Shown: in pieces, positions 1 through 64,000 of the stretch
How the letters are laid out: each line of letters opens with the position of its first letter
How positions within the stretch are numbered: the first letter of the stretch is position 1
Source of the DNA: Escherichia coli
Lineage (GTDB): Bacteria; Pseudomonadota; Gammaproteobacteria; Enterobacterales; Enterobacteriaceae
DNA length: 64,000 bases
NCBI RefSeq assembly: GCF_017348835.2
Contig: NZ_CP072315.1
Direction: 5' to 3' (one strand)
Position numbers and translations under genes: made by a program
Notes under the pieces: generated by a model
The model's database searches: none
Seen by the model: the letters and a program-made list of their open reading frames with translations, nothing else
Told to the model about the DNA's origin: nothing

Positions 1-60
1 TGGACTCACCGCGCATCGAGCCGGATGTGTCGATAACAAGGTAAACAGGCAGGCGGCGCA

Positions 61-702
61 TCACATGTAATTCCTCAGGTGCGAGACAAACGAATCTGAT
101 TCTGAAGGCTCACCAATTGCCCTGAGTTTCCAGCCTGTAGCCTCGCGTATCAGCTCGGCAAAAACCATGGAGCGCTGGCTGGCGAAGGCGGGTCCGCCAG
201 AAAGATCGAATCGTGCCATTTCAATATTACGGGCATCTACTGCCCGGATGAAGGCATTCTGAACTTTACCAAAGTGCTGCTGGAGCTTTTCACCATTGTA
301 GATCTGAACGATGAACACAATTTTCTCGTACTGAGCGTCAAGGGAATTCAGGCGCACAATAATTTGCTCATCGTCACCATCACCGGCTCCGGTTCGGTTA
401 TCGCCCGTCAGCCAGATATTTCCTGACTTATGGCGAAGGCTGTTGAAAAAGATGATATCGCCATTCACAAGCGTTGGTTTACCATTTTCCACATTGCCGA
501 GATCGGTCACCTTTCCGGCTGAATTACACAGGAAAGCGATCACATCAAGGTCGTATTCTTCTTCTTTTTTACCAAAGATCCCGCCGAGGAAACCTTTCTT
601 TTCCTCATTAATATCCCAACCCAGGCCGATAGTAACGGACGAGAGATCGTATTCATTTTTTTTCAGGCTTACGCCCTGGCCTTTGCTCAGACTGACAGAC
701 AT
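61..702 (-). CDS. terX: TerD-family stress protein (TerX-like)
   Basis: 213-aa ORF with TerD-domain hallmarks (MSVSLSKG N-terminus, GDNRTGxGDGDDE motif) shared with the TerZ/TerD/TerE paralogs in this window; sits beside vWA TerY and TerW. Confidence 0.75.
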   Translation of the reverse strand: MSVSLSKGQGVSLKKNEYDLSSVTIGLGWDINEEKKGFLGGIFGKKEEEYDLDVIAFLCNSAGKVTDLGNVENGKPTLVNGDIIFFNSLRHKSGNIWLTGDNRTGAGDGDDEQIIVRLNSLDAQYEKIVFIVQIYNGEKLQQHFGKVQNAFIRAVDARNIEMARFDLSGGPAFASQRSMVFAELIREATGWKLRAIGEPSESDSFVSHLRNYM

Positions 703-724
703 GACATCCCCTTAATTAATAAAA

Positions 725-1444
725 TTATAAGACCACGTTTACTTCTGGCGGCGGCGGTGGCAGGTCTTCAAGACCGATCACTTCTTTTTTGCTGGACTCC
801 ACTTTCTGACTGCCTACCGAAATGCTCGCACTGACCCATTTAAAGAAAGCTTTAATCGTCGAACTGTCAGCTGTATCGAGCTGAACCACGATTTCAGTGA
901 TTTCTTTGAGGACGCTGGTATCGGCATCATGCCCGGCTGCACATGCCACAACAACGCCGGTTCTGGCCGCTTTAAAGTCATTCAGGCCTTTACGCCAGTC
1001 ATCATTCGGACTTCCATCCGTCATCAGGAATACAAGGGGACGCCAGTCACCTTTAGTGTCAGCCGTCGTTTTCTGTACTTCTTTGGCAATGGAGCTGGCC
1101 GTCAGGGTAAGCGCTTCGCCAAGAGAGGTGGTGCCGCTGGCTGTTAGTGCTGGCATCTGGAAACTCAGGAGGTCTGTCAGGGGGACTGCCTGTCGGGCTG
1201 AAGAATCAAAGGTGATCACTGACACGTAAGCCGTTTCGAGTGCATACGGATCCTGTTTCAGCGTGGTAAGCAGCGTCTGAACGCCATTCTTAACCGCTTC
1301 GATAGGCTCTCCGTGCATAGAGCCGGACGTGTCGAGTAGCAGATATACGGGTAAGCGTCTCAAATGTAATTCCTTCTTAAGAGATCGGAAGAGGAGAGTA
1401 GTTTCAGGAAGAGGCCAGAGTTTGTAGATTTGATAAAACGGCAC
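725..1444 (-). CDS. terY: von Willebrand factor A domain protein (TerY-like)
   Basis: 239-aa ORF with a MIDAS-like motif (LLLDTSGSM ... MTDG); the true start may be a downstream alternative codon. Confidence 0.75.
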   Translation of the reverse strand: MPFYQIYKLWPLPETTLLFRSLKKELHLRRLPVYLLLDTSGSMHGEPIEAVKNGVQTLLTTLKQDPYALETAYVSVITFDSSARQAVPLTDLLSFQMPALTASGTTSLGEALTLTASSIAKEVQKTTADTKGDWRPLVFLMTDGSPNDDWRKGLNDFKAARTGVVVACAAGHDADTSVLKEITEIVVQLDTADSSTIKAFFKWVSASISVGSQKVESSKKEVIGLEDLPPPPPEVNVVL

Positions 1445-1789
1445 GACATCTGTCGGGTGGAGATTAAATACTCAGAAGCGGCATTAAAGAAATAAGTTAA
1501 CCACCATTGAATTACCGACATGTGAATGGCCTCTTATCAGAGAAAAAAATTCAGACCGTACTGGAATATAAATTTCTGAAAAAAACTCCGGCAAAAATAA
1601 ACTTTCTTATGTATGAAAATCATCATACATCACAGATCTGCATGAATGGAGTGTAAATCGCCCAAAGATTGATGTGTAGCACAAGAGGATGTCAAGACAC
1701 CAGGTTTTGTAGGCAGAAAGGCGCTGCTGACATTGCGGGAGGAGAATAGATCAAAACTCCGTCACGCAGATACAGAGGTGAAATATGAC

Positions 1790-1814
1790 AAAACCGGGGT
1801 TTTCACCCCGGTCT
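1790..1814 (-). terminator. Putative intrinsic terminator downstream of terW
   Basis: Hairpin ACCGGGG/CCCCGGT followed by a short T-tract on the minus strand, immediately 3' of the terW stop. Confidence 0.4.
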
Positions 1815-1825
1815 GAGATTTAGCG

Positions 1826-2293
1826 TCAGGACTTTTTAGCGCTGTATTCTTTTATCAGTTCATCAACGGAGTGCAGAGCCAGCTTCTCTACCGCTTCACT
1901 TCGGGTCGAGCCACTCAGCGCAGCCAGACGGTCAATTTTTCTTAAAATCCGCATGCGTAGCGATAATGACACGGCTGTTTTTTTATCCTTATCGAGTACG
2001 ACCTTCCCTGTGGACTCACCGGTTTTCAGTTCAGCATTCTGTGCGAGCGCTTCATTCATCCGGCGAAGGGTCTTTTTATCCAGCTGGCCCGGATTAACGA
2101 GATGGTAGGAATGACCTGCCTTGCTGTATTTGATCTCCGCAGAATATGACTCGCGTAGCTCTTTGAGTGCCCGGGTTAATGTCGGCTCTGAGCATTCCAG
2201 ACTGGTTATAATGTCGGCAGCGGAAACGGGCTTGCCGGTGCCCAGTAAGTTGGCAAGCTTAAAAATCCGGGCCTGTCTGGTATTTAATTGCAT
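1826..2293 (-). CDS. terW: TerW-like regulatory protein
   Basis: 155-aa ORF; size and position between terY and the Ter-linked module match terW of ter islands. Confidence 0.65.
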   Translation of the reverse strand: MQLNTRQARIFKLANLLGTGKPVSAADIITSLECSEPTLTRALKELRESYSAEIKYSKAGHSYHLVNPGQLDKKTLRRMNEALAQNAELKTGESTGKVVLDKDKKTAVSLSLRMRILRKIDRLAALSGSTRSEAVEKLALHSVDELIKEYSAKKS

Positions 2294-2310
2294 CGTAAGA
2301 TTTAGCCTGC

Positions 2311-3519
2311 TTAAAGGGTTAGTGGTTCAATAGGCTGAAAAATGAAGGTACTGCTCATCTTTCGAATAACCGGGTGATCGCCTAACGCTTCAACCGGATC
2401 AATGTGTTCTAAGCCTGCAAAATTTACTGACGACATCTGGCTGCGACTGCATTTGCAGGACAGGATATACTCATCCTCCAGATAGCCGGTCCGCTTACTG
2501 ACCCGTTGCGTAAAGCCTGACACAATCACGTTGTCGAACGGTAGCGTATGTAAAACGATACCGACCAGGCGGAACAAGCAGCCATGGACGTGGCGGGCAT
2601 AGTTTTCGCGTACGGCTTTTTGCGTCATGGCTTTTTCCGTCAGCTCCGTGCCCCGGGCATTAACGCCGTAAATCTTATCAGGGAAATCTTCAATCTCAGC
2701 TAAATCAACATCCAGCAGGACTGCTGATAGCTCCGGCTTTACTTCAAATGCAACAAGCGTTTCACGCGGCCATTCAGTTTCTGCCAGCACACCCGCCAGG
2801 TATGATTCGAAAAACGCGGCGTCTGTCCGGAACTGCTGCCGGGCATCTGCCTGAGCCGTGGCGAGCCGTTTTTCATGTTCTTCAGCCTCAAACTTCCAGT
2901 TTGCATACTGTTCGGCCCAGGCCGTCCGTTGTTGCTGGTACCGGTGCTGTCGAAGGGTATTCTCACGCTCCACATCAATCAGCTCCTGCTGCCACCGGCG
3001 AAGATTTTCGGCGTGGCGCTCAGCTTTAGCTGATTCCGATTCAAACCATTTACCCAGAAAACTAATGCCTTCGCTCTCGGCAGGCTTTTCCGGCAATGCA
3101 AGATAGTCTGGCTTTTCTGGACGCACCGGTGCCGGAACCTGAAAAGGCGACGTTCTGTTATGCAGGTATACTGCTTCCAGCTCTGCCCAGCTGATGCCTG
3201 TTTTAGGATCCGGCGTCAGCTCGTGAATATTACGGATTGCGGTCACCGCTGACATGAGATCAGCGGCTTCCTCCTCAAGCGCCTGTCTGAGCCCCGGGTC
3301 GGTAGCCGTCCGGTTCCCACCTCCGGAACGCGCGGCCCGATCAAGCCGGGTACGGTAACTCAGCCCGGTACCGGGCAAGCCCAGATTGGCATAGGTCCCC
3401 CGGCTTCCAAAAGAAACGGAAGCACCTCTCGGCCCGACACTCAGGCTCGGTGCACCGTTACTCAGGTTGAGGCGAACACCAGGAATAATGTTGATCGACT
3501 TTCTGAATCTGAACCCCAT
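2311..3519 (-). CDS. Ter-associated protein with DUF4236-like N-terminus, function unknown
   Basis: 402-aa ORF co-directional and tightly packed with the module; glycine-rich N-terminal segment (GPRGASVSFGSRGTYANLGLPGTGLSYR). Confidence 0.55.
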   Translation of the reverse strand: MGFRFRKSINIIPGVRLNLSNGAPSLSVGPRGASVSFGSRGTYANLGLPGTGLSYRTRLDRAARSGGGNRTATDPGLRQALEEEAADLMSAVTAIRNIHELTPDPKTGISWAELEAVYLHNRTSPFQVPAPVRPEKPDYLALPEKPAESEGISFLGKWFESESAKAERHAENLRRWQQELIDVERENTLRQHRYQQQRTAWAEQYANWKFEAEEHEKRLATAQADARQQFRTDAAFFESYLAGVLAETEWPRETLVAFEVKPELSAVLLDVDLAEIEDFPDKIYGVNARGTELTEKAMTQKAVRENYARHVHGCLFRLVGIVLHTLPFDNVIVSGFTQRVSKRTGYLEDEYILSCKCSRSQMSSVNFAGLEHIDPVEALGDHPVIRKMSSTFIFQPIEPLTL

Positions 3520-3529
3520 TATGATTTCC

Positions 3530-4489
3530 TTAATGATGCTGGGTCACGGTAAGTAATCTGATTCCATCAGCGCTTTGCTCGTTCTGTAACCCATAAAAAC
3601 GAGCTCTGTCCAGAATGCCAGCCGCCCAGCGGCGATGTGTGGCGGGTTCACACATTGCTCCCTGCGACTTAAACACGGCCTGGGTAGAGTTCAGGATCCG
3701 CAGAGCGTCAGAATGCTCACCCTGAGTGACCATCAGCGCGTTTTGAATGACCTCTATCTGACCCGGGTGAATGGCCGTTTTCCCAACAAGCCCATGTGCC
3801 ATATCAAGAGCCAGCTCTCTGGCCATTACGGCATGATCGTCAATATGCTCACATACGGGCGCGGTCAGGGCAAAATCACGCGGGCCGAAGACCGAAACGA
3901 GCATTTTGATGACGTAGCCCATCGGGCTGTCATACAGCGTCAGGTCCCGGGGACGGCGAAGCGACACAACGTTCATAAGATCGTTGCCGCCGATTCGAAG
4001 CGCAATAATGCGGTCGTGGCAGGGATGTTCCACCAGACGGGTGGCCAGCTCCCGCATCTGAACCACGTCAAAGACGTCTTCTGTTTCCAGCGTTGGCATC
4101 ATGCACAGGTGAGTCCCGCCCATGATATCCCACCATTCAGCTAACGAACTGAGGGTAAATTTCGGCAACACAAACCCGTCGACAGCGGAAAGATCATAAT
4201 GCGCTTTTAACCATCTGCCCATTTCGGCATGCCGGGGGCGAATGAACACCAGAGGCCAGTCATTTTTACCCAGGCTATGCATGCTGTTACTGAGCTCGTG
4301 CAGCAGGTGCTCCAGATTTTTGAGGGCGACGGGGATGTCTGCTTCACTGACAGCATCCTCCAGGCAAATCACCAGAGAGCGCAAACCCGGGATTTTCCCG
4401 TGCAGGACGGCATCAGCAATATCTTCCCGTGTTGCAGGCATGTATAGCGTGGCTCCCAGATTCCAGGGAGAAAGACGATTTTTCATCAA
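3530..4489 (-). CDS. HpcH/HpaI aldolase / citrate-lyase beta-like (TIM-barrel) enzyme
   Basis: 319-aa ORF; start overlaps the upstream gene's stop (ATGA at 4486-4489), indicating translational coupling; fold assignment is from sequence similarity by eye. Confidence 0.6.
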   Translation of the reverse strand: MMKNRLSPWNLGATLYMPATREDIADAVLHGKIPGLRSLVICLEDAVSEADIPVALKNLEHLLHELSNSMHSLGKNDWPLVFIRPRHAEMGRWLKAHYDLSAVDGFVLPKFTLSSLAEWWDIMGGTHLCMMPTLETEDVFDVVQMRELATRLVEHPCHDRIIALRIGGNDLMNVVSLRRPRDLTLYDSPMGYVIKMLVSVFGPRDFALTAPVCEHIDDHAVMARELALDMAHGLVGKTAIHPGQIEVIQNALMVTQGEHSDALRILNSTQAVFKSQGAMCEPATHRRWAAGILDRARFYGLQNEQSADGIRLLTVTQHH

Positions 4490-5565
4490 AGTACCTTCTT
4501 GATAATGGTTACAGCCCGATACTGGCCGAGGGTTCCCCCCATTTCTGTAACAACTATTCCCTTTTCACGAGCAAGCCCTACAAGCAAGGCAACGTCCGAG
4601 TCGTCAATAGAACGCACAAATACATGGTCCGGTACCCGACGTAATACAGCCCGGGTTGCTTCAGCAATACCGGGTTTTATACGATTGACGCTGTCCACTT
4701 TAAATTCATCGGCCAGGAACGCGATAACGTCGCGACTTGTCTGCCATAAGACCCGGGCTGACTCCGTATTCCAGCTCAGGGGAGCGAGGGATGACGGGGT
4801 TAACTTCTTACGGAAATGAGCGACGGTATCGACAAGCATCCGGCTGCATTCGAATTCACTGAGATGCTCGCAAACCATGCACCCGTGTAATCCTTCAGAG
4901 GACCACACTGACCGGGAGATCAGGCCTGACACCGGCGCACCCATGATGCCAAAAGGAATGAGCCAGTCATCATCACTGGCTGCAAGCCAGGAGCAGCCAC
5001 AGGGATCGGCCAGGACAACCAGTCGCGGCTGCTCAGGATAGCCCGGGCGATCTTTCAGTGCGCGTACAAGCTCTCCGGTAATTGCGCCTTTACCTGTCCA
5101 TCCGTCAACAAAGACAATACCGCTGGTACCATGCCGCTCTTCAATGACGTCGAGGGCTGCACCGTCAATTCCACGATCCCGGATAATGCTGATACCGTAA
5201 TGCCATGAGGTTTTCCCCATGTCACGCAGGGCCTGGTGCAGCATAACGCCGAGCGGCACGCCAGCCCTGACAAGACTGGCCAGTACAATGGGCTCATCAC
5301 CAAAGCGTTTGGCCAGAGCAATAGCGAGCTGTGTGACTTCTTTTGCAAGTCTCTCTGCGCCCCGATCCAGCGCCCGGTGAAACAAATCAAGATGCCATTG
5401 TGTTGGCGCTGGCTCCTGACTGAGCATGTCCGAATAATGTTTCTTCCCTGACTGAATCAGCTCTTCTTTTTGCTCAACCGGCGTCATCTCAATGACAACC
5501 GGCTTTAGCAGAAATTCCACGTCACCGGGCTGGTATGAGCCGGTAAATGTGTCATGTGGCTGCAT
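4486..5565 (-). CDS. Phosphoribosyltransferase-like protein (divergent)
   Basis: ATG at 5565 preceded by a GGAGAA ribosome-binding site and placed 1 nt after the HAD stop; degenerate PRTase-like motif IVFVDGWTGKGAITG. Confidence 0.55.
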   Translation of the reverse strand: MQPHDTFTGSYQPGDVEFLLKPVVIEMTPVEQKEELIQSGKKHYSDMLSQEPAPTQWHLDLFHRALDRGAERLAKEVTQLAIALAKRFGDEPIVLASLVRAGVPLGVMLHQALRDMGKTSWHYGISIIRDRGIDGAALDVIEERHGTSGIVFVDGWTGKGAITGELVRALKDRPGYPEQPRLVVLADPCGCSWLAASDDDWLIPFGIMGAPVSGLISRSVWSSEGLHGCMVCEHLSEFECSRMLVDTVAHFRKKLTPSSLAPLSWNTESARVLWQTSRDVIAFLADEFKVDSVNRIKPGIAEATRAVLRRVPDHVFVRSIDDSDVALLVGLAREKGIVVTEMGGTLGQYRAVTIIKKVL

Positions 5566-5566
5566 T

Positions 5567-6340
5567 TTAATTTTCTCCAAAAATTCGCTGTGAAATGGCA
5601 TCTGCAAACTGACTCTGACGCGGGATGCCAAACCAGCTGCACAGTTTCATAAAACGATGATCGCTCAGGCTGTCGCCCAGGCCAATTACGGGGAAGACTC
5701 CGCGTTCAGCCCGAAGTTTTTCAAGCAGCCATCTGACTGCCAGCCCTTTCTCAACCGGGGTGGGAAGCCAGGCCACGTTATTACTGTTGCGGTGGATGTA
5801 GAAGCCCTCGGTCGGAAACACCGTTTCTATCTCATCTGCAATGGCATTAAGCTCGTCAAGGCGGGTGCTGTCGCGGTGCTTCATCACCATATAAACCGCC
5901 GTTTCACCGTATTCGAAGTTCAGCCTTGCCCAGGCATTGATCCCTTTTGCGTCCATCATTTCAGTGATCAGACGCTGCATCGATGTCAGCTTTTCCTGGT
6001 AGGGAGCCAGCTGGCCAAGCATATGGGCCTTCCACTCCTCGTCGGGTTTGCCTTCAGGCGTGAGAATGACGGCCCCGTGCGTGGTGATTGCCCAGGAGTG
6101 GAAAGGGATCCGGACGCGGCTGATTTCTTCAGTTCCCCGGGCGGTAACAGGTATGAGTTCAGCCTGCTCCAGGAGCCAGTCCACCAACATGGACTGTTCT
6201 TCCGTCATAAAGCTTCGTGGATTCAGGGTGCGATCAACGGCACCGGTACGGAATGGCTCCAGGGCCAGCTCGTCCACCATTTTACGACGGGTCTGAAAGA
6301 GCGTGTCGTCAAGGTCGCTCAGAACAACGGGTTTATTCAT
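5567..6340 (-). CDS. HAD-superfamily hydrolase
   Basis: Starts MNKPVVLSDLDDTLF (HAD motif I DxDxT); ATG at 6340 overlaps the PRTase gene's stop by 8 nt; the longer track ORF 5567..6676 is an upstream extension. Confidence 0.7.
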   Translation of the reverse strand: MNKPVVLSDLDDTLFQTRRKMVDELALEPFRTGAVDRTLNPRSFMTEEQSMLVDWLLEQAELIPVTARGTEEISRVRIPFHSWAITTHGAVILTPEGKPDEEWKAHMLGQLAPYQEKLTSMQRLITEMMDAKGINAWARLNFEYGETAVYMVMKHRDSTRLDELNAIADEIETVFPTEGFYIHRNSNNVAWLPTPVEKGLAVRWLLEKLRAERGVFPVIGLGDSLSDHRFMKLCSWFGIPRQSQFADAISQRIFGEN

Positions 6341-7481
6341 AGGTAACAATCTCCACGACGGGCGCAACCTCAGCCAGGGCTTTAAGAAGCTGCGTGTCAA
6401 TACTTTCTGCGGGTGTCTCAGTACACACAAGAATACGGTCAAACTGCTGGTGGGCGACGTTATAGACAAAATTGGGGATGCCCAGCCCGTAGTTATCCGT
6501 AAAGGAAATGGCGGACTCAATGGCATAACCAACGGCGATAGGGGAGCGGGTGGTCGAACCATAAAGTGCCTGTGCTCCGGCAGCTTCGAGCCGTTCAGCA
6601 AGCAGGAACGGCTCCCAGACGAATTCCCCGGTCCCGAGAACCAGAATACGTTCCCCCTTGCGGACGGAGACCTCATGGCCGAGATCGGCCGCAGGTGCGA
6701 GCATCCCCAGTCGACCCCAGGACTGTTTTCCCAGGATGTCCCATTCTCCGCGTGAAGTTACGTTGACTTTCGGCATGTCCGGGACAGGTGCATCAGGTAA
6801 TGGGGTCCATCCCCACTGACCGCTTACAAGCGAAACCGAAGTGACGGGCAAGGATGTGCGCTCCGACAGGGCGTTGCTACTCCAGTCGGTAAGCGTAACG
6901 GCGATAACCTGTTCAATATGTTGAAGCTTGCCGGTATTACGCAGGGCAGAAAGCAGGTTAATAAAGGTATTACCGGTGGTTGCCTCGTCATCAATCAAAA
7001 CCAGCGTTCGTGCGTTGGTAACACGACGTCTTTTCTCTTCATCATCTGGCAGATAGATCAGATGATCGGTGGCGTGGCTGTGTTCTTCCTTGAACTCGCA
7101 AAGTAACGTGCCATCAACCGGGTGACGGGTAGAGGTCAGATAGACAGATTCACGATGCTGGTGGCGCACTTCATCAAACACACCGGCCCCTAGCCCAACG
7201 GCGGTTTCAGCCATACCGATAAAAAGTACGGGCCCTGTCAGCGTTGCGGGGAACTGGCTGGCAAGCTGTCTGTAGGCCTGCCGCATGACTGAGGGTGGCA
7301 CGGGAATGTGCCTGCCGAGTACTTTGCTGACAAACAGAAAGGCGCGTTTCGGGTTACGTCTTTCAGCGATATCAAACAGGTCATCGAGCGAAACATCACC
7401 CTGGTCGCGGGTTACCTGTATCGTACCGCATGAGAGGGTACGGCGATAAATCATATCTTCGAGGGTATCAGACATAAACAC
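6333..7481 (-). CDS. Phosphoribosyltransferase-domain protein
   Basis: 382-aa ORF with PRTase signature VLIDDEATTGNT; GTG start at 7481 or ATG at 7475. Confidence 0.7.
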   Translation of the reverse strand: MFMSDTLEDMIYRRTLSCGTIQVTRDQGDVSLDDLFDIAERRNPKRAFLFVSKVLGRHIPVPPSVMRQAYRQLASQFPATLTGPVLFIGMAETAVGLGAGVFDEVRHQHRESVYLTSTRHPVDGTLLCEFKEEHSHATDHLIYLPDDEEKRRRVTNARTLVLIDDEATTGNTFINLLSALRNTGKLQHIEQVIAVTLTDWSSNALSERTSLPVTSVSLVSGQWGWTPLPDAPVPDMPKVNVTSRGEWDILGKQSWGRLGMLAPAADLGHEVSVRKGERILVLGTGEFVWEPFLLAERLEAAGAQALYGSTTRSPIAVGYAIESAISFTDNYGLGIPNFVYNVAHQQFDRILVCTETPAESIDTQLLKALAEVAPVVEIVTYE

Positions 7482-7484
7482 GCC

Positions 7485-8543
7485 TTAATTCAGATGGTTA
7501 GAGAGTGATTCCGGGTAAACGATGACATCTGTGATGGATCTCACTGCAACCGGAGAAAAGGTATTTCTGGCGCTCTGGATCACCGCATCTTCAGACATCA
7601 GACCGAGCTTAAAGGCAGCAAACAACCCGGGAAGGTTCACCCCGCTGTGAAGGGTATAACCCACCCCGCCTGACGGACGCATGTTGGTTTCAAGCAGCAC
7701 CGGGTTGCCATTCACATCGTTTCGCGTCTGAACATTCACCAGCCCGTCGGCCTTCATAACCCGGGCGCAGTCACAAGCCAGTTCCCAGGCGCTTCCTTCG
7801 TTTACCAGATACTGGATAGCCCCTTCCTTACGGCGTCCCACGGCTGCGAGTATTTCGCCCTTATCCGCGAGGATATCGACGGAAAATTCCGGGCCTGGCA
7901 GGTACGGCATCAAAACAAGGGGTTTAAACGACTCAGAAGCCGATGCTGCTGCAATATACTGTTGCGGACTGACCAGACGATGTTCGGGATGATTAAAGAC
8001 GGCCATGGGCGAAGCACTGTCATCAAAGCGCCAGAATCCCATGCCATAGATACCCGTCACCGGCTTCACGCATACCGGGCTGTCCGAGAACGGCGGGGCC
8101 GCGAGGTGCGTCTTTAATTCTGCCAGCGTATTCACCCGCCAGGACGGTACGACCGGGAGCCCGTTTTGCTCCATAAACTGAGCAAAAGTAACTTTTTCGT
8201 CAGCCAGAGTTAACCAGTCGACGCCTGTTGCACCGGTAGTAAGGGTGGCTCCGGTCGATTCAATGGCTGAACGGTGTTCTTCAAACCACTGGCTGTTACG
8301 GCCAGTATGAATATGGTGGATGCCGTAGGTCTGAATGGTTTCCTGAATAAACTGAAGACGTTTTTGAGGATCTTCAGGTTCAGTCAAAGAATAATCGGCA
8401 ACGGAAAGAATTTCATGTCTTTCGTTACGGTGGGAGGCAAATACGGTAATAGCAAAATTATTTTTTTGTGCAAATGATTTTACCCCCTGAATAATATCTC
8501 GCTGGGAGGACAAACCTTCCATAAACCAAATTTTCTTGTTCAT
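7485..8543 (-). CDS. ATP-grasp family enzyme
   Basis: 352-aa ORF, first gene of the minus-strand module; ATP-grasp-like fold judged from sequence. Confidence 0.65.
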   Translation of the reverse strand: MNKKIWFMEGLSSQRDIIQGVKSFAQKNNFAITVFASHRNERHEILSVADYSLTEPEDPQKRLQFIQETIQTYGIHHIHTGRNSQWFEEHRSAIESTGATLTTGATGVDWLTLADEKVTFAQFMEQNGLPVVPSWRVNTLAELKTHLAAPPFSDSPVCVKPVTGIYGMGFWRFDDSASPMAVFNHPEHRLVSPQQYIAAASASESFKPLVLMPYLPGPEFSVDILADKGEILAAVGRRKEGAIQYLVNEGSAWELACDCARVMKADGLVNVQTRNDVNGNPVLLETNMRPSGGVGYTLHSGVNLPGLFAAFKLGLMSEDAVIQSARNTFSPVAVRSITDVIVYPESLSNHLN

Positions 8544-8865
8544 TTTTTTTAATTATCCGGAACGCCATGCAAATTTATGATTGAGAAGTGAGTCTATGAG
8601 TGTCTACGCTACATGTCAATCATAATATGATTAATAACTTCAGTGGTTATGGAGTGCGTCAGTGTTTTTTTAGTGCCTTATAACGTATTGATATTTAAAT
8701 TAAAAATAGAAAAATGAACACCATGAAAAGGATTTATTTTTGTGTTTTTGAAGAAAACTACCAAAATTTCCCTTGTCAGAGAACTTCATCATGATATGAT
8801 TTTCTTCGTCAGTTACTAAATATACCTTTGATTGTCTCGGTCATTACCATTTTAAGGAATAAAAC
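8544..8865. promoter_or_regulatory. AT-rich divergent intergenic region between the Ter-linked module and terZ
   Basis: 322-bp AT-rich non-coding stretch separating divergently oriented operons; GGAA ribosome-binding site upstream of terZ. Confidence 0.5.
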
Positions 8866-9447
8866 ATGGTTTCATTAAGTAAGAACCAGACGGTATCACT
8901 CAGCAAAGAATCTTCAGCATTAAGCCAGCTTCAATTCGGTCTCGGTTGGGATCCGGTTAAGAAAAAAGGTCTTCTTGGAGGATTGTTTGGAGGCAACGAC
9001 TCAATCGATCTCGATGCTGGCTGCGTATTAATGGACAGCACCGGTAAAACAATTGACACCATCTGGTTCCGCAAACTGGAATCCACCTGCGGCGCTGTTG
9101 TGCACAGTGGCGATAACCTGACCGGTGAGGGTGACGGTGACGATGAGGTGATTAAGGTCAACCTCTCCCGACTGCCTGCAAACGTTGAATACCTGGCGTT
9201 TACGGTAAACAGCTTCCGTGGTCAGTCGTTCAATGACGTCGAAAACGCGTTCTGCCGCGTTGTCGATCAAACCGGCAAAGAGCTGGCTCGCTACAAGCTG
9301 ACTGAGCAGGGCTCACATACCGGGATCGTTATTTCTTCGCTGCGCCGTAATAACGGCAACTGGGACTTTACCGCCCTTGGCCATGCCTGTCGCGGCCGCA
9401 CAATTGACGATATGCACTCCGATATCGTTTCAGCGGTTATTCGCTAA
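8866..9447 (+). CDS. terZ: Tellurium resistance protein TerZ (TerD family)
   Basis: 193-aa ORF with TerD domain; first gene of a terZABCDE-order cluster. Confidence 0.85.
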   Translation: MVSLSKNQTVSLSKESSALSQLQFGLGWDPVKKKGLLGGLFGGNDSIDLDAGCVLMDSTGKTIDTIWFRKLESTCGAVVHSGDNLTGEGDGDDEVIKVNLSRLPANVEYLAFTVNSFRGQSFNDVENAFCRVVDQTGKELARYKLTEQGSHTGIVISSLRRNNGNWDFTALGHACRGRTIDDMHSDIVSAVIR

Positions 9448-10604
9448 TGAACCTGACGCCGGGGGGCAATGCCCCCGTTCCAGCCCAGGAGTTGCGGGTC
9501 CGGATCACCTCGGGCGGCCAGGTGGATGCTTCGGCGTTTCGCCTGTATGCCGACGGGAAGGTGCAGGGTGATGCGGACATGGTGTTTTATGGTCAGCCAC
9601 GTAACGATGATGGTACCGTCAGCCTGGTCAGTGAAGGCCAGTACTCAACCTTTACTGTCGCGCTCAACCGGCTGAAACCTGATGTCCAGAAAATTGCGTT
9701 CACCGTGACCTGTGACGGTGGGCAGACGGTGTCCGGTCTTCGTAATCTTTCCATCGACGTGGAGCAAGGGGCTACCGGCCTGGTTAGCGGCAGTGTCGAA
9801 CTGAGCGGCCGTCAGGAAGCAGCCTTAATTCTGGGTGAATTTTACCGTCGTAATAATGACTGGAAATTCCGCTTCGTTGCGCAGGGGTTCAACGGTGGAC
9901 TTAAACCGCTGGCAGAGCATTTCGGCGTAAATATTGCCGACGAACCGGCTCCCGCAGCCCCGACTCCTCCGGTTGTAACCCCTCCGCCAGTTGAGACAAA
10001 AATCAGCCTGAGCAAGGTATCGCTGACAAAAGAGAAGCCTGCAATCAGCCTGACCAAACGGGATAACTTCGGTGAAATCCGGATCAACCTGAACTGGCAC
10101 CGGGGCAGCGGCAAATCAGGCTTTGCAGGCATGTTCGGCTCCAAAGGAATCGACCTGGATCTGGGGGCCTTTGTTGAGCTTCAGGACGGGTATAAATCGG
10201 TCATTCAGGCGCTCGGTAATGCATTCGGTAATTATCGCGATGAACCGTATGTTCAGCTCAAGGGCGATGACCGGACGGGTGATGTATCAGACGGCGAGTG
10301 GCTGCATATCAATGGACGTGAATGGAAGCATATCCGCGAAGTGCTGATTTACGCCTTTATTTATGAAGGTGTTCCCAGCTGGGACAAGACTGATGGTGTG
10401 GTCACCATTCATGTGCCGGATCAACCGCCCATTGAGACCCGCCTGACCGAAGGTGAAAACCGTCGCACATTGTGCGCCATTGCCAGACTCGTAAACGAAA
10501 ACGGCGCAATTAAAGTCGAGCGAATTAACCAGTACTTCAAAGGCCAGGACGAAATGGACCGGGCATTTGGCTGGGGATTTCGCTGGAGCGCCGGTTCTAA
10601 ATAA
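9447..10604 (+). CDS. terA: Tellurium resistance protein TerA
   Basis: 385-aa ORF; TAATG stop/start overlap with terZ. Confidence 0.85.
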   Translation: MNLTPGGNAPVPAQELRVRITSGGQVDASAFRLYADGKVQGDADMVFYGQPRNDDGTVSLVSEGQYSTFTVALNRLKPDVQKIAFTVTCDGGQTVSGLRNLSIDVEQGATGLVSGSVELSGRQEAALILGEFYRRNNDWKFRFVAQGFNGGLKPLAEHFGVNIADEPAPAAPTPPVVTPPPVETKISLSKVSLTKEKPAISLTKRDNFGEIRINLNWHRGSGKSGFAGMFGSKGIDLDLGAFVELQDGYKSVIQALGNAFGNYRDEPYVQLKGDDRTGDVSDGEWLHINGREWKHIREVLIYAFIYEGVPSWDKTDGVVTIHVPDQPPIETRLTEGENRRTLCAIARLVNENGAIKVERINQYFKGQDEMDRAFGWGFRWSAGSK

Positions 10605-10626
10605 CACAGCAACAAAGGAAACAGGT

Positions 10627-11082
10627 ATGAGCTTTTTCGACAAGGTAAAAGGTGCCATTAACTCTGGCCGGGACGAACTGACCCGCCAGGTTGGTCGTTT
10701 CAAAAACAAAAAATTTATGCACGGCACCGTTGCTGTATGTGCCCGTATTGCCGTATCGAGTGACGGCGTGAGTTCGGAAGAAAAGCAGAAAATGATGGGC
10801 TTTCTTCGCTCTTCAGAAGAGCTGAAGGTCTTCGATACCAATGAGGTGATCGAGTTCTTCAATAAACTGGTTTCAAGCTTCGATTTCGATGTTGAAATCG
10901 GCAAGGGCGAAACCATGAAATACATCCTGGCGCTGAAAGATCAGCCTGAGGCCGCTCAGCTGGCCTTACGTGTTGGTATTGCCGTTGCGAAAAGTGACGG
11001 TAACTTCGATCAGGACGAGAAACTGGCCTCCCGCGAGATCGCTATCGCGTTGGGCTTCGACCCGGCTGAATTTGGCCTCTGA
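10627..11082 (+). CDS. terB: Tellurium resistance protein TerB
   Basis: ATG at 10627 with AAGGAAACAGG ribosome-binding site gives 151 aa (MSFFDKVKG...); the track ORF from 10567 is an upstream extension. Confidence 0.85.
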   Translation: MSFFDKVKGAINSGRDELTRQVGRFKNKKFMHGTVAVCARIAVSSDGVSSEEKQKMMGFLRSSEELKVFDTNEVIEFFNKLVSSFDFDVEIGKGETMKYILALKDQPEAAQLALRVGIAVAKSDGNFDQDEKLASREIAIALGFDPAEFGL

Positions 11083-11104
11083 TCCACATCCCTAAGGGTA
11101 AAAT

Positions 11105-12145
11105 ATGGTTTCCACACACATCGGCTTCCCGACTGAAACGGTCATTGTTTTCATTGCGCTTTCAGTCGGTGCCATCTTTATTGACCTGTTTATGCACCGT
11201 GATGACAAGCCCATTTCCCTGAAGAGTGCGGCGCTCTGGTCCGTATTCTGGGTTGTGGTTGCGATGGCATTTGCCGGTTTCCTCTACATCCACCACGGTG
11301 CTGAGGTTGCCAGCCTGTTTGTAACGGGTTATGCGCTGGAGAAAGTGCTGTCGGTCGACAACCTGTTTGTCATGATGGCCATCTTCTCCTGGTTCGCCGT
11401 TCCTGATCGTTACCGCCACCGTGTTCTCTACTGGGGGATCATTGGTGCCATCGTCTTCAGGGGCATCTTTGTCGCCATCGGTACGAGCCTGCTGAGTCTG
11501 GGGCCGTATGTTGAAGTTGTCTTCGCTATCATCGTCGCCTGGACGGCGGTCATGATGCTTAAAAGCGGTGATGACGATGATGAAATTGAGGATTATTCCC
11601 AGCATCTGGCTTACCGCATGGTTAAACGCTTCTTCCCTATCTGGCCGAAGCTCAGAGGTCATGCTTTCCTGCTTAACCAGAAGGAAGTGGATGCCGAACT
11701 GGCGAAACCAGAAAACAGCGATGTCACCATTGGCCGTGGTAAAAAGGCGGCGCTGTATGCGACCCCTCTGTTCCTGTGTGTGGCCGTGGTTGAACTCTCG
11801 GATGTTATGTTTGCGTTTGACTCGGTACCGGCAATCATTGCCGTCAGTCGTGAACCGCTTATCGTCTATAGTGCCATGATGTTTGCTATCCTGGGCCTGC
11901 GTACTCTGTACTTTGTCCTTGAAGCACTGAAACAGTACCTGGTTCATCTGGAGAAGGCCGTTATCGTGCTGCTGTTCTTCATCGCGGCAAAACTGGGCCT
12001 GAATGCGACCGATCACATTTGGCATCATGGTTACAGCATCGCGGCGACAACCAGCCTGTATGTTGTACTGGGTGTTTTGGCGCTGGGCATTCTCGCAAGC
12101 GTCATATTCCCGGGCAAACCTGAATCTGAGGAAAAGGGGAGCTGA
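11105..12145 (+). CDS. terC: Integral membrane protein TerC
   Basis: 346-aa ORF with multiple hydrophobic helices. Confidence 0.85.
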   Translation: MVSTHIGFPTETVIVFIALSVGAIFIDLFMHRDDKPISLKSAALWSVFWVVVAMAFAGFLYIHHGAEVASLFVTGYALEKVLSVDNLFVMMAIFSWFAVPDRYRHRVLYWGIIGAIVFRGIFVAIGTSLLSLGPYVEVVFAIIVAWTAVMMLKSGDDDDEIEDYSQHLAYRMVKRFFPIWPKLRGHAFLLNQKEVDAELAKPENSDVTIGRGKKAALYATPLFLCVAVVELSDVMFAFDSVPAIIAVSREPLIVYSAMMFAILGLRTLYFVLEALKQYLVHLEKAVIVLLFFIAAKLGLNATDHIWHHGYSIAATTSLYVVLGVLALGILASVIFPGKPESEEKGS

Positions 12146-12193
12146 TCCCCTGAAGTGTTAACCTGAACAATTACTAATCGAAGAGGTTATTTT

Positions 12194-12772
12194 ATGAGTG
12201 TTTCTCTTTCCAAAGGCGGGAACGTCTCCCTGAGTAAAGCAGCTCCGTCAATGAAAAACGTCCTGGTGGGCCTTGGCTGGGATGCGCGTTCAACAGACGG
12301 TCAGGACTTTGACCTGGATGCTTCAGCATTCCTGCTGGCCGCAAATGGCAAAGTGCGCGGCGATTCAGATTTCATCTTCTATAACAACCTGACGTCATCT
12401 GACGGTTCCGTAACCCATACCGGTGATAACCGTACCGGTGAAGGTGATGGTGATGATGAATCGCTGAAAATTAAACTGGACGCCGTCCCGTCTGATGTTG
12501 ACAAGATCATCTTCGTTGTCACTATCCATGATGCTCAGGCTCGTCGCCAGAGCTTTGGTCAGGTATCCGGTGCGTTTATTCGCCTGGTCAATGACGATAA
12601 CCAGACTGAAGTCGCTCGCTACGATCTGACCGAAGATGCGTCCACTGAGACTGCCATGCTGTTCGGCGAGCTGTATCGCCACAATGGTGAGTGGAAATTC
12701 CGCGCAGTGGGCCAGGGTTATGCTGGTGGTCTGGCATCTGTATGTGCTCAGTACGGCATTAACGCGTCCTGA
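12194..12772 (+). CDS. terD: Tellurium resistance protein TerD
   Basis: 192-aa [16 protein letters not shown] motif. Confidence 0.9.
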
Positions 12773-12839
12773 TCGAAAAGTAACTTTTCACCCGGGGCTG
12801 TTAATGCAGCCCTCATTCAACTGTTTGCAGGAGCTAAAA

Positions 12840-13415
12840 ATGGCAGTTTCTCTCGTAAAAGGCGGCAACGTATCTCTGACCAAAGAAGCACCAACCATGA
12901 ATATCGCTATGGTTGGCCTCGGCTGGGATGCCCGTGTAACTGACGGTCAGGCTTTTGACCTGGACGCTTCCGTGTTCGCAGTAGGCGAAGACGGTAAAGT
13001 GCTGTCAGATGCGCATTTCATTTTCTTCAATAACAAAACCAGCCCTGATGGCGCGGTAGAGCACCAGGGCGACAACCGTACCGGTGAAGGCGACGGTGAC
13101 GATGAGCAGGTCAAAATCGATCTGACCAAAGTCTCAGCAGATATCAAAAAACTGGTGTTTGCCGTTACCATCTATGATGCAGAAGCGCGTAAACAAAACT
13201 TCGGCATGGTGAGCAACAGCTTCATGCGCGTTTACAACAACGACAACGGCACGGAAATTGCCCGTTTCGATCTGTCTGAAGATGCCTCAACCGAAACCGC
13301 TATGGTCTTCGGTGAACTGTATCGTCATGGCGCTGAGTGGAAGTTTAAAGCTGTCGGTCAGGGCTTTGCCGGTGGCCTGGCGGCTCTTGCCTCCCAGCAC
13401 GGCGTTAACATCTAA
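12840..13415 (+). CDS. terE: Tellurium resistance protein TerE
   Basis: ATG at 12840 after a GGAG ribosome-binding site gives 191 aa (MAVSLVKGG...), a close paralog of TerD. Confidence 0.85.
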
Positions 13416-13432
13416 AACAACGCTGAATCATA

Positions 13433-13457
13433 CCCCGGCAATGCCGGGGTTTTTTTT
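13433..13457 (+). terminator. Rho-independent terminator after terE
   Basis: Hairpin CCCCGGC-AAT-GCCGGGG followed by eight T residues. Confidence 0.75.
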
Positions 13458-13843
13458 GGTTGCGATCCGCTTTCAGGAGGGAGTAGTAGAAAGGGGACTG
13501 GAAATTTCAGAAAGCAGGTCATGTTAATTCAGACCTGAGCCTTTTAAAGGCAGGAAACGGATTTATCTCTGGTTGCTGGTTAAAGCCGGTATTCCGTGCC
13601 TTTTATCAACAGAATGCCCCTCTGATATATGTTACTTTTGCGGTTTATGAAGGAACGGGATCTGGAACATAAGATACCCGGTCAATCAAAATTCCAGTTC
13701 AACAGGTATAGAAACTTCAGCGTGATGAAATATGGTGTCACACCATATATACGCCTCACCAGAAATCCAGCGTCCTGAACTAAGCCTGGGGAACATATAT
13801 AAGCGCTGCGCTTTAAAAATAATCAAAAATCAGGAGAGTTAAT

Positions 13844-15085
13844 GTGAATCTACAATCCGGACAAAACATACCGCTTCAGCAATCTGCGATCAGGCTGAAT
13901 CTTCAGTACCCTGCCAAATCCGGCTTTAAAGGCGAACCCGATACCTGCCTCTTCCTGCTTAATGCTCAGGGAAAGGTAACCGGCGATTCTGACTTTATCT
14001 TTTATAATAATCTGTCTTCTCCTGAAGGGGCAGTAAAGCTCGTTACCGGTTCTCAGCAGTCCAGCATTGAGATAGCACTGGATCGTGTTCCGGCGAACGT
14101 CAGTAAGATTGCGATCACCGTTGTCATTGATGGTGAAGATACTATCAGTGGGCTCAGTTTATTGAGCATTCAGGCTCCTGGTATCGCTGATTTTCAGGCT
14201 GAGACTCAGGGCCGCAGTGAGAAAGCAATCATCCTGGGTGAAGTATATCGGCACAATGGCGCCTGGAAGCTTCGTGCGCTCGGGCAGGGTTTCAACGGTG
14301 GTCTTGAGCCTCTGGCCATTAGCTTTGGCGTTGATGTCGCACAGCCAGCTCCGCAGCCAGCAAAGCCTGCTCGTATCAGTCTGGAAAAGAAACTTGAAAC
14401 CAGATCTCCGCGCCTCGTAAGCCTCGCTAAAAAAGCCTCGGTCAGTCTCACTAAAAATAAACTGGACACCCTTGAGGCAGCGGTTGCATTTGTACTTGAC
14501 GCATCCGGCTCAATGAGTGGCCAGTTCAGTAAGGGCAACGTTCAGTCTGTGCTGGACCGCATCGCCGTTCTTGCCGCCCAGTTCGACGACGACGGTGAAA
14601 TGGATGTCTGGGGATTTGGAGAGAAGCACAAGAAGTATCCAAACGTCACACTGGACAACCTGGACACATATATTCAGTCCATTCGCGGGTCTGGAAAGCG
14701 TTCAGCCTGGGAGAACCTGCCGGGACTTGGTGGGACAAACAATGAGCCCCCTGTGATGGAAGAAATTGTCGACTACTTTAAGGACTCGAAAATCCCGGTA
14801 TATGTTGTATTTATTACCGATGGCGGGATCAGCAAGACCCGGGCGATTAAAGATGCAATCCGGCGTTCTGCCAACTACCCCATCTTCTGGAAGTTTGTCG
14901 GCCTGGGTGGTTCAAGCTACGGTATCCTCAAAAATCTGGATGACTTTACTGACCGCCGGGTTGATAACACCCACTTCTTTGCCATGGATGATTTCGGTTC
15001 GATCAGCGATGAAAAGTTATATGATAATTTACTGGAAGAATTCAGACCGTGGATCGATGAAACAAAAAGGTTAGGCATCCTGTAA
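13844..15085 (+). CDS. terF: TerF-like protein (TerD domain fused to vWA domain)
   Basis: 413-aa ORF with GTG start after a CAGGAGAG ribosome-binding site; TerD-like N-half and vWA-like C-half (VLDASGSM). Confidence 0.75.
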
Positions 15086-15647
15086 TACGCACAGTTTTCG
15101 CATGGTTAAAGGAGCTCTACAGCAGCTTAATACTGTAGAGCCTTTGTTCACTGGAAATCGTACAGGGAGGAGCATATGGACCGCATCAAGTACCTGAAAT
15201 GGATAGCTGAAGAATCACCAACTGATGATGAAATCGACAACTACGATAGTATCATTAGTCGGGGCGCAGAAAGGGCCGAGAAGGTTCAGTTGTCTTTAAG
15301 ACGTTAATATACGGGAGTTTAAATGTTCGCAGAAATCAAAGATAATTATTCGTTAGGTGGATAAAGAAAGGTTGCCATTACCAGCTTTCGACGAGTCGAA
15401 AATAAAAACCTTATTTATAGTGACAGGGAGTATGAGCTGACGCTTGCCAATGGAACAATAATTAAAAATGTACTTAGAAAAGAAGAGTGGGAACTGTTAG
15501 AAAGCAATTCAATTAAGGTTATATTATAACGAAAATATATTTACAGTTTTGGATAGGTTTCAAACGAGTCCGGACATTTGTACCTGAAGTATCTGACATT
15601 ACAGTTAAGTGACGATTATGCCAGCACGTCTGTTGCTGGCAGCTTAG

Positions 15648-15929
15648 CTATCGGTCTAAAAGCTGATCCATTAATAATTCTTCGTAAAGCCCAGAGGTAT
15701 CGGGCTTTATTACAATATCCGTTATTTCGAAGCGTTCAAGTACAAATTGCAGATATTCCGGAGTAACGTAGTAGGGATCAGGTTCAGCCAGATTAGTATA
15801 GAGTGGGTCTTCTGCTGCATTAATGTCATAATCAATGCACATATGAAACCACTGCAAAGGTGGATCCCAGCCTAACATCACCTGAACAATTCCCTGATTG
15901 CTTTTCACCTCATACCAGTGCTGGCTCAT
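15648..15929 (-). CDS. Hypothetical protein
   Basis: 93-aa ORF, no recognisable motif. Confidence 0.4.
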   Translation of the reverse strand: MSQHWYEVKSNQGIVQVMLGWDPPLQWFHMCIDYDINAAEDPLYTNLAEPDPYYVTPEYLQFVLERFEITDIVIKPDTSGLYEELLMDQLLDR

Positions 15930-15978
15930 ACTTAGTCCTTAAGAAAATTTGTCATCGGAAAATAACACGAAGCCTGCA

Positions 15979-16170
15979 TCATCGAGGCGCATAACCTTCT
16001 TCCCTTAACGCCTGTTGTAATTTATCAACTGCGCTTTTCATTACCCAGGCTTCTTCGTCACTCACAGCACAACCACGTAGATCGCTCCAGCTCAGACGTT
16101 TAACAAATTGAGCAAGGGCCATAGTTTCGTTCTCATCAAGCCGCAAACTCAGTGTCTCAATACCTTCCAC
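15979..16170 (-). CDS. Hypothetical small protein
   Basis: 63-aa ORF. Confidence 0.35.
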   Translation of the reverse strand: MEGIETLSLRLDENETMALAQFVKRLSWSDLRGCAVSDEEAWVMKSAVDKLQQALREEGYAPR

Positions 16171-16261
16171 AATCTAACCTCCCTTATAATGAAAAATGGC
16201 GCTTTACTTCTGACCAGATGCCGAAGCCTTGAATGCAGCCGGAACTGTCGTTGTTTCTACT

Positions 16262-16633
16262 TTACAGAAATGGAATTAAAAAGTGGTGATGCTGGGCACG
16301 TTTCTTTTCCAGCCGGGGTTTAAGCCAGAGCTGAAACTCATTCAACTTCTCAGCAGCCAAAACCGCTTCAACGGGGAAAACTTTATATTTACCCTGTTGC
16401 TGAGGTTCACCCAGCCATCGCCTGATGGCTCCGTCAGTCCATAAACGAGTCTCTTTTAGCCTAGTTACAGTGACCCATTTTCTGGACCATTCATCAAATT
16501 GTCGCTGGCGATCCCGATAACGTTGTTCTTCCTGCTGCCGAAGCCACTCGCGATCAACAGCAAATTTTCGGTATCCAACAAAGAGCCCTTGTACTTTGGC
16601 CATGTCATATTCCGGTTGCTTAGAGTTACTCAT
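16262..16633 (-). CDS. Hypothetical protein (Arg/Gln-rich)
   Basis: 123-aa ORF. Confidence 0.4.
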   Translation of the reverse strand: MSNSKQPEYDMAKVQGLFVGYRKFAVDREWLRQQEEQRYRDRQRQFDEWSRKWVTVTRLKETRLWTDGAIRRWLGEPQQQGKYKVFPVEAVLAAEKLNEFQLWLKPRLEKKRAQHHHFLIPFL

Positions 16634-16936
16634 TCAACCAAAACCTAAACGTCGATACAAACTCTGTTTCATAACCAGGGTTTTATCCTTACCGCGACAG
16701 TAAGTAACAGGGGCTGCATAAACCGGTCATTTAGTCCGTTATGCAAAAATTATTGAGGATCCGGGCTGTTAAACTGTTCTTCCTCTTTCGCTTCCGGTGA
16801 AAAGGGGAGGTGTCACCCTGCGAGCCCGTGTAGTGAAAGGGATTCGTCGTAATACAGGCCAAAGGCTAACATGACCGCAAAGGACGCCCGGGCGACCGGA
16901 TACCTGCCGGGTTGTGCGATGTAAAATCCGGAAGCA

Positions 16937-17368
16937 GTGATAACACAAACAGGCCCCTACAGCGTAAGGATTGTGATGGACGATAAAGAGCAGTTTACGA
17001 ATCTTGTGGCAAAGCATGCCTCCGGACTCACCGAAGAGCAGCTGGCCGGGTACGATGCCTGTTCCCTGGATGGTGAATGCGTCACGCCTTCATACGAGGT
17101 TTTCCGGGGGTATCGTACCCGCCACACACTGGATGAATTTCTGGAGATGGCCATATCGCTGAATGCCATCCACCCGGATGAATATTTAACGGATATGCTG
17201 CTGAAGCCTCATGAGGTGATCGGCGCTCTGGCCGATGAAGGCGACCAGCTGAACAACGCCACCCCGGTTTATTTCTTTCCGGATACCGGCGTCTATGCAG
17301 CGGCCGTTAGTGAAACCCGGGTGCTCGATGCCTGGCTTTGCTGGCCATGCTACCCGGCGAACTGGTAA
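16937..17368 (+). CDS. Hypothetical protein
   Basis: 143-aa ORF. Confidence 0.4.
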   Translation: MITQTGPYSVRIVMDDKEQFTNLVAKHASGLTEEQLAGYDACSLDGECVTPSYEVFRGYRTRHTLDEFLEMAISLNAIHPDEYLTDMLLKPHEVIGALADEGDQLNNATPVYFFPDTGVYAAAVSETRVLDAWLCWPCYPANW

Positions 17369-17439
17369 CGCGGCCGTTGGAATTGCACCGGCCGGATACG
17401 AATTTAACCGATCCCGTGGCGGGAAGGCTATCAGAGTTG

Positions 17440-17685
17440 CATGTCCTCATCCCTCAAGCCCCCTGCCAGGCCCCAACGTGCTGTCAGGCTTCGCCTGATT
17501 CCCGATCTGCGCCGATACTTCAGCCGATAACTTTTTGTTTTCTTTTTATTTTCTTCCCATTTCCTCAAAAATCGCGGGCGGCGTGGACAGGGCACCATTG
17601 CCGCATGTGGGGTCTTAATAAGGGCAGGGTGGTCAGTTTTGCTCGATGCCATGGGTAGGCCCTCCCCTTCATGGGATGAGGACAT
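17440..17685. repeat. Pair of perfect 15-bp inverted repeats flanking a non-coding segment
   Basis: GCATGTCCTCATCCC at 17440-17454 and its reverse complement GGGATGAGGACATGC at 17671-17685. Confidence 0.6.
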
Positions 17686-17840
17686 GCAAGTAAGCTAACT
17701 ATCTGAAATGACGAAGGTTCATTTGGTGAATGTCGCTTCATATTAATGTTGTGTCACTTATGATCGTATGTAGCTGGTTGCAAAGAGGAGCGATGAGACA
17801 ATAAAGTTGTATCGCTAACAAGATTTATGCTGCCACATAG

Positions 17841-17940
17841 TAACAGCCTAAAAGTTGTACGCCCTATTTAACAGCTTTTAGGCTGTTAATTTGATATTAC
17901 AGCTTTTAGGGTGTATGTTTAGGAAACAGCCTGCAAGGTG
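17841..17940 (+). promoter_or_regulatory. Four iterated operator-like motifs upstream of hipB
   Basis: ACAGC(C/T)TNNAAG-like motif at about 17842, 17871, 17899 and 17926, partly palindromic. Confidence 0.45.
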
Positions 17941-17968
17941 TATCAGAGGAAACTACTGAGGCCAGCTT

Positions 17969-18265
17969 ATGATCAATAATGATTACCCGTTAAACACGCT
18001 CAACCAGCTGCGTCCCTTGCTCATTGGTTTTCGCAAGGCGAATGGCCTGACGCAAAAAGACCTGTCCGAAAGGTTAGGCGTCACTCAACAGACATACTCA
18101 CGTCTGGAAGCCAACCCTGCCAGTGCGAGCATTGAACGGCTATTCAAGGTGTTTTCCATCCTGGGCGTAAAAATCAGCTTCTCCTCGGCAACCACCTCTT
18201 CAGAGAGGAAGCAGACGGAAGAAATGCTTAAATCAAACTCACCTGCACGACAGGAGGATTGGTAA
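17969..18265 (+). CDS. hipB: HipB-like HTH (XRE-family) antitoxin
   Basis: 98-aa ORF with HTH segment (LTQKDLSERLGVTQQTYSRLE) directly upstream of the hipA-like gene. Confidence 0.75.
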   Translation: MINNDYPLNTLNQLRPLLIGFRKANGLTQKDLSERLGVTQQTYSRLEANPASASIERLFKVFSILGVKISFSSATTSSERKQTEEMLKSNSPARQEDW

Positions 18266-18269
18266 CGAT

Positions 18270-19595
18270 ATGAGCCGGAAACAGCAACGTCTGGTAATTT
18301 GGATGAACGGCATCAAAGTCGGGTACTGGGAAAAAAGCAAAGGGGTAGACAGCTTAGAATACCTTCCTGAATGGGTTGCTGACGAACAGGGAAGGCCGCT
18401 GTCATTGTCCCTTCCTTTTACTCCCGGGAACCAGGTCTGGCGTGGAAATGTGGTACGTGACTATTTTGATAATTTACTGCCGGACAGCGAAGGCATACGC
18501 AGACGTCTGGCAATGCGTTACAAGGCCGATAGCCTGGAGCCTTTTGATCTGCTGACGGAGCTGGGAAAAGACTGCGTGGGCGCGATACAGCTGCTTCATG
18601 ACGGAGATGAACCCACTGATTTATATTCCGTGAAGTATCACCCGCTTACTGAATCAGAAATTGCGGCAACTTTGCGTAATACCACGGAGACATTGCTACC
18701 GGGCAGGCCAGAAGATAACGACGACTTACGTTTATCTATTGCCGGTGCTCAGGAGAAAACAGCCCTACTGTGGCATGAAGATCGGTGGTGTATGCCGGAG
18801 GGTAATACACCAACGACGCATATATTCAAGCTACCGCTCGGACTTGTGGGGAACATGAAAGCCGACATGAGCTCGTCGGTTGAAAATGAATGGCTCTGCT
18901 CGGTACTTCTCGGCCAGTACGGGCTCCCCGTGGCAAGAACGCAGATTGCTCACTTTGAAGATCAGAAAGCGCTGGTGGTAGAACGTTTTGACCGAAAATG
19001 GTCAGGAGACGGACAATGGATCATTCGTTTACCCCAGGAGGATATGTGTCAGGCCCTGGGCGTTTCGCCATTACGAAAATATCAGGCGGACGGCGGGCCA
19101 GGTATATCGGAAATTATGGAGGTTCTGAGTAATTCAGACCGTGCTGAGCGTGACAAAGCGCAGTTTTTTATGACGCAGATAATTTTCTGGATGATGGCCG
19201 CAACAGATGGCCACGCTAAAAATTTCAGTATTTCTATTGGGCCACAGGGACGTTATCACCTTACACCAAACTATGATGTGTTGTCGGCATGGCCGGTGAT
19301 CGGTCATGGGAACAATCAGATATCCTGGCAGAAGTGCAAACTGGCGATGGCCGTACGTGGCAGTAGCAACTATTACCAGATATATCGAATACAACGACGC
19401 CACTGGATCAGGCATGGTGAGATAACCGGCCTGAGTAAACAGCAGACAGAGGCGATGATAGAGGAAATCATCGCCAGAACCCCGGGTGTCATTGAACGTG
19501 TTAGCGGGCTTCTTCCGGACCAGTTCCCCCAGCAGCTTGCGGAAAGTATTTTTGATGGAATGAGGCAGCAATGCAGGCGCCTGGCTGAGAAATGA
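18270..19595 (+). CDS. hipA: HipA-like Ser/Thr kinase toxin
   Basis: 441-aa ORF, 4 nt after the hipB stop; N-terminal HipA-like coupling region and kinase-like core. Confidence 0.75.
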   Translation: MSRKQQRLVIWMNGIKVGYWEKSKGVDSLEYLPEWVADEQGRPLSLSLPFTPGNQVWRGNVVRDYFDNLLPDSEGIRRRLAMRYKADSLEPFDLLTELGKDCVGAIQLLHDGDEPTDLYSVKYHPLTESEIAATLRNTTETLLPGRPEDNDDLRLSIAGAQEKTALLWHEDRWCMPEGNTPTTHIFKLPLGLVGNMKADMSSSVENEWLCSVLLGQYGLPVARTQIAHFEDQKALVVERFDRKWSGDGQWIIRLPQEDMCQALGVSPLRKYQADGGPGISEIMEVLSNSDRAERDKAQFFMTQIIFWMMAATDGHAKNFSISIGPQGRYHLTPNYDVLSAWPVIGHGNNQISWQKCKLAMAVRGSSNYYQIYRIQRRHWIRHGEITGLSKQQTEAMIEEIIARTPGVIERVSGLLPDQFPQQLAESIFDGMRQQCRRLAEK

Positions 19596-19655
19596 CAGCC
19601 GCAATTTATAGTGTGCATGTTTTCAGAATAGCTGATGTAAGCGTGAGGATTCAGT

Positions 19656-19862
19656 ATGACTGAAGAACAAAAAAGAATAGAGCGGGCTATTGAGTTGGCT
19701 TGTCGTTACGGCGGAACCGATGAAATGCATCATCTGCAATGGGTCGTGGATCAGATGGTAAGAGAACTTGCTGGAGAACGTTATGCACAGATTGTAGCTG
19801 ATGCCACCAGCGGAGAAGATGGGCCTGATACTTACAAATGGAGTGTTGGGATCGCGCCTTAA
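19656..19862 (+). CDS. Hypothetical small protein
   Basis: 68-aa ORF. Confidence 0.35.
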   Translation: MTEEQKRIERAIELACRYGGTDEMHHLQWVVDQMVRELAGERYAQIVADATSGEDGPDTYKWSVGIAP

Positions 19863-19963
19863 CAGCTGTCGGTCTGGGGGTGAAAACGTATTCTTCATTC
19901 AGCGAATTCCCAGGCTTCACATTAAGACTAAAGCGGCGGCCGCAGTAACGTAAGAGAAAATAA

Positions 19964-20374
19964 ATGGCTATTTTAGCAATCATTGCAGTTATCGCCCTGG
20001 GTGGGTACGCCTACGGATTTATTAAAACCCGTGAGCTGAGCGCTTTGCGTAAAGAAATGAAACTATACGTGGATCGCATGGAAGCGGCGGAGCTGGACTT
20101 ACACGCAATCAGAAGTGTAGCGGAGCACCGGTTGCACGGTGCAGGTAAACAGTTTGCCGACCTTTACAGCCGTATCGACGGTGCAACTGTGACGCTGACA
20201 CCCGAAGATCAGCTGTTACTGGCAACGATGCCATTTAATATTCAGGATGTAGAAGACATCGTAAACGAGCGCGGTCCAAAGACAATTAGCGGCCGTCCAT
20301 TCTGGGAAGTTGAGCCAGGCCCGCATGATTATGAATATGGCCCGCAATATCCGTATTTCCCAGACCAGCGCTAG
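19964..20374 (+). CDS. Hypothetical membrane-anchored protein
   Basis: 136-aa ORF with N-terminal hydrophobic helix; ends 12 nt before the HNH gene. Confidence 0.45.
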   Translation: MAILAIIAVIALGGYAYGFIKTRELSALRKEMKLYVDRMEAAELDLHAIRSVAEHRLHGAGKQFADLYSRIDGATVTLTPEDQLLLATMPFNIQDVEDIVNERGPKTISGRPFWEVEPGPHDYEYGPQYPYFPDQR

Positions 20375-20386
20375 GAAGAGATCAAG

Positions 20387-21202
20387 ATGAGAGAGCCAAG
20401 ACCACGCCATACCTTGCAGGTCATTCGTGTACCTTCTCTGGAGGTTCAGGACCTGGGGCTGACCAGCTTTGATAGCTGGCTTGACGAGCACGGGTATGAC
20501 AAAACGAATGCCAGAAATAACCGTACCATCTGGGCGAGAGAAGGCGGATGGCATCTGAAACGTTGCAGAAATCTTGAAACTGGCACGGACGATTTCTGGT
20601 TTATCGCTTTCGATGGTAAAGGCGGGAAGATTTACCCGCTGAAAACCCAAAGAGACTACCGGGCTGCATATCGTAAGCTGGAAGCAGAAGGTTATGCGCC
20701 TGCGGTCATCGAGCAAATGACCACAGGCGCAGCATATAACCTGGCCTATCCACGTTCCATCCTAAAACAAGCTGAGACGGCCACCAGCGAGCCAATTCGG
20801 AAACCTGACGTAGATATCCAGGGTGAGCACTGCGAGCGCGTAGTGACGCAACGTAGTGGCGTGGCACAGGGTAAATTCAAAGCTCTGCTCATCGAGAATT
20901 TCGCAGGCCGTTGTGCGGTAACCGGTTGGGTTAATGGAGGTGTCCTGGATGCGGCACACATTGAACATGGAACCCGGTACAATCCGTCTAATGGCATCCT
21001 GATGACTCCAACAATGCATGCGCTGTTTGATGCCGATCTTATGGGCATAGATCCGGCCACCCTGACCGTTCATTTTAAGCCAGGCATTGAGGTGGGCGAG
21101 CTGTTTGAAGGCCGTAAAATCACACCGCTGGTGTACGATCTGGACTTAGAGCGGCTGGCCGTACGCTGGGCAGAATACCAGGGCCTTGCTCAGGACCAAT
21201 GA
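20387..21202 (+). CDS. HNH-family endonuclease
   Basis: 271-aa ORF with HNH-like C-terminal motif (CAVTGW ... LDAAHI ... NGILMTPTMHALFD). Confidence 0.65.
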   Translation: MREPRPRHTLQVIRVPSLEVQDLGLTSFDSWLDEHGYDKTNARNNRTIWAREGGWHLKRCRNLETGTDDFWFIAFDGKGGKIYPLKTQRDYRAAYRKLEAEGYAPAVIEQMTTGAAYNLAYPRSILKQAETATSEPIRKPDVDIQGEHCERVVTQRSGVAQGKFKALLIENFAGRCAVTGWVNGGVLDAAHIEHGTRYNPSNGILMTPTMHALFDADLMGIDPATLTVHFKPGIEVGELFEGRKITPLVYDLDLERLAVRWAEYQGLAQDQ

Positions 21203-21485
21203 AGGGTGACAGCCAGGTTGTGCCTAAACCTGGCAGTAAAACCTGCATGCCACAAACCTTTAAATTCTGACTCAAGAGCCTGGCACAAGATAAAAGCGAA
21301 ATGAAAAGGTTAAAACCGGTGCACCAGACCTCTTAGGTTTAATACCTGAGCCAGTATACTGGCAGTCTCAGGTAAGTGGGTATCATACACTTCAGAAATA
21401 TCCACACCGAGATAACCGCAACAGTTAAAGGGTGATGCTGCCAACTTACTGATTTAGTGTATGATGGTGTTTTTGAGGTGCTCCA

Positions 21486-21761
21486 GTGGCTTCTGTTTCT
21501 ATCAGCTGTCCCTCCTGTTCAGCTACTGACGGGGTGGTGCGTAACGGCAAAAGCACCGCCGGACATCAGCGCTATCTCTGCTCTCACTGCCGTAAAACAT
21601 GGCAACTGCAGTTCACTTACACCGCTTCTCAACCCGGTACGCACCAGAAAATCATTGATATGGCCATGAATGGCGTTGGATGCCGGGCAACCGCCCGCAT
21701 TATGGGCGTTGGCCTCAACACGATTTTCCGCCATTTAAAAAACTCAGGCCGCAGTCGGTAA
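21486..21761 (+). CDS. insA: IS1 InsA
   Basis: 91-aa [40 protein letters not shown]... Confidence 0.9.
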
Positions 21762-22183
21762 CCTCGCGCATACAGCCGGGCAGTGACGTCATCGTCTGCG
21801 CGGAAATGGACGAACAGTGGGGATACGTCGGGGCTAAATCGCGCCAGCGCTGGCTGTTTTACGCGTATGACAGGCTCCGGAAGACGGTTGTTGCGCACGT
21901 ATTCGGTGAACGCACTATGGCGACGCTGGGGCGTCTTATGAGCCTGCTGTCACCCTTTGACGTGGTGATATGGATGACGGATGGCTGGCCGCTGTATGAA
22001 TCCCGCCTGAAGGGAAAGCTGCACGTAATCAGCAAGCGATATACGCAGCGAATTGAGCGGCATAACCTGAATCTGAGGCAGCACCTGGCACGGCTGGGAC
22101 GGAAGTCGCTGTCGTTCTCAAAATCGGTGGAGCTGCATGACAAAGTCATCGGGCATTATCTGAACATAAAACACTATCAATAA
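21680..22183 (+). CDS. insB: IS1 InsB (expressed as an InsAB' frameshift fusion)
   Basis: 167-aa ORF overlapping insA in the -1 frame. Confidence 0.85.
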
Positions 22184-22226
22184 GTTGGAGTCATTACCGG
22201 AGAATTGTATCATTAACAGTCTAGTT

Positions 22227-22892
22227 CTAACGACTACCACTTTTAAGTATGTATTGAGCCAGTTTTATATTCAGGCACACCATATTGCACTCTAGCTCTT
22301 TCATCATTCTTGAAGAACTCTTAATTAAGTATTCTTCAAGTGGGCCAGCATATGCCCCTGATGTCACGATCGTTAGTTGCGTAAGAGGATGAGTCAAACT
22401 CTCAATGCCCTTCAGGATGTCATTCTGGACAGCAGCAATATAAACAGGCGAAGCCGCAATCAAATATTCATCATTCGGGCTGGACTGCATTAACTGGCTT
22501 ATAGTTGCGCAACGGTTATGCTTACCTAGTGATTTTGTGATGGCTTTCCACCAGAGATCATGCCTGAATGGTACTTGATGAAATGTCGCCTCGTAAGAGG
22601 GCACCCGATCTCGACTATTTAAAAACCCCATCCCGGCAGAGATTATCCACAACTCCAGATTTCTGGTTGAGTTTAAAATTTCCTTTGCCGTAGACCAGTG
22701 ATTACCTGAATACAAGGACAATGCCGGTACCGCCTGATTACTTCTGGCGTCGTCTACAATGTTACTCCAGGCATATGCTGCGTCGTCCGGGGTTTGTTTT
22801 GGATCTATGTCCAATGTCGGCCAGACGTGGCCCTGATGATTCTTGCCCTTTGTACAGGAAGTGATTAAGTGTACTGAGCGTTCAGAGAACAT
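22227..22892 (-). CDS. Hypothetical protein
   Basis: 221-aa ORF, second gene of a two-gene minus-strand unit. Confidence 0.45.
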   Translation of the reverse strand: MFSERSVHLITSCTKGKNHQGHVWPTLDIDPKQTPDDAAYAWSNIVDDARSNQAVPALSLYSGNHWSTAKEILNSTRNLELWIISAGMGFLNSRDRVPSYEATFHQVPFRHDLWWKAITKSLGKHNRCATISQLMQSSPNDEYLIAASPVYIAAVQNDILKGIESLTHPLTQLTIVTSGAYAGPLEEYLIKSSSRMMKELECNMVCLNIKLAQYILKSGSR

Positions 22893-22949
22893 TATCTTCC
22901 TTACATACCCATAGAACAGCTTTCTAAGAACGGTGGGCTCGCCTGAAAA

Positions 22950-23330
22950 TTACAAATCAGCCCCTTTCACGGCATCATTTTGATTCTTCGCGTCTGCCCC
23001 CAGTAAGATGACCGGTTTTCTGCATGACAGTGTTATTCCTAACAAACGCAACACAAAACCACGCCAGCCAGAGCAAATTTTTTCATTTGCTGCGTAAAGC
23101 CTATTGTTTTCTCTTTTAAGCTTCGCCCACTCGTTACAGAGGGTAACATCATCAAGCGCTGTTATATGCTTCGCCTCACCTTCGACGATAACGGTATGGA
23201 TACCGTATGCTGTAAATCTCATACTATTTTCCAGAACCCAGTTGCGGTATTCGTCGAGTCCACCTTCGGAACCGGTAGCTCTGCGCCACATTTCAATTTG
23301 CTTGTGTGATGGGTCAAGTGTACTTGTCAT
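22950..23330 (-). CDS. Hypothetical protein
   Basis: 126-aa ORF, first gene of the unit, downstream of a palindrome-rich leader. Confidence 0.45.
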   Translation of the reverse strand: MTSTLDPSHKQIEMWRRATGSEGGLDEYRNWVLENSMRFTAYGIHTVIVEGEAKHITALDDVTLCNEWAKLKRENNRLYAANEKICSGWRGFVLRLLGITLSCRKPVILLGADAKNQNDAVKGADL

Positions 23331-23972
23331 TGAAGCCTCGTCTCAGCGATAACGCTTGAAATAGCCCGCTTTGGTCATCATGAAATTAGCCATCTGACTG
23401 GCGATTTGATTGTATCTTACTCATAGTGCCCTACCTATAGGTTAAAAAGGGGCATTTTCGCTTTATAGCGTGTTCAGCAGCATCAATCCTCCCAAGAAAG
23501 GCTGGCTTATTAAGCCGGTCCATCATTTTCTGTATATCTCTCATCAATTTTTATATCCGCCCTGGAGTGCACCGTTCAAGCACACCGATTAGGCAGATAG
23601 TCACTAGTTAACTCTTTACTAGTGACTAAATTCCATTGATATACGTGACAACGTCACGTCATGAAAGCTTATAAATGCCTATTTTTCATACAATGGGATT
23701 TAATTAGGAGTAAATCCCATAGGCTTACATAAGGATGACAATTAAAAGCGTTAAATATCAACCAGATAGAATGATTACCCCCAATTAATGGGCTCATCAC
23801 ATTATTTCACTGGCTGGGGTTATTGCTGGCATATCTGAAAGTGCTAATATGTTAGTCATTAGTAATTAGTAAAGCCTTTACTAAACGCGTTTCTACGTAA
23901 ATTCTATAGGTTTTATAGTGTCCTACCTTTGCTCAAATCAAAATGTTCTGACATACCAAAATGGAGTGTAAA

Positions 23973-24791
23973 ATGACTCAAAACCAGGGTTCTGAGCCAG
24001 TACCGGCGAGCCGGACAGGGCAGCTCATCAGCGCCCGGGATATGGCCATGCAGAAATTCGAAGAAGGGATGCGGTTAATCTCGGAAGCGTCGGAACTGTG
24101 CGGTCTCTCTCTCTTCACCAGCAGAATTATGCAGCCCAACGCATTTGGTCTTCCGTCGTCACTGGATCGCACCATCGAGGAGGGGCGTAAGGAAATTGAC
24201 CGTAAAACGTGGAAAAGGCTCTTTGAAGAAACAGGTATGGACCGGTACTGGAACCATAAGCAAAAAGAAGCCTTTAACGAATCCCTTCGTACGGATCCGC
24301 CCGTCGCTTCCCTGGAGATTGTTAAGGGAACATTACAGCATGCACTGGCTAACAGACGAGACACCCTTGCAGAAGGTTTCGTTGATGTTCTCAACAAGCT
24401 TGACCGAAGTTTCAAAAGCAATGCCAGGCAATATACAATGCCAAAAAAGCTTGTTCTTCGGGGGATTTTTCCTGGTGTGAACGTGCTGAGGTACAACGGT
24501 TTCTCGCAGGACAATCACTTTTGTTTACGCGACTTTGAGAATATTGTATGCATCTGTTCTGATACTCCAACACCTGCAACCGGCGGTGGGCTGAGTATGG
24601 TCGACAGGCTGACGGCCATGAGAAATACAGAATTCACAGGCGAGGTCAGTGATGAGAATGGCTGGCGGTGTCGCCTGTTTGAGAATGGAAACGTTCATAT
24701 TTGCATCGACAGTATCTCGCTTCTGAATGCTCTGAACGATCTTATCAGCATATATTTTGCAAACCAGCTTCCGGCCGCAGGAAAAAAATGA
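23973..24791 (+). CDS. Hypothetical protein
   Basis: ATG at 23973 has a GGAGTG ribosome-binding site (track ORF starts at 23961); stop overlaps the next gene's start (ATGA at 24788-24791). Confidence 0.5.
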   Translation: MTQNQGSEPVPASRTGQLISARDMAMQKFEEGMRLISEASELCGLSLFTSRIMQPNAFGLPSSLDRTIEEGRKEIDRKTWKRLFEETGMDRYWNHKQKEAFNESLRTDPPVASLEIVKGTLQHALANRRDTLAEGFVDVLNKLDRSFKSNARQYTMPKKLVLRGIFPGVNVLRYNGFSQDNHFCLRDFENIVCICSDTPTPATGGGLSMVDRLTAMRNTEFTGEVSDENGWRCRLFENGNVHICIDSISLLNALNDLISIYFANQLPAAGKK

Positions 24792-25993
24792 TGATTGAAA
24801 ATGATAAAGAAAAAAGCCTGAACGATGCTACCCCGCCAGAGGTGCAGAATGACATCCGCAGCGAATCCACTGAAAAATCAAAGGAAATGGGTCGTTCAAG
24901 GTACTCATCTATCGCGATGATCGATTACTTCAATGCAATCGAACGTCTGTGCAAAGAGAAAGAAATTAACCCGGAAAATATCGATCTGAGCTTCAAAGTT
25001 CACTGGCTCAGAAACGCTGTTGGCGGCTCGTTTGCAAGGTCACAGGAGATGTTCGCGGAGTACCAGAAGTATGTTAAAGAGGTTCCTGAAGAGGCCCGTT
25101 ACCTGGATATACCCGATGAGGTAAAGGTTGCACTCGGCGATATTATCTCGTACATCACCTGGCACTACCGTAGAAGCTATACCGCAATACAGAATGATAG
25201 TGTTAAAAAAGCTGAAGCACGTAGCATGCAGCTGGAGGAGGAGGTAACGCAGCTGTTACAGCGGCTTGAGCAAAGCGCTACCGATATGGATGAGCTGAAA
25301 CTTGAGAATCAGGCACTACAGGGTCGATTAGAGATCCGGGACAGTACCGTCAAGGAGTTAGAAACAAGGCTGAATGTTGCCGAAGCAGAACTCGAAACCT
25401 GCCATCACCAGTTAGATAGCACACGGCATGAATTGAGCCTCGCACAGCAGTCAAATGACTCACTCTCCCAGCAACTGGCTGAACGTAAAACAGAGATCGC
25501 TGGTCACCTTGAATATCAAAAAAAGCTGAACGAAGAGATCAACACGCAGCGTTCTGATAACGCCGGTCTTTCCAGACAATGCGACCAGTTAAGTCAGACT
25601 GTGTCAGATACAAAGGCAGAGAGGGACAGGTTTGAACAGGAATTGATTGCTGCACAGAACCTTTGTACTGAGCTGAAAAGTGCACTGTCCGGGAAAGAGG
25701 GTGACCTGGTGGCGGTGAATGCCGAGCTTACTGAACTCCATAAACTAAACGAGTCGCTGAGCGCCGACCTGAATAAAGTAACTTTGGTCAGCCAGGGCTA
25801 TGAAGCGGAAGTGGCTGAACAAAGCAATGAACTCAAAACGCTCCAGGCCAAAGTAATGAAGCTGGAAGCTACCCTGGAGGCGGAGAAAACAATCTCAGAA
25901 TCCCTAAAAGGCACCATTGATACATTAACTGGTGCAATGGCAGGGGGAGGTACTGGAAAGTCAAAACAGCCGCGTAGCAGAAAAACATCATGA
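24788..25993 (+). CDS. Coiled-coil protein (KfrA-like architecture suspected)
   Basis: About 401 aa from ATG 24788; about 150-aa N-terminal domain then a long heptad-rich Glu/Leu/Gln/Lys helical region. Confidence 0.5.
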   Translation: MMIENDKEKSLNDATPPEVQNDIRSESTEKSKEMGRSRYSSIAMIDYFNAIERLCKEKEINPENIDLSFKVHWLRNAVGGSFARSQEMFAEYQKYVKEVPEEARYLDIPDEVKVALGDIISYITWHYRRSYTAIQNDSVKKAEARSMQLEEEVTQLLQRLEQSATDMDELKLENQALQGRLEIRDSTVKELETRLNVAEAELETCHHQLDSTRHELSLAQQSNDSLSQQLAERKTEIAGHLEYQKKLNEEINTQRSDNAGLSRQCDQLSQTVSDTKAERDRFEQELIAAQNLCTELKSALSGKEGDLVAVNAELTELHKLNESLSADLNKVTLVSQGYEAEVAEQSNELKTLQAKVMKLEATLEAEKTISESLKGTIDTLTGAMAGGGTGKSKQPRSRKTS

Positions 25994-26056
25994 TAAATGA
26001 AGCCAGGTTGATACACTTCTCTGCATCCCCTGGCACATAAGAACTTCTGCGGACAT

Positions 26057-26260
26057 TCAGCCCGTCCGCAGGAGTTTTCGTCCTTCAGTCAACAAATGCA
26101 CTACCTTTTTTGAGTCTCCACTTTCCAGAGCAGAAAACACGTTACCGATTCTACCAACAGCTTGTATCTGAGTGATAACCCCAGTCTTGTAATCATCTAG
26201 GATCCCTGACAGGAAAGCGTTCAGTTTTGTCTGTTCGCTTAGCGAAAGCATGTAGGACAT
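26057..26260 (-). CDS. Hypothetical small protein
   Basis: 67-aa ORF immediately downstream of the 439-aa gene. Confidence 0.35.
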   Translation of the reverse strand: MSYMLSLSEQTKLNAFLSGILDDYKTGVITQIQAVGRIGNVFSALESGDSKKVVHLLTEGRKLLRTG

Positions 26261-26272
26261 TTTTTCTCCATT

Positions 26273-27592
26273 TTAAGCAGGTGTGTCAGTTGAAAGAGGT
26301 TTGCGTGATTCTGGAAAATGAGGCAGCACCATAGTTTCAGATGCTGTGGTCGCATCCCAGTGCCACCATCCATAAGGCCCATATTCACGGTTGTAATAAT
26401 CTTTTTTGAGTTGCTTTCGGGCCAGATAAGCAGGAGTGGCCATACCAAATACTTCCATCGGGAACGGCTTATCGCTTTTTGTGTCGAGCAGGTAGAAGTC
26501 AGGGAACACCTCACTAATACTCGCATCATAACGCATGGGCTTAACGTACTGCCGGTGCTCTGCATCCAGCTTTTCTGCAACAACCGCCTCATAGGAGGAG
26601 TCCAGAGGTATCCAGTTCTCGCTAACGTGCATCAGCACAATTTGATGAGCTCTTACAGAAGGGCCTCTGCCGGTTACCACAGCTGGTGACGTCAACGCAA
26701 AGACAACTATTTTCGCCCCGGATTTCCATGCTGCGTACTCCGATGAAAATCGTTTCTTTACGCTATCCCAATGGACTTCTGAATTGAAAAAAATCAGCGG
26801 TAGCCCCCCAAAATTCCGCAGGGGTAAAAATTTAAGTGGCTTCTCATGCTTTTCAGCATCGTAGCGAGGTAAAACTGACAGGAGCATGAGACGTTTATCA
26901 CTCATCGCCTGTGATGAAAGACGCTGAATTTGCGACTGAGCGACAGGTTGTTTCGGGTCAGGTACACCAATGAATAAATGGTCACCTATGCAGGCTCTGC
27001 CGGTACGAATTTGTTTAGCGGTTTCAAGCAGACGATACCGTACCAGTGAATCGTTACGTTTCCCTGCCATTTTCGGGTACCAGACATTCAGACCAGACTC
27101 TGTCCACAAAAGACTAAGCAAGCCCAGGAGGGTCATTGAGGCCTGACCTCCTTCTGGTCGCTGAACATGGGGCAGGGGAGGCACTTCTGATTTTTCAGGA
27201 GGATCTTTCTCTGTCATACCGATACCGAGCCTTACAGCCATATCACCTTCGGTTGTAATCCGGACCACACCACTCGCATATCCTTTCAGGCCGGTATGCC
27301 GGGCATCAAGGGAGAAGAATACACAGGAAGGATCATGCTCAATGCCCGTGTTAGCGGCTTTGACGAGAATAAAGGCATCACCGTTCGGTAAAGCACGAAC
27401 ATAAAGTCGCTTTTCTCCTTTTCCACGACATCCGCAGGTGATGACTGATTTTTGACCTGAGGTGTGGTGTGCCTTTTTAAGAGCCGACTGCCACCCTTTA
27501 GCAAACTCATCCTGCGTTTGAAAGTCAGGTGAATACCTTTTGACGTTTGGATCGTCGTCGTAAGCAATCATCACTGCGAATTTTTGGCTCAT
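26273..27592 (-). CDS. Hypothetical 439-aa protein with Cys/His-rich N-terminal region
   Basis: Long ORF co-oriented with and downstream of the C5-methyltransferase gene; CGCRGKG and HDPSC motifs; no recognised catalytic signature. Confidence 0.55.
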   Translation of the reverse strand: MSQKFAVMIAYDDDPNVKRYSPDFQTQDEFAKGWQSALKKAHHTSGQKSVITCGCRGKGEKRLYVRALPNGDAFILVKAANTGIEHDPSCVFFSLDARHTGLKGYASGVVRITTEGDMAVRLGIGMTEKDPPEKSEVPPLPHVQRPEGGQASMTLLGLLSLLWTESGLNVWYPKMAGKRNDSLVRYRLLETAKQIRTGRACIGDHLFIGVPDPKQPVAQSQIQRLSSQAMSDKRLMLLSVLPRYDAEKHEKPLKFLPLRNFGGLPLIFFNSEVHWDSVKKRFSSEYAAWKSGAKIVVFALTSPAVVTGRGPSVRAHQIVLMHVSENWIPLDSSYEAVVAEKLDAEHRQYVKPMRYDASISEVFPDFYLLDTKSDKPFPMEVFGMATPAYLARKQLKKDYYNREYGPYGWWHWDATTASETMVLPHFPESRKPLSTDTPA

Positions 27593-27616
27593 AGTAGTCT
27601 CCTAAACAGGAAGTTT

Positions 27617-27784
27617 AATATCCCAACCAGAGCAACACTTCCTGAGCGTCATACTGTTCCTTTACGCCCATGTCGCTAAAGAATTCTTCGAAATCTGTTT
27701 CGGGAACGCAATGCCTGGACAGTTCTTGTAATGCTCGTTCTTTAGATACCGTCTCACCTTCAGCTGATTCGAAATACGTCATGG
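27617..27784 (-). CDS. Hypothetical 55-aa acidic protein
   Basis: ATG at 27784; MTYFESAEGETVSKERALQELSRHCVPETDFEEFFSDMGVKEQYDAQEVLLWLGY; lies between the methyltransferase and the 439-aa gene; not in the ORF track (below 60 aa). Confidence 0.3.
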
Positions 27785-27842
27785 TTGACCTCTGACATTA
27801 TTACAACAATCTTAAGCATTTAAATTGATGAAGGAGCTCAGG

Positions 27843-29270
27843 TCAGCTGACTTCGTCGTAAAACTGCCGCAAGCGCTGGGAGGCTGCAAATTCAATTCGT
27901 GACTTCAGCAGTTTGGCGACGGCCGCAAAGACATCAACGACCACGGAGTTCCCAAACTGTCTGTAAGCCTGTGTATTGGACACAGGGATACGGAAAACAC
28001 TTTCCCCGGGTTTATCGAAGCCCATTAGCCTGCTGCATTCACGTGGCGTTAGCATGCGTGGCCGACGGTCCATGTTGTATGTGTTATGGAAATCAGTTTC
28101 TCCCAGTTCATGAGACCAGCCCCGATCAATAAGAATTTCAGATCCGTCTTTCATATAGCGGCTTGAGAGGGTTCTGGTGACACTATTAACATTGGAAGGA
28201 TCTACTAGTCCAAAACCAAAACCATTGCCTTTTGCCGCATGTTTCTTTGCATAGTTGTATAAGTACTCCCAGAGTTTAGGGGAGAGGATGTATTTACTAT
28301 CTACGCTCGGATCCAGTAAATCTGAGAGAGAAGGGCGCTTGTCCGGATAAAAGTCTTTAATGTCTCTCAGAGTAAAACCGTCTTTCAGACGTAGGTCGCG
28401 GCGAAAACCAATAAGGACGATACGTTCACGGTGCTGGGGTCGGAAATGACGGCCATCGATGACTTTAGGATCATCCGCGCCCGTGCTTTCGCTGTTTGCG
28501 ACGTCGTAGCCAAGCTCATCGAGCGTTTTCATGATGATGTTAAAGGTATTACCCTTATCGTGACTCTTCAGATTTTTTACGTTTTCCAGAACAAAAATTG
28601 CAGGTTGTTTTGCCCGGATGATCCTGGCCACATCAAAGAAGAGCGTACCCTGAGTGTCGCACTCGAAACCGTGTTTGCGACCCATAGAGTTCTTTTTACT
28701 GACACCGGCGATGCTGAATGGCTGGCATGGAAATCCCGCAAGAAGAACATCATGATCCGGGATAGAGGCATCGATAAATTTGTATGCCTCGTCATCAGTA
28801 ACCTCGGGCCGGTTGCTAAGAGTGATGTCACGGATGTCTGAATTGAAGCGGTGCTCGTTCTCATCGCAATACCAGTTCGCCCGGTAAGTACGGCTGGAAT
28901 AAGTATTCCATTCGCTCGTGAAAAGACATTTACCACCGATGGCATCAAATCCGCTTCGCAGTCCACCTATCCCTGCAAACAGATCGATAAAGCTAAAGTG
29001 CCTGTCCTCATAATCAGCAGGTCGTGAAGGTATTAAAGTCTGTAGATAGCGTCCATCTGCGATACTCAGCTCACAATGCTCAGGTATGCATGTAACCTGA
29101 CGTTTAAGGGATGCACGGGACCAATTACTGCCATTTTCATCATTTAATACCTGAGCCAGATATTTCAGGTCATAAATGGTCGAAGCTGTTAACAAAGTTT
29201 TGTGGATCAGAGATGGTGTTTTATCCACATCATTCAGGTCTGTCTCAAGATCATGAGTGTAACGTTTCAT
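27843..29270 (-). CDS. DNA (cytosine-5)-methyltransferase, Dcm-like
   Basis: C5-MTase motifs I ([10 protein letters not shown]), IV (GFPCQPFS), VI (ENV) and X (QFGNSV); likely ATG at 29270 (about 475 aa), alternative GTG at 29312. Confidence 0.85.
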
Positions 29271-29481
29271 CCAAACTCTCTCAGGAATAATATCTTTGAG
29301 ATAGATTAACACGCTTAATTTGGATTATTTTTTGGTTCAGGTTCTAAATTTATTGTGATTATTCTGCCTTTAAGTTGCAAAAAGATTGGTTTTAAGCCCG
29401 CCCATGAAATAATGACTTGTTAAAATACTGCCTGTAAATAGGCTTGTGGATACATGTCTGTACTCAACAAATCAAGGTGAA

Positions 29482-30000
29482 ATGATGTTTTTTTTAACAA
29501 AGTTACTTTTGCCCATCATGATTGTTGTATTCCCAGTGGCGTCCTGGGGGAACTCAACAACTTTTGAGGCAAAGGTGGTTAAGATTGTTGACGGTGACAC
29601 CATAACTGCGTTGGATGCTCAAAACACAACCATCAAAATACGGATGTATGGTATAGACGCTCCTGAATCTAAACAGGCTTTTGGCCAAAAAGCAAAACAG
29701 GCCTTAACCACAGCTATAGCAACTAAAATCGTTACCGTGATAGACCATGGTACGGATATCTATGGCCGTATGTTAGGTACCATCTGGTTAGATGGATATG
29801 ATATCAATGCCTCTATGGTGGACAGTGGATATGCGTGGGTTTATCGGTTCGAAGATAACGCCATTGTCCCTGGCTATATCAAATATGAATCCGCAGCACA
29901 AAAGGAGGCAAAAGGGTTATGGGCAGACACCAACCCTGTCCCACCATGGCAGTGGAGACAGGCAAACGAAAAGCCCAGAAAGGTGAAAGAGAAGAAATAA
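29482..30000 (+). CDS. Secreted thermonuclease (staphylococcal nuclease-like) protein
   Basis: ATG at 29482 after an AAGGTGA ribosome-binding site; N-terminal signal-like helix; SNase-like motifs (GDTIT, IRMYGIDAPE, DxYGR, GLW). Confidence 0.7.
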   Translation: MMFFLTKLLLPIMIVVFPVASWGNSTTFEAKVVKIVDGDTITALDAQNTTIKIRMYGIDAPESKQAFGQKAKQALTTAIATKIVTVIDHGTDIYGRMLGTIWLDGYDINASMVDSGYAWVYRFEDNAIVPGYIKYESAAQKEAKGLWADTNPVPPWQWRQANEKPRKVKEKK

Positions 30001-30002
30001 CC

Positions 30003-30899
30003 ATGATGAAAGAGCCTCATCCGTTACTTCAGTTGGTACTAAACGATTCCGGTCGTCTAACCATGCCTGTTTATTATAGAGATCAACAGTATTGCCCGAC
30101 TTGCCTTACAAAGGTGTTGAAGAGTGAGGATGGAAGTTTGGCGCACCTCGGGGAAATAAATCAAAATACATGTAGACCTTCTATTTCAGTAGTTGTGACA
30201 AAAGCAATTATTGAAATGTTATGTGACGGGGAAAAAATATATGTAAATCCAATACGACACCGAGGCCGGGTGCTGGCACCCTCAGTAATTTTTTCTCCCG
30301 ACACTCACACTTTCAAACCGTTTATAAATACAGACTATCAGCCTGTGGGAGCAAACTGGAAAAGTGAAAAGGGATATAAACTCGGTCTGTTTTATCTCAA
30401 AGATCGAGCCAACTCTATCAATAAAGAGGAATTTGATTTCATTGCCGTTATAGACCCTGAGGCAATGCAGAAAGAATTTATTTCGGCCTGGTCTGAGGTT
30501 GATGAAAAAAATCCATTGGAAACGCTGAAGCAGATCTTACGATCTAAAAACAACTCTTCTTTATGGGTAAAATGGCCTGGCAAAATTGAGCATGCGCAAA
30601 AAGGAAATTACAACGAAAATTACTGGTTCGATTATCAATCTGATAATCAGGAAGTGAACTGTACGGTCTCTGTTGTAGGTATCGAAGGTAACAGTTCCGG
30701 TGAGACAATTTATAGATTGCAAACTTTGCTAAAGCGTAAGCTCAATGAATATCAACTGGTTCGGTCTTTAGGGACTATTATGCTTCTTGATAATACCGGG
30801 AATATGATTCCATCAAACCATCCTTATTTTGAAGTCATCTCAAAAGCATGTATAAATGGAGTGCGTGACTTTGTTCGTCAAAACCCGTGGGTAGTCTGA
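30003..30899 (+). CDS. Hypothetical protein
   Basis: ATG 3 nt after the nuclease stop gives 298 aa; the track ORF from 29919 is an upstream extension overlapping the nuclease. Confidence 0.5.
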   Translation: MMKEPHPLLQLVLNDSGRLTMPVYYRDQQYCPTCLTKVLKSEDGSLAHLGEINQNTCRPSISVVVTKAIIEMLCDGEKIYVNPIRHRGRVLAPSVIFSPDTHTFKPFINTDYQPVGANWKSEKGYKLGLFYLKDRANSINKEEFDFIAVIDPEAMQKEFISAWSEVDEKNPLETLKQILRSKNNSSLWVKWPGKIEHAQKGNYNENYWFDYQSDNQEVNCTVSVVGIEGNSSGETIYRLQTLLKRKLNEYQLVRSLGTIMLLDNTGNMIPSNHPYFEVISKACINGVRDFVRQNPWVV

Positions 30900-30946
30900 C
30901 GGTCAACTATAAAGCATAATATAATTAGTAATAACAAGGAACAGAC

Positions 30947-31354
30947 ATGAATGAAAACTCAGTAATCTTAATAAGTTTATTTTGGTTTTTTTTGGGATCG
31001 AGTGTTGTAGCTGGTTTTATGGATGCATCATTATATTGCTGGATTTTTGCAGCCATAAGCGCATTGTTTCTTCTTTCGGTGATACAAACACCAAAGGAGT
31101 TAACGGTATCTATTAGTCATATGACAAGCAAAACGCTGATCTCAAAGACAGATGATGGATACACATTTAGCATTTCACCTTACGGAGACGGGTACCGCTT
31201 ATCAGTCTCGCCTGAAAATCGTCACAATGGTACCCAAAGCTTTGACGGCTGGTTCCCACGTTTTTTTTCCGAACCACAGTATGCCAAATCATCTTTAACT
31301 AAATTTCTCGGTGAGTCCTTAGTATGGGAAGAAGATTCAAGTAATGCTCTATGA
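30947..31354 (+). CDS. Hypothetical small membrane protein
   Basis: 135-aa ORF with two N-terminal hydrophobic helices; AT-rich context. Confidence 0.45.
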   Translation: MNENSVILISLFWFFLGSSVVAGFMDASLYCWIFAAISALFLLSVIQTPKELTVSISHMTSKTLISKTDDGYTFSISPYGDGYRLSVSPENRHNGTQSFDGWFPRFFSEPQYAKSSLTKFLGESLVWEEDSSNAL

Positions 31355-31399
31355 GATTACTTATTATAAATTTTTCTATTAATCTCCATGGAGTGATAT

Positions 31400-31654
31400 A
31401 TGAATTTGGCCTATTTTTTATTTTTGTCTATAACTGTTATGCTTACGAGCTTTATTATTAAATCACTTGTCGTATTGGTAAAGTTCAAATTACTTCGTGA
31501 TGAACGTCTCGAATATACCAGCAATAAAAATATTGATGAGATGTACGATTTAATGAATGCGAAGGAAGAAATCCTCATAAGGCATCATAAGCAGATGTTG
31601 GCATTGCATCTTTCACTATTAATATTCGTTCTATTTATTGCTTACATTTACTAA
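31400..31654 (+). CDS. Hypothetical small membrane protein
   Basis: 84-aa ORF with hydrophobic N- and C-terminal helices. Confidence 0.4.
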   Translation: MNLAYFLFLSITVMLTSFIIKSLVVLVKFKLLRDERLEYTSNKNIDEMYDLMNAKEEILIRHHKQMLALHLSLLIFVLFIAYIY

Positions 31655-31691
31655 AAATAATTTTATTCAACATTTCAACAAAGGGTTTTCA

Positions 31692-31979
31692 ATGGAAAGC
31701 TTCGAAACTGAACAAATGATTCAATATGCTTTCTACATAAATATCGTAATAACGACTGGTTTGGCATGGTTTTGCTTGCGGTCAGGATTGCATTACAATT
31801 TTTTCAGAAAAGCAGAGAGTGCCAGAACAAAAGGGCTGAGTAGTACCTCTACTGAACACGGTCCAGCAATAGTGAGACTAAAGAAGCTACAAGCATTAGT
31901 AGATTTTATTAGTAACTGTGCTTTTCTAATCCTTTCAATTGGCACAGCTTATATTTTGTATGTTTGGAGCCACAGTTAA
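31692..31979 (+). CDS. Hypothetical small membrane protein
   Basis: ATG at 31692 gives 95 aa (MESFETEQ...); the track start at 31638 overlaps the previous gene. Confidence 0.4.
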   Translation: MESFETEQMIQYAFYINIVITTGLAWFCLRSGLHYNFFRKAESARTKGLSSTSTEHGPAIVRLKKLQALVDFISNCAFLILSIGTAYILYVWSHS

Positions 31980-32015
31980 CTCATACGAGGTAACTTCGGC
32001 AGGTAACAACTTCTA

Positions 32016-32246
32016 ATGCAGGACTTTAATAACTCTAAGGGATTCTACATGAAAAAAGACGATCTAATTACGCGTTGTAAATTACTTAAAGGCGAACGCG
32101 ATGAGTCTATCTTTACCATATTAATTGGGATAGTAGTAAAGCTGGGGCTGGTAGGCCTGGCATTCTATCTGTTGCTTGGTTCCACGATTGATTGGTCAAG
32201 CTGGAAAACTTATGCCGCCATGTTGATCTTGGGAGCATTTCTCTAA
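32016..32246 (+). CDS. Hypothetical small membrane protein
   Basis: 76-aa ORF (alternative start at 32049) with a hydrophobic helix. Confidence 0.4.
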   Translation: MQDFNNSKGFYMKKDDLITRCKLLKGERDESIFTILIGIVVKLGLVGLAFYLLLGSTIDWSSWKTYAAMLILGAFL

Positions 32247-32582
32247 AATCTTGAACCTTTTTTCACTCATTACAAGCCATGACCTAGTGCGTAGATCATA
32301 CGATCTTTAAACCTTATGTCATTGATTTATAAGTACATATAACAAAGATTATGTTAAATACTGTATGTATGTACAGCATCAACAGTTGCCCCCCTCATAT
32401 TGAGGTAATTGCTACATTCATACCACTATTCTTCTTATAGTATCGACATCCTGAATTATTGCACCCTACTGCTTTGTCTTTAGCTGTTCCGAATTAAAAT
32501 TCATTGCTCAATTTGGATCACATGACGATCAGCGTATTCCTTTGCTTTATCAAAGTTAAGTTTTTAAAACATAAGATATGTA

Positions 32583-33044
32583 ATGACAAATTCTCAATCT
32601 GATTTTCCTTTGAACGATCAAAATTTTCAGGCAGATTTGCTGAAAATCAAAAAGGTTTTCGCCGACCTTATAACGCAGGCATCAGATGGTAAGATACCCA
32701 TAAGGTCTTCTCATGTACACGGCTTACACCATTTCGAGGAGCTCTACATCCGGGCAAGAGCAGGCATGTGTTCGGTCCTGGGATATCCGGTCATGGTTGT
32801 TTCAACTATCTCAGTTAAAGAGCCCGGCACAGGCATTTTTAGAGCGCTTCTTGCAGAATTGAAATGTATTGCAGATGAACAAAATTACATTTTGAAAATT
32901 GAAAATGTACTGCCTCCCCTATTCCGCAAATACCTTATTCAAGAAGGTTTTGTTTTCCCAGGTGAACCTTGGATGTGTGGTTCCGGCTATTGGTTTAAGA
33001 ACCCACAAGTACTTCATGAAAATATTGAGTTATTATCTGTTTAA
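32583..33044 (+). CDS. Hypothetical protein, possibly GNAT-like
   Basis: 153-aa ORF; core resembling acetyl-CoA-binding motif A (KEPGTGIFRALLAEL) — weak inference. Confidence 0.4.
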   Translation: MTNSQSDFPLNDQNFQADLLKIKKVFADLITQASDGKIPIRSSHVHGLHHFEELYIRARAGMCSVLGYPVMVVSTISVKEPGTGIFRALLAELKCIADEQNYILKIENVLPPLFRKYLIQEGFVFPGEPWMCGSGYWFKNPQVLHENIELLSV

Positions 33045-33073
33045 GTCGATCTAACAATTTCACTGGAGCTAAC

Positions 33074-33481
33074 ATGTCCCCGGAATTGGTATCAGACATT
33101 GCAAGAGTGGCGCATGAAAAGCTACTTTCAATTTTAACGGAGTGCGGCATAGAGAAGACGGCAGGCACTTGCCTTTTTGCAAGCTATCTTGTGTGTTATT
33201 TAGCAAAAACTAAAGGTCTAGATGCTGTTGTCCGTGGGGGTAACGGTGCAGATGATGGCGGTATATTTATAGAGTGTGGTGGCTTTGGCCATTATTGGTG
33301 TGAGTTGAATTTCGAAGAAGTGCAATATTATATTGACATCACTTCCGAACAGTTTGGGTTTCATCCATACATAGTGAAACTCGCCAACGATATAACAGGA
33401 TGGCCTCGATATATTCCTGGTGATCAGGAAACGGTCGATAGTCATTTAGAACAATTATTACGCGACGGCTATACAGAATAG
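33074..33481 (+). CDS. Hypothetical protein with Cys-His-Asp triad-like spacing (possible papain/transglutaminase-like fold)
   Basis: 135-aa ORF with ordered conserved-looking C (GTCLF), H (GHYWC) and D (YYIDIT); 29 nt after the previous gene. Confidence 0.4.
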   Translation: MSPELVSDIARVAHEKLLSILTECGIEKTAGTCLFASYLVCYLAKTKGLDAVVRGGNGADDGGIFIECGGFGHYWCELNFEEVQYYIDITSEQFGFHPYIVKLANDITGWPRYIPGDQETVDSHLEQLLRDGYTE

Positions 33482-33531
33482 GCTGCGTATACCCTATCGC
33501 AGCCTTTCAGGCTCTTAACCCTTGTGACCTG

Positions 33532-34059
33532 TTAACGGAACCACTCAGGATGACGCTGCCGATCAACTTTGATAACCTGCGAATTAAATTCAACGACATC
33601 CGCTGGAGTAAGCATTAATTCATCAGGATTTACAATAAATGGTCTTAAAACCACTTCGCCACCGTCTTCTTTTGCACCGTAGATATTAATAAGAAAGTGC
33701 AGTCGTTGATTTCCTTCAGCATTGCGTTGCCATTCTCTAAAAGTCAAAGTTTGTTTAATATAGTTTGTTAAAAGAAATGCGAATTCAGATTCTTCCGTTT
33801 GTGAGATACCGATTTTGTTAGACATTTTTTTTAGTATCTTTCCGAGCATGGACACACAGGCATCTAGACTTAACGATGTTGAAATTTTGGTCGTATTAAA
33901 ATCCTCCTGCGAAAGTGAAATCATCCATGTATTATCTTTATGATAGTCGGTAATATAAATAAAATGAGATGTAAAAGGCGTTGAGTGATTGAACTCTCCT
34001 AAGTTCCATCCATACTGACTCACTGTATTTGAGCTAAGTTCTTTGTCGGTAATGTTCAT
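33532..34059 (-). CDS. Hypothetical protein
   Basis: 175-aa ORF. Confidence 0.4.
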   Translation of the reverse strand: MNITDKELSSNTVSQYGWNLGEFNHSTPFTSHFIYITDYHKDNTWMISLSQEDFNTTKISTSLSLDACVSMLGKILKKMSNKIGISQTEESEFAFLLTNYIKQTLTFREWQRNAEGNQRLHFLINIYGAKEDGGEVVLRPFIVNPDELMLTPADVVEFNSQVIKVDRQRHPEWFR

Positions 34060-34225
34060 AATTCATACCTTTCGATAAAGTCTGTAATGATAATTAGCTA
34101 TCTCAAAGGACCAGAACAACTCTTGAAATAACCACACTCGAAGAATTTATCATATTGAACACCCCTACCTAATAACCTTGCCGACTTAATAAATCACAAT
34201 AGCCCTCCCCTGACATTTTAAAATG

Positions 34226-34612
34226 CTACTTGAATTTTTGATAGCTTATGGTTGTTTTATGTTCTTTGTGATACGCATATGTCATCTTCTCTTTCCAGTA
34301 CCAATCTTGTAGATCCTGCAAGTCTAGCCCATTTTTCTCACGTATGCTTTCGTGTAATTCGCTAAGCGCGAGTTTATCATTAGGTTTATAAATGGCTAAT
34401 TTTTCTTCAAATAAATCCAGCCAACGTTTCCCCATCTTACGACGCAAAACAAACACCATCGTGATAAATGTAATGAAATGCACAGCAATTAGTTCCAACT
34501 TATGCGATTGCTGACCAGATAAAATTACTATTGTAACAACAGGGATGGCCGTATATAAAGCAATCAAAGCGACCATAAGTTGGTATGGTTTTTCCCGTAT
34601 TACCATGTTCAT
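34226..34612 (-). CDS. Hypothetical membrane protein
   Basis: 128-aa ORF with two hydrophobic helices; ends 41 bp from the Tn1721 inverted repeat. Confidence 0.45.
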   Translation of the reverse strand: MNMVIREKPYQLMVALIALYTAIPVVTIVILSGQQSHKLELIAVHFITFITMVFVLRRKMGKRWLDLFEEKLAIYKPNDKLALSELHESIREKNGLDLQDLQDWYWKEKMTYAYHKEHKTTISYQKFK

Positions 34613-34652
34613 GGGTAAACCAGAGGACGCTACTGCTTGCCAAAATCTTAAA

Positions 34653-34690
34653 GGGGAGCCCGCAGAATTCGGAAAAAATCGTACGCTAAG
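34653..34690 (+). repeat. Tn1721-type 38-bp terminal inverted repeat (IRR-like)
   Basis: GGGGAGCCCGCAGAATTCGGAAAAAATCGTACGCTAAG. Confidence 0.85.
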
Positions 34691-35360
34691 GTTTTCCGGG
34701 CATCCGTAAGGGCCGAAACTTCCCGTCTTCCAGTCTGCGGCTCTGCCGCCAGACGTAATCGCCGGTTAGGTTGATGTGCTCCCAGCCCAGCGGCGACAGG
34801 AATTGCAGCAGCTCGCCGTCCACCGGCTTGCCGGCCTCGACCAACCCCTGGGTGGCGCGTTCCAGGTACACCGTGTTCCACAGCACGATAGCCGCCGTCA
34901 CCAGGTTGAGGCCGCTGGCCCGGTAGCGCTGCTGCTCGAAGCTCCGATCCCTGATTTCCCCAAGGCGGTTGAAGAACACCGCCCTGGCCAGCGAGTTGCG
35001 CGCCTCACCTTTGTTCAGGCCGGCATGCACGCGGCGGCGCAGTTCAACACTTTGCAGCCAGTCCAGGATGAACAGCGTGCGCTCGATCCGGCCCAGCTCG
35101 CGCAGGGCCACGGCCAGTCCGTTCTGGCGCGGGTAGCTGCCGAGCTTGCGCAGCATCAGCGAGGCGGTGACGGTGCCCTGCTTGATCGAGCTGGCCAGGC
35201 GCAGGATGTCGTCCCAGTGGGCACGCACGTGCTTGATGTTCAGGGTGCCGCCGATCAGCGGGCGCAACGTCGGGTAGGCTTGCACGCCCTGCGGCACGTA
35301 CAGCTTGGTTTCGCCGAGGTCGCGGATGCGCGGCGCGAAGCGGAAGCCTAGCAGGTGCAT
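34686..35360 (-). pseudogene. tnpA: 3' fragment of a Tn21-subgroup (Tn1721-type) transposase gene
   Basis: 224-aa ORF ending inside the 38-bp inverted repeat with Tn3-family transposase C-terminal character; fragment continues to the Tn3 repeat junction near 35400. Confidence 0.7.
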
Positions 35361-35402
35361 CAGGGCAAAGACGTGATCGGTGAAGCCGGCCGTGTCGGTG
35401 TA

Positions 35403-35440
35403 GGGGTCTGACGCTCAGTGGAACGAAAACTCACGTTAAG
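35403..35440 (+). repeat. Tn3 38-bp terminal inverted repeat
   Basis: GGGGTCTGACGCTCAGTGGAACGAAAACTCACGTTAAG. Confidence 0.9.
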
Positions 35441-36738
35441 CAACGTTTTCTGCCTCTGACGCCTCTTTTAATGGTCTCAGATGTCCTTTGGTCACCAGTT
35501 CTGCCAGCGTGAAGGAATAATGGCCGAGCATATTGATATGTCCGTGGCAAAGCGGGGAGAGGCGTGCGATATCTTCATCATTCAGTGTTTCACCCTGCGC
35601 CCGGAGATGATCCAGGGCTGCCTGCATATAAATAGTGTTCCATAACACGACGGCGTTAGTGACCAGCCCCAGTGTGCCCAGTTGATCTTCCTGACCGTCG
35701 GTATATCGTTTTCTTATCTCACCTTTTTGACCGTGACAGATGGCTCTGGCAACGGCATGGCGACTTTCTCCCCGATTAAGCTGGGTCAGAATGCGCCGGC
35801 GGTAATCTTCATCATCAATATAATTAAGCAGATACAGCGTTTTGTTGATGCGCCCCACTTCAATGATTGCCTGAGTCAGTCCGGAAGGACGTTCACTTTT
35901 CAGCAATGAACGGACCAGCACTGAAACCTGTACTTTGCCCAGCTTCAGGGAGCCAGCGGTCCGGATCATTTCGTCCCACTGAAGGACTATTTTTCGGGGA
36001 TCTGATTGCCCTCTGGCAATATCATTCAGCACGCCATAGTCGGCATCATGGTCCATTCGCCAGAAAACCGAAGCACCGGCATCAGCCAGGCGTGGAGAAA
36101 ACTGGTATCCCAGCAGCCAGAAAAGGCCAAAGACAAGTTCGCTGGCACCTGCTGTATCGGTCATAATTTCGGTTGGATTCAGCCCGGTCTCCTGTTCCAG
36201 AAGACCTTCCAGCACAAAGATAGAGTCCCTCAGCGTCCCCGGTATAACGATGCCATGAAAGCCGGAATACTGATCGGACACAAAGTTGTACCAGGTGATC
36301 CCTCTGTTATTACCAAAGTATTTGCGGTTCGGTCCGGCATTGATTGTTCTGACTGGCGTAACAAAGCGCATTCCATCTGCAGATGCCACTTCTCCTCCAC
36401 CCCATATCTGTGCCAGTGGCAGCGTTGCCTGAAAATCAACCAGTCTGGCATTAGCGCTGGTGATAGTTTCAGCCCGCAGATAGTTCGCTTTTGTCCAGTT
36501 CAGCCGGTGTCGGGTCAGTGCAGGAACATTTGATCTGATCAGTGGTTCCAGACCGATATTGCAGGCTTCAGCCATCAGCACGGCGCTGATGCTGACGGGC
36601 AGATCATCAACTCTGGCACTGGCTTCACTAGCATGGAAAAACTCATCAGCAAATCCGGTATGGGCGTTAATTTCGAGCAGCAACTCCGTTAAATCCACCG
36701 GAGGGAGTAGATCACTGATCATTTTGCTCAGTCGTTTC
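35436..36738 (-). pseudogene. tnpA: Tn3 transposase gene, 3' portion, truncated by IS26
   Basis: About 430 C-terminal residues of Tn3-type TnpA (…RLSKMISDLLPPVDLTELLLEINAHTGF… to …HLRPLKEASEAENVA); the track ORF's start codon lies inside IS26. Confidence 0.85.
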
Positions 36739-37557
36739 GGCACTGTTGCAAATAGTCGGTGGTGATAAACTTATCATCCCCTTTTGCTGATGGAGCTGCA
36801 CATGAACCCATTCAAAGGCCGGCATTTTCAGCGTGACATCATTCTGTGGGCCGTACGCTGGTACTGCAAATACGGCATCAGTTACCGTGAGCTGCAGGAG
36901 ATGCTGGCTGAACGCGGAGTGAATGTCGATCACTCCACGATTTACCGCTGGGTTCAGCGTTATGCGCCTGAAATGGAAAAACGGCTGCGCTGGTACTGGC
37001 GTAACCCTTCCGATCTTTGCCCGTGGCACATGGATGAAACCTACGTGAAGGTCAATGGCCGCTGGGCGTATCTGTACCGGGCCGTCGACAGCCGGGGCCG
37101 CACTGTCGATTTTTATCTCTCCTCCCGTCGTAACAGCAAAGCTGCATACCGGTTTCTGGGTAAAATCCTCAACAACGTGAAGAAGTGGCAGATCCCACGA
37201 TCCTCAACACGGATAAAGCGCCCGCCTATGGTCGCGCGCTTGCTCTGCTCAAACGCGAAGGCCGGTGCCCGTCTGACGTTGAACACCGACAGATTAAGTA
37301 CCGGAACAACGTGATTGAATGCGATCATGGCAAACTGAAACGGATAATCAACGCCACGCTGGGATTTAAATCCATGAAGACGGCTTACGCCACCATCAAA
37401 GGTATTGAGGTGATGCGTGCACTACGCAAAGGCCAGGCCTCAGCATTTTATTATGGTGATCCCCTGGGCGAAATGCGCCTGGTAAGCAGAGTTTTTGAAA
37501 TGTAAGGCCTTTGAATAAGACAAAAGGCTGCCTCATCGCTAACTTTGCAACAGTGCC
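36739..37557 (+). mobile_element. IS26 copy 1 (819 bp, transposase frameshifted)
   Basis: 14-bp ends GGCACTGTTGCAAA / TTTGCAACAGTGCC; 1 bp shorter than the other copies from a change near 37198 (CCCACGATCCTCAACACGG versus CCCACGATTCATCAACACGG in other copies); no 8-bp target duplication. Confidence 0.9.
36802..37505 (+). pseudogene. tnp26: IS26 transposase gene, frameshifted
   Basis: Reading frame splits into track ORFs 36784..37314 and 37185..37505; protein diverges after KKWQIPR. Confidence 0.85.
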
Positions 37558-37680
37558 GCCCCAGCAGCATCTCCAGCTGTGAACGCTGTTCGGCTGACGG
37601 TATCAGTGCCAGTTTGTTCCACAGGCGCAACGTCGCCTTTTCCCTTACCTCTGAAATCAACCGGGTCAGCGTAGTGGCTC
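37558..37680 (-). pseudogene. tnpA: Internal fragment of Tn3 transposase gene
   Basis: Encodes …ISEVREKATLRLWNKLALIPSAEQRSQLEMLLG, an internal TnpA segment not contiguous with the 3' fragment on the other side of IS26; right boundary approximate. Confidence 0.6.
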
Positions 37681-37707
37681 CGGGGAGAATAATAGTCTAT
37701 CCCGGCA

Positions 37708-38085
37708 TTGCCAGTCGGGGATATTAAAAAGAGTATAGGTTTTTATTGCGATAAACTAGGTTTCACTTTGGTTCACCATGAAGATGGATTCGCAGTTCTA
37801 ATGTGTAATGAGGTTCGGATTCATCTATGGGAGGCAAGTGATGAAGGCTGGCGCTCTCGTAGTAATGATTCACCGGTTTGTACAGGTGCGGAGTCGTTTA
37901 TTGCTGGTACTGCTAGTTGCCGCATTGAAGTAGAGGGAATTGATGAATTATATCAACATATTAAGCCTTTGGGCATTTTGCACCCCAATACATCATTAAA
38001 AGATCAGTGGTGGGATGAACGAGACTTTGCAGTAATTGATCCCGACAACAATTTGATTAGCTTTTTTCAACAAATAAAAAGCTAA
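37708..38085 (+). CDS. bleO: Bleomycin-binding protein, Gram-positive (pUB110-type) BleO-like
   Basis: 125 aa from TTG at 37708; sequence PVGDIKKSIGFYCDKLGFTLVHHEDGFAVLMCNEVRIHLWEASDEGW… matches the pUB110 bleomycin-resistance protein as I recall it; an in-frame stop upstream suggests the native N-terminus is missing. Confidence 0.7.
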   Translation: MPVGDIKKSIGFYCDKLGFTLVHHEDGFAVLMCNEVRIHLWEASDEGWRSRSNDSPVCTGAESFIAGTASCRIEVEGIDELYQHIKPLGILHPNTSLKDQWWDERDFAVIDPDNNLISFFQQIKS

Positions 38086-38404
38086 AATCTATTATTAATC
38101 TGTTCAGCAATCGGGCGCGATTGCTGAATAAAAGATACGAGAGACCTCTCTTGTATCTTTTTTATTTTGAGTGGTTTTGTCCGTTACACTAGAAAACCGA
38201 AAGACAATAAAAATTTTATTCTTGCTGAGTCTGGCTTTCGGTAAGCTAGACAAAACGGACAAAATAAAAATCTAAATATGCTTGAACAACTTGTAACTTA
38301 AATTCATAACTGTATTTTGCCATAAAAAATGACCTCCCATAAGTTAGATTTTTGGTCTAACTTATGGGGGTCAGTTCATTCTACACTTGGGCTGCATGTT
38401 TTGA

Positions 38405-38797
38405 TTAATTATCTAATATCTCCGGATCTCCTGTAAAGGAATATAAAACTGCCTGCATGTTTTTCAAATAAAATACGGTGAATTTCCCATCATCAGCGCT
38501 ATACCAATCTCTCAAATGCGGATTTGCTTCAAGCATTGCTTCCCTTGCTTCCACGGTATCATCAATTACGGCTTCGCCGGTGAGCCGAATCCATTTTCCT
38601 TTTGCCATACCTGAGACTTCCACCTTTGAATTTGCCAATAACTGCTGATAAACTTTTTTCTGATTGGTTGTACCAAGATAGACCTTGCCATTCCTCTCCA
38701 TGGCTGCATTAAACGGTCTGACCCTTGGCTGGTCTCCTTCAACGGTTGCAAAATAAAAAGTTTTTGCTTCATTTAAAAAATCAACAACTTGACTCAT
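38405..38797 (-). CDS. Pyridoxamine 5'-phosphate oxidase-like (flavin-binding split-barrel) protein
   Basis: 130-aa ORF in an AT-rich, Gram-positive-like segment; fold assignment tentative. Confidence 0.5.
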   Translation of the reverse strand: MSQVVDFLNEAKTFYFATVEGDQPRVRPFNAAMERNGKVYLGTTNQKKVYQQLLANSKVEVSGMAKGKWIRLTGEAVIDDTVEAREAMLEANPHLRDWYSADDGKFTVFYLKNMQAVLYSFTGDPEILDN

Positions 38798-39079
38798 CCT
38801 TTTTTACCTCCATAAATAAATTTTTCTTTACTTTTCTTTGACCTAAATTCCACGTGCATTTTTTATTAGCTTAAAAGAACACTATTTCACGAAGAATTTA
38901 AACTGATACTCCCACATTGTAACATTATTTACCACCACCTTTCAATCTTTTTCAATAAATTATTGATTGCAACTTTTGAGTAAAGATACTTATTAAACCC
39001 TGCAAGTTATCCACAGAGCAACACTCGATTTTCAAGATGATATCTTTATTACACCAGACATTTTTCATACACTTCCTTG

Positions 39080-39899
39080 GGCACTGTTGCAAAGTTAGCG
39101 ATGAGGCAGCCTTTTGTCTTATTCAAAGGCCTTACATTTCAAAAACTCTGCTTACCAGGCGCATTTCGCCCAGGGGATCACCATAATAAAATGCTGAGGC
39201 CTGGCCTTTGCGTAGTGCACGCATCACCTCAATACCTTTGATGGTGGCGTAAGCCGTCTTCATGGATTTAAATCCCAGCGTGGCGTTGATTATCCGTTTC
39301 AGTTTGCCATGATCGCATTCAATCACGTTGTTCCGGTACTTAATCTGTCGGTGTTCAACGTCAGACGGGCACCGGCCTTCGCGTTTGAGCAGAGCAAGCG
39401 CGCGACCATAGGCGGGCGCTTTATCCGTGTTGATGAATCGTGGGATCTGCCACTTCTTCACGTTGTTGAGGATTTTACCCAGAAACCGGTATGCAGCTTT
39501 GCTGTTACGACGGGAGGAGAGATAAAAATCGACAGTGCGGCCCCGGCTGTCGACGGCCCGGTACAGATACGCCCAGCGGCCATTGACCTTCACGTAGGTT
39601 TCATCCATGTGCCACGGGCAAAGATCGGAAGGGTTACGCCAGTACCAGCGCAGCCGTTTTTCCATTTCAGGCGCATAACGCTGAACCCAGCGGTAAATCG
39701 TGGAGTGATCGACATTCACTCCGCGTTCAGCCAGCATCTCCTGCAGCTCACGGTAACTGATGCCGTATTTGCAGTACCAGCGTACGGCCCACAGAATGAT
39801 GTCACGCTGAAAATGCCGGCCTTTGAATGGGTTCATGTGCAGCTCCATCAGCAAAAGGGGATGATAAGTTTATCACCACCGACTATTTGCAACAGTGCC
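39080..39899 (-). mobile_element. IS26 copy 2 (820 bp)
   Basis: Both 14-bp ends present; abuts a 5'-truncated IS26 in the opposite orientation at 39900. Confidence 0.9.
39132..39836 (-). CDS. tnp26: IS26 transposase Tnp26 (Asn at position 184)
   Basis: 234 aa from [12 protein letters not shown]; contains KRIINATLG. Confidence 0.9.
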   Translation of the reverse strand: MNPFKGRHFQRDIILWAVRWYCKYGISYRELQEMLAERGVNVDHSTIYRWVQRYAPEMEKRLRWYWRNPSDLCPWHMDETYVKVNGRWAYLYRAVDSRGRTVDFYLSSRRNSKAAYRFLGKILNNVKKWQIPRFINTDKAPAYGRALALLKREGRCPSDVEHRQIKYRNNVIECDHGKLKRIINATLGFKSMKTAYATIKGIEVMRALRKGQASAFYYGDPLGEMRLVSRVFEM

Positions 39900-40207
39900 C
39901 AAACGCGAAGGCCGGTGCCCGTCTGACGTTGAACACCGACAGATTAAGTACCGGAACAACGTGATTGAATGCGATCATGGCAAACTGAAACGGATAATCG
40001 GCGCCACGCTGGGATTTAAATCCATGAAGACGGCTTACGCCACCATCAAAGGTATTGAGGTGATGCGTGCACTACGCAAAGGCCAGGCCTCAGCATTTTA
40101 TTATGGTGATCCCCTGGGCGAAATGCGCCTGGTAAGCAGAGTTTTTGAAATGTAAGGCCTTTGAATAAGACAAAAGGCTGCCTCATCGCTAACTTTGCAA
40201 CAGTGCC
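39900..40207 (+). mobile_element. Partial IS26 (3' terminal 308 bp)
   Basis: Encodes the C-terminal about 80 aa of Tnp26 with Gly at position 184 (KRIIGATLG); ends with TTTGCAACAGTGCC. Confidence 0.85.
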
Positions 40208-40416
40208 GGCTGAAGGCCGAGCAAGCCTGACAGGCCCGAAAAGCCCGGCACGGGCGTCGGCGGCGATGACGGCGGCGGCATTATCCAGGGTTGATGATGG
40301 AAGTGGAGGATATCGACAACCTCTCGCGCAACCAAGACATCGCGGTCGGACTGCAAGTGATCTTGAAGCCACGGGCCCGTCCCACCCCGACATGGACCTC
40401 GATGCCCGAACGGACG

Positions 40417-40917
40417 TTAGATTTCGAGTTCTAGGCGTTCTGCGATGAAGGTTGGATCCCAGCCGGGATTGAAAGTGTCGACGTGGGTGAATCCGAGCCG
40501 CTCGTATAGGCCACGCAGGTTCGGGTGGCAGTCGAGCCGCAGCTTGGCGCACCCCTGCGTTCGCGCGGCATGGCGGCAAGCCTCGATCAGCGCGGAGCTG
40601 ACACCCCGGCCCGCATGTGTCCGTCGCACCGCGAGCTTGTGCAGATATGCGGCCTCCCCCTTGAGGGCGTCGGGCCAGAACTCGGGATCCTCGGCCGACA
40701 AGGTGCAACAGCCGACGATGCCGTCGCTGCAACTCGCGACTAGGAGCTCGGATCTCAGGACGAAGGTCTCCGCGAATGTCCGGTCGATCCGCGCGACGTC
40801 CCAGGCGGGCGTTCCCTTGGCGGACATCCACGCCGCAGCGTCGTGCATCAGCCGCACAACCTCGTCGATATCACCCGAGCAGGCGACCCGAACGTTCGGA
40901 GGCTCCTCGCTGTCCAT
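40417..40917 (-). CDS. orf5: GNAT acetyltransferase (orf5 of the 3'-conserved segment)
   Basis: 166-aa ORF MDSEEPPNVRVACSGDIDEVVRLMHDAAAWM…. Confidence 0.85.
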   Translation of the reverse strand: MDSEEPPNVRVACSGDIDEVVRLMHDAAAWMSAKGTPAWDVARIDRTFAETFVLRSELLVASCSDGIVGCCTLSAEDPEFWPDALKGEAAYLHKLAVRRTHAGRGVSSALIEACRHAARTQGCAKLRLDCHPNLRGLYERLGFTHVDTFNPGWDPTFIAERLELEI

Positions 40918-41044
40918 TCGCTCCCCTGGCGCGGTATGAACCGCCGCCTCATAGTGCAGTTTGATCCTGACGAGCCCAGCATGTCTGCGCCCACCTTCGC
41001 GGAACCTGACCAGGGTCCGCTAGCGGGCGGCCGGAAGGTGAATG

Positions 41045-41884
41045 CTAGGCATGATCTAACCCTCGGTCTCTGGCGTCGCGACTGCGAAATTTCGCGAGGG
41101 TTTCCGAGAAGGTGATTGCGCTTCGCAGATCTCCAGGCGCGTGGGTGCGGACGTAGTCAGCGCCATTGCCGATCGCGTGAAGTTCCGCCGCAAGGCTCGC
41201 TGGACCCAGATCCTTTACAGGAAGGCCAACGGTGGCGCCCAAGAAGGATTTCCGCGACACCGAGACCAATAGCGGAAGCCCCAACGCCGACTTCAGCTTT
41301 TGAAGGTTCGACAGCACGTGCAGCGATGTTTCCGGTGCGGGGCTCAAGAAAAATCCCATCCCCGGATCGAGGATGAGCCGGTCGGCAGCGACCCCGCTCC
41401 GTCGCAAGGCGGAAACCCGCGCCTCGAAGAACCGCACAATCTCGTCGAGCGCGTCTTCGGGTCGAAGGTGACCGGTGCGGGTGGCGATGCCATCCCGCTG
41501 CGCTGAGTGCATAACCACCAGCCTGCAGTCCGCCTCAGCAATATCGGGATAGAGCGCAGGGTCAGGAAATCCTTGGATATCGTTCAGGTAGCCCACGCCG
41601 CGCTTGAGCGCATAGCGCTGGGTTTCCGGTTGGAAGCTGTCGATTGAAACACGGTGCATCTGATCGGACAGGGCGTCTAAGAGCGGCGCAATACGTCTGA
41701 TCTCATCGGCCGGCGATACAGGCCTCGCGTCCGGATGGCTGGCGGCCGGTCCGACATCCACGACGTCTGATCCGACTCGCAGCATTTCGATCGCCGCGGT
41801 GACAGCGCCGGCGGGGTCTAGCCGCCGGCTCTCATCGAAGAAGGAGTCCTCGGTGAGATTCAGAATGCCGAACACCGTCACCAT
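41045..41884 (-). CDS. sul1: Sulfonamide-resistant dihydropteroate synthase Sul1
   Basis: 279 aa from [23 protein letters not shown]. Confidence 0.95.
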
Positions 41885-42225
41885 GGCGTCGGCCTCCGCA
41901 GCGACTTCCACGATGGGGATCGGGCGAGCAAAAAGGCAGCAATTATGAGCCCCATACCTACAAAGCCCCACGCATCAAGCTTTTGCCCATGAAGCAACCA
42001 GGCAATGGCTGTAATTATGACGACGCCGAGTCCCGACCAGACTGCATAAGCAACACCGACAGGGATGGATTTCAGAACCAGAGAAAGAAAATAAAATGCG
42101 ATGCCATAACCGATTATGACAACGGCGGAAGGGGCAAGCTTAGTAAAGCCCTCGCTAGATTTTAATGCGGATGTTGCGATTACTTCGCCAACTATTGCGA
42201 TAACAAGAAAAAGCCAGCCTTTCAT
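41878..42225 (-). CDS. qacEdelta1: Truncated SMR efflux protein QacEdelta1
   Basis: 115 aa [27 protein letters not shown]…. Confidence 0.95.
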
Positions 42226-42335
42226 GATATATCTCCCAATTTGTGTAGGGCTTATTATGCACGCTTAAAAATAATAAAAGCAGACTTGACCTGATAGTTT
42301 GGCTGTGAGCAATTATGTGCTTAGTGCATCTAACG
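42223..42335 (-). repeat. About 110-bp direct repeat, copy A (start of 3'-conserved segment upstream of qacEdelta1)
   Basis: CCCAATTTGTGTAGGGCTTATTATGCACGCTTAAAAATAATAAAAGCAGACTTGACCTGATAGTTTGGCTGTGAGCAATTATGTGCTTAGTGCATCTAACG. Confidence 0.9.
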
Positions 42336-42341
42336 CCTGAA

Positions 42342-43187
42342 TTAAGCTGCGCCGCGAAGCGGCGTCGGCTTGAATGAACTGTTAGACATCATTGGCGTGG
42401 AGCCGAGCAGACTGGCGGCTTCGTGCTTCACAAAGTAAATGAACGCAGTCAACTGATCAGCGCGTGAGGCCAAGCAATCCATCCCTTGTCCAAGGTAAGC
42501 CTGCTGGGCTTCAAGCAGCACGGGCTGATGTTGGACGGGCAGGCGTTCCATTACCCAGTTGGCAGCTACATCCTTCGGCGCGATCTTGCCGGTTGCTGCG
42601 CTGTACCAAATGCGAGACAAAGTAAGCACTACATTCCGCTCGTCGCCTGCCCAATCCGGTTGTGAGTTCCATAGTTTCAAGGTGTCGGCCAGTGCTTTGA
42701 ATAGATCGCTTTCCGGGACTGAGTTGAAGAAATCTTCCGCGGCCGAACCTGCCAAGGCAAGGCTGTGTTGCCTTGCTTTAGTTAGCAGAATAGCCAGATC
42801 AACATCGGTTGTCGCGGGCTCGAAGATGCCCGCAAGAATGTCCTTGCGCTGCCACTCCCCGAATTGCAGTTCCCGTCTGGCTGGATAACGCCAAGGAACA
42901 ACATCGCCGTACACGACGATGGTAACTTCCAAGGCACGGAGAGCTTCACTTTGGCCGGGAGAAGCGGAAACTTCCAGGAAATCTACGAACAGAGCCTGCC
43001 GCACAGTCTCATCGAGCTGTGCAGTCACAGTAACCAGCAAATCAATATCACTGCATGGCTTCAGGCCACCGTCGAGTGCAGAGCCGTACAAATGCACGGC
43101 CAGCAACGTCGATCCCAGATGATGCTCGATGACGTTGAGTGCCTGTGATAGCTGTACCGAAATCTCGGCGGGCACTGCGTTGCTCAT
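42342..43187 (-). CDS. aadA16: Aminoglycoside (3'')(9) adenylyltransferase, aadA16-type
   Basis: 281 aa from MSNAVPAEISVQ; C-terminus …MSNSSFKPTPLRGAA reads into the attC region; allele assignment is from the array context and my recollection of the gene length. Confidence 0.8.
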   Translation of the reverse strand: MSNAVPAEISVQLSQALNVIEHHLGSTLLAVHLYGSALDGGLKPCSDIDLLVTVTAQLDETVRQALFVDFLEVSASPGQSEALRALEVTIVVYGDVVPWRYPARRELQFGEWQRKDILAGIFEPATTDVDLAILLTKARQHSLALAGSAAEDFFNSVPESDLFKALADTLKLWNSQPDWAGDERNVVLTLSRIWYSAATGKIAPKDVAANWVMERLPVQHQPVLLEAQQAYLGQGMDCLASRADQLTAFIYFVKHEAASLLGSTPMMSNSSFKPTPLRGAA

Positions 43188-43299
43188 GATGTCTAACTCC
43201 CAATTTGTGTAGGGCTTATTATGCACGCTTAAAAATAATAAAAGCAGACTTGACCTGATAGTTTGGCTGTGAGCAATTATGTGCTTAGTGCATCTAACG
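43186..43299 (-). repeat. About 110-bp direct repeat, copy B (5' region of the aadA16 cassette)
   Basis: Near-identical to copy A; supplies the MSNA start of aadA16. Confidence 0.9.
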
Positions 43300-43367
43300 C
43301 CGCTAAGCAGCGGCACATTTTGCGTTTTGAGCGCAGCGAAGCAAAATGTGTCCGATGGCTTGGATGG

Positions 43368-43841
43368 TTAACCCCTTTGCCAGATTTGATAGCGATAATT
43401 TATATTTGAATGAAATTCCTGCTCGAACACCACATTGAACTCTTTGGGGATTTCCGGAAAGAAAACATTGCCCTCTGGCTCGGAATCTATTGTCGAGATA
43501 TGTAGCGTGTCGGCATGGGCGATCAGACTCTTGTAGATCTCTCCACCACCAGAAACAACAACATGGTTCGTAAGAGTCTTTAGCTCCCTCATTGCTGCTT
43601 CTATAGATGGAAACACAACCACATCATCGTTAGTAGCTACCGATCCTGAGCGGCTGACAACTGCATACTTTCTATTTGGGAGAGCCCCCATTGCCTCAAA
43701 TGTTTTACGGCCGACTAAGAGCCATTGATTGTAAGTTATTGCTTTAAAAAGCAGCTGCTCACCTTTAGCGTTCCACGGGATATCCGAGCCGCAGCCAATA
43801 ACCCCATTTCTTGCTTTTGCAGCCATTAGTGATATTTTCAC
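43368..43841 (-). CDS. dfrA27: Trimethoprim-resistant dihydrofolate reductase, dfrA27-type
   Basis: 157 aa from a GTG start (V)[22 protein letters not shown]…; 474 bp. Confidence 0.8.
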
Positions 43842-43973
43842 GATACTCCTTTGGGTTAACGCCGCCATAAACGGCGACAGGGTGGCGCGCCTATTGCGCA
43901 TAAAATGGCGAAGCCATGCGCAACAGGCGCGGAATCTCTGGCGTCCGGTTTGATGGCTTTGTTATGCAAAGGA

Positions 43974-44426
43974 CTAGTCTTCAATGACGTGTAAACCACG
44001 GCGCTTTAAGTCCTCCAACGAATCCAACATTCCCCTTATTAATTCAACAGGATGCCCCTCCCAGTCTTCAACAACGCCAACAATTCTCAAGGGTTCGCAG
44101 GTTCTATAGGACTGTGTTGGATTACCGGGAAATCTTTTGTTCGTAAGATTCGGATCGTCTTCGAACGGTCCTGTTGGCTCAACTATGTATATGTAGCCGC
44201 GACCCTCGAGGCCAGACAGTGACATAGCAAGTTCAGCTCCCCAAACTGCTGGCTCCATCAAGGCTGAAAAGTAGATGTGCTTAAGAATACGACCGTCCTC
44301 GAAATGAGAGATGAACCCTGTGGTTAGCAAGTCACCAATCGCCAAATTGGCTTTGGTTCCATGATAGAACGGTCCTTGCACCTGCTTGTAATTATCATGA
44401 GAGATGGGAATCCAATCTTTTACCAT
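43974..44426 (-). CDS. arr-3: Rifampin ADP-ribosyltransferase Arr-3
   Basis: 150 aa MVKDWIPISHDNYKQVQGPFYHGTKANL…. Confidence 0.9.
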   Translation of the reverse strand: MVKDWIPISHDNYKQVQGPFYHGTKANLAIGDLLTTGFISHFEDGRILKHIYFSALMEPAVWGAELAMSLSGLEGRGYIYIVEPTGPFEDDPNLTNKRFPGNPTQSYRTCEPLRIVGVVEDWEGHPVELIRGMLDSLEDLKRRGLHVIED

Positions 44427-44522
44427 TTTAAGACCCTTAATTGTTGGGATTTGGCTGCATAACGTTTGACATGAGGGGCGGCCAAGGGCGCCAGCCCTTG
44501 GACGTCCCCCTCGATGGAAGGG

Positions 44523-45122
44523 TTAGGCATCACTGCGTGTTCGCTCGAATGCCTGGCGTGTTTGAACCATGTACACGGCTGGACCATATGGGGTGGTTAC
44601 GGTACCTTGCCTCTCAAACCCCGCTTTCTCGTAGCATCGGATCGCTCGCAAGTTGCTCGGCGACGGGTCCGTTTGGATCTTGGTGACCTCGGGATCATTG
44701 AACAGCAACTCAACCAGAGCTCGAACCAGCTTGGTTCCCAAGCCTTTGCCCAGTTGTGATGCATTCGCCAGTAACTGGTCTATTCCGCGTACTCCTGGAT
44801 CGGTTTCTTCTTCCCACCGTCCGTCCCCGCTTCCAAGAGCAACGTACGACTGGGCATACCCAATCGGCTCTCCATTCAGCATTGCAATGTATGGAGTGAC
44901 GGACTCTTGCGCTAAAACGCTTGGCAAGTACTGTTCCTGTACGTCAGCAAGTGTCGGGCGTGCTTCTTCTCCGCCCCACCACTCGACGATATGAGATCGA
45001 TTTAGCCACTCATAGAGCATCGCAAGGTCATGCTCAGTCATGAGGCGCAGTGTGACGGAATCGTTGCTGTTGGTCACGATGCTGTACTTTGTGATGCCTA
45101 ACTTTGTTTTTGCGTTGCTCAT
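44523..45122 (-). CDS. aac(6')-Ib-cr: Aminoglycoside/fluoroquinolone acetyltransferase AAC(6')-Ib-cr
   Basis: 199 aa from MSNAKTKLG; carries both -cr signature substitutions (Trp102Arg in GDGRWEEE and Asp179Tyr in TTPYGPAVY, numbering per the usual convention). Confidence 0.9.
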
Positions 45123-45233
45123 GATGTCTAACTCCCAATTTGTGTAGGGCTTATTATGCACGCTTAAAAATAATAAAAGCAGACTTGACCTGATAGTTTG
45201 GCTGTGAGCAATTATGTGCTTAGTGCATCTAAC
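45119..45233 (-). repeat. About 110-bp direct repeat, copy C (5' region of the aac(6')-Ib-cr cassette, next to attI1)
   Basis: Near-identical to copies A and B. Confidence 0.9.
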
Positions 45234-45295
45234 TTTGTTTTAGGGCGACTGCCCTGCTGCGTAACATCGTTGCTGCTCCATAACATCAAACATCG
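45230..45295 (-). other. attI1 recombination site
   Basis: 5'-conserved-segment end sequence …GATGTTATGGAGCAGCAACGATGTTACGCAGCAGGGCAGTCGCCCTAAAACAAAGTT read on the minus strand. Confidence 0.8.
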
Positions 45296-45368
45296 ACCCA
45301 CGGCGTAACGCGCTTGCTGCTTGGATGCCCGAGGCATAGACTGTACAAAAAAACAGTCATAACAAGCC

Positions 45369-46382
45369 ATGAAAACCGCCACTGCGCCGTTACCACCGCT
45401 GCGTTCGGTCAAGGTTCTGGACCAGTTGCGTGAGCGCATACGCTACTTGCATTACAGCTTACGAACCGAACAGGCTTATGTCCACTGGGTTCGTGCCTTC
45501 ATCCGTTTCCACGGTGTGCGTCACCCGGCAACCTTGGGCAGCAGCGAAGTCGAGGCATTTCTGTCCTGGCTGGCGAACGAGCGCAAGGTTTCGGTCTCCA
45601 CGCATCGTCAGGCATTGGCGGCCTTGCTGTTCTTCTACGGCAAGGTGCTGTGCACGGATCTGCCCTGGCTTCAGGAGATCGGAAGACCTCGGCCGTCGCG
45701 GCGCTTGCCGGTGGTGCTGACCCCGGATGAAGTGGTTCGCATCCTCGGTTTTCTGGAAGGCGAGCATCGTTTGTTCGCCCAGCTTCTGTATGGAACGGGC
45801 ATGCGGATCAGTGAGGGTTTGCAACTGCGGGTCAAGGATCTGGATTTCGATCACGGCACGATCATCGTGCGGGAGGGCAAGGGCTCCAAGGATCGGGCCT
45901 TGATGTTACCCGAGAGCTTGGCACCCAGCCTGCGCGAGCAGCTGTCGCGTGCACGGGCATGGTGGCTGAAGGACCAGGCCGAGGGCCGCAGCGGCGTTGC
46001 GCTTCCCGACGCCCTTGAGCGGAAGTATCCGCGCGCCGGGCATTCCTGGCCGTGGTTCTGGGTTTTTGCGCAGCACACGCATTCGACCGATCCACGGAGC
46101 GGTGTCGTGCGTCGCCATCACATGTATGACCAGACCTTTCAGCGCGCCTTCAAACGTGCCGTAGAACAAGCAGGCATCACGAAGCCCGCCACACCGCACA
46201 CCCTCCGCCACTCGTTTGCGACGGCCTTGCTCCGCAGCGGTTACGACATTCGAACCGTGCAGGATCTGCTCGGCCATTCCGACGTCTCTACGACGATGAT
46301 TTACACGCATGTGCTGAAAGTTGGCGGTGCCGGAGTGCGCTCACCGCTTGATGCGCTGCCGCCCCTCACTAGTGAGAGGTAG
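45369..46382 (+). CDS. intI1: Class 1 integron integrase IntI1
   Basis: 337 aa [40 protein letters not shown]…. Confidence 0.95.
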
Positions 46383-46559
46383 GGCAGCGCAAGTCAATCC
46401 TGGCGGATTCACTACCCCTGCGCGAAGGCCATCGGTGCCGCATCGAACGGCCGGTTGCGGAAAGTCCTCCCTGCGTCCGCTGATGGCCGGCAGCAGCCCG
46501 TCGTTGCCTGATGGATCCAACCCCTCCGCTGCTATAGTGCAGTCGGCTTCTGACGTTCA

Positions 46560-46584
46560 GTGCAGCCGTCTTCTGAAAACGACA
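46560..46584 (+). repeat. Class 1 integron 25-bp inverted repeat IRi
   Basis: GTGCAGCCGTCTTCTGAAAACGACA (reverse complement of TGTCGTTTTCAGAAGACGGCTGCAC). Confidence 0.9.
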
Positions 46585-46800
46585 AACAGCCAGAAAGGCT
46601 GTTACAGGCGATTTGATCTGCAACCTATTGGTTAAATTAATGTATCAAAAACGATGGTTTTTGTGACAGTCTTGAAAAGTCCTGACTTCTCCCGAAAAAT
46701 GACTCCCCTCATGTAACAAAACTCGTTACTGTATCAACATAACAATAACCCCATAACTAATTAGCGAGAAAAGAATGAAAATCGGCTATGCACGTAAATC

Positions 46801-47620
46801 GGCACTGTTGCAAATAGTCGGTGGTGATAAACTTATCATCCCCTTTTGCTGATGGAGCTGCACATGAACCCATTCAAAGGCCGGCATTTTCAGCGTGACA
46901 TCATTCTGTGGGCCGTACGCTGGTACTGCAAATACGGCATCAGTTACCGTGAGCTGCAGGAGATGCTGGCTGAACGCGGAGTGAATGTCGATCACTCCAC
47001 GATTTACCGCTGGGTTCAGCGTTATGCGCCTGAAATGGAAAAACGGCTGCGCTGGTACTGGCGTAACCCTTCCGATCTTTGCCCGTGGCACATGGATGAA
47101 ACCTACGTGAAGGTCAATGGCCGCTGGGCGTATCTGTACCGGGCCGTCGACAGCCGGGGCCGCACTGTCGATTTTTATCTCTCCTCCCGTCGTAACAGCA
47201 AAGCTGCATACCGGTTTCTGGGTAAAATCCTCAACAACGTGAAGAAGTGGCAGATCCCACGATTCATCAACACGGATAAAGCGCCCGCCTATGGTCGCGC
47301 GCTTGCTCTGCTCAAACGCGAAGGCCGGTGCCCGTCTGACGTTGAACACCGACAGATTAAGTACCGGAACAACGTGATTGAATGCGATCATGGCAAACTG
47401 AAACGGATAATCAACGCCACGCTGGGATTTAAATCCATGAAGACGGCTTACGCCACCATCAAAGGTATTGAGGTGATGCGTGCACTACGCAAAGGCCAGG
47501 CCTCAGCATTTTATTATGGTGATCCCCTGGGCGAAATGCGCCTGGTAAGCAGAGTTTTTGAAATGTAAGGCCTTTGAATAAGACAAAAGGCTGCCTCATC
47601 GCTAACTTTGCAACAGTGCC
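46801..47620 (+). mobile_element. IS26 copy 3 (820 bp)
   Basis: Both 14-bp ends; no target duplication. Confidence 0.95.
46864..47568 (+). CDS. tnp26: IS26 transposase Tnp26 (Asn at position 184)
   Basis: 234 aa; KRIINATLG. Confidence 0.9.
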   Translation: MNPFKGRHFQRDIILWAVRWYCKYGISYRELQEMLAERGVNVDHSTIYRWVQRYAPEMEKRLRWYWRNPSDLCPWHMDETYVKVNGRWAYLYRAVDSRGRTVDFYLSSRRNSKAAYRFLGKILNNVKKWQIPRFINTDKAPAYGRALALLKREGRCPSDVEHRQIKYRNNVIECDHGKLKRIINATLGFKSMKTAYATIKGIEVMRALRKGQASAFYYGDPLGEMRLVSRVFEM

Positions 47621-48213
47621 TTTGCACACATATGGAATCTGTAAATCATTTTGGACAAACCCGAAAAGAAATCCGTGAGTATGTAGATCTTAATAAGATT
47701 ACTGACCAGGTTAGTATCCCTGAAGATGGTGAAGTCGTTAATCTTTAATTATACATCCCCACAACTTTAATCAGGCAGTTACTCATTATGGTTTTACTGG
47801 TGACTGCCGGCCCTCTTAGCATTCGAAATTTTTTATGTCACCCGATTTAGTTCCGCGCACTTTTTGAGATTTCCGGGGTTTCAGCCATCAGCCGGAAATT
47901 ACAGAGGGCAATGGCTGAAGAAGGTTTTTCCCCGCGATAGCGCAAGTTTCCACAAAAGGGCATCGAATTTTTTGAATGCCCTTTTCTTACCCCATCCCCT
48001 CATAACTTTATGTTTTTATTAACTTCGCGTTTTCGACGCCAGCGTTGGCCAGCTGCTGCCGGCGACGTGGCCACACAACCGATTATTCAAGTTCGCTGAA
48101 TGAGTTTTTACGGGCTGTATGCAACACAAATGCTACGATAATGCCCCCGGACAATACCGGCTCCCAATAATCCGGGGTGGGTTTGTTCTGCCGGTTTAGT
48201 CCGGGGAGCAAGG

Positions 48214-48501
48214 TCACTTTGAGGGGAGATCTTCAGCAAGTAATTTTCCATGCGCGATAAGCCACCTGCGGCGTTTTGCCATCCACTGCTGAAATTCAGA
48301 GGTGCTCTCAACCTTCAGCACATCCTTCCGCTTCCAGGCCATTATGGGGCCAGCTTTTTGTGGTTGGTCGAGAAAGTCAGATATGGCTTTATCAGTCCAG
48401 TACCGCGCTTTCAATCCACTTTTACTTATCCAGTTATCGTGCCATTCAGCGCTTGCTTTAGCGCGTGAATCGGCGGCGTTGTAATAAAGCCTTACCGTCA
48501 T
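48214..48501 (-). CDS. Hypothetical protein
   Basis: 95-aa ORF downstream of the helicase fragment. Confidence 0.35.
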   Translation of the reverse strand: MTVRLYYNAADSRAKASAEWHDNWISKSGLKARYWTDKAISDFLDQPQKAGPIMAWKRKDVLKVESTSEFQQWMAKRRRWLIAHGKLLAEDLPSK

Positions 48502-48510
48502 TACTCGCTC

Positions 48511-48965
48511 CTATAATCTCAAGGCTCTGTCATCGTTATTTTTTTCATGGCCTTTATCTTTAGGCCGGGCATTACCTTTATCCTGCGTCGGCTCGGCTTT
48601 GTCTCGGCCTTTTTCGCGGGTATCATGCTGCTGCTCTTTGGCATAGCGTTTGAGTTGTTCCAGCTCAAGCGCGGCGGTTTTGAACCCTTCCCGGCTGGCC
48701 GCTTTATCCAGCTTCTTCTCATCGTCGGTGTAAATGACGGCTTCGTGTTTAGCGCGGGTGACAGCCACGTAATAAACATCTTTGGCCGTTGTGAGTGATC
48801 GGGTATCCATATTGATAAAAACCTTGTCGCAGGTCAGCCCCTGAGCACTATGAACGGTCGAAGCGTAAGCCAGCCCTAAGTACATAGGTTTGTTGGCATC
48901 AATTTTTACCAGCCGCCCTTTCTCGTTCTCCAGCAGTACCTCACCACTCTGGACGCTTTTTACCT
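48511..48965 (-). pseudogene. 3' fragment of a RecD/TraI-type helicase (relaxase-like) gene, interrupted by Tn1721
   Basis: C-terminal helicase motifs (YASTVHSAQGLTCDKVFI, YVAVTRAKHEAVIYTDD); the reading frame continues up to the inverted repeat at 48972 with no start. Confidence 0.6.
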
Positions 48966-48971
48966 TAAAAC

Positions 48972-49009
48972 GGGGGAACCGCAGAATTCGGAAAAAATCG
49001 TACGCTAAG
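48972..49009 (+). repeat. Tn1721-type 38-bp terminal inverted repeat (IRL-like)
   Basis: GGGGGAACCGCAGAATTCGGAAAAAATCGTACGCTAAG. Confidence 0.85.
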
Positions 49010-49160
49010 CTAACGGTGTTCTCGTGACAGCTCTTTGACTAGGCTTTCTAAGGCCATTCTGATAGCCCTGACTTCCTGAAAAGCCATGGCTAAAATTTGT
49101 GCGGCTAAAAGGGATAACCGATGGTAAAGTAAGTTATCCCTGTCGAGATACTGAAAAGCG

Positions 49161-50738
49161 TTATCCTCGTTTTTCCCAAAACTGTTTTGCCAGTTCGCTC
49201 AGAGCGCTAGTTAACTGAGCGACAGATTTCGCACTTTGCAAATTATTCTGCCCGGTCTGTACATTGGTATCAGCAGCATCGCGTATATTGATAATACTGC
49301 GGTTTATGTCTTCACTTACTGCTCCCTGCTGCTCGACCGCAGTCGCTATTTGCGCGTTCATGTCGGTAATTTCGTTAACGCGTTGGCCAATTCCATCAAG
49401 AGCTGTAGCTGCTTCCTCTGCGTGAGCTACACTCGTGTGCGCTTGCCGACTACTTTGCTCCATGACTGTAACAGCGGATTGCGCTCGCTCTTGTAGAGCG
49501 CTGATCATGCTTTGAATATCCGTTGTCGATTGCTGTGTGCGAGCAGCAAGACTGCGAACCTCATCGGCGACAACAGCAAAACCACGCCCCTGCTCACCAG
49601 CACGCGCGGCCTCAATTGCTGCGTTGAGTGCCAACAAATTCGTTTGCTCGGCGATCCCTCGTATAACGTCAAGAACTTTTGATATCTCGTTACTTTGACC
49701 TTCAAGCTCATGAATAACCTGAGTGGCTTGCCTAATTTCACCTTCAAGGGCAGTGATTGACTGGCTTGTGTGGGCTACCAGACGCTGGCCAGATGCCGTC
49801 TCAGTGTCTGCTCTTCCGGCCGCATCTGCAGCATGCTGTGCATTGCTCGCAACCTCTTGAATGCTTGCCACCATTTGGTTTACTGCCGTTGCTATTTGAT
49901 CTGTCTCTGCCTGCTGCTCAACTGTAAGTACATTGCTTGACTCAATATCCTTTAGTAGGCCTCGGGTGTGTTCGCTAAGCCGATTTGATGCATCACCTAT
50001 GCGACCTACTATGGCGCCTGTTTCAGCTTGCATCATTCGTAAAGCAAACTCTATTTGGCCAAACTCATCGGTGCGCCCAGTGTAGAGGGATTGACTTAAT
50101 GGGTTATTGGAAATATTCCTGGCTCTTTCAACCAGTCTTCCAAGAGGAGAGAGAATAGCCAAAACACTAACAGAGCTTAAGCTTCCTGACATTAAAGTGG
50201 CTAACAATAAGCTGCTTATTGATGTATCAGTAAGCATGCCGGCAGCCATTGCGCTTGATATAATACTACCCCATATGAGCAAGAGTATTTTCACGGAAAA
50301 GCTAGCAGCCAATTTCGGCCTCGCGGCCTTCCCGCTTCTCAATTGAGCATATAATTTTTCCGCAGCCAAAACCTGCTCAGGTTCAGGCTTGGTCCTTACA
50401 GACTGGTATTCAACAATCGAACCATTCTTAGCTATTGGCGTTACATAAGCACTTACCCAATAGTGGTCGCCATTTTTACAGCGATTTTTTACTAGCCCCA
50501 TCCATGAGCGGCCAGATTTTAATGTACTCCACATATGCTCAAATGCAGCAGGCGGCATATCTGGGTGTCTTACGATGTTGTGAGGCTGGCCTAATAGTTC
50601 TTCCTCAGTGAAACCACTGATTTTAATGAAGTCAGGATTAACGTACGTGATATGGCTTTGAGGGGAGGTAGTCGAAAGAATATTGGCATCTTTTGGGAGT
50701 TCTAAGTTTCGACCCGTCACTGGTAAATTCTGGCGCAT
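49161..50738 (-). CDS. Methyl-accepting chemotaxis-like protein (Tn1721 orfI-type) with N-terminal PAS-like region
   Basis: 525 aa from [20 protein letters not shown] signalling-domain character; the 730-aa track ORF is a fusion with antisense IS26 sequence. Confidence 0.8.
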
Positions 50739-50762
50739 AAGAACCTCAAGGGTTGGCTGTTT

Positions 50763-51582
50763 GGCACTGTTGCAAATAGTCGGTGGTGATAAACTTATCA
50801 TCCCCTTTTGCTGATGGAGCTGCACATGAACCCATTCAAAGGCCGGCATTTTCAGCGTGACATCATTCTGTGGGCCGTACGCTGGTACTGCAAATACGGC
50901 ATCAGTTACCGTGAGCTGCAGGAGATGCTGGCTGAACGCGGAGTGAATGTCGATCACTCCACGATTTACCGCTGGGTTCAGCGTTATGCGCCTGAAATGG
51001 AAAAACGGCTGCGCTGGTACTGGCGTAACCCTTCCGATCTTTGCCCGTGGCACATGGATGAAACCTACGTGAAGGTCAATGGCCGCTGGGCGTATCTGTA
51101 CCGGGCCGTCGACAGCCGGGGCCGCACTGTCGATTTTTATCTCTCCTCCCGTCGTAACAGCAAAGCTGCATACCGGTTTCTGGGTAAAATCCTCAACAAC
51201 GTGAAGAAGTGGCAGATCCCGCGATTCATCAACACGGATAAAGCGCCCGCCTATGGTCGCGCGCTTGCTCTGCTCAAACGCGAAGGCCGGTGCCCGTCTG
51301 ACGTTGAACACCGACAGATTAAGTACCGGAACAACGTGATTGAATGCGATCATGGCAAACTGAAACGGATAATCGGCGCCACGCTGGGATTTAAATCCAT
51401 GAAGACGGCTTACGCCACCATCAAAGGTATTGAGGTGATGCGTGCACTACGCAAAGGCCAGGCCTCAGCATTTTATTATGGTGATCCCCTGGGCGAAATG
51501 CGCCTGGTAAGCAGAGTTTTTGAAATGTAAGGCCTTTGAATAAGACAAAAGGCTGCCTCATCGCTAACTTTGCAACAGTGCC
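50763..51582 (+). mobile_element. IS26 copy 4 (820 bp)
   Basis: Both 14-bp ends; lies 24 bp upstream of the mcp start codon. Confidence 0.95.
50826..51530 (+). CDS. tnp26: IS26 transposase Tnp26 (Gly at position 184)
   Basis: 234 aa; KRIIGATLG. Confidence 0.9.
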
Positions 51583-51778
51583 GCGCGACGAGCAGCAGCA
51601 CCAGGAGCAGAAGCACGTCGAGAAAAAGCAACAGCAGATCGAGCAGCGCCCACGGCGGGCCGCTCGCATCGGATAAGTCGAAAAATCCGGCTAAAGTGGC
51701 CGAGCTGCACATCAGGCCGCGCGGTTTTCCTCCCTGATCGCCGGCGCGGTTTCTTCCTCCCTGAACCGCATGCAGACT

Positions 51779-51812
51779 TGCCGCCTCGGACACCCCGAGG
51801 CGGTTTTTTTTC
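51779..51812 (+). terminator. Rho-independent terminator
   Basis: Hairpin CCGCCTCGG-ACACC-CCGAGGCGG followed by eight T residues. Confidence 0.7.
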
Positions 51813-51823
51813 GCCTCGCTCGA

Positions 51824-52037
51824 GCATCGCCGCATCCGACGATGCCGAGACGACCAGGCCGCGCACGTCGAGCTGCAGCATCGCCATTGCCGACGATGGC
51901 ACCAGGTCGCCGGCGGTGGCCACCGACCTCGAGCTCGCATCGCCACATCCGACGATGCGCGCCGGCGTCGACCATCGCCAGGTCTGACGATGGCGGCCGC
52001 CCTGCCCTGGATCTCGCATCGCCATTTCTGGCGATGA
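51824..52037 (+). repeat. Five iterated about 22-bp partly palindromic sites (GCATCG-N10-CGATGC type)
   Basis: Copies at 51824, 51877, 51937, 51972 and 52016, upstream of the serine recombinase gene. Confidence 0.7.
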
Positions 52038-52161
52038 GATCCACGGAGCGGCCATTTAGACCCGCCAATAACGACCCGGCCAAGATAAATCGCATGACGG
52101 CCTTTTTGGCCGGGGGTAGCATGACCGGACACTTTGCGTATGCCCAAAGGAGCCCGCAAGT

Positions 52162-52899
52162 ATGCGCAGGACGAAGCCAGTAGCCGCGCCGATGGTGGCG
52201 CGGGTCTATCTGCGCGTCAGCACCGACGCGCAGGACTTGGAACGCCAAGAGGCGATCACTACGGCCGCGAAGGCCGCCGGCTACTACGTCGCCGGCATCT
52301 ACCGTGAGAAGGCATCCGGCGCACGCGCCGACCGGCCTGAGCTGCTGCGCATGATCGGCGACCTACAGCCCGGCGAGGTGGTCATTGCCGAGAAGATCGA
52401 CCGCATCAGCCGCCTACCTTTGCCCGAGGCCGAGCGCCTGGTGGCCTCGATACAGGCCAAAGGCGCAAGCCTGGCCGTCCCTGGCGTGGTCGATCTATCC
52501 GACCTGGCGGCCGAGGCCCAGGGCGTCGCCAAGATCGTGCTGGAAGCCGTGCAGATCATGCTTTTTCGCCTGGCCTTGCAGATGGCCCGCGACGACTACG
52601 AGGACAGGCGCGAACGCCAGCGCCAAGGCATTGAGTTGGCCCGCCAGGCCGGGCGGTACAAGGGCCGCCGTGCTGATCCGAAGCGCCGCGCCCAAGTTGT
52701 CGCGCTGCGCAAGTCCGGCTACAGCATCAACAAGACCGCCGAGCTGGCCGGGTACAGTGCGGCCCAGGTGAAACGGATATGGGCCGAGGTCAGCCAGGCC
52801 GAAGCGAAGCAGCACGGCGCGTTCGTGGAGGACGCATTGACGGAAGCCGATGCCCTGGCCGCTGTCGGCCAGGATGAGCGCCAGGAGGAAAGGGCATGA
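52162..52899 (+). CDS. Serine recombinase (resolvase/invertase family)
   Basis: 245-aa ORF with N-terminal catalytic-domain character (YLRVSTDAQDLERQ) and a C-terminal HTH; alternative start near 52192. Confidence 0.7.
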   Translation: MRRTKPVAAPMVARVYLRVSTDAQDLERQEAITTAAKAAGYYVAGIYREKASGARADRPELLRMIGDLQPGEVVIAEKIDRISRLPLPEAERLVASIQAKGASLAVPGVVDLSDLAAEAQGVAKIVLEAVQIMLFRLALQMARDDYEDRRERQRQGIELARQAGRYKGRRADPKRRAQVVALRKSGYSINKTAELAGYSAAQVKRIWAEVSQAEAKQHGAFVEDALTEADALAAVGQDERQEERA

Positions 52900-53120
52900 A
52901 GAAGCCGAACCAAGACGACGAGCCGTTTTTCATCACCGAGGAGATTGCGGCCGAAATGATCGCCGGCGGCTATGAGTTCGAGCTGCCGCCCATTCCTTGC
53001 ACCATCCGCCTACGCGACGTGCTGGAGCGCATGACCGATGCTGAGCTAGCATTGCAGCCGGGCGAGATCGCCGACCAGGAGCGTGAACGCTGCCGGCGCA
53101 AGCCGTGTTCAACCTCATGA
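52896..53120 (+). CDS. Hypothetical small protein
   Basis: 74-aa ORF overlapping the recombinase stop (ATGA). Confidence 0.3.
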   Translation: MKKPNQDDEPFFITEEIAAEMIAGGYEFELPPIPCTIRLRDVLERMTDAELALQPGEIADQERERCRRKPCSTS

Positions 53121-53213
53121 TCTGGTCATGGTATTTTTCATGGCACTGAGCCTGATAGTTCTTGCAAATTGTTGTCACTAAAGGGTTTTGTGTGCTTGTT
53201 TACAATCGAGTGG

Positions 53214-54850
53214 GAGTGACGGGCACTGGCTGGCAATGTCTAGCAACGGCAGGCATTTCGGCTGAGGGTAAAAGAACTTTCCGCTAAGCGATAGACTGTA
53301 TGTAAACACAGTATTGCAAGGACGCGGAACATGCCTCATGTGGCGGCCAGGACGGCCAGCCGGGATCGGGATACTGGTCGTTACCAGAGCCACCGACCCG
53401 AGCAAACCCTTCTCTATCAGATCGTTGACGAGTATTACCCGGCATTCGCTGCGCTTATGGCAGAGCAGGGAAAGGAATTGCCGGGCTATGTGCAACGGGA
53501 ATTTGAAGAATTTCTCCAATGCGGGCGGCTGGAGCATGGCTTTCTACGGGTTCGCTGCGAGTCTTGCCACGCCGAGCACCTGGTCGCTTTCAGCTGTAAG
53601 CGTCGCGGTTTCTGCCCGAGCTGTGGGGCGCGGCGGATGGCCGAAAGTGCCGCCTTGCTGGTTGATGAAGTACTGCCTGAACAACCCATGCGTCAGTGGG
53701 TGTTGAGCTTCCCGTTTCAGCTGCGTTTCCTGTTTGCCAGCCGGCCCGAGATCATGGGGTGGGTGCTGGGCATCGTTTACCGCGTCATTGCCACGCACCT
53801 GGTCAAGAAAGCGGGCCATACCCACCAAGTGGCCAAGACGGGCGCGGTCACCCTGATCCAGCGTTTTGGATCGGCGCTCAATCTGAATGTTCACTTCCAC
53901 ATGCTGTTTCTCGACGGTGTGTATGTCGAGCAATCCCACGGCTCAGCGCGTTTCCGCTGGGTCAAGGCGCCGACCAGCCCAGAGCTCACCCAGCTGACGC
54001 ACACCATCGCCCACCGGGTGGGTCGCTATCTGGAACGGCAAGGCCTGCTGGAACGGGATGTCGAAAACAGCTATCTGGCCTCGGATGCGGTGGATGACGA
54101 CCCGATGACACCCCTGCTGGGGCACTCGATCACTTACCGTATCGCTGTCGGTTCACAGGCGGGGCGAAAGGTGTTCACTTTGCAAACTCTGCCGACCAGT
54201 GGTGATCCGTTCGGTGACGGGATTGGCAAGGTAGCCGGGTCCAGCCTGCACGCCGGCGTGGCGGCCAGGGCCGATGAACGCAAGAAGCTCGAACGGCTGT
54301 GCCGGTACATCAGCCGCCCGGCGGTATCCGAGAAGCGGCTGTCGTTAACACGAGGCGGCAACGTGCGCTACCAGCTCAAGACGCCGTACCGGGACGGCAC
54401 CACGCACGTCATTTTCGAACCATTGGATTTCATTGCAAGGCTGGCCGCCCTGGTACCGAAGCCCAGAGTCAACCTAACCCGCTTCCACGGGGTGTTCGCA
54501 CCCAACAGTCGGCACCGGGCGTTGGTCACGCCGGCAAAACGGGGCAGGGGCAACAAGGTCAGGGTGGCTGATGAACCGGCAACACCAGCACAACGGCGAG
54601 CGTCGATGACATGGGCGCAACGGCTCAAGCGTGTTTTCAATATCGACATCGAGACCTGCAGCGGCTGCGGCGGCGCCATGAAAGTCATCGCCTGCATTGA
54701 AGACCCTATAGTGATCAAGCAGATCCTTGATCACCTGAAGCACAAAGCCGAAACCAGCGGGACCAGGGCGTTACCCGAAAGCCGGGCGCCACCGGCTGAG
54801 CTGCTCCTGGGTCTGTTTGACTGACGAGCCTGAAGGCCAACGATACCAAT
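53214..54850 (+). mobile_element. ISCR2 (IS91-like rolling-circle element); 3' boundary approximate
   Basis: Contains the ISCR2-type transposase gene; its first 305 bp are duplicated at 57498-57802. Confidence 0.75.
53331..54824 (+). CDS. ISCR2 transposase (IS91 family)
   Basis: 497-aa ORF MPHVAARTASRDRDTGRYQSHRPEQTLLYQ…. Confidence 0.85.
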   Translation: MPHVAARTASRDRDTGRYQSHRPEQTLLYQIVDEYYPAFAALMAEQGKELPGYVQREFEEFLQCGRLEHGFLRVRCESCHAEHLVAFSCKRRGFCPSCGARRMAESAALLVDEVLPEQPMRQWVLSFPFQLRFLFASRPEIMGWVLGIVYRVIATHLVKKAGHTHQVAKTGAVTLIQRFGSALNLNVHFHMLFLDGVYVEQSHGSARFRWVKAPTSPELTQLTHTIAHRVGRYLERQGLLERDVENSYLASDAVDDDPMTPLLGHSITYRIAVGSQAGRKVFTLQTLPTSGDPFGDGIGKVAGSSLHAGVAARADERKKLERLCRYISRPAVSEKRLSLTRGGNVRYQLKTPYRDGTTHVIFEPLDFIARLAALVPKPRVNLTRFHGVFAPNSRHRALVTPAKRGRGNKVRVADEPATPAQRRASMTWAQRLKRVFNIDIETCSGCGGAMKVIACIEDPIVIKQILDHLKHKAETSGTRALPESRAPPAELLLGLFD

Positions 54851-54854
54851 CAAA

Positions 54855-55739
54855 ATGCTGCGTTCACAGCGCCGCGGCAGGGATCCGCCGTGCTGGTTGT
54901 CGGAAAAGGAGCCGCTAGTGGGAAAGAGGAGGGTAAATTTTCAGCGTTGCTGGCTCCCCGTCAGCCGGATTGGGTTGCATCGCAGGGGTGTCGAAAGAGT
55001 CAACTGCGGTCCAAAGCTGTTGGACTTGGGTGAAAAGGGCGTTTATTCTTCCTATACGTGCCGCGTTCCAGGCGGCGACTATGAGGGCTATGTCGATGCC
55101 CATGTGCGCCGGCTGGAGGCGCTACGCCGGGCCGGTATCGTCGAGCGGATCGACGCCGACCAATGGCGCATCCCCAATGATCTGGTCAGCCGTGCCGCCG
55201 CCCATGACGCCGGCCGAGACAGTCAGGCCAGCGTTCGCGTCCTTTCCCCGGTCGATCTGAACAAACAGATCGGATCGGACGGCGCGACCTGGCTGGACCG
55301 GCGGCTGATCCACGGCGAGACGGCCGACCTTGCGCCAACCGGCTTCGGGCAACAAGTCCGCGAAGCCATGGACCAGCGCCGCGAGCACCATATCGAACAG
55401 GGCGACGCCACCCGCAGCCGGGACAGCCGCGTCTTCTACCGGCGCAACCTTCTCGCCATCCTGCGGGAGCGCGAGGTAGCCGGCGTCGGATCGGATATGG
55501 CTTTGAGTAAGGGCCTGCCGTTCCGCGCCGCCACGGACGGCGAGAGCGTCAGCGGCAAGTTTACCGGAACCGTGCATCTATCGAGCGGCAAGTTCGCCGT
55601 GGTCGAGAAATCCCATGAGTTCACCCTTGTCCCGTGGCGGCCGATCATCGACCGCCAACTCGGCCGCGAGGTTATGGGCATCGTGCAGGGCGGGTCGGTG
55701 TCGTGGCAGTTAGGGCGGCAGAGGGGGCTGGAACGCTGA
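54855..55739 (+). pseudogene. Truncated VirD2-like relaxase fragment of the floR module
   Basis: 294-aa ORF between ISCR2 and floR; assignment from the familiar ISCR2-virD2-fragment-floR-lysR context. Confidence 0.55.
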
Positions 55740-55955
55740 GTGCGCCCATGCCGCATTGCGAAGCAAAAGATAATCGGATAAAATGTAGCAATTCATATTC
55801 GTAAGCGTGGAGTAATCAGATGGGAAATTCCAAGTCAGCAGACAAGTAAGCCGCAACAACCAGTATTGTTGTTGCGGCGCTCTGTAAGGCTAGTCTCATC
55901 TGATTGCTGACGAGCAGACGTCGCCCGGTATTCCTTAATCGAGGGTTGATTCGTC

Positions 55956-57170
55956 ATGACCACCACACGCCCCGCGTGGGCCTATACGCTGCCGGCAGCA
56001 CTGCTGCTGATGGCTCCTTTCGACATCCTCGCTTCACTGGCGATGGATATTTATCTCCCTGTCGTTCCAGCGATGCCCGGCATCCTGAACACGACGCCCG
56101 CTATGATCCAACTCACGTTGAGCCTCTATATGGTGATGCTCGGCGTGGGCCAGGTGATTTTTGGTCCGCTCTCAGACAGAATCGGGCGACGGCCAATTCT
56201 ACTTGCGGGCGCAACGGCTTTCGTCATTGCGTCTCTGGGAGCAGCTTGGTCTTCAACTGCACCGGCCTTTGTCGCTTTCCGTCTACTTCAAGCAGTGGGC
56301 GCGTCGGCCATGCTGGTGGCGACGTTCGCGACGGTTCGCGACGTTTATGCCAACCGTCCTGAGGGTGTCGTCATCTACGGCCTTTTCAGTTCGATGCTGG
56401 CGTTCGTGCCTGCGCTCGGCCCTATCGCCGGAACATTGATCGGCGAGTTCTTGGGATGGCAGGCGATATTCATTACTTTGGCTATACTGGCGATGCTCGC
56501 ACTCCTAAATGCGGGTTTCAGGTGGCACGAAACCCGCCCTCTGGATCAAGTCAAGACGCGCCGATCTGTCTTGCCGATCTTCGCGAGTCCGGCTTTTTGG
56601 GTTTACACTGTCGGCTTTAGCGCCGGTATGGGCACCTACTTCGTCTTCTTCTCGACGGCTCCCCGTGTGCTCATAGGCCAAGCGGAATATTCCGAGATCG
56701 GATTCAGCTTTGCCTTCGCCACTGTCGCGCTTGTAATGATCGTGACAACCCGTTTCGCGAAGTCCTTTGTCGCCAGATGGGGCATCGCAGGATGCGTGGC
56801 GCGTGGGATGGCGTTGCTTGTTTGCGGAGCGGTCCTGTTGGGGATCGGCGAACTTTACGGCTCGCCGTCATTCCTCACCTTCATCCTACCGATGTGGGTT
56901 GTCGCGGTCGGTATTGTCTTCACGGTGTCCGTTACCGCGAACGGCGCTTTGGCAGAGTTCGACGACATCGCGGGATCAGCGGTCGCGTTCTACTTCTGCG
57001 TTCAAAGCCTGATAGTCAGCATTGTCGGGACATTGGCGGTGGCACTTTTAAACGGTGACACAGCGTGGCCCGTGATCTGTTACGCCACGGCGATGGCGGT
57101 ACTGGTTTCGTTGGGGCTGGTGCTCCTTCGGCTCCGTGGGGCTGCCACCGAGAAGTCGCCAGTCGTCTAA
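55956..57170 (+). CDS. floR: Florfenicol/chloramphenicol MFS exporter FloR
   Basis: 404 aa MTTTRPAWAYTLPAALLLMAPFDILASLAMDIYLPVV…. Confidence 0.95.
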   Translation: MTTTRPAWAYTLPAALLLMAPFDILASLAMDIYLPVVPAMPGILNTTPAMIQLTLSLYMVMLGVGQVIFGPLSDRIGRRPILLAGATAFVIASLGAAWSSTAPAFVAFRLLQAVGASAMLVATFATVRDVYANRPEGVVIYGLFSSMLAFVPALGPIAGTLIGEFLGWQAIFITLAILAMLALLNAGFRWHETRPLDQVKTRRSVLPIFASPAFWVYTVGFSAGMGTYFVFFSTAPRVLIGQAEYSEIGFSFAFATVALVMIVTTRFAKSFVARWGIAGCVARGMALLVCGAVLLGIGELYGSPSFLTFILPMWVVAVGIVFTVSVTANGALAEFDDIAGSAVAFYFCVQSLIVSIVGTLAVALLNGDTAWPVICYATAMAVLVSLGLVLLRLRGAATEKSPVV

Positions 57171-57197
57171 CCGACGACTGGTAGCAGGCCCGCTCCG

Positions 57198-57503
57198 ATG
57201 CGGCGCACTAACCATCGAAACCTCGTGAATGTCGGTATCCTGTCTGGCAGGATACCGCTCATTTCCCTTGTTCAGTTCATCGCCGTCGCCGAGCATCTGA
57301 ATTTTCGGCATGCGGCCAAGGCACTTGGTATCAGCCAGTCGAGCGTCAGCGCGCGTGTGAAAGCGCTGGAGGATAACCTTGGTGTCCTGCTATTTGAGCG
57401 CCATGCGCGGGGCGTTCGGCTAACAGACGCAGGCAGGCACTTCATGGAGCGTGTCACGGCGGGTGTCGATCAACTCGATCACGCAGTGAAGACCGCGGAG
57501 TGA
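57198..57503 (+). pseudogene. lysR: Truncated LysR-family regulator
   Basis: 101 aa with LysR HTH only; cut off by the ISCR2 5' fragment. Confidence 0.75.
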
Positions 57504-57802
57504 CGGGCACTGGCTGGCAATGTCTAGCAACGGCAGGCATTTCGGCTGAGGGTAAAAGAACTTTCCGCTAAGCGATAGACTGTATGTAAACACAGTATTG
57601 CAAGGACGCGGAACATGCCTCATGTGGCGGCCAGGACGGCCAGCCGGGATCGGGATACTGGTCGTTACCAGAGCCACCGACCCGAGCAAACCCTTCTCTA
57701 TCAGATCGTTGACGAGTATTACCCGGCATTCGCTGCGCTTATGGCAGAGCAGGGAAAGGAATTGCCGGGCTATGTGCAACGGGAATTTGAAGAATTTCTC
57801 CA
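57498..57802 (+). mobile_element. ISCR2 5' fragment (305-bp direct repeat of 53214-53518)
   Basis: Identical by eye to the start of the complete ISCR2, including the first 63 codons of its transposase. Confidence 0.85.
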
Positions 57803-58969
57803 AAGCCCGCGACGCAGCGCCGGCAGGCAGAGCAAGTAGAGGGCAGCGCCTGCAATCCATGCCCACCCGTTCCACGTTGTTATAGAAGCCGCATAGATCG
57901 CCGTGAAGAGGAGGGGTCCGACGATCGAGGTCAGGCTGGTGAGCGCCGCCAGTGAGCCTTGCAGCTGCCCCTGACGTTCCTCATCCACCTGCCTGGACAA
58001 CATTGCTTGCAGCGCCGGCATTCCGATGCCACCCGAAGCAAGCAGGACCATGATCGGGAACGCCATCCATCCCCGTGTCGCGAAGGCAAGCAGGATGTAG
58101 CCTGTGCCGTCGGCAATCATTCCGAGCATGAGTGCCCGCCTTTCGCCGAGCCGGGCGGCTACAGGGCCGGTGATCATTGCCTGGGCGAGTGAATGCAGAA
58201 TGCCAAATGCGGCAAGCGAAATGCCGATCGTGGTCGCGTCCCAGTGAAAGCGATCCTCGCCGAAAATGACCCAAAGCGCGGCCGGCACCTGTCCGACAAG
58301 TTGCATGATGAAGAAGACCGCCATCAGGGCGGCGACGACGGTCATGCCCCGGGCCCACCGGAACGAAGCGAGCGGGTTGAGAGCCTCCCGGCGTAACGGC
58401 CGGCGTTCGCCTTTGTGCGACTCCGGCAAAAGGAAACAGCCCGTCAGGAAATTGAGGCCGTTCAAGGCTGCCGCGGCGAAGAACGGAGCGTGGGGGGAGA
58501 AACCGCCCATCAGCCCACCGAGCACAGGTCCCGCGACCATCCCGAACCCGAAACAGGCGCTCATGAAGCCGAAGTGCCGCGCGCGCTCATCGCCATCAGT
58601 GATATCGGCAATATAAGCGCCGGCTACCGCCCCAGTCGCCCCGGTGATGCCGGCCACGATCCGCCCGATATAGAGAACCCAAAGGAAAGGCGTCGTCGCC
58701 ATGATGGCGTAGTCGACAGCAGCGCCGGCCAGCGAGACGAGCAAGACCGGCCGCCGCCCGAAACGATCCGACAGCGCGCCCAGCACAGGTGCGCAGGCAA
58801 ATTGCATCAACGCATACAGCGCCAGCAGAATGCCATAGTGGGCGGTGACGTCGTTCGAGTGAACCAGATCGCGCAGGAGGCCCGGCAGCACCGGCATAAT
58901 CAGGCCGATGCCGACAGCGTCGAGCGCGACAGTGCTCAGAATTACGATCAGGGGTCTGTTGGGTTTCAC
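57770..58969 (-). CDS. tetA(A): Tetracycline efflux protein TetA(A), 3' end replaced by ISCR2-derived sequence
   Basis: 399 aa from a GTG start (V)KPNRPLIVILSTVALDAVG…; the last 33 nt lie inside the ISCR2 fragment, giving a …RRGLWRNSSNSRCT C-terminus. Confidence 0.9.
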   Translation of the reverse strand: MKPNRPLIVILSTVALDAVGIGLIMPVLPGLLRDLVHSNDVTAHYGILLALYALMQFACAPVLGALSDRFGRRPVLLVSLAGAAVDYAIMATTPFLWVLYIGRIVAGITGATGAVAGAYIADITDGDERARHFGFMSACFGFGMVAGPVLGGLMGGFSPHAPFFAAAALNGLNFLTGCFLLPESHKGERRPLRREALNPLASFRWARGMTVVAALMAVFFIMQLVGQVPAALWVIFGEDRFHWDATTIGISLAAFGILHSLAQAMITGPVAARLGERRALMLGMIADGTGYILLAFATRGWMAFPIMVLLASGGIGMPALQAMLSRQVDEERQGQLQGSLAALTSLTSIVGPLLFTAIYAASITTWNGWAWIAGAALYLLCLPALRRGLWRNSSNSRCT

Positions 58970-59017
58970 GTCTGGCCTCCGGACCAGCCTCCGCTGGTCC
59001 GATTGAACGCGCGGATT

Positions 59018-59066
59018 CTTTATCACTGATAAGTTGGTGGACATATTATGTTTATCAGTGATAAAG
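59018..59066. promoter_or_regulatory. tet operator region (two palindromic operators) between tetA and tetR
   Basis: TTTATCACTGATAA and TTTATCAGTGATAAA palindromes in the divergent intergenic region. Confidence 0.8.
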
Positions 59067-59074
59067 TGTCAAGC

Positions 59075-59725
59075 ATGACAAAGTTGCAGCCGAATACAGT
59101 GATCCGTGCCGCCCTGGACCTGTTGAACGAGGTCGGCGTAGACGGTCTGACGACACGCAAACTGGCGGAACGGTTGGGGGTTCAGCAGCCGGCGCTTTAC
59201 TGGCACTTCAGGAACAAGCGGGCGCTGCTCGACGCACTGGCCGAAGCCATGCTGGCGGAGAATCATACGCATTCGGTGCCGAGAGCCGACGACGACTGGC
59301 GCTCATTTCTGATCGGGAATGCCCGCAGCTTCAGGCAGGCGCTGCTCGCCTACCGCGATGGCGCGCGCATCCATGCCGGCACGCGACCGGGCGCACCGCA
59401 GATGGAAACGGCCGACGCGCAGCTTCGCTTCCTCTGCGAGGCGGGTTTTTCGGCCGGGGACGCCGTCAATGCGCTGATGACAATCAGCTACTTCACTGTT
59501 GGGGCCGTGCTTGAGGAGCAGGCCGGCGACAGCGATGCCGGCGAGCGCGGCGGCACCGTTGAACAGGCTCCGCTCTCGCCGCTGTTGCGGGCCGCGATAG
59601 ACGCCTTCGACGAAGCCGATCCGGACGCAGCGTTCGAGCAGGGACTCGCGGTGATTGTCGATGGATTGGCGAAAAGGAGGCTCGTTGTCAGGAACGTTGA
59701 AGGACCGAGAAAGGGTGACGATTGA
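59075..59725 (+). CDS. tetR(A): Tetracycline repressor TetR(A)
   Basis: 216 aa from MTKLQPNTVIRAALDLLNEVGVDGLTTRKLAERLGVQQPALYWHF. Confidence 0.95.
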   Translation: MTKLQPNTVIRAALDLLNEVGVDGLTTRKLAERLGVQQPALYWHFRNKRALLDALAEAMLAENHTHSVPRADDDWRSFLIGNARSFRQALLAYRDGARIHAGTRPGAPQMETADAQLRFLCEAGFSAGDAVNALMTISYFTVGAVLEEQAGDSDAGERGGTVEQAPLSPLLRAAIDAFDEADPDAAFEQGLAVIVDGLAKRRLVVRNVEGPRKGDD

Positions 59726-60198
59726 TCAGGACCGCTGCCGGAGCGCAACCCACTCACTACAGCAGAGCCATGTAGACAACATCCCCTCCCCCTTTCCACC
59801 GCGTCAGACGCCCGTAGCAGCCCGCTACGGGCTTTTTCATGCCCTGCCCTAGCGTCCAAGCCTCACGGCCGCGCTCGGCCTCTCTGGCGGCCTTCTGGCG
59901 CTCCTGCTGCGGCGTCCGCTCGTGGGCCGTGGCGCGGGTCCGCGCGCCGGCCTCGTGCGCCTGGCGCTCGCGGGCGAGGTCCAGGGCGGCCGTCTTCACG
60001 TTCTGCCTTGCGCAGATGAGATAGATCTAGCGTGGACTCAAGGCTCTCGCGAATGGCTCGCGTTGGAAACTTTCATTGACACTTGAGGGGCACCGCAGGG
60101 AAATTCTCGTCCTTGCGAGAACCGGCTATGTCGTGCTGCGCATCGAGCCTGCGCCCTTGGCTTGTCTCGCCCCTCTCCGCGTCGCTACGGGGCTTCCA

Positions 60199-60236
60199 GG
60201 GGTCGTTTGCGGGAAGGGGCGGAATCCTACGCTAAG
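60199..60236 (+). repeat. Tn3-family 38-bp inverted repeat, Tn5393-like, downstream of strB
   Basis: GGGGTCGTTTGCGGGAAGGGGCGGAATCCTACGCTAAG, 68 bp from the strB stop. Confidence 0.7.
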
Positions 60237-60304
60237 GCTTTGGCCAGCGATATTCTCCGGTGAGATTGATGTGTTCCCAGGGGATAGGAGAAGTCGCTTG
60301 ATAT

Positions 60305-61141
60305 CTAGTATGACGTCTGTCGCACCTGCTTGATCGCGGCCGCGATAGCTAGATCGCGTTGCTCCTCTTCTCCATCCGCGTTCCAAGCTGCGGAAAGGCA
60401 CCCATAAGCGTACGCCTGGTCGAGCAGGCGACGCGGATCGACGTCCAGCGCACGAGAGAATGCGTCCGCCATCTGTGCAATGCGTCTAGGATCGAGACAA
60501 AGGTCGTCTCTGTCAGCCGGATCGTAGAACATATTGGCGGCGCCAAAGCCCACTTCACCGACCAGACCGACGGGATCTATCACCAGCCAGCCGCGACTGG
60601 AGAACATGATGTTTTCATGATGCAGATCGCCATGTAGCCCACGCAGTTCCGAGGCATTGCTCATCATTTGATCGGCTATAATCGCCGCGTGGACGTAGTC
60701 AGTTTGACAACCTGCGTTTTGATCATCGCGCGCCCGCTGAAACAAAGCTGCAAAGCGATCCCGGATCGGGAGAAGGGCAGAAGGCAGGGGTTCCTCAGAT
60801 GCGGCATACAGCTTCGCCATTAGTTCCGCTGCAATTTCGGTCGCCTGGTAGTCGCCGTGCTCGGCAACGATGTGAGAGAGCATTCGCTCCCCGGCATATT
60901 CGAGCAACATCAGATTGTTCTCACGACCGAGCAACCGGACTGCTCCCCTCCCATTGCGCCATACCAGATAGTCGGCCCCGCGCAGTTCATCAGCAATGTC
61001 TTCTATAGGTTTCAATCCCTTGACGATTGCAGGAGTCCCGTCTGGCAATGAAACTTTCCAAACGAGGCTGGAAAAGGTGTCCGCAATGAGAACAGGTTGC
61101 GAAACGTGCCAATGAGCAGGAAAAACAGGCGGCATGAACAT
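60305..61141 (-). CDS. strB: Aminoglycoside 6-phosphotransferase APH(6)-Id (StrB)
   Basis: 278 aa from MFMPPVFPAHWHVSQPVLIADTFSSLVWKV. Confidence 0.95.
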   Translation of the reverse strand: MFMPPVFPAHWHVSQPVLIADTFSSLVWKVSLPDGTPAIVKGLKPIEDIADELRGADYLVWRNGRGAVRLLGRENNLMLLEYAGERMLSHIVAEHGDYQATEIAAELMAKLYAASEEPLPSALLPIRDRFAALFQRARDDQNAGCQTDYVHAAIIADQMMSNASELRGLHGDLHHENIMFSSRGWLVIDPVGLVGEVGFGAANMFYDPADRDDLCLDPRRIAQMADAFSRALDVDPRRLLDQAYAYGCLSAAWNADGEEEQRDLAIAAAIKQVRQTSY

Positions 61142-61944
61142 CAACCCCAAGTCAGAGGGTCCAATCGCAGATAGAAGGCAAGGCGTTCGCGGTCGGGGGC
61201 TTCGATCCCCAATACATTGAATAGGACAGCGAAGGCGCGCTCTGCTTCATCTGGCGCTGCCCAGTTCTCTTCGGCGTTAGCAATCATGAGTGCCAAATCG
61301 GCATAGCGATCTGCTGTTCCGAGCCGCCCAAGGTCGATCAGACCCGTGCATTGAAGAGTTTTAGGGTCCACCATGAAGTTCGGCATGCAGGGATCACCAT
61401 GGCAAACAACCATATCGGTGCGCTCTTGGTCGAGCCGCACCGGTAGCTCTCGTTCGACACGAGCCAAAAGATCGAGCTGCGGCGTACTCTTGTCCTCGTC
61501 CGGTAAGAAGTCGGGATTGACGGCATTGCGGGACACCACATCAACGGCGCGTCCGAACATTCGCGACAGCCTGCGCTCAAACGGACATTGATCAACCGAT
61601 AGGCTGTGAACAGCGCCAAGTTGCTGCCCCATTGACGGCCACGCTTTGAGCAAATCCGCTCCAGACAGATCAGCCGCCGGTACTCCCGGAATTGCCGTTA
61701 TCACCAAGCATGCACCCTCCTGTTCCTCCTGCCAGTTGATGACCTCGGGGCAAGCCACACCTCGACCTTTGAGCCAAATGAGGCGGTCACGCTCTCCAGC
61801 GAGCTCACCGCGGCGGGAAGCAGGTGCGATTTTCGCGAAGGCATGCCCGTCACCACGTCGAAAAACAAAATCACCAGATTCTCCGCCTCTGACAGGCAAC
61901 CAGTCAGAATGCGATTCACCAAAAAAAATATTAGTTCGATTCAA
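61141..61944 (-). CDS. strA: Aminoglycoside 3''-phosphotransferase APH(3'')-Ib (StrA)
   Basis: 267 aa MNRTNIFFGESHSDWLPVRGGESGDFVFRRGDGHAFAKIAPASRRGELAGERDRL. Confidence 0.95.
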   Translation of the reverse strand: MNRTNIFFGESHSDWLPVRGGESGDFVFRRGDGHAFAKIAPASRRGELAGERDRLIWLKGRGVACPEVINWQEEQEGACLVITAIPGVPAADLSGADLLKAWPSMGQQLGAVHSLSVDQCPFERRLSRMFGRAVDVVSRNAVNPDFLPDEDKSTPQLDLLARVERELPVRLDQERTDMVVCHGDPCMPNFMVDPKTLQCTGLIDLGRLGTADRYADLALMIANAEENWAAPDEAERAFAVLFNVLGIEAPDRERLAFYLRLDPLTWG

Positions 61945-62004
61945 TGGAGGTTCCTTCAGTTTTCTGATGAAGCGCGAATATAGAGAAATATCCCGAATGT
62001 GCAG

Positions 62005-62820
62005 TTAACGAATTCTTGCGGTTTCTTTTAGCGCCGCCAATACCGCCAGCCCGTCGCGCAAGGGGCGCGGCTCGTGTGTGCGGATGAAGTCAGCTCCACC
62101 TGCGGCGGCGGCAAGCTCTGCAGCGAGTGTCGCGGCCCCGACATCCCCCGGACCACGGCCTGTGAGCGCGCGCAGAAAGGATTTGCGCGAAACAGACAGA
62201 AGCACCGGCAAATCGAAGCGCAGCCGCAATTCATCGAACCGCGCCAGCACCGAGAGCGAGGTTTCGGGAGCAGCCCCCAGAAAAAACCCCATGCCGGGAT
62301 CAAGGACAAGGCGGTTGCGTTTGATACCGGCACCCGTCAGCGCCGCGATGCGCGCGTCAAAGAACGCCGCAATGTGATCCATGATGTCGCCAGCGGGTGC
62401 CTCGCGCCGATCTGCCTGCCCGTCTTGCACCGAATGCATAACGACGAGTTTGGCAGATGATTTCGCCAATTGCGGATAGAACGCAGCGTCTGGAAAACCG
62501 CGAATATCATTGAGATAGGCCACACCACGCGACAAGGCATAGGCTTGCGTCGCGGGTTGATAACTGTCGAGCGAGACGGGAATGCCATCTGCCTTGAGCG
62601 CGTCCAGCACCGGCGCGATACGCTCGATTTCTGTGTCGGACGAAACAGGCGCGGCGTCGGGGTTGCTGGATGCCGGACCGAGGTCGATCACATCTGCCCC
62701 CTCGGCCATCAACTTACGCGCCTGCGCAATGGCTGCGTCTGGCGCCAGATACCGGCCTCCATCGGAGAAACTGTCCGAGGTTATGTTGACGATGCCGAAA
62801 ATGATGAGCGATTTATTCAT
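62005..62820 (-). CDS. sul2: Sulfonamide-resistant dihydropteroate synthase Sul2
   Basis: 271 aa MNKSLIIFGIVNITSDSFSDGGRYLAPDAAIAQARKLMAEGADVIDLGPASSNPDA. Confidence 0.95.
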   Translation of the reverse strand: MNKSLIIFGIVNITSDSFSDGGRYLAPDAAIAQARKLMAEGADVIDLGPASSNPDAAPVSSDTEIERIAPVLDALKADGIPVSLDSYQPATQAYALSRGVAYLNDIRGFPDAAFYPQLAKSSAKLVVMHSVQDGQADRREAPAGDIMDHIAAFFDARIAALTGAGIKRNRLVLDPGMGFFLGAAPETSLSVLARFDELRLRFDLPVLLSVSRKSFLRALTGRGPGDVGAATLAAELAAAAGGADFIRTHEPRPLRDGLAVLAALKETARIR

Positions 62821-63127
62821 GGGGGCTTCTATAATAATAATAATCGAGCATGAGTCTCATACGGATGCTCGGGTCGAAAGGGAATCCCCAGGCGAGTAAC
62901 CTGTTTGCGGTGATCCATTAGCTGCAGGAGCAGAATAGCATACATCTGGAAGCAAAGCCAGGAAAGCGGCCTATGGAGCTGTGCGGCAGCGCTCAGTAGG
63001 CAATTTTTCAAAATATTGTTAAGCCTTTTCTGAGCATGGTATTTTTCATGGTATTACCAATTAGCAGGAAAATAAGCCATTGAATATAAAAGATAAAAAT
63101 GTCTTGTTTACAATAGAGTGGGGGGGG

Positions 63128-63979
63128 TCAGCCTGCCGCCTTGGGCCGGGTGATGTCGTACTTGCCCGCCGCGAACTCGGTTACCGTCCAGCCCAGCGCG
63201 ACCAGCTCCGGCAACGCCTCGCGCACCCGCTGGCGGCGCTTGCGCATGGTCGAACCACTGGCCTCTGACGGCCAGACATAGCCGCACAAGGTATCTATGG
63301 AAGCCTTGCCGGTTTTGCCGGGGTCGATCCAGCCACACAGCCGCTGGTGCAGCAGGCGGGCGGTTTCGCTGTCCAGCGCCCGCACCTCGTCCATGCTGAT
63401 GCGCACATGCTGGCCGCCACCCATGACGGCCTGCGCGATCAAGGGGTTCAGGGCCACGTACAGGCGCCCGTCCGCCTCGTCGCTGGCGTACTCCGACAGC
63501 AGCCGAAACCCCTGCCGCTTGCGGCCATTCTGGGCGATGATGGATACCTTCCAAAGGCGCTCGATGCAGTCCTGTATGTGCTTGAGCGCCCCACCACTAT
63601 CGACCTCTGCCCCGATTTCCTTTGCCAGCGCCCGATAGCTACCTTTGACCACCATGGCATCAGCGGTGACGGCCTCCCACTTGGGTTCCAGGAACAGCCG
63701 GAGCTGCCGTCCGCCTTCGGTCTTGGGTTCCGGGCCAAGCACTAGGCCATTAGGCCCAGCCATGGCCACCAGCCCTTGCAGGATGCGCAGATCATCAGCG
63801 CCCAGCGGCTCCGGGCCGCTGAACTCGATCCGCTTGCCGTCGCCGTAGTCATACGTCACGTCCAGCTTGCTGCGCTTGCGCTCGCCCCGCTTGAGGGCAC
63901 GGAACAGGCCGGGGGCCAGACAGTGCGCCGGGTCGTGCCGGACGTGGCTGAGGCTGTGCTTGTTCTTAGGCTTCACCAC
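63128..63979 (-). CDS. repC: RSF1010-type (IncQ) replication protein RepC
   Basis: 283 aa MVKPKNKHSLSHVRHDPAHCLAPGLFRALKRGERKRSKLDVTYDYGDGKRIEF…. Confidence 0.9.
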   Translation of the reverse strand: MVKPKNKHSLSHVRHDPAHCLAPGLFRALKRGERKRSKLDVTYDYGDGKRIEFSGPEPLGADDLRILQGLVAMAGPNGLVLGPEPKTEGGRQLRLFLEPKWEAVTADAMVVKGSYRALAKEIGAEVDSGGALKHIQDCIERLWKVSIIAQNGRKRQGFRLLSEYASDEADGRLYVALNPLIAQAVMGGGQHVRISMDEVRALDSETARLLHQRLCGWIDPGKTGKASIDTLCGYVWPSEASGSTMRKRRQRVREALPELVALGWTVTEFAAGKYDITRPKAAG

Positions 63980-64000
63980 GGGGCACCCCCTTGCTCTTGC
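63976..64000 (-). pseudogene. repA: 3' end of RSF1010-type repA (runs off the window edge)
   Basis: Reading frame overlapping the repC start, as in the RSF1010 repA-repC arrangement; only about 8 codons visible. Confidence 0.5.

What the first reader, a model, noticed from the sequence alone, without database searches (positions are those of the whole stretch)
47621..48971. Backbone remnant: relaxase-like helicase gene interrupted by the Tn1721 end
An ORF with C-terminal RecD/TraI-type helicase motifs runs without a start codon up to the 38-bp repeat at 48972, so Tn1721 inserted into this gene. A 95-aa ORF and a 38-aa C-terminal peptide (47631-47747) lie between it and IS26. This fragment is the likely original backbone site of the resistance transposon.
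Basis: inference. Interest (0 to 1): 0.3.

Follow-up and report, generated by a model that had tools for sequence, protein, structure and literature searches.

The report
Dead relaxase gene stub beside Tn1721
This is an ordinary piece of genetic debris: the last sixth of a conjugation relaxase gene from a small IncN-type plasmid, cut off by a Tn1721 transposon end and carried between two IS26 copies into the resistance region of a large IncHI2 plasmid.

Summary
Window 48511-48971 (- strand) is an open frame with no usable start. It carries only the C-terminal SF1 helicase motif and stops at the outermost base of an exact 38-bp Tn1721 left inverted repeat (48972-49009).

It equals residues 817-968 of a 968-aa MobF/TraI-type relaxase. 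That gene is intact in ~34-kb pN-Cit-like (IncN3-type) plasmids and in E. coli H3 plasmid A.

- The 95-aa ORF (48214-48501) is an intact, conserved, unnamed small gene lying just downstream of that relaxase.
- The 38-aa peptide is the tail of a 258-aa MBL-fold hydrolase gene cut by IS26.

The window's own backbone is IncHI2, with a MOBH relaxase, so the fragment is foreign. It is 100% identical to the other plasmid family. It sits between two directly oriented IS26 copies inside the resistance mosaic.

The same relaxase/Tn1721 junction occurs in 9 public plasmids, on IncHI2, IncFIB and other unchecked backbones. The missing 5' part is not in the window. The reciprocal Tn1721 junction was found in neither PLSDB nor complete E. 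coli genomes. The window's second Tn1721 repeat (34653) has the wrong orientation and flank and abuts IncHI2 DNA.

Verdict: a non-functional relic, of a kind already known, of low interest.

The parts
46801..47620 (+). IS26, complete 820 bp, tnpA 46846-47568. It forms the left boundary and cuts the MBL-hydrolase gene.
   Evidence: 14-bp terminal repeats at 46801 and 47620. 240-aa transposase ORF. Its 8-bp flanks differ (CGTAAATC / TTTGCACA), so there is no target duplication.
47621..47748 (+). 3' remnant (2 nt + 41 codons + stop) of a 258-aa MBL-fold metallo-hydrolase gene (WP_001743176.1).
   Evidence: The translation equals residues 218-258 of the intact protein in L001 7352-8128. The intact protein matches Pfam Lactamase_B_2. 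The gene is intact in pQnrB4_020042 and pFT130-2.
47749..47895 (.). Non-coding DNA downstream of the MBL gene. It belongs to the ester cyclase-HTH-MBL cargo block and ends at the cargo/IncN-type breakpoint 47895|47896.
   Evidence: Identical to H3 plasmid A but unrelated to the native plasmid L002 left of 47896. Native plasmids match only from query position 276.
47896..48213 (.). Intergenic DNA of the pN-Cit-like plasmid backbone, with a terminator-like hairpin at about 47954-47985 that is T-tailed on both strands.
   Evidence: 100% identical to NZ_CP071267.1 18089 onward. Hairpin -14.4 kcal/mol, z = -4.2 on + and -2.6 on -.
48214..48501 (-). orf95: an intact 95-aa conserved hypothetical gene (WP_033544594.1) lying immediately downstream of the relaxase gene in the source plasmids.
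   Evidence: ORF. Annotated in source plasmids and in relic-bearing plasmids. 57 homologous clusters, all unnamed. No hit in Pfam, NCBIfam, PHROGs, PADLOC or PDB.
48511..48971 (-). Truncated relaxase gene (delta-mobF/traI): 2 nt + codons 817-968 + stop of a 968-aa MobF-family relaxase-helicase. Only the UvrD_C_2 helicase C-terminal motif and the acidic/basic tail remain.
   Evidence: The translation is found at offset 816 of the intact protein. Pfam and NCBIfam hits. No start codon before the internal ATG at 48885. PGAP labels it 'helicase C-terminal domain-containing protein' or 'hypothetical protein' in other records.
48972..49009 (+). Tn1721/Tn1722 38-bp left terminal inverted repeat (IRL); the preceding 5 bp are AAAAC.
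   Evidence: Exact match, 0 expected by chance. Sequence read.
49161..50762 (-). Truncated Tn1721 orfI (methyl-accepting chemotaxis-like protein), cut at its 5' end by IS26.
   Evidence: Pfam MCPsignal, PAS_3 and HAMP. Annotated as a PAS-domain methyl-accepting chemotaxis protein in matching plasmids. The 730-aa ORF is an artefact that reads through into IS26.
50763..51582 (+). IS26, complete, in the same orientation as the copy at 46801. It forms the right boundary of the 3,142-bp relic segment.
   Evidence: Terminal repeats. tnpA 50808-51530 on +. Flanks GGCTGTTT / GCGCGACG.

Best explanation
Window 47621-48971 is non-functional debris from another plasmid, fixed inside the IS26-rich resistance mosaic of an IncHI2 plasmid.

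SHOWN:
- 48511-48971 (-) is the last 152 codons of the 968-aa MobF-family relaxase-helicase. This gene is the TraI/TrwC equivalent of ~34-kb conjugative plasmids with a pN-Cit/pKM101-type (IncN3-like) transfer backbone.
- 48214-48501 (-) is the small unnamed gene that follows the relaxase in that lineage.
- 47896-48213 is their intergenic DNA.
- 47621-47895 is the tail of an unrelated cargo block (ester cyclase, HTH regulator, MBL hydrolase).
- That cargo block is already joined to the same backbone point in E. coli H3 plasmid A, where the relaxase gene is still whole.

INFERRED:
1. A Tn1721/Tn1722 copy transposed into codon 816 of the relaxase gene, in a mosaic that already had the cargo-orf95-relaxase arrangement. 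This destroyed the gene.
2. IS26 then cut the transposon inside its chemotaxis-like orfI. IS26-mediated recombination, inversion or cointegration moved the block into IncHI2, IncFIB and other plasmids. The relaxase 5' part and the rest of the transposon were left behind.
3. In this lineage one more IS26 event trimmed the MBL gene to 41 codons.

The stub cannot act as a relaxase or helicase. It lacks the TrwC nickase domain, the Walker A/B ATPase core, a start codon and a ribosome-binding site. It persists only because it lies between IS26 copies next to selected resistance genes.
For: - Identity: 1351/1351 bp match H3 plasmid A, and 1076/1076 bp (47896-48971) match NZ_CP071267.1.
- Intact gene and domains. 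Residue mapping.
- Source lineage: the native plasmids carry stbABC, EexN, KikA, a PLD nuclease, a VirB-type T4SS and a MOBF relaxase. They are 90% covered by pN-Cit at 90-98% identity. pN-Cit is the first described IncN3 plasmid, and the related IncN3 plasmid pKP2648-34 carries a MOBF relaxase (PMC9430514).
- Resident backbone is IncHI2.
- Exact Tn1721 IRL at the break.
- The identical 300-bp junction is present in exactly 9 PLSDB records, on IncHI2, IncFIB and other unchecked backbones.
- The 5' 2.4 kb of the gene is absent from the window. None of the 9 junction-bearing records is among the 60 best of the 95 records that hold it.
- The cargo/backbone junction is shared with a record whose relaxase is intact.
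- A 9.2-kb floR-ISVsa3-tet(A) block next to the relic is also shared with H3 plasmid A, in a different arrangement.
- No sigma-70-like promoter was found on the - strand. The 20 bases before ATG 48885 (AAATTGATGCCAACAAACCT) contain no Shine-Dalgarno-like sequence (read).
Against: - The transposition event itself is not proven. The reciprocal junction (IRR followed by AAAAC and the relaxase 5' part) was not found, so the 5-bp target duplication cannot be shown.
- The order of the IS26 events is not uniquely recoverable. Both IS26 copies flanking the longer version in pQnrB4_020042 carry the same ~20-bp flank on one side, which a single simple inversion does not explain.
- Expression of the 124-aa internal ORF, or of orf95, was not tested.
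- H3 plasmid A is taken as ancestor-like on parsimony only.
Confidence: 0.9

Rival explanations
1. One reading: the fragment is what is left of this plasmid's own backbone relaxase gene, at the site where Tn1721 first entered the plasmid. The 5' half would lie elsewhere on the plasmid beside the other Tn1721 end.
For: The gene does end exactly at a Tn1721 terminal repeat, and a second Tn1721 repeat exists in the window.
Against: The backbone is IncHI2 with a MOBH relaxase. The relic is 100% identical to a different, MOBF plasmid family. The same junction occurs on IncFIB and on other plasmids. The second repeat is co-oriented, has flank TTAAA and abuts IncHI2 DNA. No further piece of the gene lies in the window, and none of the junction-bearing plasmids is among the top holders of the 5' part.
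Confidence: 0.03
2. The junction was made by illegitimate or homologous recombination or by an IS26-mediated deletion, not by transposition of Tn1721 into the relaxase gene. It ends at the repeat only by coincidence.
For: No 5-bp duplication can be shown. The region is full of IS26-driven rearrangements without target duplications.
Against: The break coincides, within the 2-bp GG ambiguity, with the outermost base of a perfect 38-bp repeat. That is the signature of Tn3-family transposition. No IS26 end or other repeat lies at that junction.
Confidence: 0.04
3. The remnant is kept because something in it still works. Candidates are the intact orf95, or the 124-aa helicase C-terminal ORF that RefSeq annotates as a protein, acting in trans on conjugation or plasmid maintenance.
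For: orf95 is intact, and 29 further positions are nearly invariant across 39 homologues besides 13 invariant ones. It is retained in all 9 junction-bearing records, which match the whole fragment at 99.9-100% identity. Homologues exist in 1,217 plasmids, including a 36%-identical paralogue in the IncHI2 backbone. PGAP annotates the 124-aa ORF.
Against: Retention is fully explained by hitch-hiking between IS26 copies over a short time, since the sequences are 99.9-100% identical. Other variants cut through orf95 at 48486 (H19-H23). The 124-aa ORF lacks the ATPase core and a ribosome-binding site. No functional annotation or structural match was found for orf95.
Confidence: 0.05

Closest known systems
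MobF-family relaxase-helicase (TraI of IncN pKM101/pN-Cit-type plasmids; TrwC of R388)
   Same: The fragment is 100% identical to the C-terminal 152 residues of the 968-aa MobF relaxase of the rep_cluster_1760 / pN-Cit-like plasmids. The intact homologue has the TrwC, AAA_30 and UvrD_C_2 architecture.
   Different: Only 16% of the gene is present. There is no nickase domain, no ATPase core and no start codon, so it is a pseudogene fragment and not a member protein.
Tn1721/Tn1722 (Tn3-family tetracycline-resistance transposon with the chemotaxis-like orfI at its left end)
   Same: It has an exact 38-bp IRL followed by the PAS/HAMP/MCP-signal ORF. Other Tn1721 pieces lie in the window: an IRR-type repeat at 34653, and tet(A)/tetR near 57.5-59.9 kb.
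   Different: The element is fragmented. orfI is cut by IS26 at 50762. No res, tnpR or tnpA is contiguous with this end, and no partner repeat or 5-bp duplication exists.
IS26-bounded segment (pseudo-compound transposon / translocatable unit)
   Same: Two complete IS26 copies in direct orientation bracket the 3,142-bp segment.
   Different: It carries no intact resistance gene, and there is no 8-bp target duplication. In related plasmids the flanking IS26 copies are inverted and the segment is longer.
E. coli H3 plasmid A (NZ_CP010168.1) resistance mosaic
   Same: It shares the cargo/orf95 junction, the full 1351 bp at 100% identity, and the adjacent 9.2-kb floR-ISVsa3-tet(A) block.
   Different: There the relaxase gene is intact and followed by the coupling-protein gene, an unnamed gene in the traK position and stbA/stbB'. 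The replicon is IncX1.

Membership tests
MobF/TrwC-type conjugative relaxase-helicase | N-terminal TrwC relaxase (HUH nickase) domain | tested here: not met
   Pfam TrwC covers residues 15-287 of the intact homologue. The window holds only residues 817-968, and no other part of the gene is in the window.
MobF/TrwC-type conjugative relaxase-helicase | SF1 helicase ATPase core (Walker A/B; AAA_30) | tested here: not met
   AAA_30 covers residues 476-649 of the intact protein and is absent from the fragment. Only UvrD_C_2 (fragment residues 33-80) is present.
MobF/TrwC-type conjugative relaxase-helicase | Sequence identity to a bona fide family member over the retained part | tested here: met
   152/152 residues are identical to WP_052989320.1, which matches NCBIfam NF041492 MobF at 282.7 bits (cut-off 100).
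Tn1721/Tn1722 (Tn3 family) | 38-bp terminal inverted repeat | tested here: met
   Exact IRL at 48972-49009. An IRR-type copy with 3 differences lies at 34653-34690.
Tn1721/Tn1722 (Tn3 family) | 5-bp target-site duplication flanking both ends | tested here: not met
   The flank here is AAAAC. The only other repeat in the window is co-oriented with flank TTAAA. The reciprocal junction is absent from PLSDB and from complete E. coli genomes.
Tn1721/Tn1722 (Tn3 family) | Contiguous orfI-res-tnpR-tnpA module | tested here: not met
   orfI is truncated by IS26 at 50762/50763 and followed by unrelated DNA.
IncHI2 plasmid backbone (as origin of the fragment) | Fragment collinear with, or homologous to, IncHI2 backbone genes | tested here: not met
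   Full-length matches that retain an intact relaxase gene are H3 plasmid A and the ~34-kb MOBF plasmids. On IncHI2 records the fragment occurs only inside IS26-bounded resistance regions. The IncHI2 relaxase type is MOBH.
IS26 translocatable unit / pseudo-compound transposon | Two IS26 in direct orientation bounding the segment | tested here: met
   tnpA of both copies is on the + strand. Complete ends are present.
IS26 translocatable unit / pseudo-compound transposon | 8-bp target duplication around the whole unit | tested here: not met
   The outer flanks CGTAAATC and GCGCGACG differ.
Conjugative origin of transfer (oriT) of the source plasmid | nic site and relaxosome binding repeats within the fragment | not tested
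   No oriT model was available. In pKM101/R388-type plasmids oriT lies upstream of traK/trwA, next to stbA (my own knowledge). That is the opposite end of the operon from the retained 3' end (gene order).

The most novel reading that the evidence does not exclude
orf95 is the intact 95-aa gene kept in every copy of this relic. It belongs to a widespread, unnamed family of small plasmid proteins, with a distant paralogue in the IncHI2 backbone at 16262-16633. It could be a trans-acting modulator of conjugation or plasmid interference. In that case the 'debris' would give the IncHI2 plasmid a function taken from an IncN-type competitor.
Probability: 0.04. Interest if true: 0.35.

Novelty: already known. 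Interest (0 to 1): 0.07.

Why it matters
It matters little biologically. Truncated backbone genes next to transposon ends, shuffled by IS26, are routine in multiresistance plasmids.

Practical value:
- The delta-relaxase/IRL junction (AAAAC|GGGGGAACC...) is a specific lineage marker. It links the floR-tet(A)-ISVsa3 module of these IncHI2 plasmids to an H3-plasmid-A-like mosaic, and before that to a pN-Cit-like conjugative plasmid.
- Annotation pipelines call the stub a 'helicase C-terminal domain-containing protein'. Relaxase- or replicon-typing tools could be misled by such relics.

Tried and rejected
1. I first filed the source as IncX1, with the relaxase as TaxC, because MOB-suite types H3 plasmid A as IncX1. 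I rejected this after reading the whole native plasmids. Their backbone is pKM101/pN-Cit-like (stbABC, EexN, KikA, PLD nuclease) and the relaxase is MOBF. H3 plasmid A has an IncX1 replicon but only a ~6.7-kb captured piece of that transfer region.
2. I searched for the reciprocal junction with a chimeric 700-nt query made of the Tn1721 right end, AAAAC and the relaxase 5' DNA. There was no contiguous hit in PLSDB or in complete E. coli genomes. The two full-coverage hits were two-piece matches from a different insertion site.
3. BLAST suggested a shared AAAAC flank at the Tn1721 IRL of H3 plasmid A. The sequence shows GAAAA|GGGGG and a gapped extension, so there is no link.
4. A single IS26 intramolecular inversion looked attractive. 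Both IS26 copies in pQnrB4_020042 carry the same ~20-bp flank, so the path is more complex and I left it unresolved.
5. A junction search for IS26|orfI was uninformative, because the top hits were two-piece matches.
6. orf95 function: Pfam, NCBIfam, PHROGs, PADLOC, PDB sequence search, an AlphaFold model (pLDDT 63.5) and Foldseek against PDB all gave nothing.
7. An Rfam scan of 47000-49500 gave only a sub-threshold isrL hit inside Tn1721, taken as chance.
8. Literature searches found no paper describing this particular junction.

Full report
**Observation**

The region was read directly.
- A complete IS26 ends at 47620 (terminal repeats; 240-aa transposase ORF).
- The exact 38-bp Tn1721 left repeat GGGGGAACCGCAGAATTCGGAAAAAATCGTACGCTAAG lies at 48972-49009. 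No match is expected by chance.
- Between them, on the - strand, a frame ending at the stop 48511-48513 is open for 152 codons up to the repeat. It continues 22 codons into the repeat without any ATG/GTG/TTG. The first possible start is an internal ATG at 48885.
- The fragment matches Pfam UvrD_C_2 (E 3.9e-10). It also matches the C-terminal ends of the NCBIfam TraA, TraI and RecD models.
- The 95-aa ORF (48214-48501, -) and the short + strand C-terminal peptide are also present.

**What the pieces are**

A megablast of 47621-48971 against 72,556 plasmids found 221 records. Ten contain all 1351 bp at 99.9-100% identity.

In E. coli H3 plasmid A (NZ_CP010168.1) the match runs on without a break into a complete 2,907-bp gene annotated as a MobF family relaxase. 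The same is true of the ~34-kb plasmids NZ_CP071267.1, PCN061p4 and p203740_35, from window position 47896 onward.
- The intact 968-aa protein has a TrwC relaxase domain (residues 15-287), AAA_30 (476-649) and UvrD_C_2 (849-896).
- It passes the NCBIfam MobF model.
- The window's fragment is residues 817-968, plus two bases of codon 816.
- The + strand peptide is the last 41 residues of a 258-aa MBL-fold hydrolase. That gene is complete in H3 plasmid A, pQnrB4_020042 and pFT130-2.
- Position 47895|47896 is a breakpoint. To its left H3 plasmid A and the window agree, but the native ~34-kb plasmid is unrelated. To its right all three agree.

**Which plasmid family the relic comes from**

I first took it for IncX1, because MOB-suite types H3 plasmid A that way. 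Reading the complete records corrected this.

The ~34-kb plasmids with the intact gene carry stbABC, an EexN lipoprotein, TrbM/KikA, a PLD-family nuclease, a VirB-type T4SS and a MOBF relaxase. That is a pKM101/IncN-type backbone.
- NZ_CP071267.1 is 90% covered by pN-Cit at 90-98% identity. It differs mainly in the replication gene and in having orf95, which pN-Cit lacks.
- pN-Cit is typed IncN. PMC9430514 describes it as the first IncN3 plasmid and reports a MOBF relaxase for the related IncN3 plasmid pKP2648-34.
- H3 plasmid A has an IncX1 replicon (pir-type initiators, ddp, parFG). It holds only a ~6.7-kb piece of that transfer region: orf95, relaxase, coupling protein, a small gene, stbA and a truncated stbB. 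This piece is bounded by the cargo breakpoint and by IS26.
- The IncX relaxase TaxC (PMC3402527) is a different protein. That it is of the MOBP type is from my own knowledge.

**The resident plasmid**

Window 1-20000 is IncHI2 backbone with the ter genes. It is 100% identical to many 215-257-kb plasmids.

The window is collinear at 99.99% with Salmonella plasmid p2016062-242 (IncHI2A, MOBH relaxase). The exception is an ~8.8-kb oqxAB-blaTEM segment between IS26 copies that the window lacks.

The relic therefore does not belong to the backbone of the plasmid it sits in.

This fails on several counts.
- The only other repeat in the window (34653-34690, IRR type) is in the same orientation.
- It is flanked by TTAAA, not AAAAC or GTTTT.
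- It abuts IncHI2 backbone DNA.
- No other part of the relaxase gene, or of the native plasmid, is in the window.
- A chimeric query for the reciprocal junction found no contiguous match in PLSDB or in 5,426 complete E. coli genomes.
- Only 95 PLSDB records hold the 5' 2.4 kb of the gene. None of the junction-bearing plasmids is among the best 60.

**Distribution of the relic**

A 300-bp probe across the relaxase/IRL junction matched in full, at 100%, in exactly 9 PLSDB records. They come from Salmonella, E. coli, Enterobacter and Raoultella.
- The three I opened are IncHI2A p2016062-242, IncHI2A/IncN pQnrB4_020042 and the 63-kb IncFIB plasmid pFT130-2.
- In eight of the nine the MBL gene is annotated at the match; in the two of those I opened (pQnrB4_020042 and pFT130-2) it is intact and preceded by the HTH and ester-cyclase genes and an IS26.
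- Only p2016062-242 shares the window's IS26 cut at 47620|47621.
- In pFT130-2 the Tn1721 orfI is cut by IS26 at a different point.

The relic is thus a passenger that has moved between replicons, with successive IS26 trimming.

**History (inference)**

The cargo/orf95 junction is shared by a record in which the relaxase is intact (H3 plasmid A). Parsimony therefore places the Tn1721 insertion in a mosaic that already had the cargo-orf95-relaxase arrangement, not in a native pN-Cit-like plasmid.

The window and H3 plasmid A also share the adjacent 9.2-kb IS26-recombinase-ISVsa3-floR-tet(A) block, on the other side and inverted. This points to IS26-mediated inversion or recombination.

A single intramolecular inversion does not fit all flanks, because both IS26 copies in pQnrB4_020042 carry the same ~20-bp flank. 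I leave the exact path open. None of the four complete IS26 copies in the window has an 8-bp target duplication.

**Function**

The stub lacks the nickase domain, the ATPase core, a start codon and a Shine-Dalgarno sequence.
- The 20 bases before ATG 48885 are AAATTGATGCCAACAAACCT (read).
- The consensus scan found no promoter on its strand.
- RefSeq annotations of it as a 124-aa 'helicase C-terminal domain-containing protein' or a 99-aa hypothetical protein are artefacts of automatic ORF calling.
- By analogy with pKM101 and R388, oriT lies at the other end of the operon, next to stbA (my own knowledge; gene order). The relic is therefore not expected to confer mobilisability. This was not tested.

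orf95 is intact and belongs to a conserved family: 57 clusters, with 13 invariant columns among 39 aligned sequences.
- It has homologues in 1,217 plasmids.
- It has a 36%-identical paralogue in the IncHI2 backbone at 16262-16633.
- No library, solved structure or fold search gave it a function.

**Verdict**

The feature is a dead fragment of a foreign MOBF relaxase gene, truncated at a Tn1721 end and trapped between IS26 copies. This kind of debris is routine in multiresistance regions, and this particular junction is already present in public records. Interest is low.

Noticed in passing
window 16262-16633 (-): The IncHI2 backbone encodes a 123-aa protein 36% identical over 66 aa to orf95 (BLASTP E 7e-12), sharing the motif W..W(I/V)..LK.R.WTD.AI..L..PQ..G. 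orf95-like small proteins occur in 1,217 PLSDB plasmids, and every one listed is annotated as hypothetical or left unannotated.
   Followed up: partly
window 34653-34690: A second Tn1721 repeat (IRR type, 3 differences from the IRL) marks the boundary between IncHI2 backbone and the resistance region. It is flanked by TTAAA and followed by Tn1721 right-end DNA up to IS26 at 36739. It is not the partner of the repeat at 48972.
   Followed up: partly
window 46801-51582: Two directly oriented IS26 copies enclose 3,142 bp containing only gene fragments (delta-MBL, delta-relaxase, delta-orfI) plus orf95. This is a potential translocatable unit with no resistance cargo.
   Followed up: partly
window 39896-40208: A partial IS26 copy (~313 bp with one terminal repeat at 40194-40207) directly abuts the complete IS26 at 39080-39899. 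At this point the related plasmid p2016062-242 carries an extra ~8.8-kb oqxAB-blaTEM-1 segment that the window lacks.
   Followed up: partly
window 37558-37576 and 51583-51604: Two IS26 copies carry the same ~20-bp flanking sequence on one side. The same flank lies beside the IS26 of E. coli H3 plasmid A. It is a trace of repeated IS26-mediated events that I could not order.
   Followed up: no
window 49161-51353 (-): The 730-aa ORF in the mechanical ORF list is a chimera. It reads from the antisense strand of IS26 into the truncated Tn1721 chemotaxis-like gene and is not a real gene.
   Followed up: yes
window 47954-47985: A strong hairpin (-14.4 kcal/mol, z = -4.2) has A/T runs on both sides, between orf95 and the upstream convergent gene of the source plasmid. 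It looks like a bidirectional intrinsic terminator, and the simple terminator scan missed it.
   Followed up: partly
L012 (pN-Cit, NC_020122.1) 12145-12421 versus L007 18134-18703: The prototype IncN3 plasmid pN-Cit lacks orf95 downstream of its relaxase gene. The rep_cluster_1760 relatives have it, along with a different replication gene. orf95 is therefore an accessory insertion within this plasmid family.
   Followed up: partly

Follow-up and report, generated by a model that had tools for sequence, protein, structure and literature searches.

A Tn1721 remnant truncated by IS26 retains an intact, probably silent chemoreceptor gene

The gene order mcp, tnpR, tnpA of Tn1722 is credited in PMC5052281 to Allmeier et al. 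(1992), and a Salmonella IncHI2 plasmid has been described that carries ΔTn1721 remnants of 1,789 bp alongside IS26-v1, floR, tet(A) and ISVsa3 (PMC9019673). The ends of IS26 carry an outward-facing TTGCAA, and where a -10 element follows at a distance of about 17 nt, a hybrid promoter results (reviewed in PMC7986276); a validated case, TTGCAA-17-CATAAT upstream of aac(6')-Ib-cr, was mapped by 5'RACE (PMC11156391). For the E. coli chemoreceptor gene aer, the experimentally defined sigma-28 promoter is TAAAGATA-N11-GCCGACAT, which agrees with the consensus TAAAGTTT-N11-GCCGATAA at 12 of 16 positions (PMC2859248). Here we describe a Tn1721-type mcp gene that lies directly beside IS26 in a stretch of 64,000 nucleotides from E. 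coli (contig NZ_CP072315.1), hereafter called the window. We consider it likely that this segment is a promoterless leftover of Tn1721, produced by an IS26-mediated deletion or recombination, in which mcp is most probably carried as silent cargo.

The ΔTn1721 segment occupies 48972..50762 (1,791 bp) and comprises an end repeat, an intact mcp gene and 24 bp of leader. The 38-bp terminal inverted repeat of the mcp-proximal end of Tn1721/Tn1722, GGGGGAACCGCAGAATTCGGAAAAAATCGTACGCTAAG (48972..49009), is located downstream of mcp and is identical to positions 7000-7037 of locus L003 of CP098972.1, an E. coli plasmid with a complete Tn1722-type element of 5,640 bp that has 38-bp repeats and a 5-bp target duplication, AACTG. 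The partner repeat of the intact element (12602-12639) differs from the first at three positions, and the two enclose mcp, reading leftward, a 309-bp intergenic res region, the divergently oriented tnpR, and tnpA. When 48973..50762 was compared with 7001..8790 of L003, there were 0 mismatches over 1,790 bp, and identity ended exactly at the IS26 tip; at the other end, BLAST identity begins at 48972 in many plasmids. These results confirm the Tn1721-type label given to the locus in an earlier sequence-only reading, as well as its statement that the res-tnpR-tnpA genes normally found upstream of mcp have been replaced by IS26. We assigned the segment to Tn1721/Tn1722 by three features, namely its end repeat, the gene order given in the literature and the intact relative in CP098972.1. 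Within the intact element (7189..12606 of L003), the G+C content is 47.5% for mcp and 46.6% for the mcp-tnpR intergenic region, compared with 65.6-65.9% for tnpR and tnpA. From this gap, mcp appears to be a foreign passenger of Tn1722 that came from a source with lower G+C than the transposition module.

The repeat is directly preceded in the window by a C-terminal fragment of a relaxase/helicase gene (48511..48971, minus strand), identified by weak matches to the C-termini of TraA, TraI and RecD. Its reading frame continues without a stop as far as the Tn1721 repeat, and this marks the gene as the presumptive original target of Tn1721 insertion. A 95-aa ORF without a family match (48214..48501, minus strand) adjoins the relaxase fragment, and both accompany the remnant in several IncHI2 plasmids. 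No RNA family was identified by Rfam within 46500-52500.

The mcp gene (orfI; 49161..50738, minus strand) has a coding sequence of 1578 nt that specifies 525 aa and ends in its only stop codon. The earlier description of an intact 525-aa chemoreceptor gene with a PAS-type N-terminus is therefore correct, and the frameshift that had been named as a possible objection is absent. Pfam assigns PAS_3 to residues 32-115, HAMP to residues 195-240, and MCPsignal to residues 326-487 (E=6.9e-44) of the product, which is annotated as WP_001323889.1 in identical plasmids. Alignment with Aer of E. coli K-12 gave 33% identity over 500 residues (E=2e-76), with strong conservation of the PAS core (GQPHNxVRHPDMPxAAF...KNGDHYWV), and a hydrophobic peak with the form of a hairpin was found at about residues 143-200. 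Taken together, the Pfam domains, the hydrophobicity and the alignment show an Aer-like architecture, that is, an N-terminal cytoplasmic PAS domain, a membrane hairpin, HAMP, and an MCP signalling domain. If it is expressed, the mcp product would be expected to act as an Aer-like energy or aerotaxis transducer that signals to CheA/CheW. In a literature search, we found no paper that links Tn1721 to aerotaxis.

The same alignment (49164..50738, minus strand) contains two clean 7-residue gaps in Aer, both located in the C-terminal signalling arm at about residues 400-460 of the mcp product. The best NCBIfam similarity of the protein is to CtpM of P. aeruginosa, with a score far under the cut-off of that model. 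The two gaps, combined with this closest similarity to CtpM, suggest that the signalling hairpin is longer, and hence of a different heptad class, than in the receptors of E. coli and other enterobacteria. A product of this kind may be incompatible with enterobacterial receptor arrays, and the predicted longer hairpin would further lower the chance of its working in enterobacterial hosts.

The neighbor of mcp on its 5' side is an 820-bp IS26 bounded by perfect terminal repeats of 14 bp (50763..51582, plus strand), the transposase of which belongs to the IS6 family (NCBIfam E=2.3e-82) and is annotated as WP_001067855.1 in identical plasmids. The tnp26 coding sequence (50826..51530, plus strand; 234 aa) is divergent from mcp. 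Between the left IS26 repeat (50763..50776) and the start codon, 24 bp of native leader survive (50739..50762, minus strand; sense AAACAGCCAACCCTTGAGGTTCTT followed by ATG), which match CP098972.1 up to the breakpoint and keep the ribosome-binding site GAGG (50747..50744, minus strand). Followed along the mcp strand, the junction is TTTGCAACAGTGCC, then AAACAGCCAACCCTTGAGGTTCTT, then ATG, with exactly 24 bp from the IS26 tip to ATG. The distance of 24 bp given in the sequence-only reading is thus accurate, and its interval 49161-50762 corresponds to the coding sequence plus this leader. That reading also described IS26 as inserted at this site; the position holds, but a simple insertion does not, since the 8-bp target duplication expected on the flanks of 50763..51582 is absent (GGCTGTTT vs GCGCGACG). 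On its far side, IS26 is followed by a recombinase-ISVsa3(ISCR2)-floR module. The junction, where a target duplication is lacking and the two flanks differ in origin, is therefore the product of an IS26-mediated deletion or recombination rather than of a simple insertion.

A second IS26, oriented in the same direction, is located at 46801..47620 (plus strand) and encodes the G184N variant known as IS26-v1 (WP_001067858.1). The two copies differ at positions 459, 613 and 614, so that the protein reads ...KRIINATL... in the copy at 46801 and ...KRIIGATL... in the other; higher activity of the G184N transposase has been reported (Pong et al., 2019, as cited in PMC9019673). Between these directly oriented copies lie 3.1 kb (47621..50762) that contain the remnant and no resistance gene, which makes this segment a potential translocatable unit with cryptic cargo only. 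Further IS26 terminal repeats are found upstream of the integron, within about 36739..40207 (at 36739, 37544, 39080, 39886 and 40194); the spacing at 36739 and 39080 is unlike that of clean 820-bp copies and points to partial, inverted or variant copies of the IS26/IS6 family.

The sequence-only reading had proposed that the IS26 end might supply a -35 element and thereby create a hybrid promoter for mcp. Such a promoter, as is known for aac(6')-Ib-cr, aphA7 and blaSHV-2a, would draw its -10 element from the 24 retained bases. The -35 half of this proposal has a basis in the sequence: the outward TTGCAA is present on the mcp strand of the left repeat (50775..50770), and the formation of such promoters is a general property of IS26 ends (PMC7986276; PMC11156391). 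However, the hexamers at spacers of 14-20 nt are CAACCC, AACCCT, ACCCTT, CCCTTG (17 nt), CCTTGA, CTTGAG and TTGAGG; agreement with TATAAT is limited to 0-2 of 6 positions, and in no case is the critical A at position 2 combined with T at position 6. A consensus promoter scan of 48800-51700, which covers the junction, likewise returned no site on the mcp strand. Any -10 element at these spacers would end 5-11 nt before ATG, so that transcription would start at or past GAGG and yield an essentially leaderless transcript lacking the ribosome-binding site; at the proper spacing, the -10 element would overlap the bases immediately ahead of GAGG. Moreover, in other plasmids the distance between IS26 and the mcp ATG takes many other values (among them about 58 bp and about 260 bp), and some copies of IS26 lie within mcp, indicating that no particular geometry is favored. 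Under these conditions a hybrid promoter for mcp is not supported, and we regard it as very improbable. The alternative outcome named in the same reading, silencing of mcp, fits the sequence, since the native control region has been lost, and is the favored one.

Two candidate promoters precede mcp in the intact element, and the IS26 junction removes both. The more distant is a sigma-70-like CTGACA-18-TAGATT located 128-157 bp upstream of ATG, beyond the IS26 breakpoint. The nearer, located 35-61 bp upstream (8801..8827 of L003, minus strand) and deleted in the window, is the sigma-28-like TCAAGAAA-N11-GCCGAAAA, which matches the consensus at 11 of 16 positions, with just 4 of 8 in the -35 octamer, and is comparable in quality to the E. 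coli aer promoter. Matches to sigma-28 with at most two mismatches are expected by chance at a mean of 1.25 in 15.8 kb, and it is position alone that makes this site notable: by simple proportion, the chance that a sigma-28-like match falls on the correct strand in the 150 nt or so preceding a chemoreceptor gene is approximately 0.006. It is plausible that this site is the native promoter of mcp, and its presence suggests that the Tn1722 chemoreceptor may be wired into the flagellar regulon of the host through FliA; we found no paper that reports such wiring for the Tn1722 mcp. In the window itself, the sigma-28 consensus gave five matches with at most two mismatches (4.9 expected), none of them near the junction or relevant. 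Since the native promoter candidates are lost and the IS26 end rebuilds none, the mcp gene in the window is most likely silent or transcribed at background level.

Low-level expression could also arise by read-through, if weak antisense promoters within IS26, or transcripts from the ISCR2 side, crossed the left repeat and gave small amounts of a functional Aer-like receptor. A relaxed scan of the mcp strand inside IS26 found five weak sigma-70-like matches (8 of 12), the nearest of which, TTTGCA-18-CAGAAT, ends 127 bp upstream of ATG. No terminator-like hairpin was found on the mcp strand between these antisense matches and mcp in the scan of 48800-51700, the GAGG site is intact, and the antisense frame of IS26 is open into mcp. 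However, matches of 8 of 12 are of the quality expected in random sequence, and a stricter scan gives fewer sites than its shuffles. In the review PMC7986276, the sole promoter described inside IS26 is that of the transposase at the left end, the effects of IS26 on neighboring genes being credited to hybrid promoters, and no upstream gene is oriented toward mcp. Read-through of this kind is therefore judged unlikely, although it retains a modest chance.

The open antisense frame gives rise to a 730-aa ORF (49161..51353, minus strand), the first 205 codons of which are the IS26 antisense frame, in frame with mcp and stop-free through the left repeat. As a real gene fusion, this ORF was rejected as mechanical; the antisense frame recurs in the second IS26 (46786..47391). 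Antisense transcription of IS26 would nevertheless yield an N-terminally extended mcp receptor. Should this copy be transcribed after all, whether into a leaderless message driven by the IS26 -35 element or antisense out of IS26, possibly with the 730-aa product, and should it feed into host chemotaxis, a resistance plasmid would alter the energy-taxis behavior of its host. We give this prospect hardly any credence.

The wider context of the remnant was assessed by comparison with deposited plasmids. The 24 kb at 40001..64000 match the IncHI2 plasmid p2016062-242 of Salmonella enterica (NZ_CP090540.1) with 100% identity from end to end. In that plasmid, IS26 is followed by a class 1 integron (sul1, qacEΔ1, aadA16, dfrA27, arr-3, aac(6')-Ib-cr and intI1), the G184N copy of IS26, the hypothetical gene with the relaxase fragment, and ΔTn1721 with mcp. 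The order continues with IS26, the recombinase gene, ISVsa3, floR, tet(A)-tetR(A), strAB, sul2 and repC; the tet(A) and tetR(A) genes belong to a separate fragment, about 6.6 kb from the remnant. IncHI2-type plasmids from Enterobacter, Raoultella, Salmonella and E. coli also carry the remnant with an identical junction. At least nine PLSDB records share the exact breakpoint at -24, which is one of many, as do 2 of 5,426 complete E. coli genomes. The segment is thus a Tn1721 leftover of an already-described kind in a known plasmid type.

Matches to the remnant were found in 3,330 plasmids, 3,258 of which are at least 99% identical to it. In a sample taken at even spacing from the ranked list of these plasmids, about one fifth have the complete segment, while in the rest mcp is cut at many points (query ends at 1706, 1696, 1608, 1600, 1547, 1491, 1390, 1262, 1234, 1179 and 964), and some keep just the 5' part of mcp or just the repeat. 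The presence of mcp in thousands of plasmids, its intact frame with full domain architecture, and a PAS domain very similar to that of Aer could be taken to mean that the gene is kept for a benefit to plasmid or host, for example as an energy-taxis input, and that the IS26 junction is tolerated or even adaptive. However, the near-identity of almost all copies is in keeping with recent spread and bears no sign of purifying selection. Truncation at arbitrary points is seen in most plasmid copies, and the copy in the window has lost its promoter. In addition, the two 7-residue gaps against Aer and the similarity to CtpM suggest a receptor length class unlike that of the hosts' own receptors. The scatter of truncations and of IS26 distances is that of neutral decay in a passenger gene and argues against selection on mcp. 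Retention for a benefit consequently appears extremely unlikely.

The obtained results are best accommodated by the following sequence of events. Tn1721 would first have transposed into the relaxase/helicase gene. Later IS26 activity, either an adjacent deletion or recombination between IS26 copies, would have removed res, tnpR, tnpA and the tet module beyond position -24, and unrelated ISCR2-floR DNA would have been joined to the other side of IS26. The mcp frame presumably survives because these events are recent and the breakpoint fell outside the gene by chance, rather than out of any need for the gene. The gene would thus have kept its ribosome-binding site and lost its native promoter candidates, and with none rebuilt by the IS26 end it would be left silent or expressed at background level. 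As a structural marker, the remnant can help to follow the reshaping of IncHI2 resistance islands by IS26, and a single lineage of these islands is tagged by its exact -24 breakpoint. Whether the Tn1721 chemoreceptor is expressed or useful is a matter that concerns Tn1721 generally, for which the intact element is better suited than this promoterless copy.

When set against the known receptor, the mcp product shares with E. coli Aer the N-terminal PAS domain with its highly conserved core, the hydrophobic hairpin, HAMP and the MCP signalling domain, but overall identity is 33% and the signalling arm of the mcp product has two extra heptads. E. coli aer is sigma-28 dependent (PMC2859248), and a sigma-28-like motif is also located upstream of mcp in native Tn1722. 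Relative to the IS26 hybrid promoters described for aac(6')-Ib-cr in In37, aphA7, blaSHV-2a and blaKPC, the locus has the same arrangement, with an IS26 end beside the 5' side of the gene and an outward TTGCAA. The difference lies in the -10 position, where the validated promoter has CATAAT at 17 nt and the mcp junction has CCCTTG, with no usable -10 element at 16-18 nt.

Compared with Tn1721/Tn1722, the remnant has the same 38-bp end repeat and an mcp gene identical at every base to that of the intact element. As in the intact element, where mcp is divergent from tnpR, the gene reads toward the repeat. In contrast to the complete transposons, only 1,791 bp are left, and the site lacks res, tnpR and tnpA as well as the tet module and the second repeat. 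The ΔTn1721 remnants reported from resistance regions rich in IS26 on IncHI2 and IncF plasmids (PMC9019673; PMC5052281; PMC5241659) are of the same kind as the one described here and differ from it in nothing substantive.

What the first reader, a model, noticed from the sequence alone, without database searches (positions are those of the whole stretch)
53120..53213. Short homology between the ISCR2 upstream flank and the sul2 upstream region
CATGGTATTTTTCATGG and CTTGTTTACAAT(C/A)GAGTGG occur both at 53136-53212 and at 63033-63117 (upstream of sul2). This suggests both derive from the canonical sul2-ISCR2 junction and could mediate recombination between the floR and sul2 modules.
Basis: seen in the sequence. 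Interest (0 to 1): 0.2.

Follow-up and report, generated by a model that had tools for sequence, protein, structure and literature searches.

The report
GIsul2 integrase att sites flanking ISCR2–sul2
The two short matching words are the two attachment sites (attLR and attR) that a genomic-island integrase uses to cut out the ISCR2-to-sul2 resistance segment; this system is already published, but one of the two words looks like an undescribed accessory binding site conserved in many bacteria.

Summary
Two boxes recur on the same strand: TCTG..CATGGTATTTTTCATGG (53121-53143 / 63029-63051, 21/23) and CTTGTTTACAAT[C/A]GAGTGGG (53195-53214 / 63103-63122, 19/20). They are exactly 51 nt apart in both copies, and the spacer is at chance identity (15/51).

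They are not a decayed duplicate of one sul2-ISCR2 junction. Box 2 holds the published GIsul2 att core GAGTGGGA. The copy upstream of rcr2 is attLR. The copy about 304 bp upstream of sul2 is attR, here joined to RSF1010 repC (Zhang et al. 2022, PMC9376610). Together they bound a 9.9-kb, integrase-less "CR2-sul2 unit" carrying floR, tetA and strAB.

Box 1 is not mentioned in that paper. It is a tandem CATGGTAT repeat. The same word recurs in the int-proximal arm of an intact GIsul2, and the integrase has an arm-DNA-binding domain. Box 1 is kept 48-49 nt from box 2 in 21 of 24 distinct arms from diverse genomes. Conversely, 79 of 84 metagenomic box-1 sites have the core at the expected offset. 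I read it as an arm-type accessory site.

No int or alpA is in the window, so any recombination needs a helper. Core finding already known; the arm architecture is a modest new detail.

The parts
52133..53207 (+). Remnant of the right end of GI12K, the int-bearing part of GIsul2. It comprises the resolvase resG (52162-52899), a 74-aa ORF (52896-53120) and the arm leading to attLR. It is truncated on the left near an IS26.
   Evidence: Window 52133-55059 is 99.9% identical to intact GIsul2; gene order as in L002 and L001; Pfam Resolvase + HTH_7.
53121..53146 (+). Box 1 of the attLR arm: a tandem 12-nt-period repeat, CATGGTAT (53127-53134) followed by a degenerate CATGGCAC (53139-53146). Proposed arm-type accessory protein-binding site.
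   Evidence: In intact GIsul2, 6 of 7 CATGGTAT words lie next to att cores. Conserved at a fixed distance in relatives.
53144..53194 (+). 51-nt spacer of the attLR arm. It is unrelated in sequence to the attR spacer but has the same length.
   Evidence: 15/51 identity; spacers diverge across 24 arm variants while the gap stays 48-49 nt.
53195..53214 (+). Box 2 of copy 1. It contains the published 19-bp attLR (53201-53219, TACAATCGAGTGGGAGTGA) and the core GAGTGGGA (53208-53215).
   Evidence: It lies 112-130 bp upstream of the rcr2 ATG (53331), as published (PMC9376610); sequence read.
53212..53256 (+). 5' ('terIS') end of ISCR2, which forms the right half of attLR. It carries three C[T/A]GGCA[A/T] words at a 10-nt period (53230-53236, 53240-53246, 53250-53256).
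   Evidence: The published terIS starts inside the core. The same reiterated word is seen in the GIsul2 int-proximal arm and in many metagenomic right flanks: 26/162 flanks have at least 2 copies against 0.6 expected.
53331..54824 (+). rcr2, the ISCR2/ISVsa3 IS91-family transposase gene.
53208..63122 (.). The att-bounded, integrase-less 'expanded CR2-sul2 unit': ISCR2, a DUF3363 ORF, floR, lysR', a truncated ISCR2 5' end (57497-57824), tetA/tetR, strB-strA and sul2.
   Evidence: Annotation; GIsul2 identity resumes at 61964-63122; concept from PMC9376610.
62005..62820 (-). sul2.
63029..63054 (+). Box 1 of the attR arm: two perfect tandem CATGGTAT repeats (63035-63042 and 63047-63054).
63073..63085 (+). 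IHF-like motif TAAGCCATTGAAT (relaxed YAANNNNTTGAWW) in the attR spacer.
   Evidence: the relaxed motif sits at a fixed offset in 40/84 metagenomic arms; the strict IHF consensus occurs in 12/84 against 0.54 expected. Inference only.
63103..63122 (+). Box 2 of copy 2. It contains attR (63109-63127, TACAATAGAGTGGGGGGGG) with core GAGTGGGG (63116-63123). Identity to GIsul2 stops after GAGTGGG.
   Evidence: Among the listed spread of 4,089 matching plasmid records, most share the sul2 arm only up to 63122. This agrees with the published boundary 304 bp upstream of sul2.
63123..63979 (-). RSF1010/IncQ1 backbone: a G-run, then repC (63128-63979). It replaces the normal chromosomal right half of attR.
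   Evidence: The G-run is present next to repC in a sul2-free IncQ plasmid (L097).

Best explanation
The two segments are the left ('P-arm') halves of two attachment sites of the GIsul2 integrative element.

Identity of the sites. attLR is at 53201-53219 with core GAGTGGGA; its right half is the 5' end of ISCR2. attR is at 63109-63127 with core GAGTGGGG; its right half is RSF1010 DNA. Box 2 is the core-type site plus the 7-bp crossover region.

Box 1. Box 1 lies about 61 nt to the left of the crossover region. It is a tandem CATGGTAT repeat. I propose it is an arm-type binding site, most likely for the N-terminal arm-binding domain of the GIsul2 tyrosine integrase, less likely for the AlpA excisionase. 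In the sul2-type arm an IHF-like site lies between box 1 and the core.

Predicted reaction. With Int (and AlpA) supplied in trans by a resident GIsul2-family island, attLR x attR recombination would excise the 9.9-kb ISCR2-floR-tetA-strAB-sul2 segment as a circle able to re-integrate at guaA-type sites. The segment therefore behaves as a cis-mobilisable, integrase-less passenger.

Shown elsewhere: Int-dependent attLR x attR excision and integration of the basic CR2-sul2 unit (Zhang et al. 2022).

Shown here: identity of the sites, the conserved two-box architecture, and natural junctions at the core.

Inferred: which protein binds box 1, and whether this particular attR, which lacks its native right half, still works.
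For: Identity of the sites.
- An intact GIsul2 at guaA (L002) has the same sequences at attLR and attR.
- Window 52133-55059 and 61964-63122 are 99.5-99.9% identical to it.
- Positions match the published attLR (112-130 bp upstream of rcr2) and the published boundary 304 bp upstream of sul2, with core GAGTGGGA.

Box 1 as a functional arm site.
- CATGGTAT occurs 7 times in the 41-kb locus (0.87 expected). Six of the seven lie within 300 bp of an att core, including three in the int-proximal arm in both orientations.
- Int has a Pfam Arm-DNA-bind_3 domain (E = 1e-19).
- Of 24 distinct arms ascertained on box 2 only, 21 keep the 20-mer (at most 4 mismatches) at a 48-49 nt gap, and 2 more keep the proximal repeat. 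Only 2 of 12,000 shuffles reach 4 mismatches. Median pairwise identity is 0.90 for box 1 and 0.45 for the spacer.
- Reciprocally, 79 of 84 distinct metagenomic box-1 sites have GAGTGGG (at most 1 mismatch) at offset 60-62; the null is 0.8%.
- An Int about 80% identical keeps CATGGTAT near int, whereas the ~60% Int subfamily has a different reiterated word there.

Activity in nature.
- The CR2-sul2 unit sits alone at the guaA 3' end in four unrelated genera.
- The sul2 arm ends at GAGTGGG in most of the listed plasmid contexts.
- An IncQ1 plasmid carries the attLR-left / RSF1010-right hybrid at 100% identity over 300 nt, with the crossover confined to the 7-bp core.
- In Zhang's assay attR, which has two perfect repeats, outperformed attLR, which has one perfect repeat, by about 70-fold (Table 1). 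This is consistent with the model but is not proof.
Against: - No protein-binding data exist for box 1. AlpA or a host factor could be the binder.
- Co-variation between Int subfamily and P-arm word could not be tested, because the right ends of the ~60%-Int islands lay outside the fetched DNA.
- The window has no int or alpA.
- Its attR has GAGTGGGG and a non-native right half. Zhang et al. report that Harmer et al. 2017 saw no excision from an IncC context with non-conserved att sites. The site here may therefore be a fossil.
- Harmer 2017, Leclercq 2016 and Hamidian & Hall 2016 could not be read, so box 1 may already have been noticed.
- Ascertainment on exact box 2 or box 1 enriches for close relatives.
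Confidence: 0.85

Rival explanations
1. One reading: the two segments are decayed copies of a single ancestral sul2-ISCR2 junction, a duplication, and could drive homologous recombination between the floR and sul2 modules.
For: The boxes are on the same strand, in the same order and at the same 51-nt spacing. ISCR2 and sul2 are indeed linked in GIsul2.
Against: The spacer is at chance identity while the boxes are 91-95% identical, which is not neutral decay. In GIsul2 the two segments are at opposite ends of the unit, not at the ISCR2-sul2 junction. The same two-box pattern recurs in dozens of unrelated arms. Identity runs of 17-21 bp are too short for efficient RecA exchange (established knowledge). 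The one natural hybrid has its crossover inside the 7-bp core.
Confidence: 0.04
2. The boxes are promoter or regulatory elements: the sul2 promoter and an outward promoter upstream of rcr2.
For: A weak sigma-70-like match on the minus strand (TAAACA-16-TATATT, 63110 to 63083) uses part of box 2 as its -35 and points toward sul2.
Against: There is no promoter-like match at the attLR copy. There the neighbouring ORFs read toward the site, not away from it. The boxes are conserved next to many different cargo genes. Box 1 lies about 215 bp from the sul2 start codon, well away from that putative promoter.
Confidence: 0.05
3. Box 1 is a functional cis site but binds the AlpA-type excisionase (recombination directionality factor) or a host protein rather than the integrase arm domain.
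For: Tandem direct repeats at about one helical turn are typical of excisionase sites on P arms (established knowledge of lambda Xis). alpA lies next to int. A second reiterated word, C[T/A]GGCA[C/A], exists on the other side of the core and could instead be the Int arm site.
Against: CATGGYAT words occur on both arms and in both orientations, clustered just upstream of int. That is the pattern of Int arm-type sites and autoregulation rather than of an excisionase.
Confidence: 0.25
4. The boxes are part of ISCR2 itself, an extended terIS recognised by the rolling-circle transposase.
For: Box 2 overlaps the published terIS by 3-4 nt. Diverged rcr2 homologues also sit right of such sites.
Against: A second ISCR2 5' end at 57497 shares identity only from 53213/53214 onward, so both boxes lie outside ISCR2. 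The attR copy has no ISCR2 to its right. Deleting rcr2 had no effect on mobilisation in Zhang et al..
Confidence: 0.03

Closest known systems
GIsul2 att sites attL / attLR / attR and the CR2-sul2 unit (Harmer et al. 2017; Zhang et al. 2022, PMC9376610)
   Same: Same sequences, same core GAGTGGGA, same positions relative to rcr2 and sul2, and the same idea of an Int-mobilised ISCR2...sul2 unit carrying extra resistance genes.
   Different: The published sites are 19 bp; box 1, the fixed spacing and the IHF-like motif are not described there. Here attR is the RSF1010-joined version (GAGTGGGG plus a G-run) without the native right half. No int is present.
Lambda-type attP architecture: arm-type Int sites, IHF sites and core-type sites (Landy 2014)
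   Same: A reiterated word distinct from the core occurs on both arms. The integrase has an arm-binding N-domain. A bend-site-like motif lies between the arm site and the core. The crossover region is 7 bp.
   Different: No binding or footprint data. The arm is compact (about 90 bp). Which protein binds box 1 is untested.
CIMEs (cis-mobilisable elements) and tandem accretion of integrative elements (Guedon et al. 2017, PMC5704250)
   Same: An integrase-less segment is bounded by att sites recognised by a neighbouring or co-resident element's integrase. Tandem arrays are seen with int-bearing islands (L014, L022, L040, L076, L096).
   Different: CIMEs were defined in Streptococcus ICEs as decayed elements. 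Here the passenger is built around an IS91-family gene and resistance genes.
ISCR2 / IS91-family rolling-circle model: terIS and oriIS (Toleman et al. 2006)
   Same: The published terIS begins at 53212, inside the core.
   Different: The conserved boxes lie outside ISCR2 and also occur where no ISCR2 is present. The boundaries behave as integrase crossover points rather than rolling-circle termini.

Membership tests
GIsul2 att sites (attLR / attR of the CR2-sul2 unit) | 19-bp site containing the core 5'-GAGTGGGA-3' | tested here: met
   attLR 53201-53219 has the exact core at 53208-53215. attR 63109-63127 has GAGTGGGG (7/8) because its right side is RSF1010 DNA.
GIsul2 att sites (attLR / attR of the CR2-sul2 unit) | attLR lies 112-130 bp upstream of rcr2; the unit's other boundary lies about 304 bp upstream of sul2 | tested here: met
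   The rcr2 ATG is at 53331, giving 53201-53219. The sul2 ATG is at 62820, and identity to GIsul2 ends at 63122.
GIsul2 att sites (attLR / attR of the CR2-sul2 unit) | Sequence identity to a bona fide GIsul2 inserted at the guaA 3' end | tested here: met
   99.9% (52133-55059) and 99.5% (61964-63122) identity to L002, an intact island between guaA and yfgI.
GIsul2 att sites (attLR / attR of the CR2-sul2 unit) | Cognate tyrosine integrase (and AlpA) available | tested here: not met
   tblastn of Int and AlpA against the window gives no hit. A helper island elsewhere in the host would be required.
GIsul2 att sites (attLR / attR of the CR2-sul2 unit) | Int-dependent recombination between the two sites | not testable with these tools
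   Shown experimentally for the canonical unit (PMC9376610). Here there is only indirect support from natural junctions at the core.
Arm-type (accessory) site of a lambda-like attP | Integrase carries an arm-DNA-binding domain | tested here: met
   Pfam PF13356 Arm-DNA-bind_3, residues 2-88, E = 1.1e-19.
Arm-type (accessory) site of a lambda-like attP | A reiterated word, different from the core, clustered on both arms | tested here: met
   CATGGTAT: 6 of 7 occurrences in 41 kb lie in the three arms, in both orientations near int.
Arm-type (accessory) site of a lambda-like attP | Conserved in sequence and distance among diverged relatives | tested here: met
   21/24 arms (plus 2 partial) at a 48-49 nt gap; 79/84 in the reciprocal set.
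Arm-type (accessory) site of a lambda-like attP | Arm word co-varies with integrase subfamily | tested here: inconclusive
   Int-proximal arms differ between subfamilies (CATGGTAT versus GACGGTAA), but the matching P arms of the 60% subfamily were not in the fetched DNA.
Arm-type (accessory) site of a lambda-like attP | Direct binding by the Int N-domain | not testable with these tools
   Needs EMSA or footprinting.
ISCR2 (IS91-family) terminus | The sequence lies within the element as delimited by independent copies | tested here: not met
   The second ISCR2 5' end (57497-) matches only from 53213 onward, so both boxes are outside.
Sigma-70 promoter | -35/-10 hexamers at both copies, oriented toward a gene | tested here: not met
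   Only a weak match at the sul2 copy and none at the attLR copy.

The most novel reading that the evidence does not exclude
The roughly 90-bp two-box arm is tandem CATGGTAT, then a fixed 48-49 nt spacer (often with an IHF-like site), then CTYRTTKAYAAT-N-GAGTGGG. It may be the conserved cis-acting signature of a very large, mostly marine, guaA-targeting family of integrative elements. Under this reading the so-called terIS end of ISCR2, with its three C[T/A]GGCA words, is really the other arm of such a site. ISCR2-sul2 units, and many integrase-less cargo modules in environmental bacteria, would then be att-bounded satellites moved by borrowed integrases rather than by rolling-circle transposition. 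The quality of box 1 (two perfect repeats in attR, one in attLR) would set how efficiently each end recombines.
Probability: 0.45. Interest if true: 0.5.

Novelty: already known. Interest (0 to 1): 0.3.

Why it matters
The ISCR2...sul2 array carrying floR, tetA and strAB is among the most widespread resistance segments in Enterobacterales plasmids: in the plasmid collection, 448 records have one match covering at least 80% of window 50500-64000.

Recognising its two ends as integrase att sites, not IS91 termini or random homology, tells annotators where the mobile unit really starts and stops (53208 and 63122). It also says which helper could move it: a GIsul2-family Int plus AlpA.

The extra conserved box gives a concrete handle. 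It is a testable cis requirement. It is a possible explanation for the unequal activity of attR and attLR. It is also a search pattern that retrieves dozens of uncharacterised relatives. None of this overturns current understanding.

Tried and rejected
- Local and global alignments of the two regions looking for extended homology: none beyond the two boxes.
- Promoter and terminator scans: only a weak sul2-side match.
- Looking for int or alpA in the window: absent.
- Testing co-variation of the arm word with Int subfamily: the right ends of the ~60%-Int islands were not within the fetched loci. Metagenomic arms had no Int homologue within reach. In L114 the DNA to the right of the site is ordinary cargo.
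- Looking for the circular or tandem junction (sul2 arm + ISCR2 5' end) in plasmids: only diverged relatives at 90-95% identity (Acinetobacter), no exact product.
- Using an IncQ relative as the 'empty site': L097 shows that the G-run belongs to the backbone, but it is a different lineage, so the pristine target could not be reconstructed exactly.
- Reading Leclercq 2016 and Hamidian & Hall 2016: not held. Harmer 2017 has no PMC id, so no look-up was attempted. Full-text searches for 'arm-type' with GIsul2, and for the box sequences, found nothing.
- L002 could not at first be read in the sandbox; built-in tools were used instead.

Full report
**Observation.** Each occurs exactly twice in the window, with none expected by chance. 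Extended by alignment, block 1 is TCTG..CATGGTATTTTTCATGG at 53121-53143 and 63029-63051 (21/23). Block 2 is CTTGTTTACAAT[C/A]GAGTGGG at 53195-53214 and 63103-63122 (19/20). The blocks are separated by exactly 51 nt in both copies, yet those 51 nt match at only 15 positions, which is chance level. So the similarity is not an extended homology. It is two conserved boxes at a fixed distance.

**Context.** The neighbourhood reads IS26, a resolvase (52162-52899), a 74-aa ORF (52896-53120), copy 1, ISCR2/ISVsa3 (rcr2 53331-54824), a DUF3363 ORF, floR, lysR', a truncated ISCR2 5' end (57497-57824), tetA/tetR, strB-strA and sul2 (62005-62820, minus strand). Copy 2 follows, then RSF1010 repC (63128-63979, minus strand). 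The two ISCR2 5' ends share identity only from 53213/53214 onward, so both boxes lie outside ISCR2.

**What it is.** Zhang et al. 2022 (PMC9376610) showed that the tyrosine integrase of genomic island GIsul2 recombines three 19-bp att sites sharing the core GAGTGGGA:
- attL, next to guaA and int;
- attLR, 112-130 bp upstream of rcr2;
- attR, at the island's right end, with the unit's boundary 304 bp upstream of sul2.

They also showed that attLR x attR excises a "CR2-sul2 unit" which often carries extra resistance genes. In the window, 53201-53219 (TACAATCGAGTGGGAGTGA, core 53208-53215) is exactly attLR. 63109-63127 (TACAATAGAGTGGGGGGGG, core 63116-63123) is attR. I fetched an intact GIsul2 between guaA and yfgI in an E. 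coli chromosome (L002). Its attLR and attR regions are identical to the window's copies as far as GAGTGGG. Window 52133-55059 and 61964-63122 are 99.9% and 99.5% identical to it. The resolvase and the 74-aa ORF are therefore the right end of the int-bearing part of the island (GI12K). Positions 53208-63122 form an expanded, integrase-less CR2-sul2 unit. The window encodes no Int or AlpA.

**The RSF1010 junction.** Identity to GIsul2 stops at GAGTGGG|G (63122), and an 8-G run leads into the repC stop codon. A sul2-free IncQ plasmid has a 6-G run directly next to repC (L097). The join therefore lies within the G's of the core. This fits the relaxed secondary sites (TGGG, GGGA) reported for this integrase. 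Among the listed spread of 4,089 matching plasmid records, most share the sul2 arm only up to 63122. That is the behaviour of an att boundary.

**Block 1 is the part not covered by the paper.** The paper describes only 19-bp sites and never uses the word "arm". Five lines of evidence suggest block 1 is a functional accessory site.
1. In the 41-kb GIsul2 locus, CATGGTAT occurs 7 times against 0.87 expected. Six of the seven lie within 300 bp of an att core: three in the arm between attL and int (both orientations), one at attLR and two at attR.
2. The integrase has a Pfam Arm-DNA-bind_3 domain (E = 1e-19).
3. I scanned one genome per species for block 2 only. Of 24 distinct arms, 21 retain CATGGTATTTTTCATGGTAT (at most 4 mismatches) at a gap of 48 or 49 nt, and two more keep the core-proximal repeat. 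Only 2 of 12,000 shuffles reach 4 mismatches. Median pairwise identity is 0.90 for block 1 and 0.45 for the spacer.
4. I then scanned metagenomes for block 1 only, using a variant that excludes the sul2 and GI12K arms. Of 84 distinct sequences, 79 have GAGTGGG (at most 1 mismatch) at offset 60-62 (null 0.8%). The left half of block 2 varies as CTYRTTKAYAAT.
5. An integrase about 80% identical keeps CATGGTAT words near int. A ~60%-identity subfamily has a different reiterated word there, GACGGTAA.

In addition, many arms carry an IHF-like motif at a fixed offset between the boxes. The strict consensus occurs in 12/84 against 0.54 expected. The window's attR arm has a relaxed match at 63073 and the attLR arm has none. 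This layout, arm repeats then a bend site then the core, is the classical lambda-type P arm. Which protein binds block 1 (the Int N-domain, or AlpA) remains an inference.

**Evidence that the sites act in nature.**
- The CR2-sul2 unit sits alone, directly after guaA, in Luteimonas, a Caulobacterales MAG, Alloalcanivorax and Brevundimonas.
- Several genomes show the sul2 arm followed by another island's integrase, that is, tandem accretion.
- I built the predicted attLR x attR deletion junction for this window, the GI12K arm joined to GAGTGGG and the RSF1010 side. One IncQ1 plasmid (AP022278.1) matches it at 100% over all 300 nt.
- That plasmid's insert (ISCR2, aac(6')-Ia, a truncated 74-aa ORF, then the arm) is bounded on both sides by the core...GTAC|GGGAGTGACGGG and ...ACAATCGAGTGGG|GGGGGTCAGCC.
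- Because the C variant left of the core is retained, the crossover, or an independent insertion, lies within the 7-bp core. That is an integrase signature, not a RecA one.
- The exact circle junction was not found in plasmids.

It is partly right. The segments are related and recombinogenic. They are not remnants of one sul2-ISCR2 junction: they are the opposite outer ends of the unit. The relevant recombination is site-specific and helper-dependent. Homologous exchange is unlikely with 17-21 bp of identity.

Whether this attR still works is uncertain. Its right half-site is RSF1010 DNA. Zhang et al. attribute an earlier failure to detect excision to non-conserved att sites.

**Rivals.**
- A promoter role is not supported. 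There is only a weak minus-strand match at the sul2 copy and none at attLR, and the neighbouring ORFs at attLR read toward the site.
- An extended ISCR2 terminus is excluded by the second ISCR2 copy, and by the attR copy having no ISCR2 beside it.
- AlpA or a host factor binding block 1, instead of Int, remains open.

**Comparison and novelty.** The feature belongs to a published system (GIsul2 attLR/attR, the CR2-sul2 unit). It works like a lambda-type att site bounding a CIME-like passenger (PMC5704250). The core finding is already known.

The conserved arm box, its fixed spacing and its breadth across Proteobacteria and marine metagenomes appear undescribed in the literature I could search. 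Three key subscription papers were not available to me: look-ups of Leclercq 2016 and Hamidian & Hall 2016 failed, and Harmer 2017 has no PMC id.

I also noted a second reiterated word on the right of the core, C[T/A]GGCA[C/A] x3 at a 10-11 nt period. It is shared by the ISCR2 "terIS" end (53230-53256), the GIsul2 int-proximal arm and many metagenomic flanks. It hints that the ISCR2 5' end is itself an att arm.

Interest is modest: a useful annotation correction and a testable refinement, not a surprise.

Noticed in passing
L192 (AP022278.1) 5290-5310 and 8080-8105: An IncQ1 plasmid carries ISCR2, aac(6')-Ia, a truncated 74-aa ORF and the GI12K-type arm, inserted between the oriV iterons and repC. 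Both boundaries fall in the att core. The same repC G-run site as in RSF1010 has therefore received a unit with the other arm type.
   Followed up: partly
L003 (NZ_CP080069.1, 4,608-bp tet(X4) circle) 1060-1090: ISCR2 is preceded by ...GTGCCAACTATTGAGTGGGA. This is an attL/attB-type left half that reads like the 3' end of a foreign guaA (..PTIEWE*). It suggests this ISCR2-tet(X4) module once sat at a guaA att site.
   Followed up: partly
window 53230-53256; L002 about 8929-8955; many L098-L191 loci: Three C[T/A]GGCA[C/A/T] words at a 10-11 nt period lie immediately right of the core. They occur in the ISCR2 'terIS' end, in the GIsul2 int-proximal arm and in many metagenomic flanks (26/162 flanks have at least 2 copies against 0.6 expected). 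This is possibly a second protein-binding array.
   Followed up: partly
L109 (973, 3888), L123 (640, 8562), L149 (608, 4646): Metagenomic contigs carry two box-1/box-2 arms 2.9-7.9 kb apart and no integrase homologue nearby. They look like tandem integrase-less cargo modules bounded by the same att architecture, mostly from marine or sediment samples.
   Followed up: no
L022, L076, L096, L040, L014 (300 nt right of the core): A ~60%-identity integrase subfamily targeting the same core has GACGGTAA / GACGGTCT words in its int-proximal arm instead of CATGGTAT. This is a possible example of arm-site/integrase co-evolution.
   Followed up: partly
L002 10815-12495: GIsul2 itself encodes IncQ-type RepA and RepC proteins. 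In the window its sul2 end is fused to the repC of the IncQ plasmid RSF1010. Whether that relatedness played any role in the fusion was not examined.
   Followed up: no
window 57497-57824: A second, truncated ISCR2 5' end follows lysR'. It is 100% identical to 53213-53519 at the DNA level, and its first 70 codons of rcr2 are 93% identical. It defines the ISCR2 left boundary at 53213/53214.
   Followed up: yes
window 41114-41881 (minus strand) and 36.7-51.6 kb: Another sul gene, whose product is 53.5% identical to Sul2, lies here together with at least four IS26 copies and three copies of a 123-nt repeat (42212, 43176, 45111). This indicates a larger IS26-rich multiresistance region upstream.
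   Followed up: no

What the first reader, a model, noticed from the sequence alone, without database searches (positions are those of the whole stretch)
53214..57802. ISCR2-floR unit bounded by a complete ISCR2 and a 305-bp ISCR2 5' fragment in direct repeat
The module ISCR2, virD2-like fragment, floR, truncated lysR and then a 305-bp copy of the ISCR2 start is the footprint of rolling-circle capture or an excised circular intermediate. The direct repeats allow the floR segment to loop out by homologous recombination.
Basis: partly seen in the sequence, partly recalled or inferred. Interest (0 to 1): 0.3.

Follow-up and report, generated by a model that had tools for sequence, protein, structure and literature searches.

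The report
Standard ISCR2-floR resistance module
This is the well-known florfenicol-resistance module (ISCR2, a relaxase-gene fragment, floR, a lysR fragment, then a short ISCR2 remnant) that sits unchanged in more than 1,500 sequenced resistance plasmids, so it is real but ordinary.

Summary
A perfect 307-bp direct repeat (not 305 bp) lies at 53213-53519 and 57497-57803, 4284 bp apart. The first copy is the 5' end of a complete ISCR2/CR2 (53213-55059). The second is an ISCR2 remnant fused to the 3' end of tet(A) through a 6-bp microhomology. Between them lie the 3' third of a DUF3363 ("virD2") gene, an intact floR and the first ~100 codons of a lysR gene.

The 5.2-kb stretch is 100% identical in the best 25 matches listed, and at least 1577 plasmid records hold at least 80% of it. 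It is the floR-tet(A)-strAB-sul2 island derived from GIsul2, the commonest form of ARI-B in IncC plasmids, and it is described in the literature.

Loop-out by homologous recombination is supported by comparison. The exact predicted deletion product exists in 27 plasmid records. Two IncC plasmids with 99.9-100% identical flanks differ by exactly 4284 bp.

Rolling-circle capture by ISCR2 is the accepted model but has never been shown experimentally. By its geometry, floR lies on the wrong (oriIS) side of the complete copy.

Verdict: already known, low interest.

The parts
50763..51582 (+). IS26, which cuts off the left part of the GIsul2-derived island
   Evidence: ORF 50808-51530 is the IS26 transposase. 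The 820-bp match and the start of colinearity with IncC ARI-B are at 50763.
52162..52899 (+). resG-type serine recombinase gene, a GIsul2 remnant upstream of CR2
   Evidence: Pfam Resolvase plus HTH_7. Annotated 'recombinase family protein' next to ISVsa3 in IncC plasmids. GIsul2 gene order from PMC9376610.
52896..53120 (+). Small hypothetical gene between resG and CR2
   Evidence: ORF; no Pfam hit; annotated as hypothetical.
53208..53215 (+). GAGTGGGA, the core of the GIsul2 attLR site, overlapping the 5' boundary of ISCR2 copy A only
   Evidence: Pattern search. The core sequence and its overlap with the proposed terIS GGGAGTGACGGGCACTGGC are from PMC9376610. Copy B has CCGC|GGA instead.
53213..55059 (+). 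Complete ISCR2 (CR2, ISVsa3), 1847 bp, with terIS at the left end and oriIS at the right end
   Evidence: The 5' boundary comes from the divergence of five independent upstream contexts at |GGAGTGACGGG. The 3' boundary comes from context divergence at query position 460 = 55059, after ...TTCTTCCTATACGT.
53213..53519 (+). Direct repeat copy 1 (first 307 bp of ISCR2: terIS, rcr2 promoter, first 63 codons)
   Evidence: Exact extension of the repeat.
53296..53311 (+). LexA box CTGT-N8-ACAG of the rcr2 promoter. The same box recurs at 57580-57595 in the remnant.
   Evidence: Pattern search. LexA binding to the ISCR2 promoter region is shown in bioRxiv 10.1101/2025.11.21.689736.
53331..54824 (+). 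rcr2, the ISCR2 HUH (Y2) transposase gene, 497 aa
   Evidence: Pfam Zn_Tnp_IS91 and Y2_Tnp. NCBIfam ISCR clade Ia, 670.8 bits. Annotated WP_001120888.1 ISVsa3 transposase.
55060..55739 (+). 3' fragment (last ~226 codons) of a DUF3363 'virD2-like' gene. The annotated ORF 54855-55739 is a chimera that starts inside ISCR2.
   Evidence: DUF3363 profile positions 155-374/375 at residues 72-292. 84% identity to residues ~410-633 of a 635-aa Gemmobacter protein. DNA homology starts at 55060 (H82).
55956..57170 (+). floR, chloramphenicol/florfenicol efflux pump, intact (404 aa)
   Evidence: NCBIfam FloR, 899 bits, full length. MFS_1.
57198..57496 (+). 5' fragment of a lysR-family regulator gene, cut by ISCR2 copy B. 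The ORF reads on to a stop at 57501-57503 inside ISCR2.
   Evidence: HTH_1 domain only. 76% identity to residues 1-80 of a 307-aa LysR.
57497..57803 (+). Direct repeat copy 2: a 307-bp 5' remnant of ISCR2
   Evidence: 580 plasmid records carry the same lysR'|ISCR2 junction with ISCR2 running on past nt 307.
57798..57803 (.). CTCCAA, a 6-bp microhomology at the ISCR2 remnant / tet(A) junction
   Evidence: Three-way alignment with native tet(A) and intact ISCR2. tet(A)-only matches start at 57798 and ISCR2 matches end at 57803.
57770..58969 (-). tet(A), whose last 9 codons are replaced by antisense ISCR2 sequence (…GLWRNSSNSRCT* instead of …GLWSGAGQRADR)
   Evidence: Translation of both versions. 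AMRFinder call at the equivalent position. MFS_1.
59048..59725 (+). tetR(A)
   Evidence: NCBIfam TetR equivalog.
60305..62820 (-). sul2-strA-strB (sul2 62005-62820, aph(3'')-Ib 61141-61944, aph(6)-Id 60305-61150)
   Evidence: NCBIfam.
63118..63125 (+). att-like site GAGTGGGG about 300 bp upstream of sul2, within TTGTTTACAATAGAGTGGGG, which resembles the attLR flank. Colinearity with IncC ARI-B ends at 63122 and RSF1010 repC follows.
   Evidence: Sequence; end of the match; repC matches.

Best explanation
The region is the standard ISCR2(CR2)-'virD2'-floR-'lysR'-ISCR2-remnant module. It sits inside a GIsul2-derived multiresistance island of the ARI-B type: resG-hyp-CR2-floR-remnant-tet(A)-tetR-strB-strA-sul2.

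Shown directly:
- One complete ISCR2 plus a 2437-bp floR segment form a 4284-bp unit flanked by identical 307-bp direct repeats.
- The floR segment is bounded on one side by the oriIS end of ISCR2 and on the other by the terIS end. This is the arrangement expected if a 4284-bp circle (ISCR2 plus floR segment) were opened inside ISCR2.
- The second ISCR2 was shortened to 307 bp by an illegitimate join to the 3' end of tet(A) at a 6-bp microhomology.

Inferred:
- The unit arose when an ISCR2 inserted in lysR mobilised the DNA upstream of its terIS end (lysR', floR, part of virD2). Closure of a circle created the oriIS|virD2' junction.
- That unit entered the resident CR2 of GIsul2 by homologous recombination, or as an ISCR2-floR-ISCR2 array.
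- The downstream copy was later truncated.

Today the most likely behaviour is RecA-dependent recombination between the 307-bp repeats. This deletes floR and the complete ISCR2 as a 4284-bp circle and leaves resG-hyp-remnant-tet(A).
For: Identity and prevalence:
- The 25 best matches to the 5.2-kb stretch are 100% identical over its full length, and at least 1577 plasmid records hold at least 80% of it. The gene order is annotated ISVsa3 transposase / DUF3363 / floR / LysR / tet(A).
- The structure is described in the literature as ISCR2(ΔISCR2)-virD2-floR-lysR-ISCR2(ΔISCR2) (PMC6885840) and as the commonest ARI-B configuration (PMC7652850).

Anatomy:
- The repeat is exact.
- The boundaries of ISCR2 are at 53213 and 55059.
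- Both flanking genes are truncated exactly at ISCR2 ends.

Order of events:
- 580 records have the same lysR'|ISCR2 junction with a longer downstream ISCR2. The 307-bp remnant is therefore a derived, shortened form.
- The tet(A) junction has the CTCCAA microhomology.

Loop-out:
- The simulated deletion product is found in 27 records.
- pKKp4-VIM and p205880-2 have the flanking genes at identical record coordinates and differ by exactly 4284 bp. The flanks are 100% identical over 6.4 kb and 99.9% over 12 kb.
Against: - No circular molecule is shown by anything here.
- The 27 'empty' records could be ancestral, with a circle later integrating into a pre-existing remnant, rather than deletion products. 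The sequence cannot give the direction.
- Rolling-circle transposition by Rcr2 has never been demonstrated (PMC9376610; bioRxiv 10.1101/2025.11.21.689736), and the rcr2 promoter is almost silent in E. coli (same preprint).
- The 5' boundary of CR2 coincides with the core of the GIsul2 att site. GAGTG or GAATG precedes it in 3 of 5 independent contexts. This fits site-specific recombination at least as well as terIS termination.
Confidence: 0.88

Rival explanations
1. Integration rather than deletion. The ancestral state was resG-hyp-307-bp remnant-tet(A). A free 4284-bp ISCR2-floR circle then entered it by homologous recombination within the 307 bp, so the 'empty' plasmids are precursors and not derivatives.
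For: The empty configuration exists in 27 records from several genera. Both junctions of the floR segment are those of a circle. Circular forms carrying ISCR2 have been reported by inverse PCR for tet(X4) (cited in PMC9045152).
Against: Empty forms are rare: 27 records against at least 1577. They occur in IncC plasmids that share the same IS26-mediated rearrangements and coordinates as floR-positive sisters, which is more simply explained by recent loss. 580 records show a longer downstream ISCR2, so a route through truncation of a full second copy is available.
Confidence: 0.25
2. The CR2 boundaries were made by the GIsul2 tyrosine integrase acting on att-like sites, not by rolling-circle transposition. 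On this view CR2 is cargo of a site-specific recombination system, and the lysR'|CR2 junction is an att crossover at a secondary site.
For: [quoted passage not shown] In five independent upstream contexts the break is always at |GGAGTGACGGG, and three of them carry GAGTG or GAATG just before it. Deleting rcr2 had no effect on CR2-sul2 mobilisation, whereas deleting int abolished it (PMC9376610). An att-like site lies about 300 bp upstream of sul2.
Against: The lysR context has CCGC, not GAGTG, before the break. A full-length lysR homologue has no GAGTGGGA-like site at the equivalent position, although at 76% identity it is only a proxy. No GIsul2 int gene adjoins the island, because IS26 cuts it about 580 bp upstream of resG. 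The oriIS|virD2' junction has no att-like sequence.
Confidence: 0.2
3. The duplication is an assembly artefact: a repeat mis-joined in this one sequence.
For: None specific. Repeats of this size can be mis-assembled from short reads.
Against: The 25 best matches listed are complete plasmid records from different genera, laboratories and years, and all show the same arrangement at 100% identity. At least 1577 records hold at least 80% of the stretch. The unique tet(A) junction is found at full length in many records.
Confidence: 0.01

Closest known systems
ISCR2(ΔISCR2)-virD2-floR-lysR-ISCR2(ΔISCR2) module, as in the commonest ARI-B island of IncC plasmids (floR-tet(A)-strAB-sul2)
   Same: Identical sequence and gene order. 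99.96% identity over 12.36 kb (window 50763-63122) with IncC plasmid p205880-2, including the IS26 on the left. Described in PMC6885840 and PMC7652850.
   Different: In this window the match ends at the att-like site upstream of sul2 (63122), and RSF1010 repC follows instead of the IncC backbone next to parA. The island therefore sits in a different right-hand context.
CR2-sul2 unit at the 3' end of genomic island GIsul2
   Same: resG-hyp upstream; attLR core GAGTGGGA overlapping the CR2 5' end 118 bp before rcr2; sul2 with an att-like site about 300 bp upstream (PMC9376610).
   Different: About 7 kb of extra cargo lies between CR2 and sul2 (floR segment, ISCR2 remnant, tet(A)/tetR, strAB). 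The right-hand site is GAGTGGGG (7 of 8). The int end of GIsul2 has been removed by IS26.
ISCR1 complex class 1 integrons (duplicated 3'-CS flanking ISCR1 plus a resistance gene)
   Same: An IS91-like ISCR element with a captured resistance gene next to its oriIS end, bracketed by direct repeats. The usual explanation is a circular intermediate that recombined homologously (from my own knowledge of Toleman et al. 2006; not re-read here).
   Different: Here the repeats are parts of the ISCR element itself rather than the 3'-CS. ISCR2 retains a defined 5' end, whereas the 5' end of ISCR1 is not defined.
IS26-flanked translocatable units
   Same: A resistance gene plus one IS copy can leave as a circle and leave one repeat behind. 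Circles are detected by inverse PCR (PMC9045152).
   Different: IS26 units can also move by Tnp26-catalysed conservative recombination. For ISCR2 no transposase-dependent reaction has been shown, and the second repeat here is a 307-bp remnant with no transposase gene.

Membership tests
ISCR2 / CR2 (ISVsa3), IS91-like ISCR group | Single ORF encoding an HUH Y2 transposase with an N-terminal zinc-binding domain | tested here: met
   Pfam Zn_Tnp_IS91 (E 1e-19) and Y2_Tnp (E 6e-36). NCBIfam ISCR clade Ia, 670.8 bits, below that model's 925-bit cut-off.
ISCR2 / CR2 (ISVsa3), IS91-like ISCR group | Sequence identity to annotated ISCR2/ISVsa3 | tested here: met
   100% identity to records annotated 'IS91-like element ISVsa3 family transposase' (WP_001120888.1) and 'rcr2: ISCR2 putative transposase'.
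ISCR2 / CR2 (ISVsa3), IS91-like ISCR group | Published 5' boundary (terIS) GGGAGTGACGGGCACTGGC, about 119 bp upstream of rcr2 | tested here: met
   Copy A carries it at 53212-53230, 118-119 bp before the ATG at 53331. Copy B carries it without the first G (sequence from PMC9376610).
ISCR2 / CR2 (ISVsa3), IS91-like ISCR group | Distinct 3' boundary (oriIS) downstream of the transposase gene | tested here: met
   Dozens of unrelated downstream contexts diverge at 55059-55060, after ...GGGCGTTTATTCTTCCTATACGT. That this resembles the ISCR oriIS consensus is from memory and was not checked against a paper.
ISCR2 / CR2 (ISVsa3), IS91-like ISCR group | Moves by rolling-circle transposition from oriIS to terIS | not testable with these tools
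   Stated as unproven in PMC9376610 and in bioRxiv 10.1101/2025.11.21.689736.
ISCR2-virD2-floR-lysR-ΔISCR2 module | Order ISCR2 / 5'-truncated virD2-like gene / intact floR / 3'-truncated lysR / ISCR2 or remnant, all in one orientation | tested here: met
   Description in PMC6885840.
GIsul2-derived island (ARI-B type) | resG-hyp-CR2 on the left, sul2 on the right, att core sequences at the CR2 5' end and upstream of sul2 | tested here: met
   The right-hand core is GAGTGGGG, 7 of 8 positions.
GIsul2-derived island (ARI-B type) | Located in the IncC backbone upstream of parA | tested here: not met
   Colinearity with IncC ARI-B stops at 63122, and RSF1010 repC follows. It is therefore filed as ARI-B-like, not as ARI-B in its canonical site.
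GIsul2-derived island (ARI-B type) | GIsul2 integrase gene present, so the island is autonomous | tested here: not met
   IS26 lies about 580 bp upstream of resG. The only tyrosine recombinase found among the large ORFs checked was intI1 at 45369-46382. Not every ORF in the window was checked.
Repeat-flanked unit that can loop out by homologous recombination | Identical direct repeats of a few hundred bp, and naturally occurring precise deletion derivatives | tested here: met
   307/307 identity. 27 records with the exact predicted product. A sister-plasmid pair differs by exactly 4284 bp.
Repeat-flanked unit that can loop out by homologous recombination | A circular 4284-bp form detectable in cells | not testable with these tools
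   Needs inverse PCR or long reads. The one circular database record of this unit looks like an assembly artefact.

The most novel reading that the evidence does not exclude
ISCR2 may not be a rolling-circle insertion sequence at all in these contexts. Its sharply conserved 5' boundary lies inside the GIsul2 att core. The break at |GGAGTGACGGG recurs in five unrelated contexts, three of which keep GAGTG or GAATG just before it. Together these would mean that CR2-linked resistance modules such as this floR unit were assembled by the GIsul2 integrase at secondary att sites, plus homologous recombination, with Rcr2 playing no part. The idea has already been raised in PMC9376610, so even if true this window would only add one more example.
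Probability: 0.15. Interest if true: 0.4.

Novelty: already known. Interest (0 to 1): 0.08.

Why it matters
The module matters clinically and in veterinary medicine. It links florfenicol/chloramphenicol resistance to tetracycline, streptomycin and sulfonamide resistance on broad-host-range plasmids. The repeats explain why floR can be lost or gained as a 4.3-kb block. None of this is new: the arrangement is among the most frequently sequenced resistance contexts. The only open question it touches is whether ISCR2 really transposes by rolling circle, or is moved by the GIsul2 integrase and homologous recombination. This window cannot settle that question.

Tried and rejected
- Tandem amplification. 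I searched the plasmid collection with a permuted query (floR 3' part, lysR', full ISCR2, virD2', floR 5' part). The tool joined the two permuted pieces of ordinary single units into one 'place', so every listed hit showed 2 pieces and the test was uninformative.
- A free circle in the databases. pKP2442_7c331 (NZ_KX434882.1, 4848 bp, 'circular', no replicon) is exactly the 4284-bp unit plus a 556-bp internally deleted IS26 with an 8-bp duplication. The IS26 remnant contains AGATGTATGTAAGAGACAG, which by my recollection closely resembles the Nextera mosaic end. I therefore treat the record as a probable assembly artefact and not as evidence for a circle.
- An att-like target in lysR. The full-length Gemmobacter lysR homologue has no GAGTGGGA-like sequence at the equivalent position. 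It is only 76% identical, so this is weak evidence against the integrase route.
- The review by Partridge et al. 2018 (PMC6148190) is not held. The orientation of oriIS and terIS was taken instead from PMC9376610 and the 2025 bioRxiv preprint.
- Assembly artefact in the window itself: rejected, because the 25 best matches are independent complete plasmid records with the same arrangement at 100% identity, and at least 1577 records hold at least 80% of the stretch.
- No inverted repeats of 40 bp or more were found in 48000-64000, so this is not an IR-bounded transposon.

Full report
**Observation**

The region contains one family of long direct repeats and no long inverted repeats. Extending the match base by base gives a perfect 307-bp repeat at 53213-53519 and 57497-57803, with a spacing of 4284 bp (alignment).

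**Anatomy**

- **ISCR2 copy A.** Copy 1 of the repeat is the start of a complete ISCR2 (also called CR2 or ISVsa3). The rcr2 ORF (53331-54824, 497 aa) has the Zn_Tnp_IS91 and Y2_Tnp domains.
- **ISCR2 boundaries.** I set these empirically, from where unrelated database contexts stop matching.
  - The 3' end is at 55059, after ...TTCTTCCTATACGT.
  - The 5' end is at 53213.
  - In five independent upstream contexts the break is always at |GGAGTGACGGG. This matches the published putative terIS GGGAGTGACGGGCACTGGC about 119 bp upstream of rcr2 (PMC9376610).
- **virD2-like fragment.** The annotated 294-aa 'DUF3363/virD2' ORF (54855-55739) is a chimera that starts inside ISCR2.
  - Only residues 72-292 match DUF3363, at profile positions 155-374 of 375.
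  - DNA and protein homology to a full-length 635-aa gene on a Gemmobacter aquarius plasmid begins at 55060.
- **floR** (55956-57170) is intact.
- **lysR fragment.** The lysR ORF keeps only its HTH_1 domain. It corresponds to the first 80 of 307 residues of a full-length homologue and is cut at 57496/57497 by copy 2 of the repeat.
- **ISCR2 remnant and tet(A).** Copy 2 is a 307-bp ISCR2 remnant joined to the 3' end of tet(A).
  - Native tet(A) sequence matches from 57798 and ISCR2 sequence matches up to 57803.
  - The junction therefore lies in a shared CTCCAA.
  - The last nine residues of TetA are replaced by antisense ISCR2 sequence.

**Context**

- Upstream of ISCR2 lie a serine recombinase gene (resG), a small ORF, and the GAGTGGGA core of the GIsul2 attLR site at 53208-53215 (PMC9376610).
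- Downstream lie tetR(A), strB, strA and sul2. An att-like TTGTTTACAATAGAGTGGGG sits about 300 bp upstream of sul2.
- From the IS26 at 50763 to 63122 the window is 99.96% identical to the ARI-B island of an IncC plasmid.
- Beyond 63122 the window continues into RSF1010 repC rather than the IncC backbone.
- The rest of the window holds an IncC-type dcm gene, a class 1 integron and further IS26 copies. It is a multiresistance plasmid region.

**How common it is**

- The 25 best matches to the 5.2-kb stretch 52900-58100 are 100% identical over its full length. At least 1577 plasmid records from Escherichia, Klebsiella, Salmonella, Acinetobacter, Vibrio and other genera hold at least 80% of it.
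- The module is described in print as ISCR2(ΔISCR2)-virD2-floR-lysR-ISCR2(ΔISCR2) (PMC6885840).
- The floR-tet(A)-strAB-sul2 island is described as the most commonly seen ARI-B configuration (PMC7652850).

**Mechanism: what is shown**

- The floR segment (55060-57496, 2437 bp) is bounded on its left by the oriIS end of ISCR2 and on its right by the terIS end.
- One ISCR2 plus this segment makes a 4284-bp unit. Written as a circle and opened within the first 307 bp of ISCR2, it gives exactly the linear arrangement seen.
- 580 plasmid records carry the same lysR'|ISCR2 junction with ISCR2 continuing past nucleotide 307. The 307-bp remnant is therefore a shortened derivative, made by the microhomology join to tet(A).
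- A query simulating the product of recombination between the two repeats (resG-hyp-remnant-tet(A)) finds 27 records at 99.6-100% identity.
- IncC plasmids pKKp4-VIM and p205880-2 have the flanking genes at identical coordinates and tet(A) displaced by exactly 4284 bp.
- Removing the unit in silico from p205880-2 gives 100% identity over 6.4 kb on the left and 99.9% over 12 kb on the right.
- Natural gain or loss of precisely this unit is therefore documented.

**Mechanism: what is inferred**

- **Direction of change.** Loss by RecA-dependent recombination between the 307-bp repeats is the simplest reading. Empty forms are rare and occur in lineages that share IS26 rearrangements with floR-positive sisters. 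The sequence alone cannot exclude the reverse, integration of a circle into a pre-existing remnant.
- **Rolling-circle origin.** This is the accepted hypothesis, but two recent sources state that it has never been demonstrated for ISCR elements (PMC9376610; bioRxiv 10.1101/2025.11.21.689736). The preprint also finds the rcr2 promoter nearly silent in E. coli.
- **Geometry of capture.** In the model, replication begins at oriIS (3' boundary) and ends at, or reads past, terIS (5' boundary).
  - floR lies upstream of the terIS end of the truncated copy and beyond the oriIS end of the complete copy.
  - Capture, if it happened this way, was by the ancestor of the remnant.
  - The oriIS|virD2' junction would then be the closure point of the transposition circle.

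**A rival for the 5' boundary**

- The CR2 5' boundary lies in the middle of the GIsul2 att core.
- In PMC9376610 the GIsul2 integrase, not rcr2, was required to move the CR2-sul2 unit.
- Of the five upstream contexts I aligned, three carry GAGTG or GAATG directly before the break although their further flanks are unrelated. This is unexpected for simple termination at terIS.
- Two points count against this rival. The lysR context in this window has CCGC instead, and a lysR homologue shows no att-like site there.
- I rate this rival at about 0.2 for the lysR junction.

**Dead ends**

- The tandem-array search was uninformative because permuted pieces were merged.
- The 4848-bp 'circular plasmid' made of exactly this unit plus a deleted IS26 contains a sequence that I recall as close to the Nextera mosaic end. 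It is probably an assembly artefact.

**Verdict**

The feature is already known, and the interest is low.

Noticed in passing
window 55060-57496; L005 (Gemmobacter aquarius plasmid NZ_CP028920.1) 3773-10236: A freshwater alphaproteobacterial plasmid carries a full-length DUF3363 gene (635 aa), then floR2, tetR(G), tet(G) and a full-length lysR (307 aa). The window's virD2' and lysR' fragments are 84% and 76% identical in protein to the two ends of this cluster. The ISCR2-borne floR segment therefore looks like a cut-down relative of a DUF3363-floR-(tetRG)-lysR cluster of the kind also recalled from SGI1.
   Followed up: partly
window 53208-53215 and 57492-57499; L006-L010: The 5' break of CR2 is at the same nucleotide in five unrelated contexts. 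Three of them (GIsul2 resG side, tet(X4) side, an Acinetobacter plasmid) have GAGTG or GAATG immediately before it, which completes or nearly completes the GIsul2 att core. The lysR and Shigella HTH-gene contexts do not.
   Followed up: partly
window 57770-57803 (- strand): TetA(A) here ends ...GLWRNSSNSRCT instead of ...GLWSGAGQRADR. Its last nine codons and its stop codon come from the antisense strand of the ISCR2 remnant.
   Followed up: yes
window 57580-57595 and 57497-57803: The 307-bp remnant keeps the rcr2 promoter region with its LexA box (CTGTATGTAAACACAG) and the first 63 codons of rcr2. It points into the 3' end of tet(A) in antisense. Any SOS-induced transcription from it would run against tet(A). 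The promoter is reported to be very weak.
   Followed up: no
window 63118-63125 and 63122 onward: An att-like TTGTTTACAATAGAGTGGGG lies about 300 bp upstream of sul2, exactly where similarity to IncC ARI-B stops. RSF1010-type repC sequence follows, 100% identical to S. Typhi CT18 pHCM1. The island's right end here is therefore the repC-sul2-strAB arrangement, not the IncC backbone.
   Followed up: partly
window 49161-50762 (- strand): A PAS-domain methyl-accepting chemotaxis protein gene abuts the IS26 at 50763. The 730-aa ORF listed there runs on into IS26, so it is a fusion artefact.
   Followed up: partly
window 32361-32376 and 45341-45356: There are two further perfect CTGT-N8-ACAG LexA-box matches. 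The one at 45341 lies just upstream of intI1 (45369-46382), where a LexA box is known from my own knowledge. The one at 32361 was not examined.
   Followed up: no
L012 (NZ_KX434882.1, pKP2442_7c331, 4848 bp): This database 'plasmid' has no replicon. It consists of exactly the 4284-bp ISCR2-floR unit in circular form plus a 556-bp internally deleted IS26 flanked by an 8-bp duplication (CGACTGGC) in lysR'. The IS26 remnant contains a sequence I recall as close to the Nextera mosaic end, so the record is probably an assembly artefact.
   Followed up: yes
window 55291-55500: This part of the virD2-like fragment matches, at about 87% identity, sequence annotated under sul1/folP in some Klebsiella and Pseudomonas plasmids (H83 and H84). 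It hints at a related DUF3363 remnant next to sul1 elsewhere.
   Followed up: no
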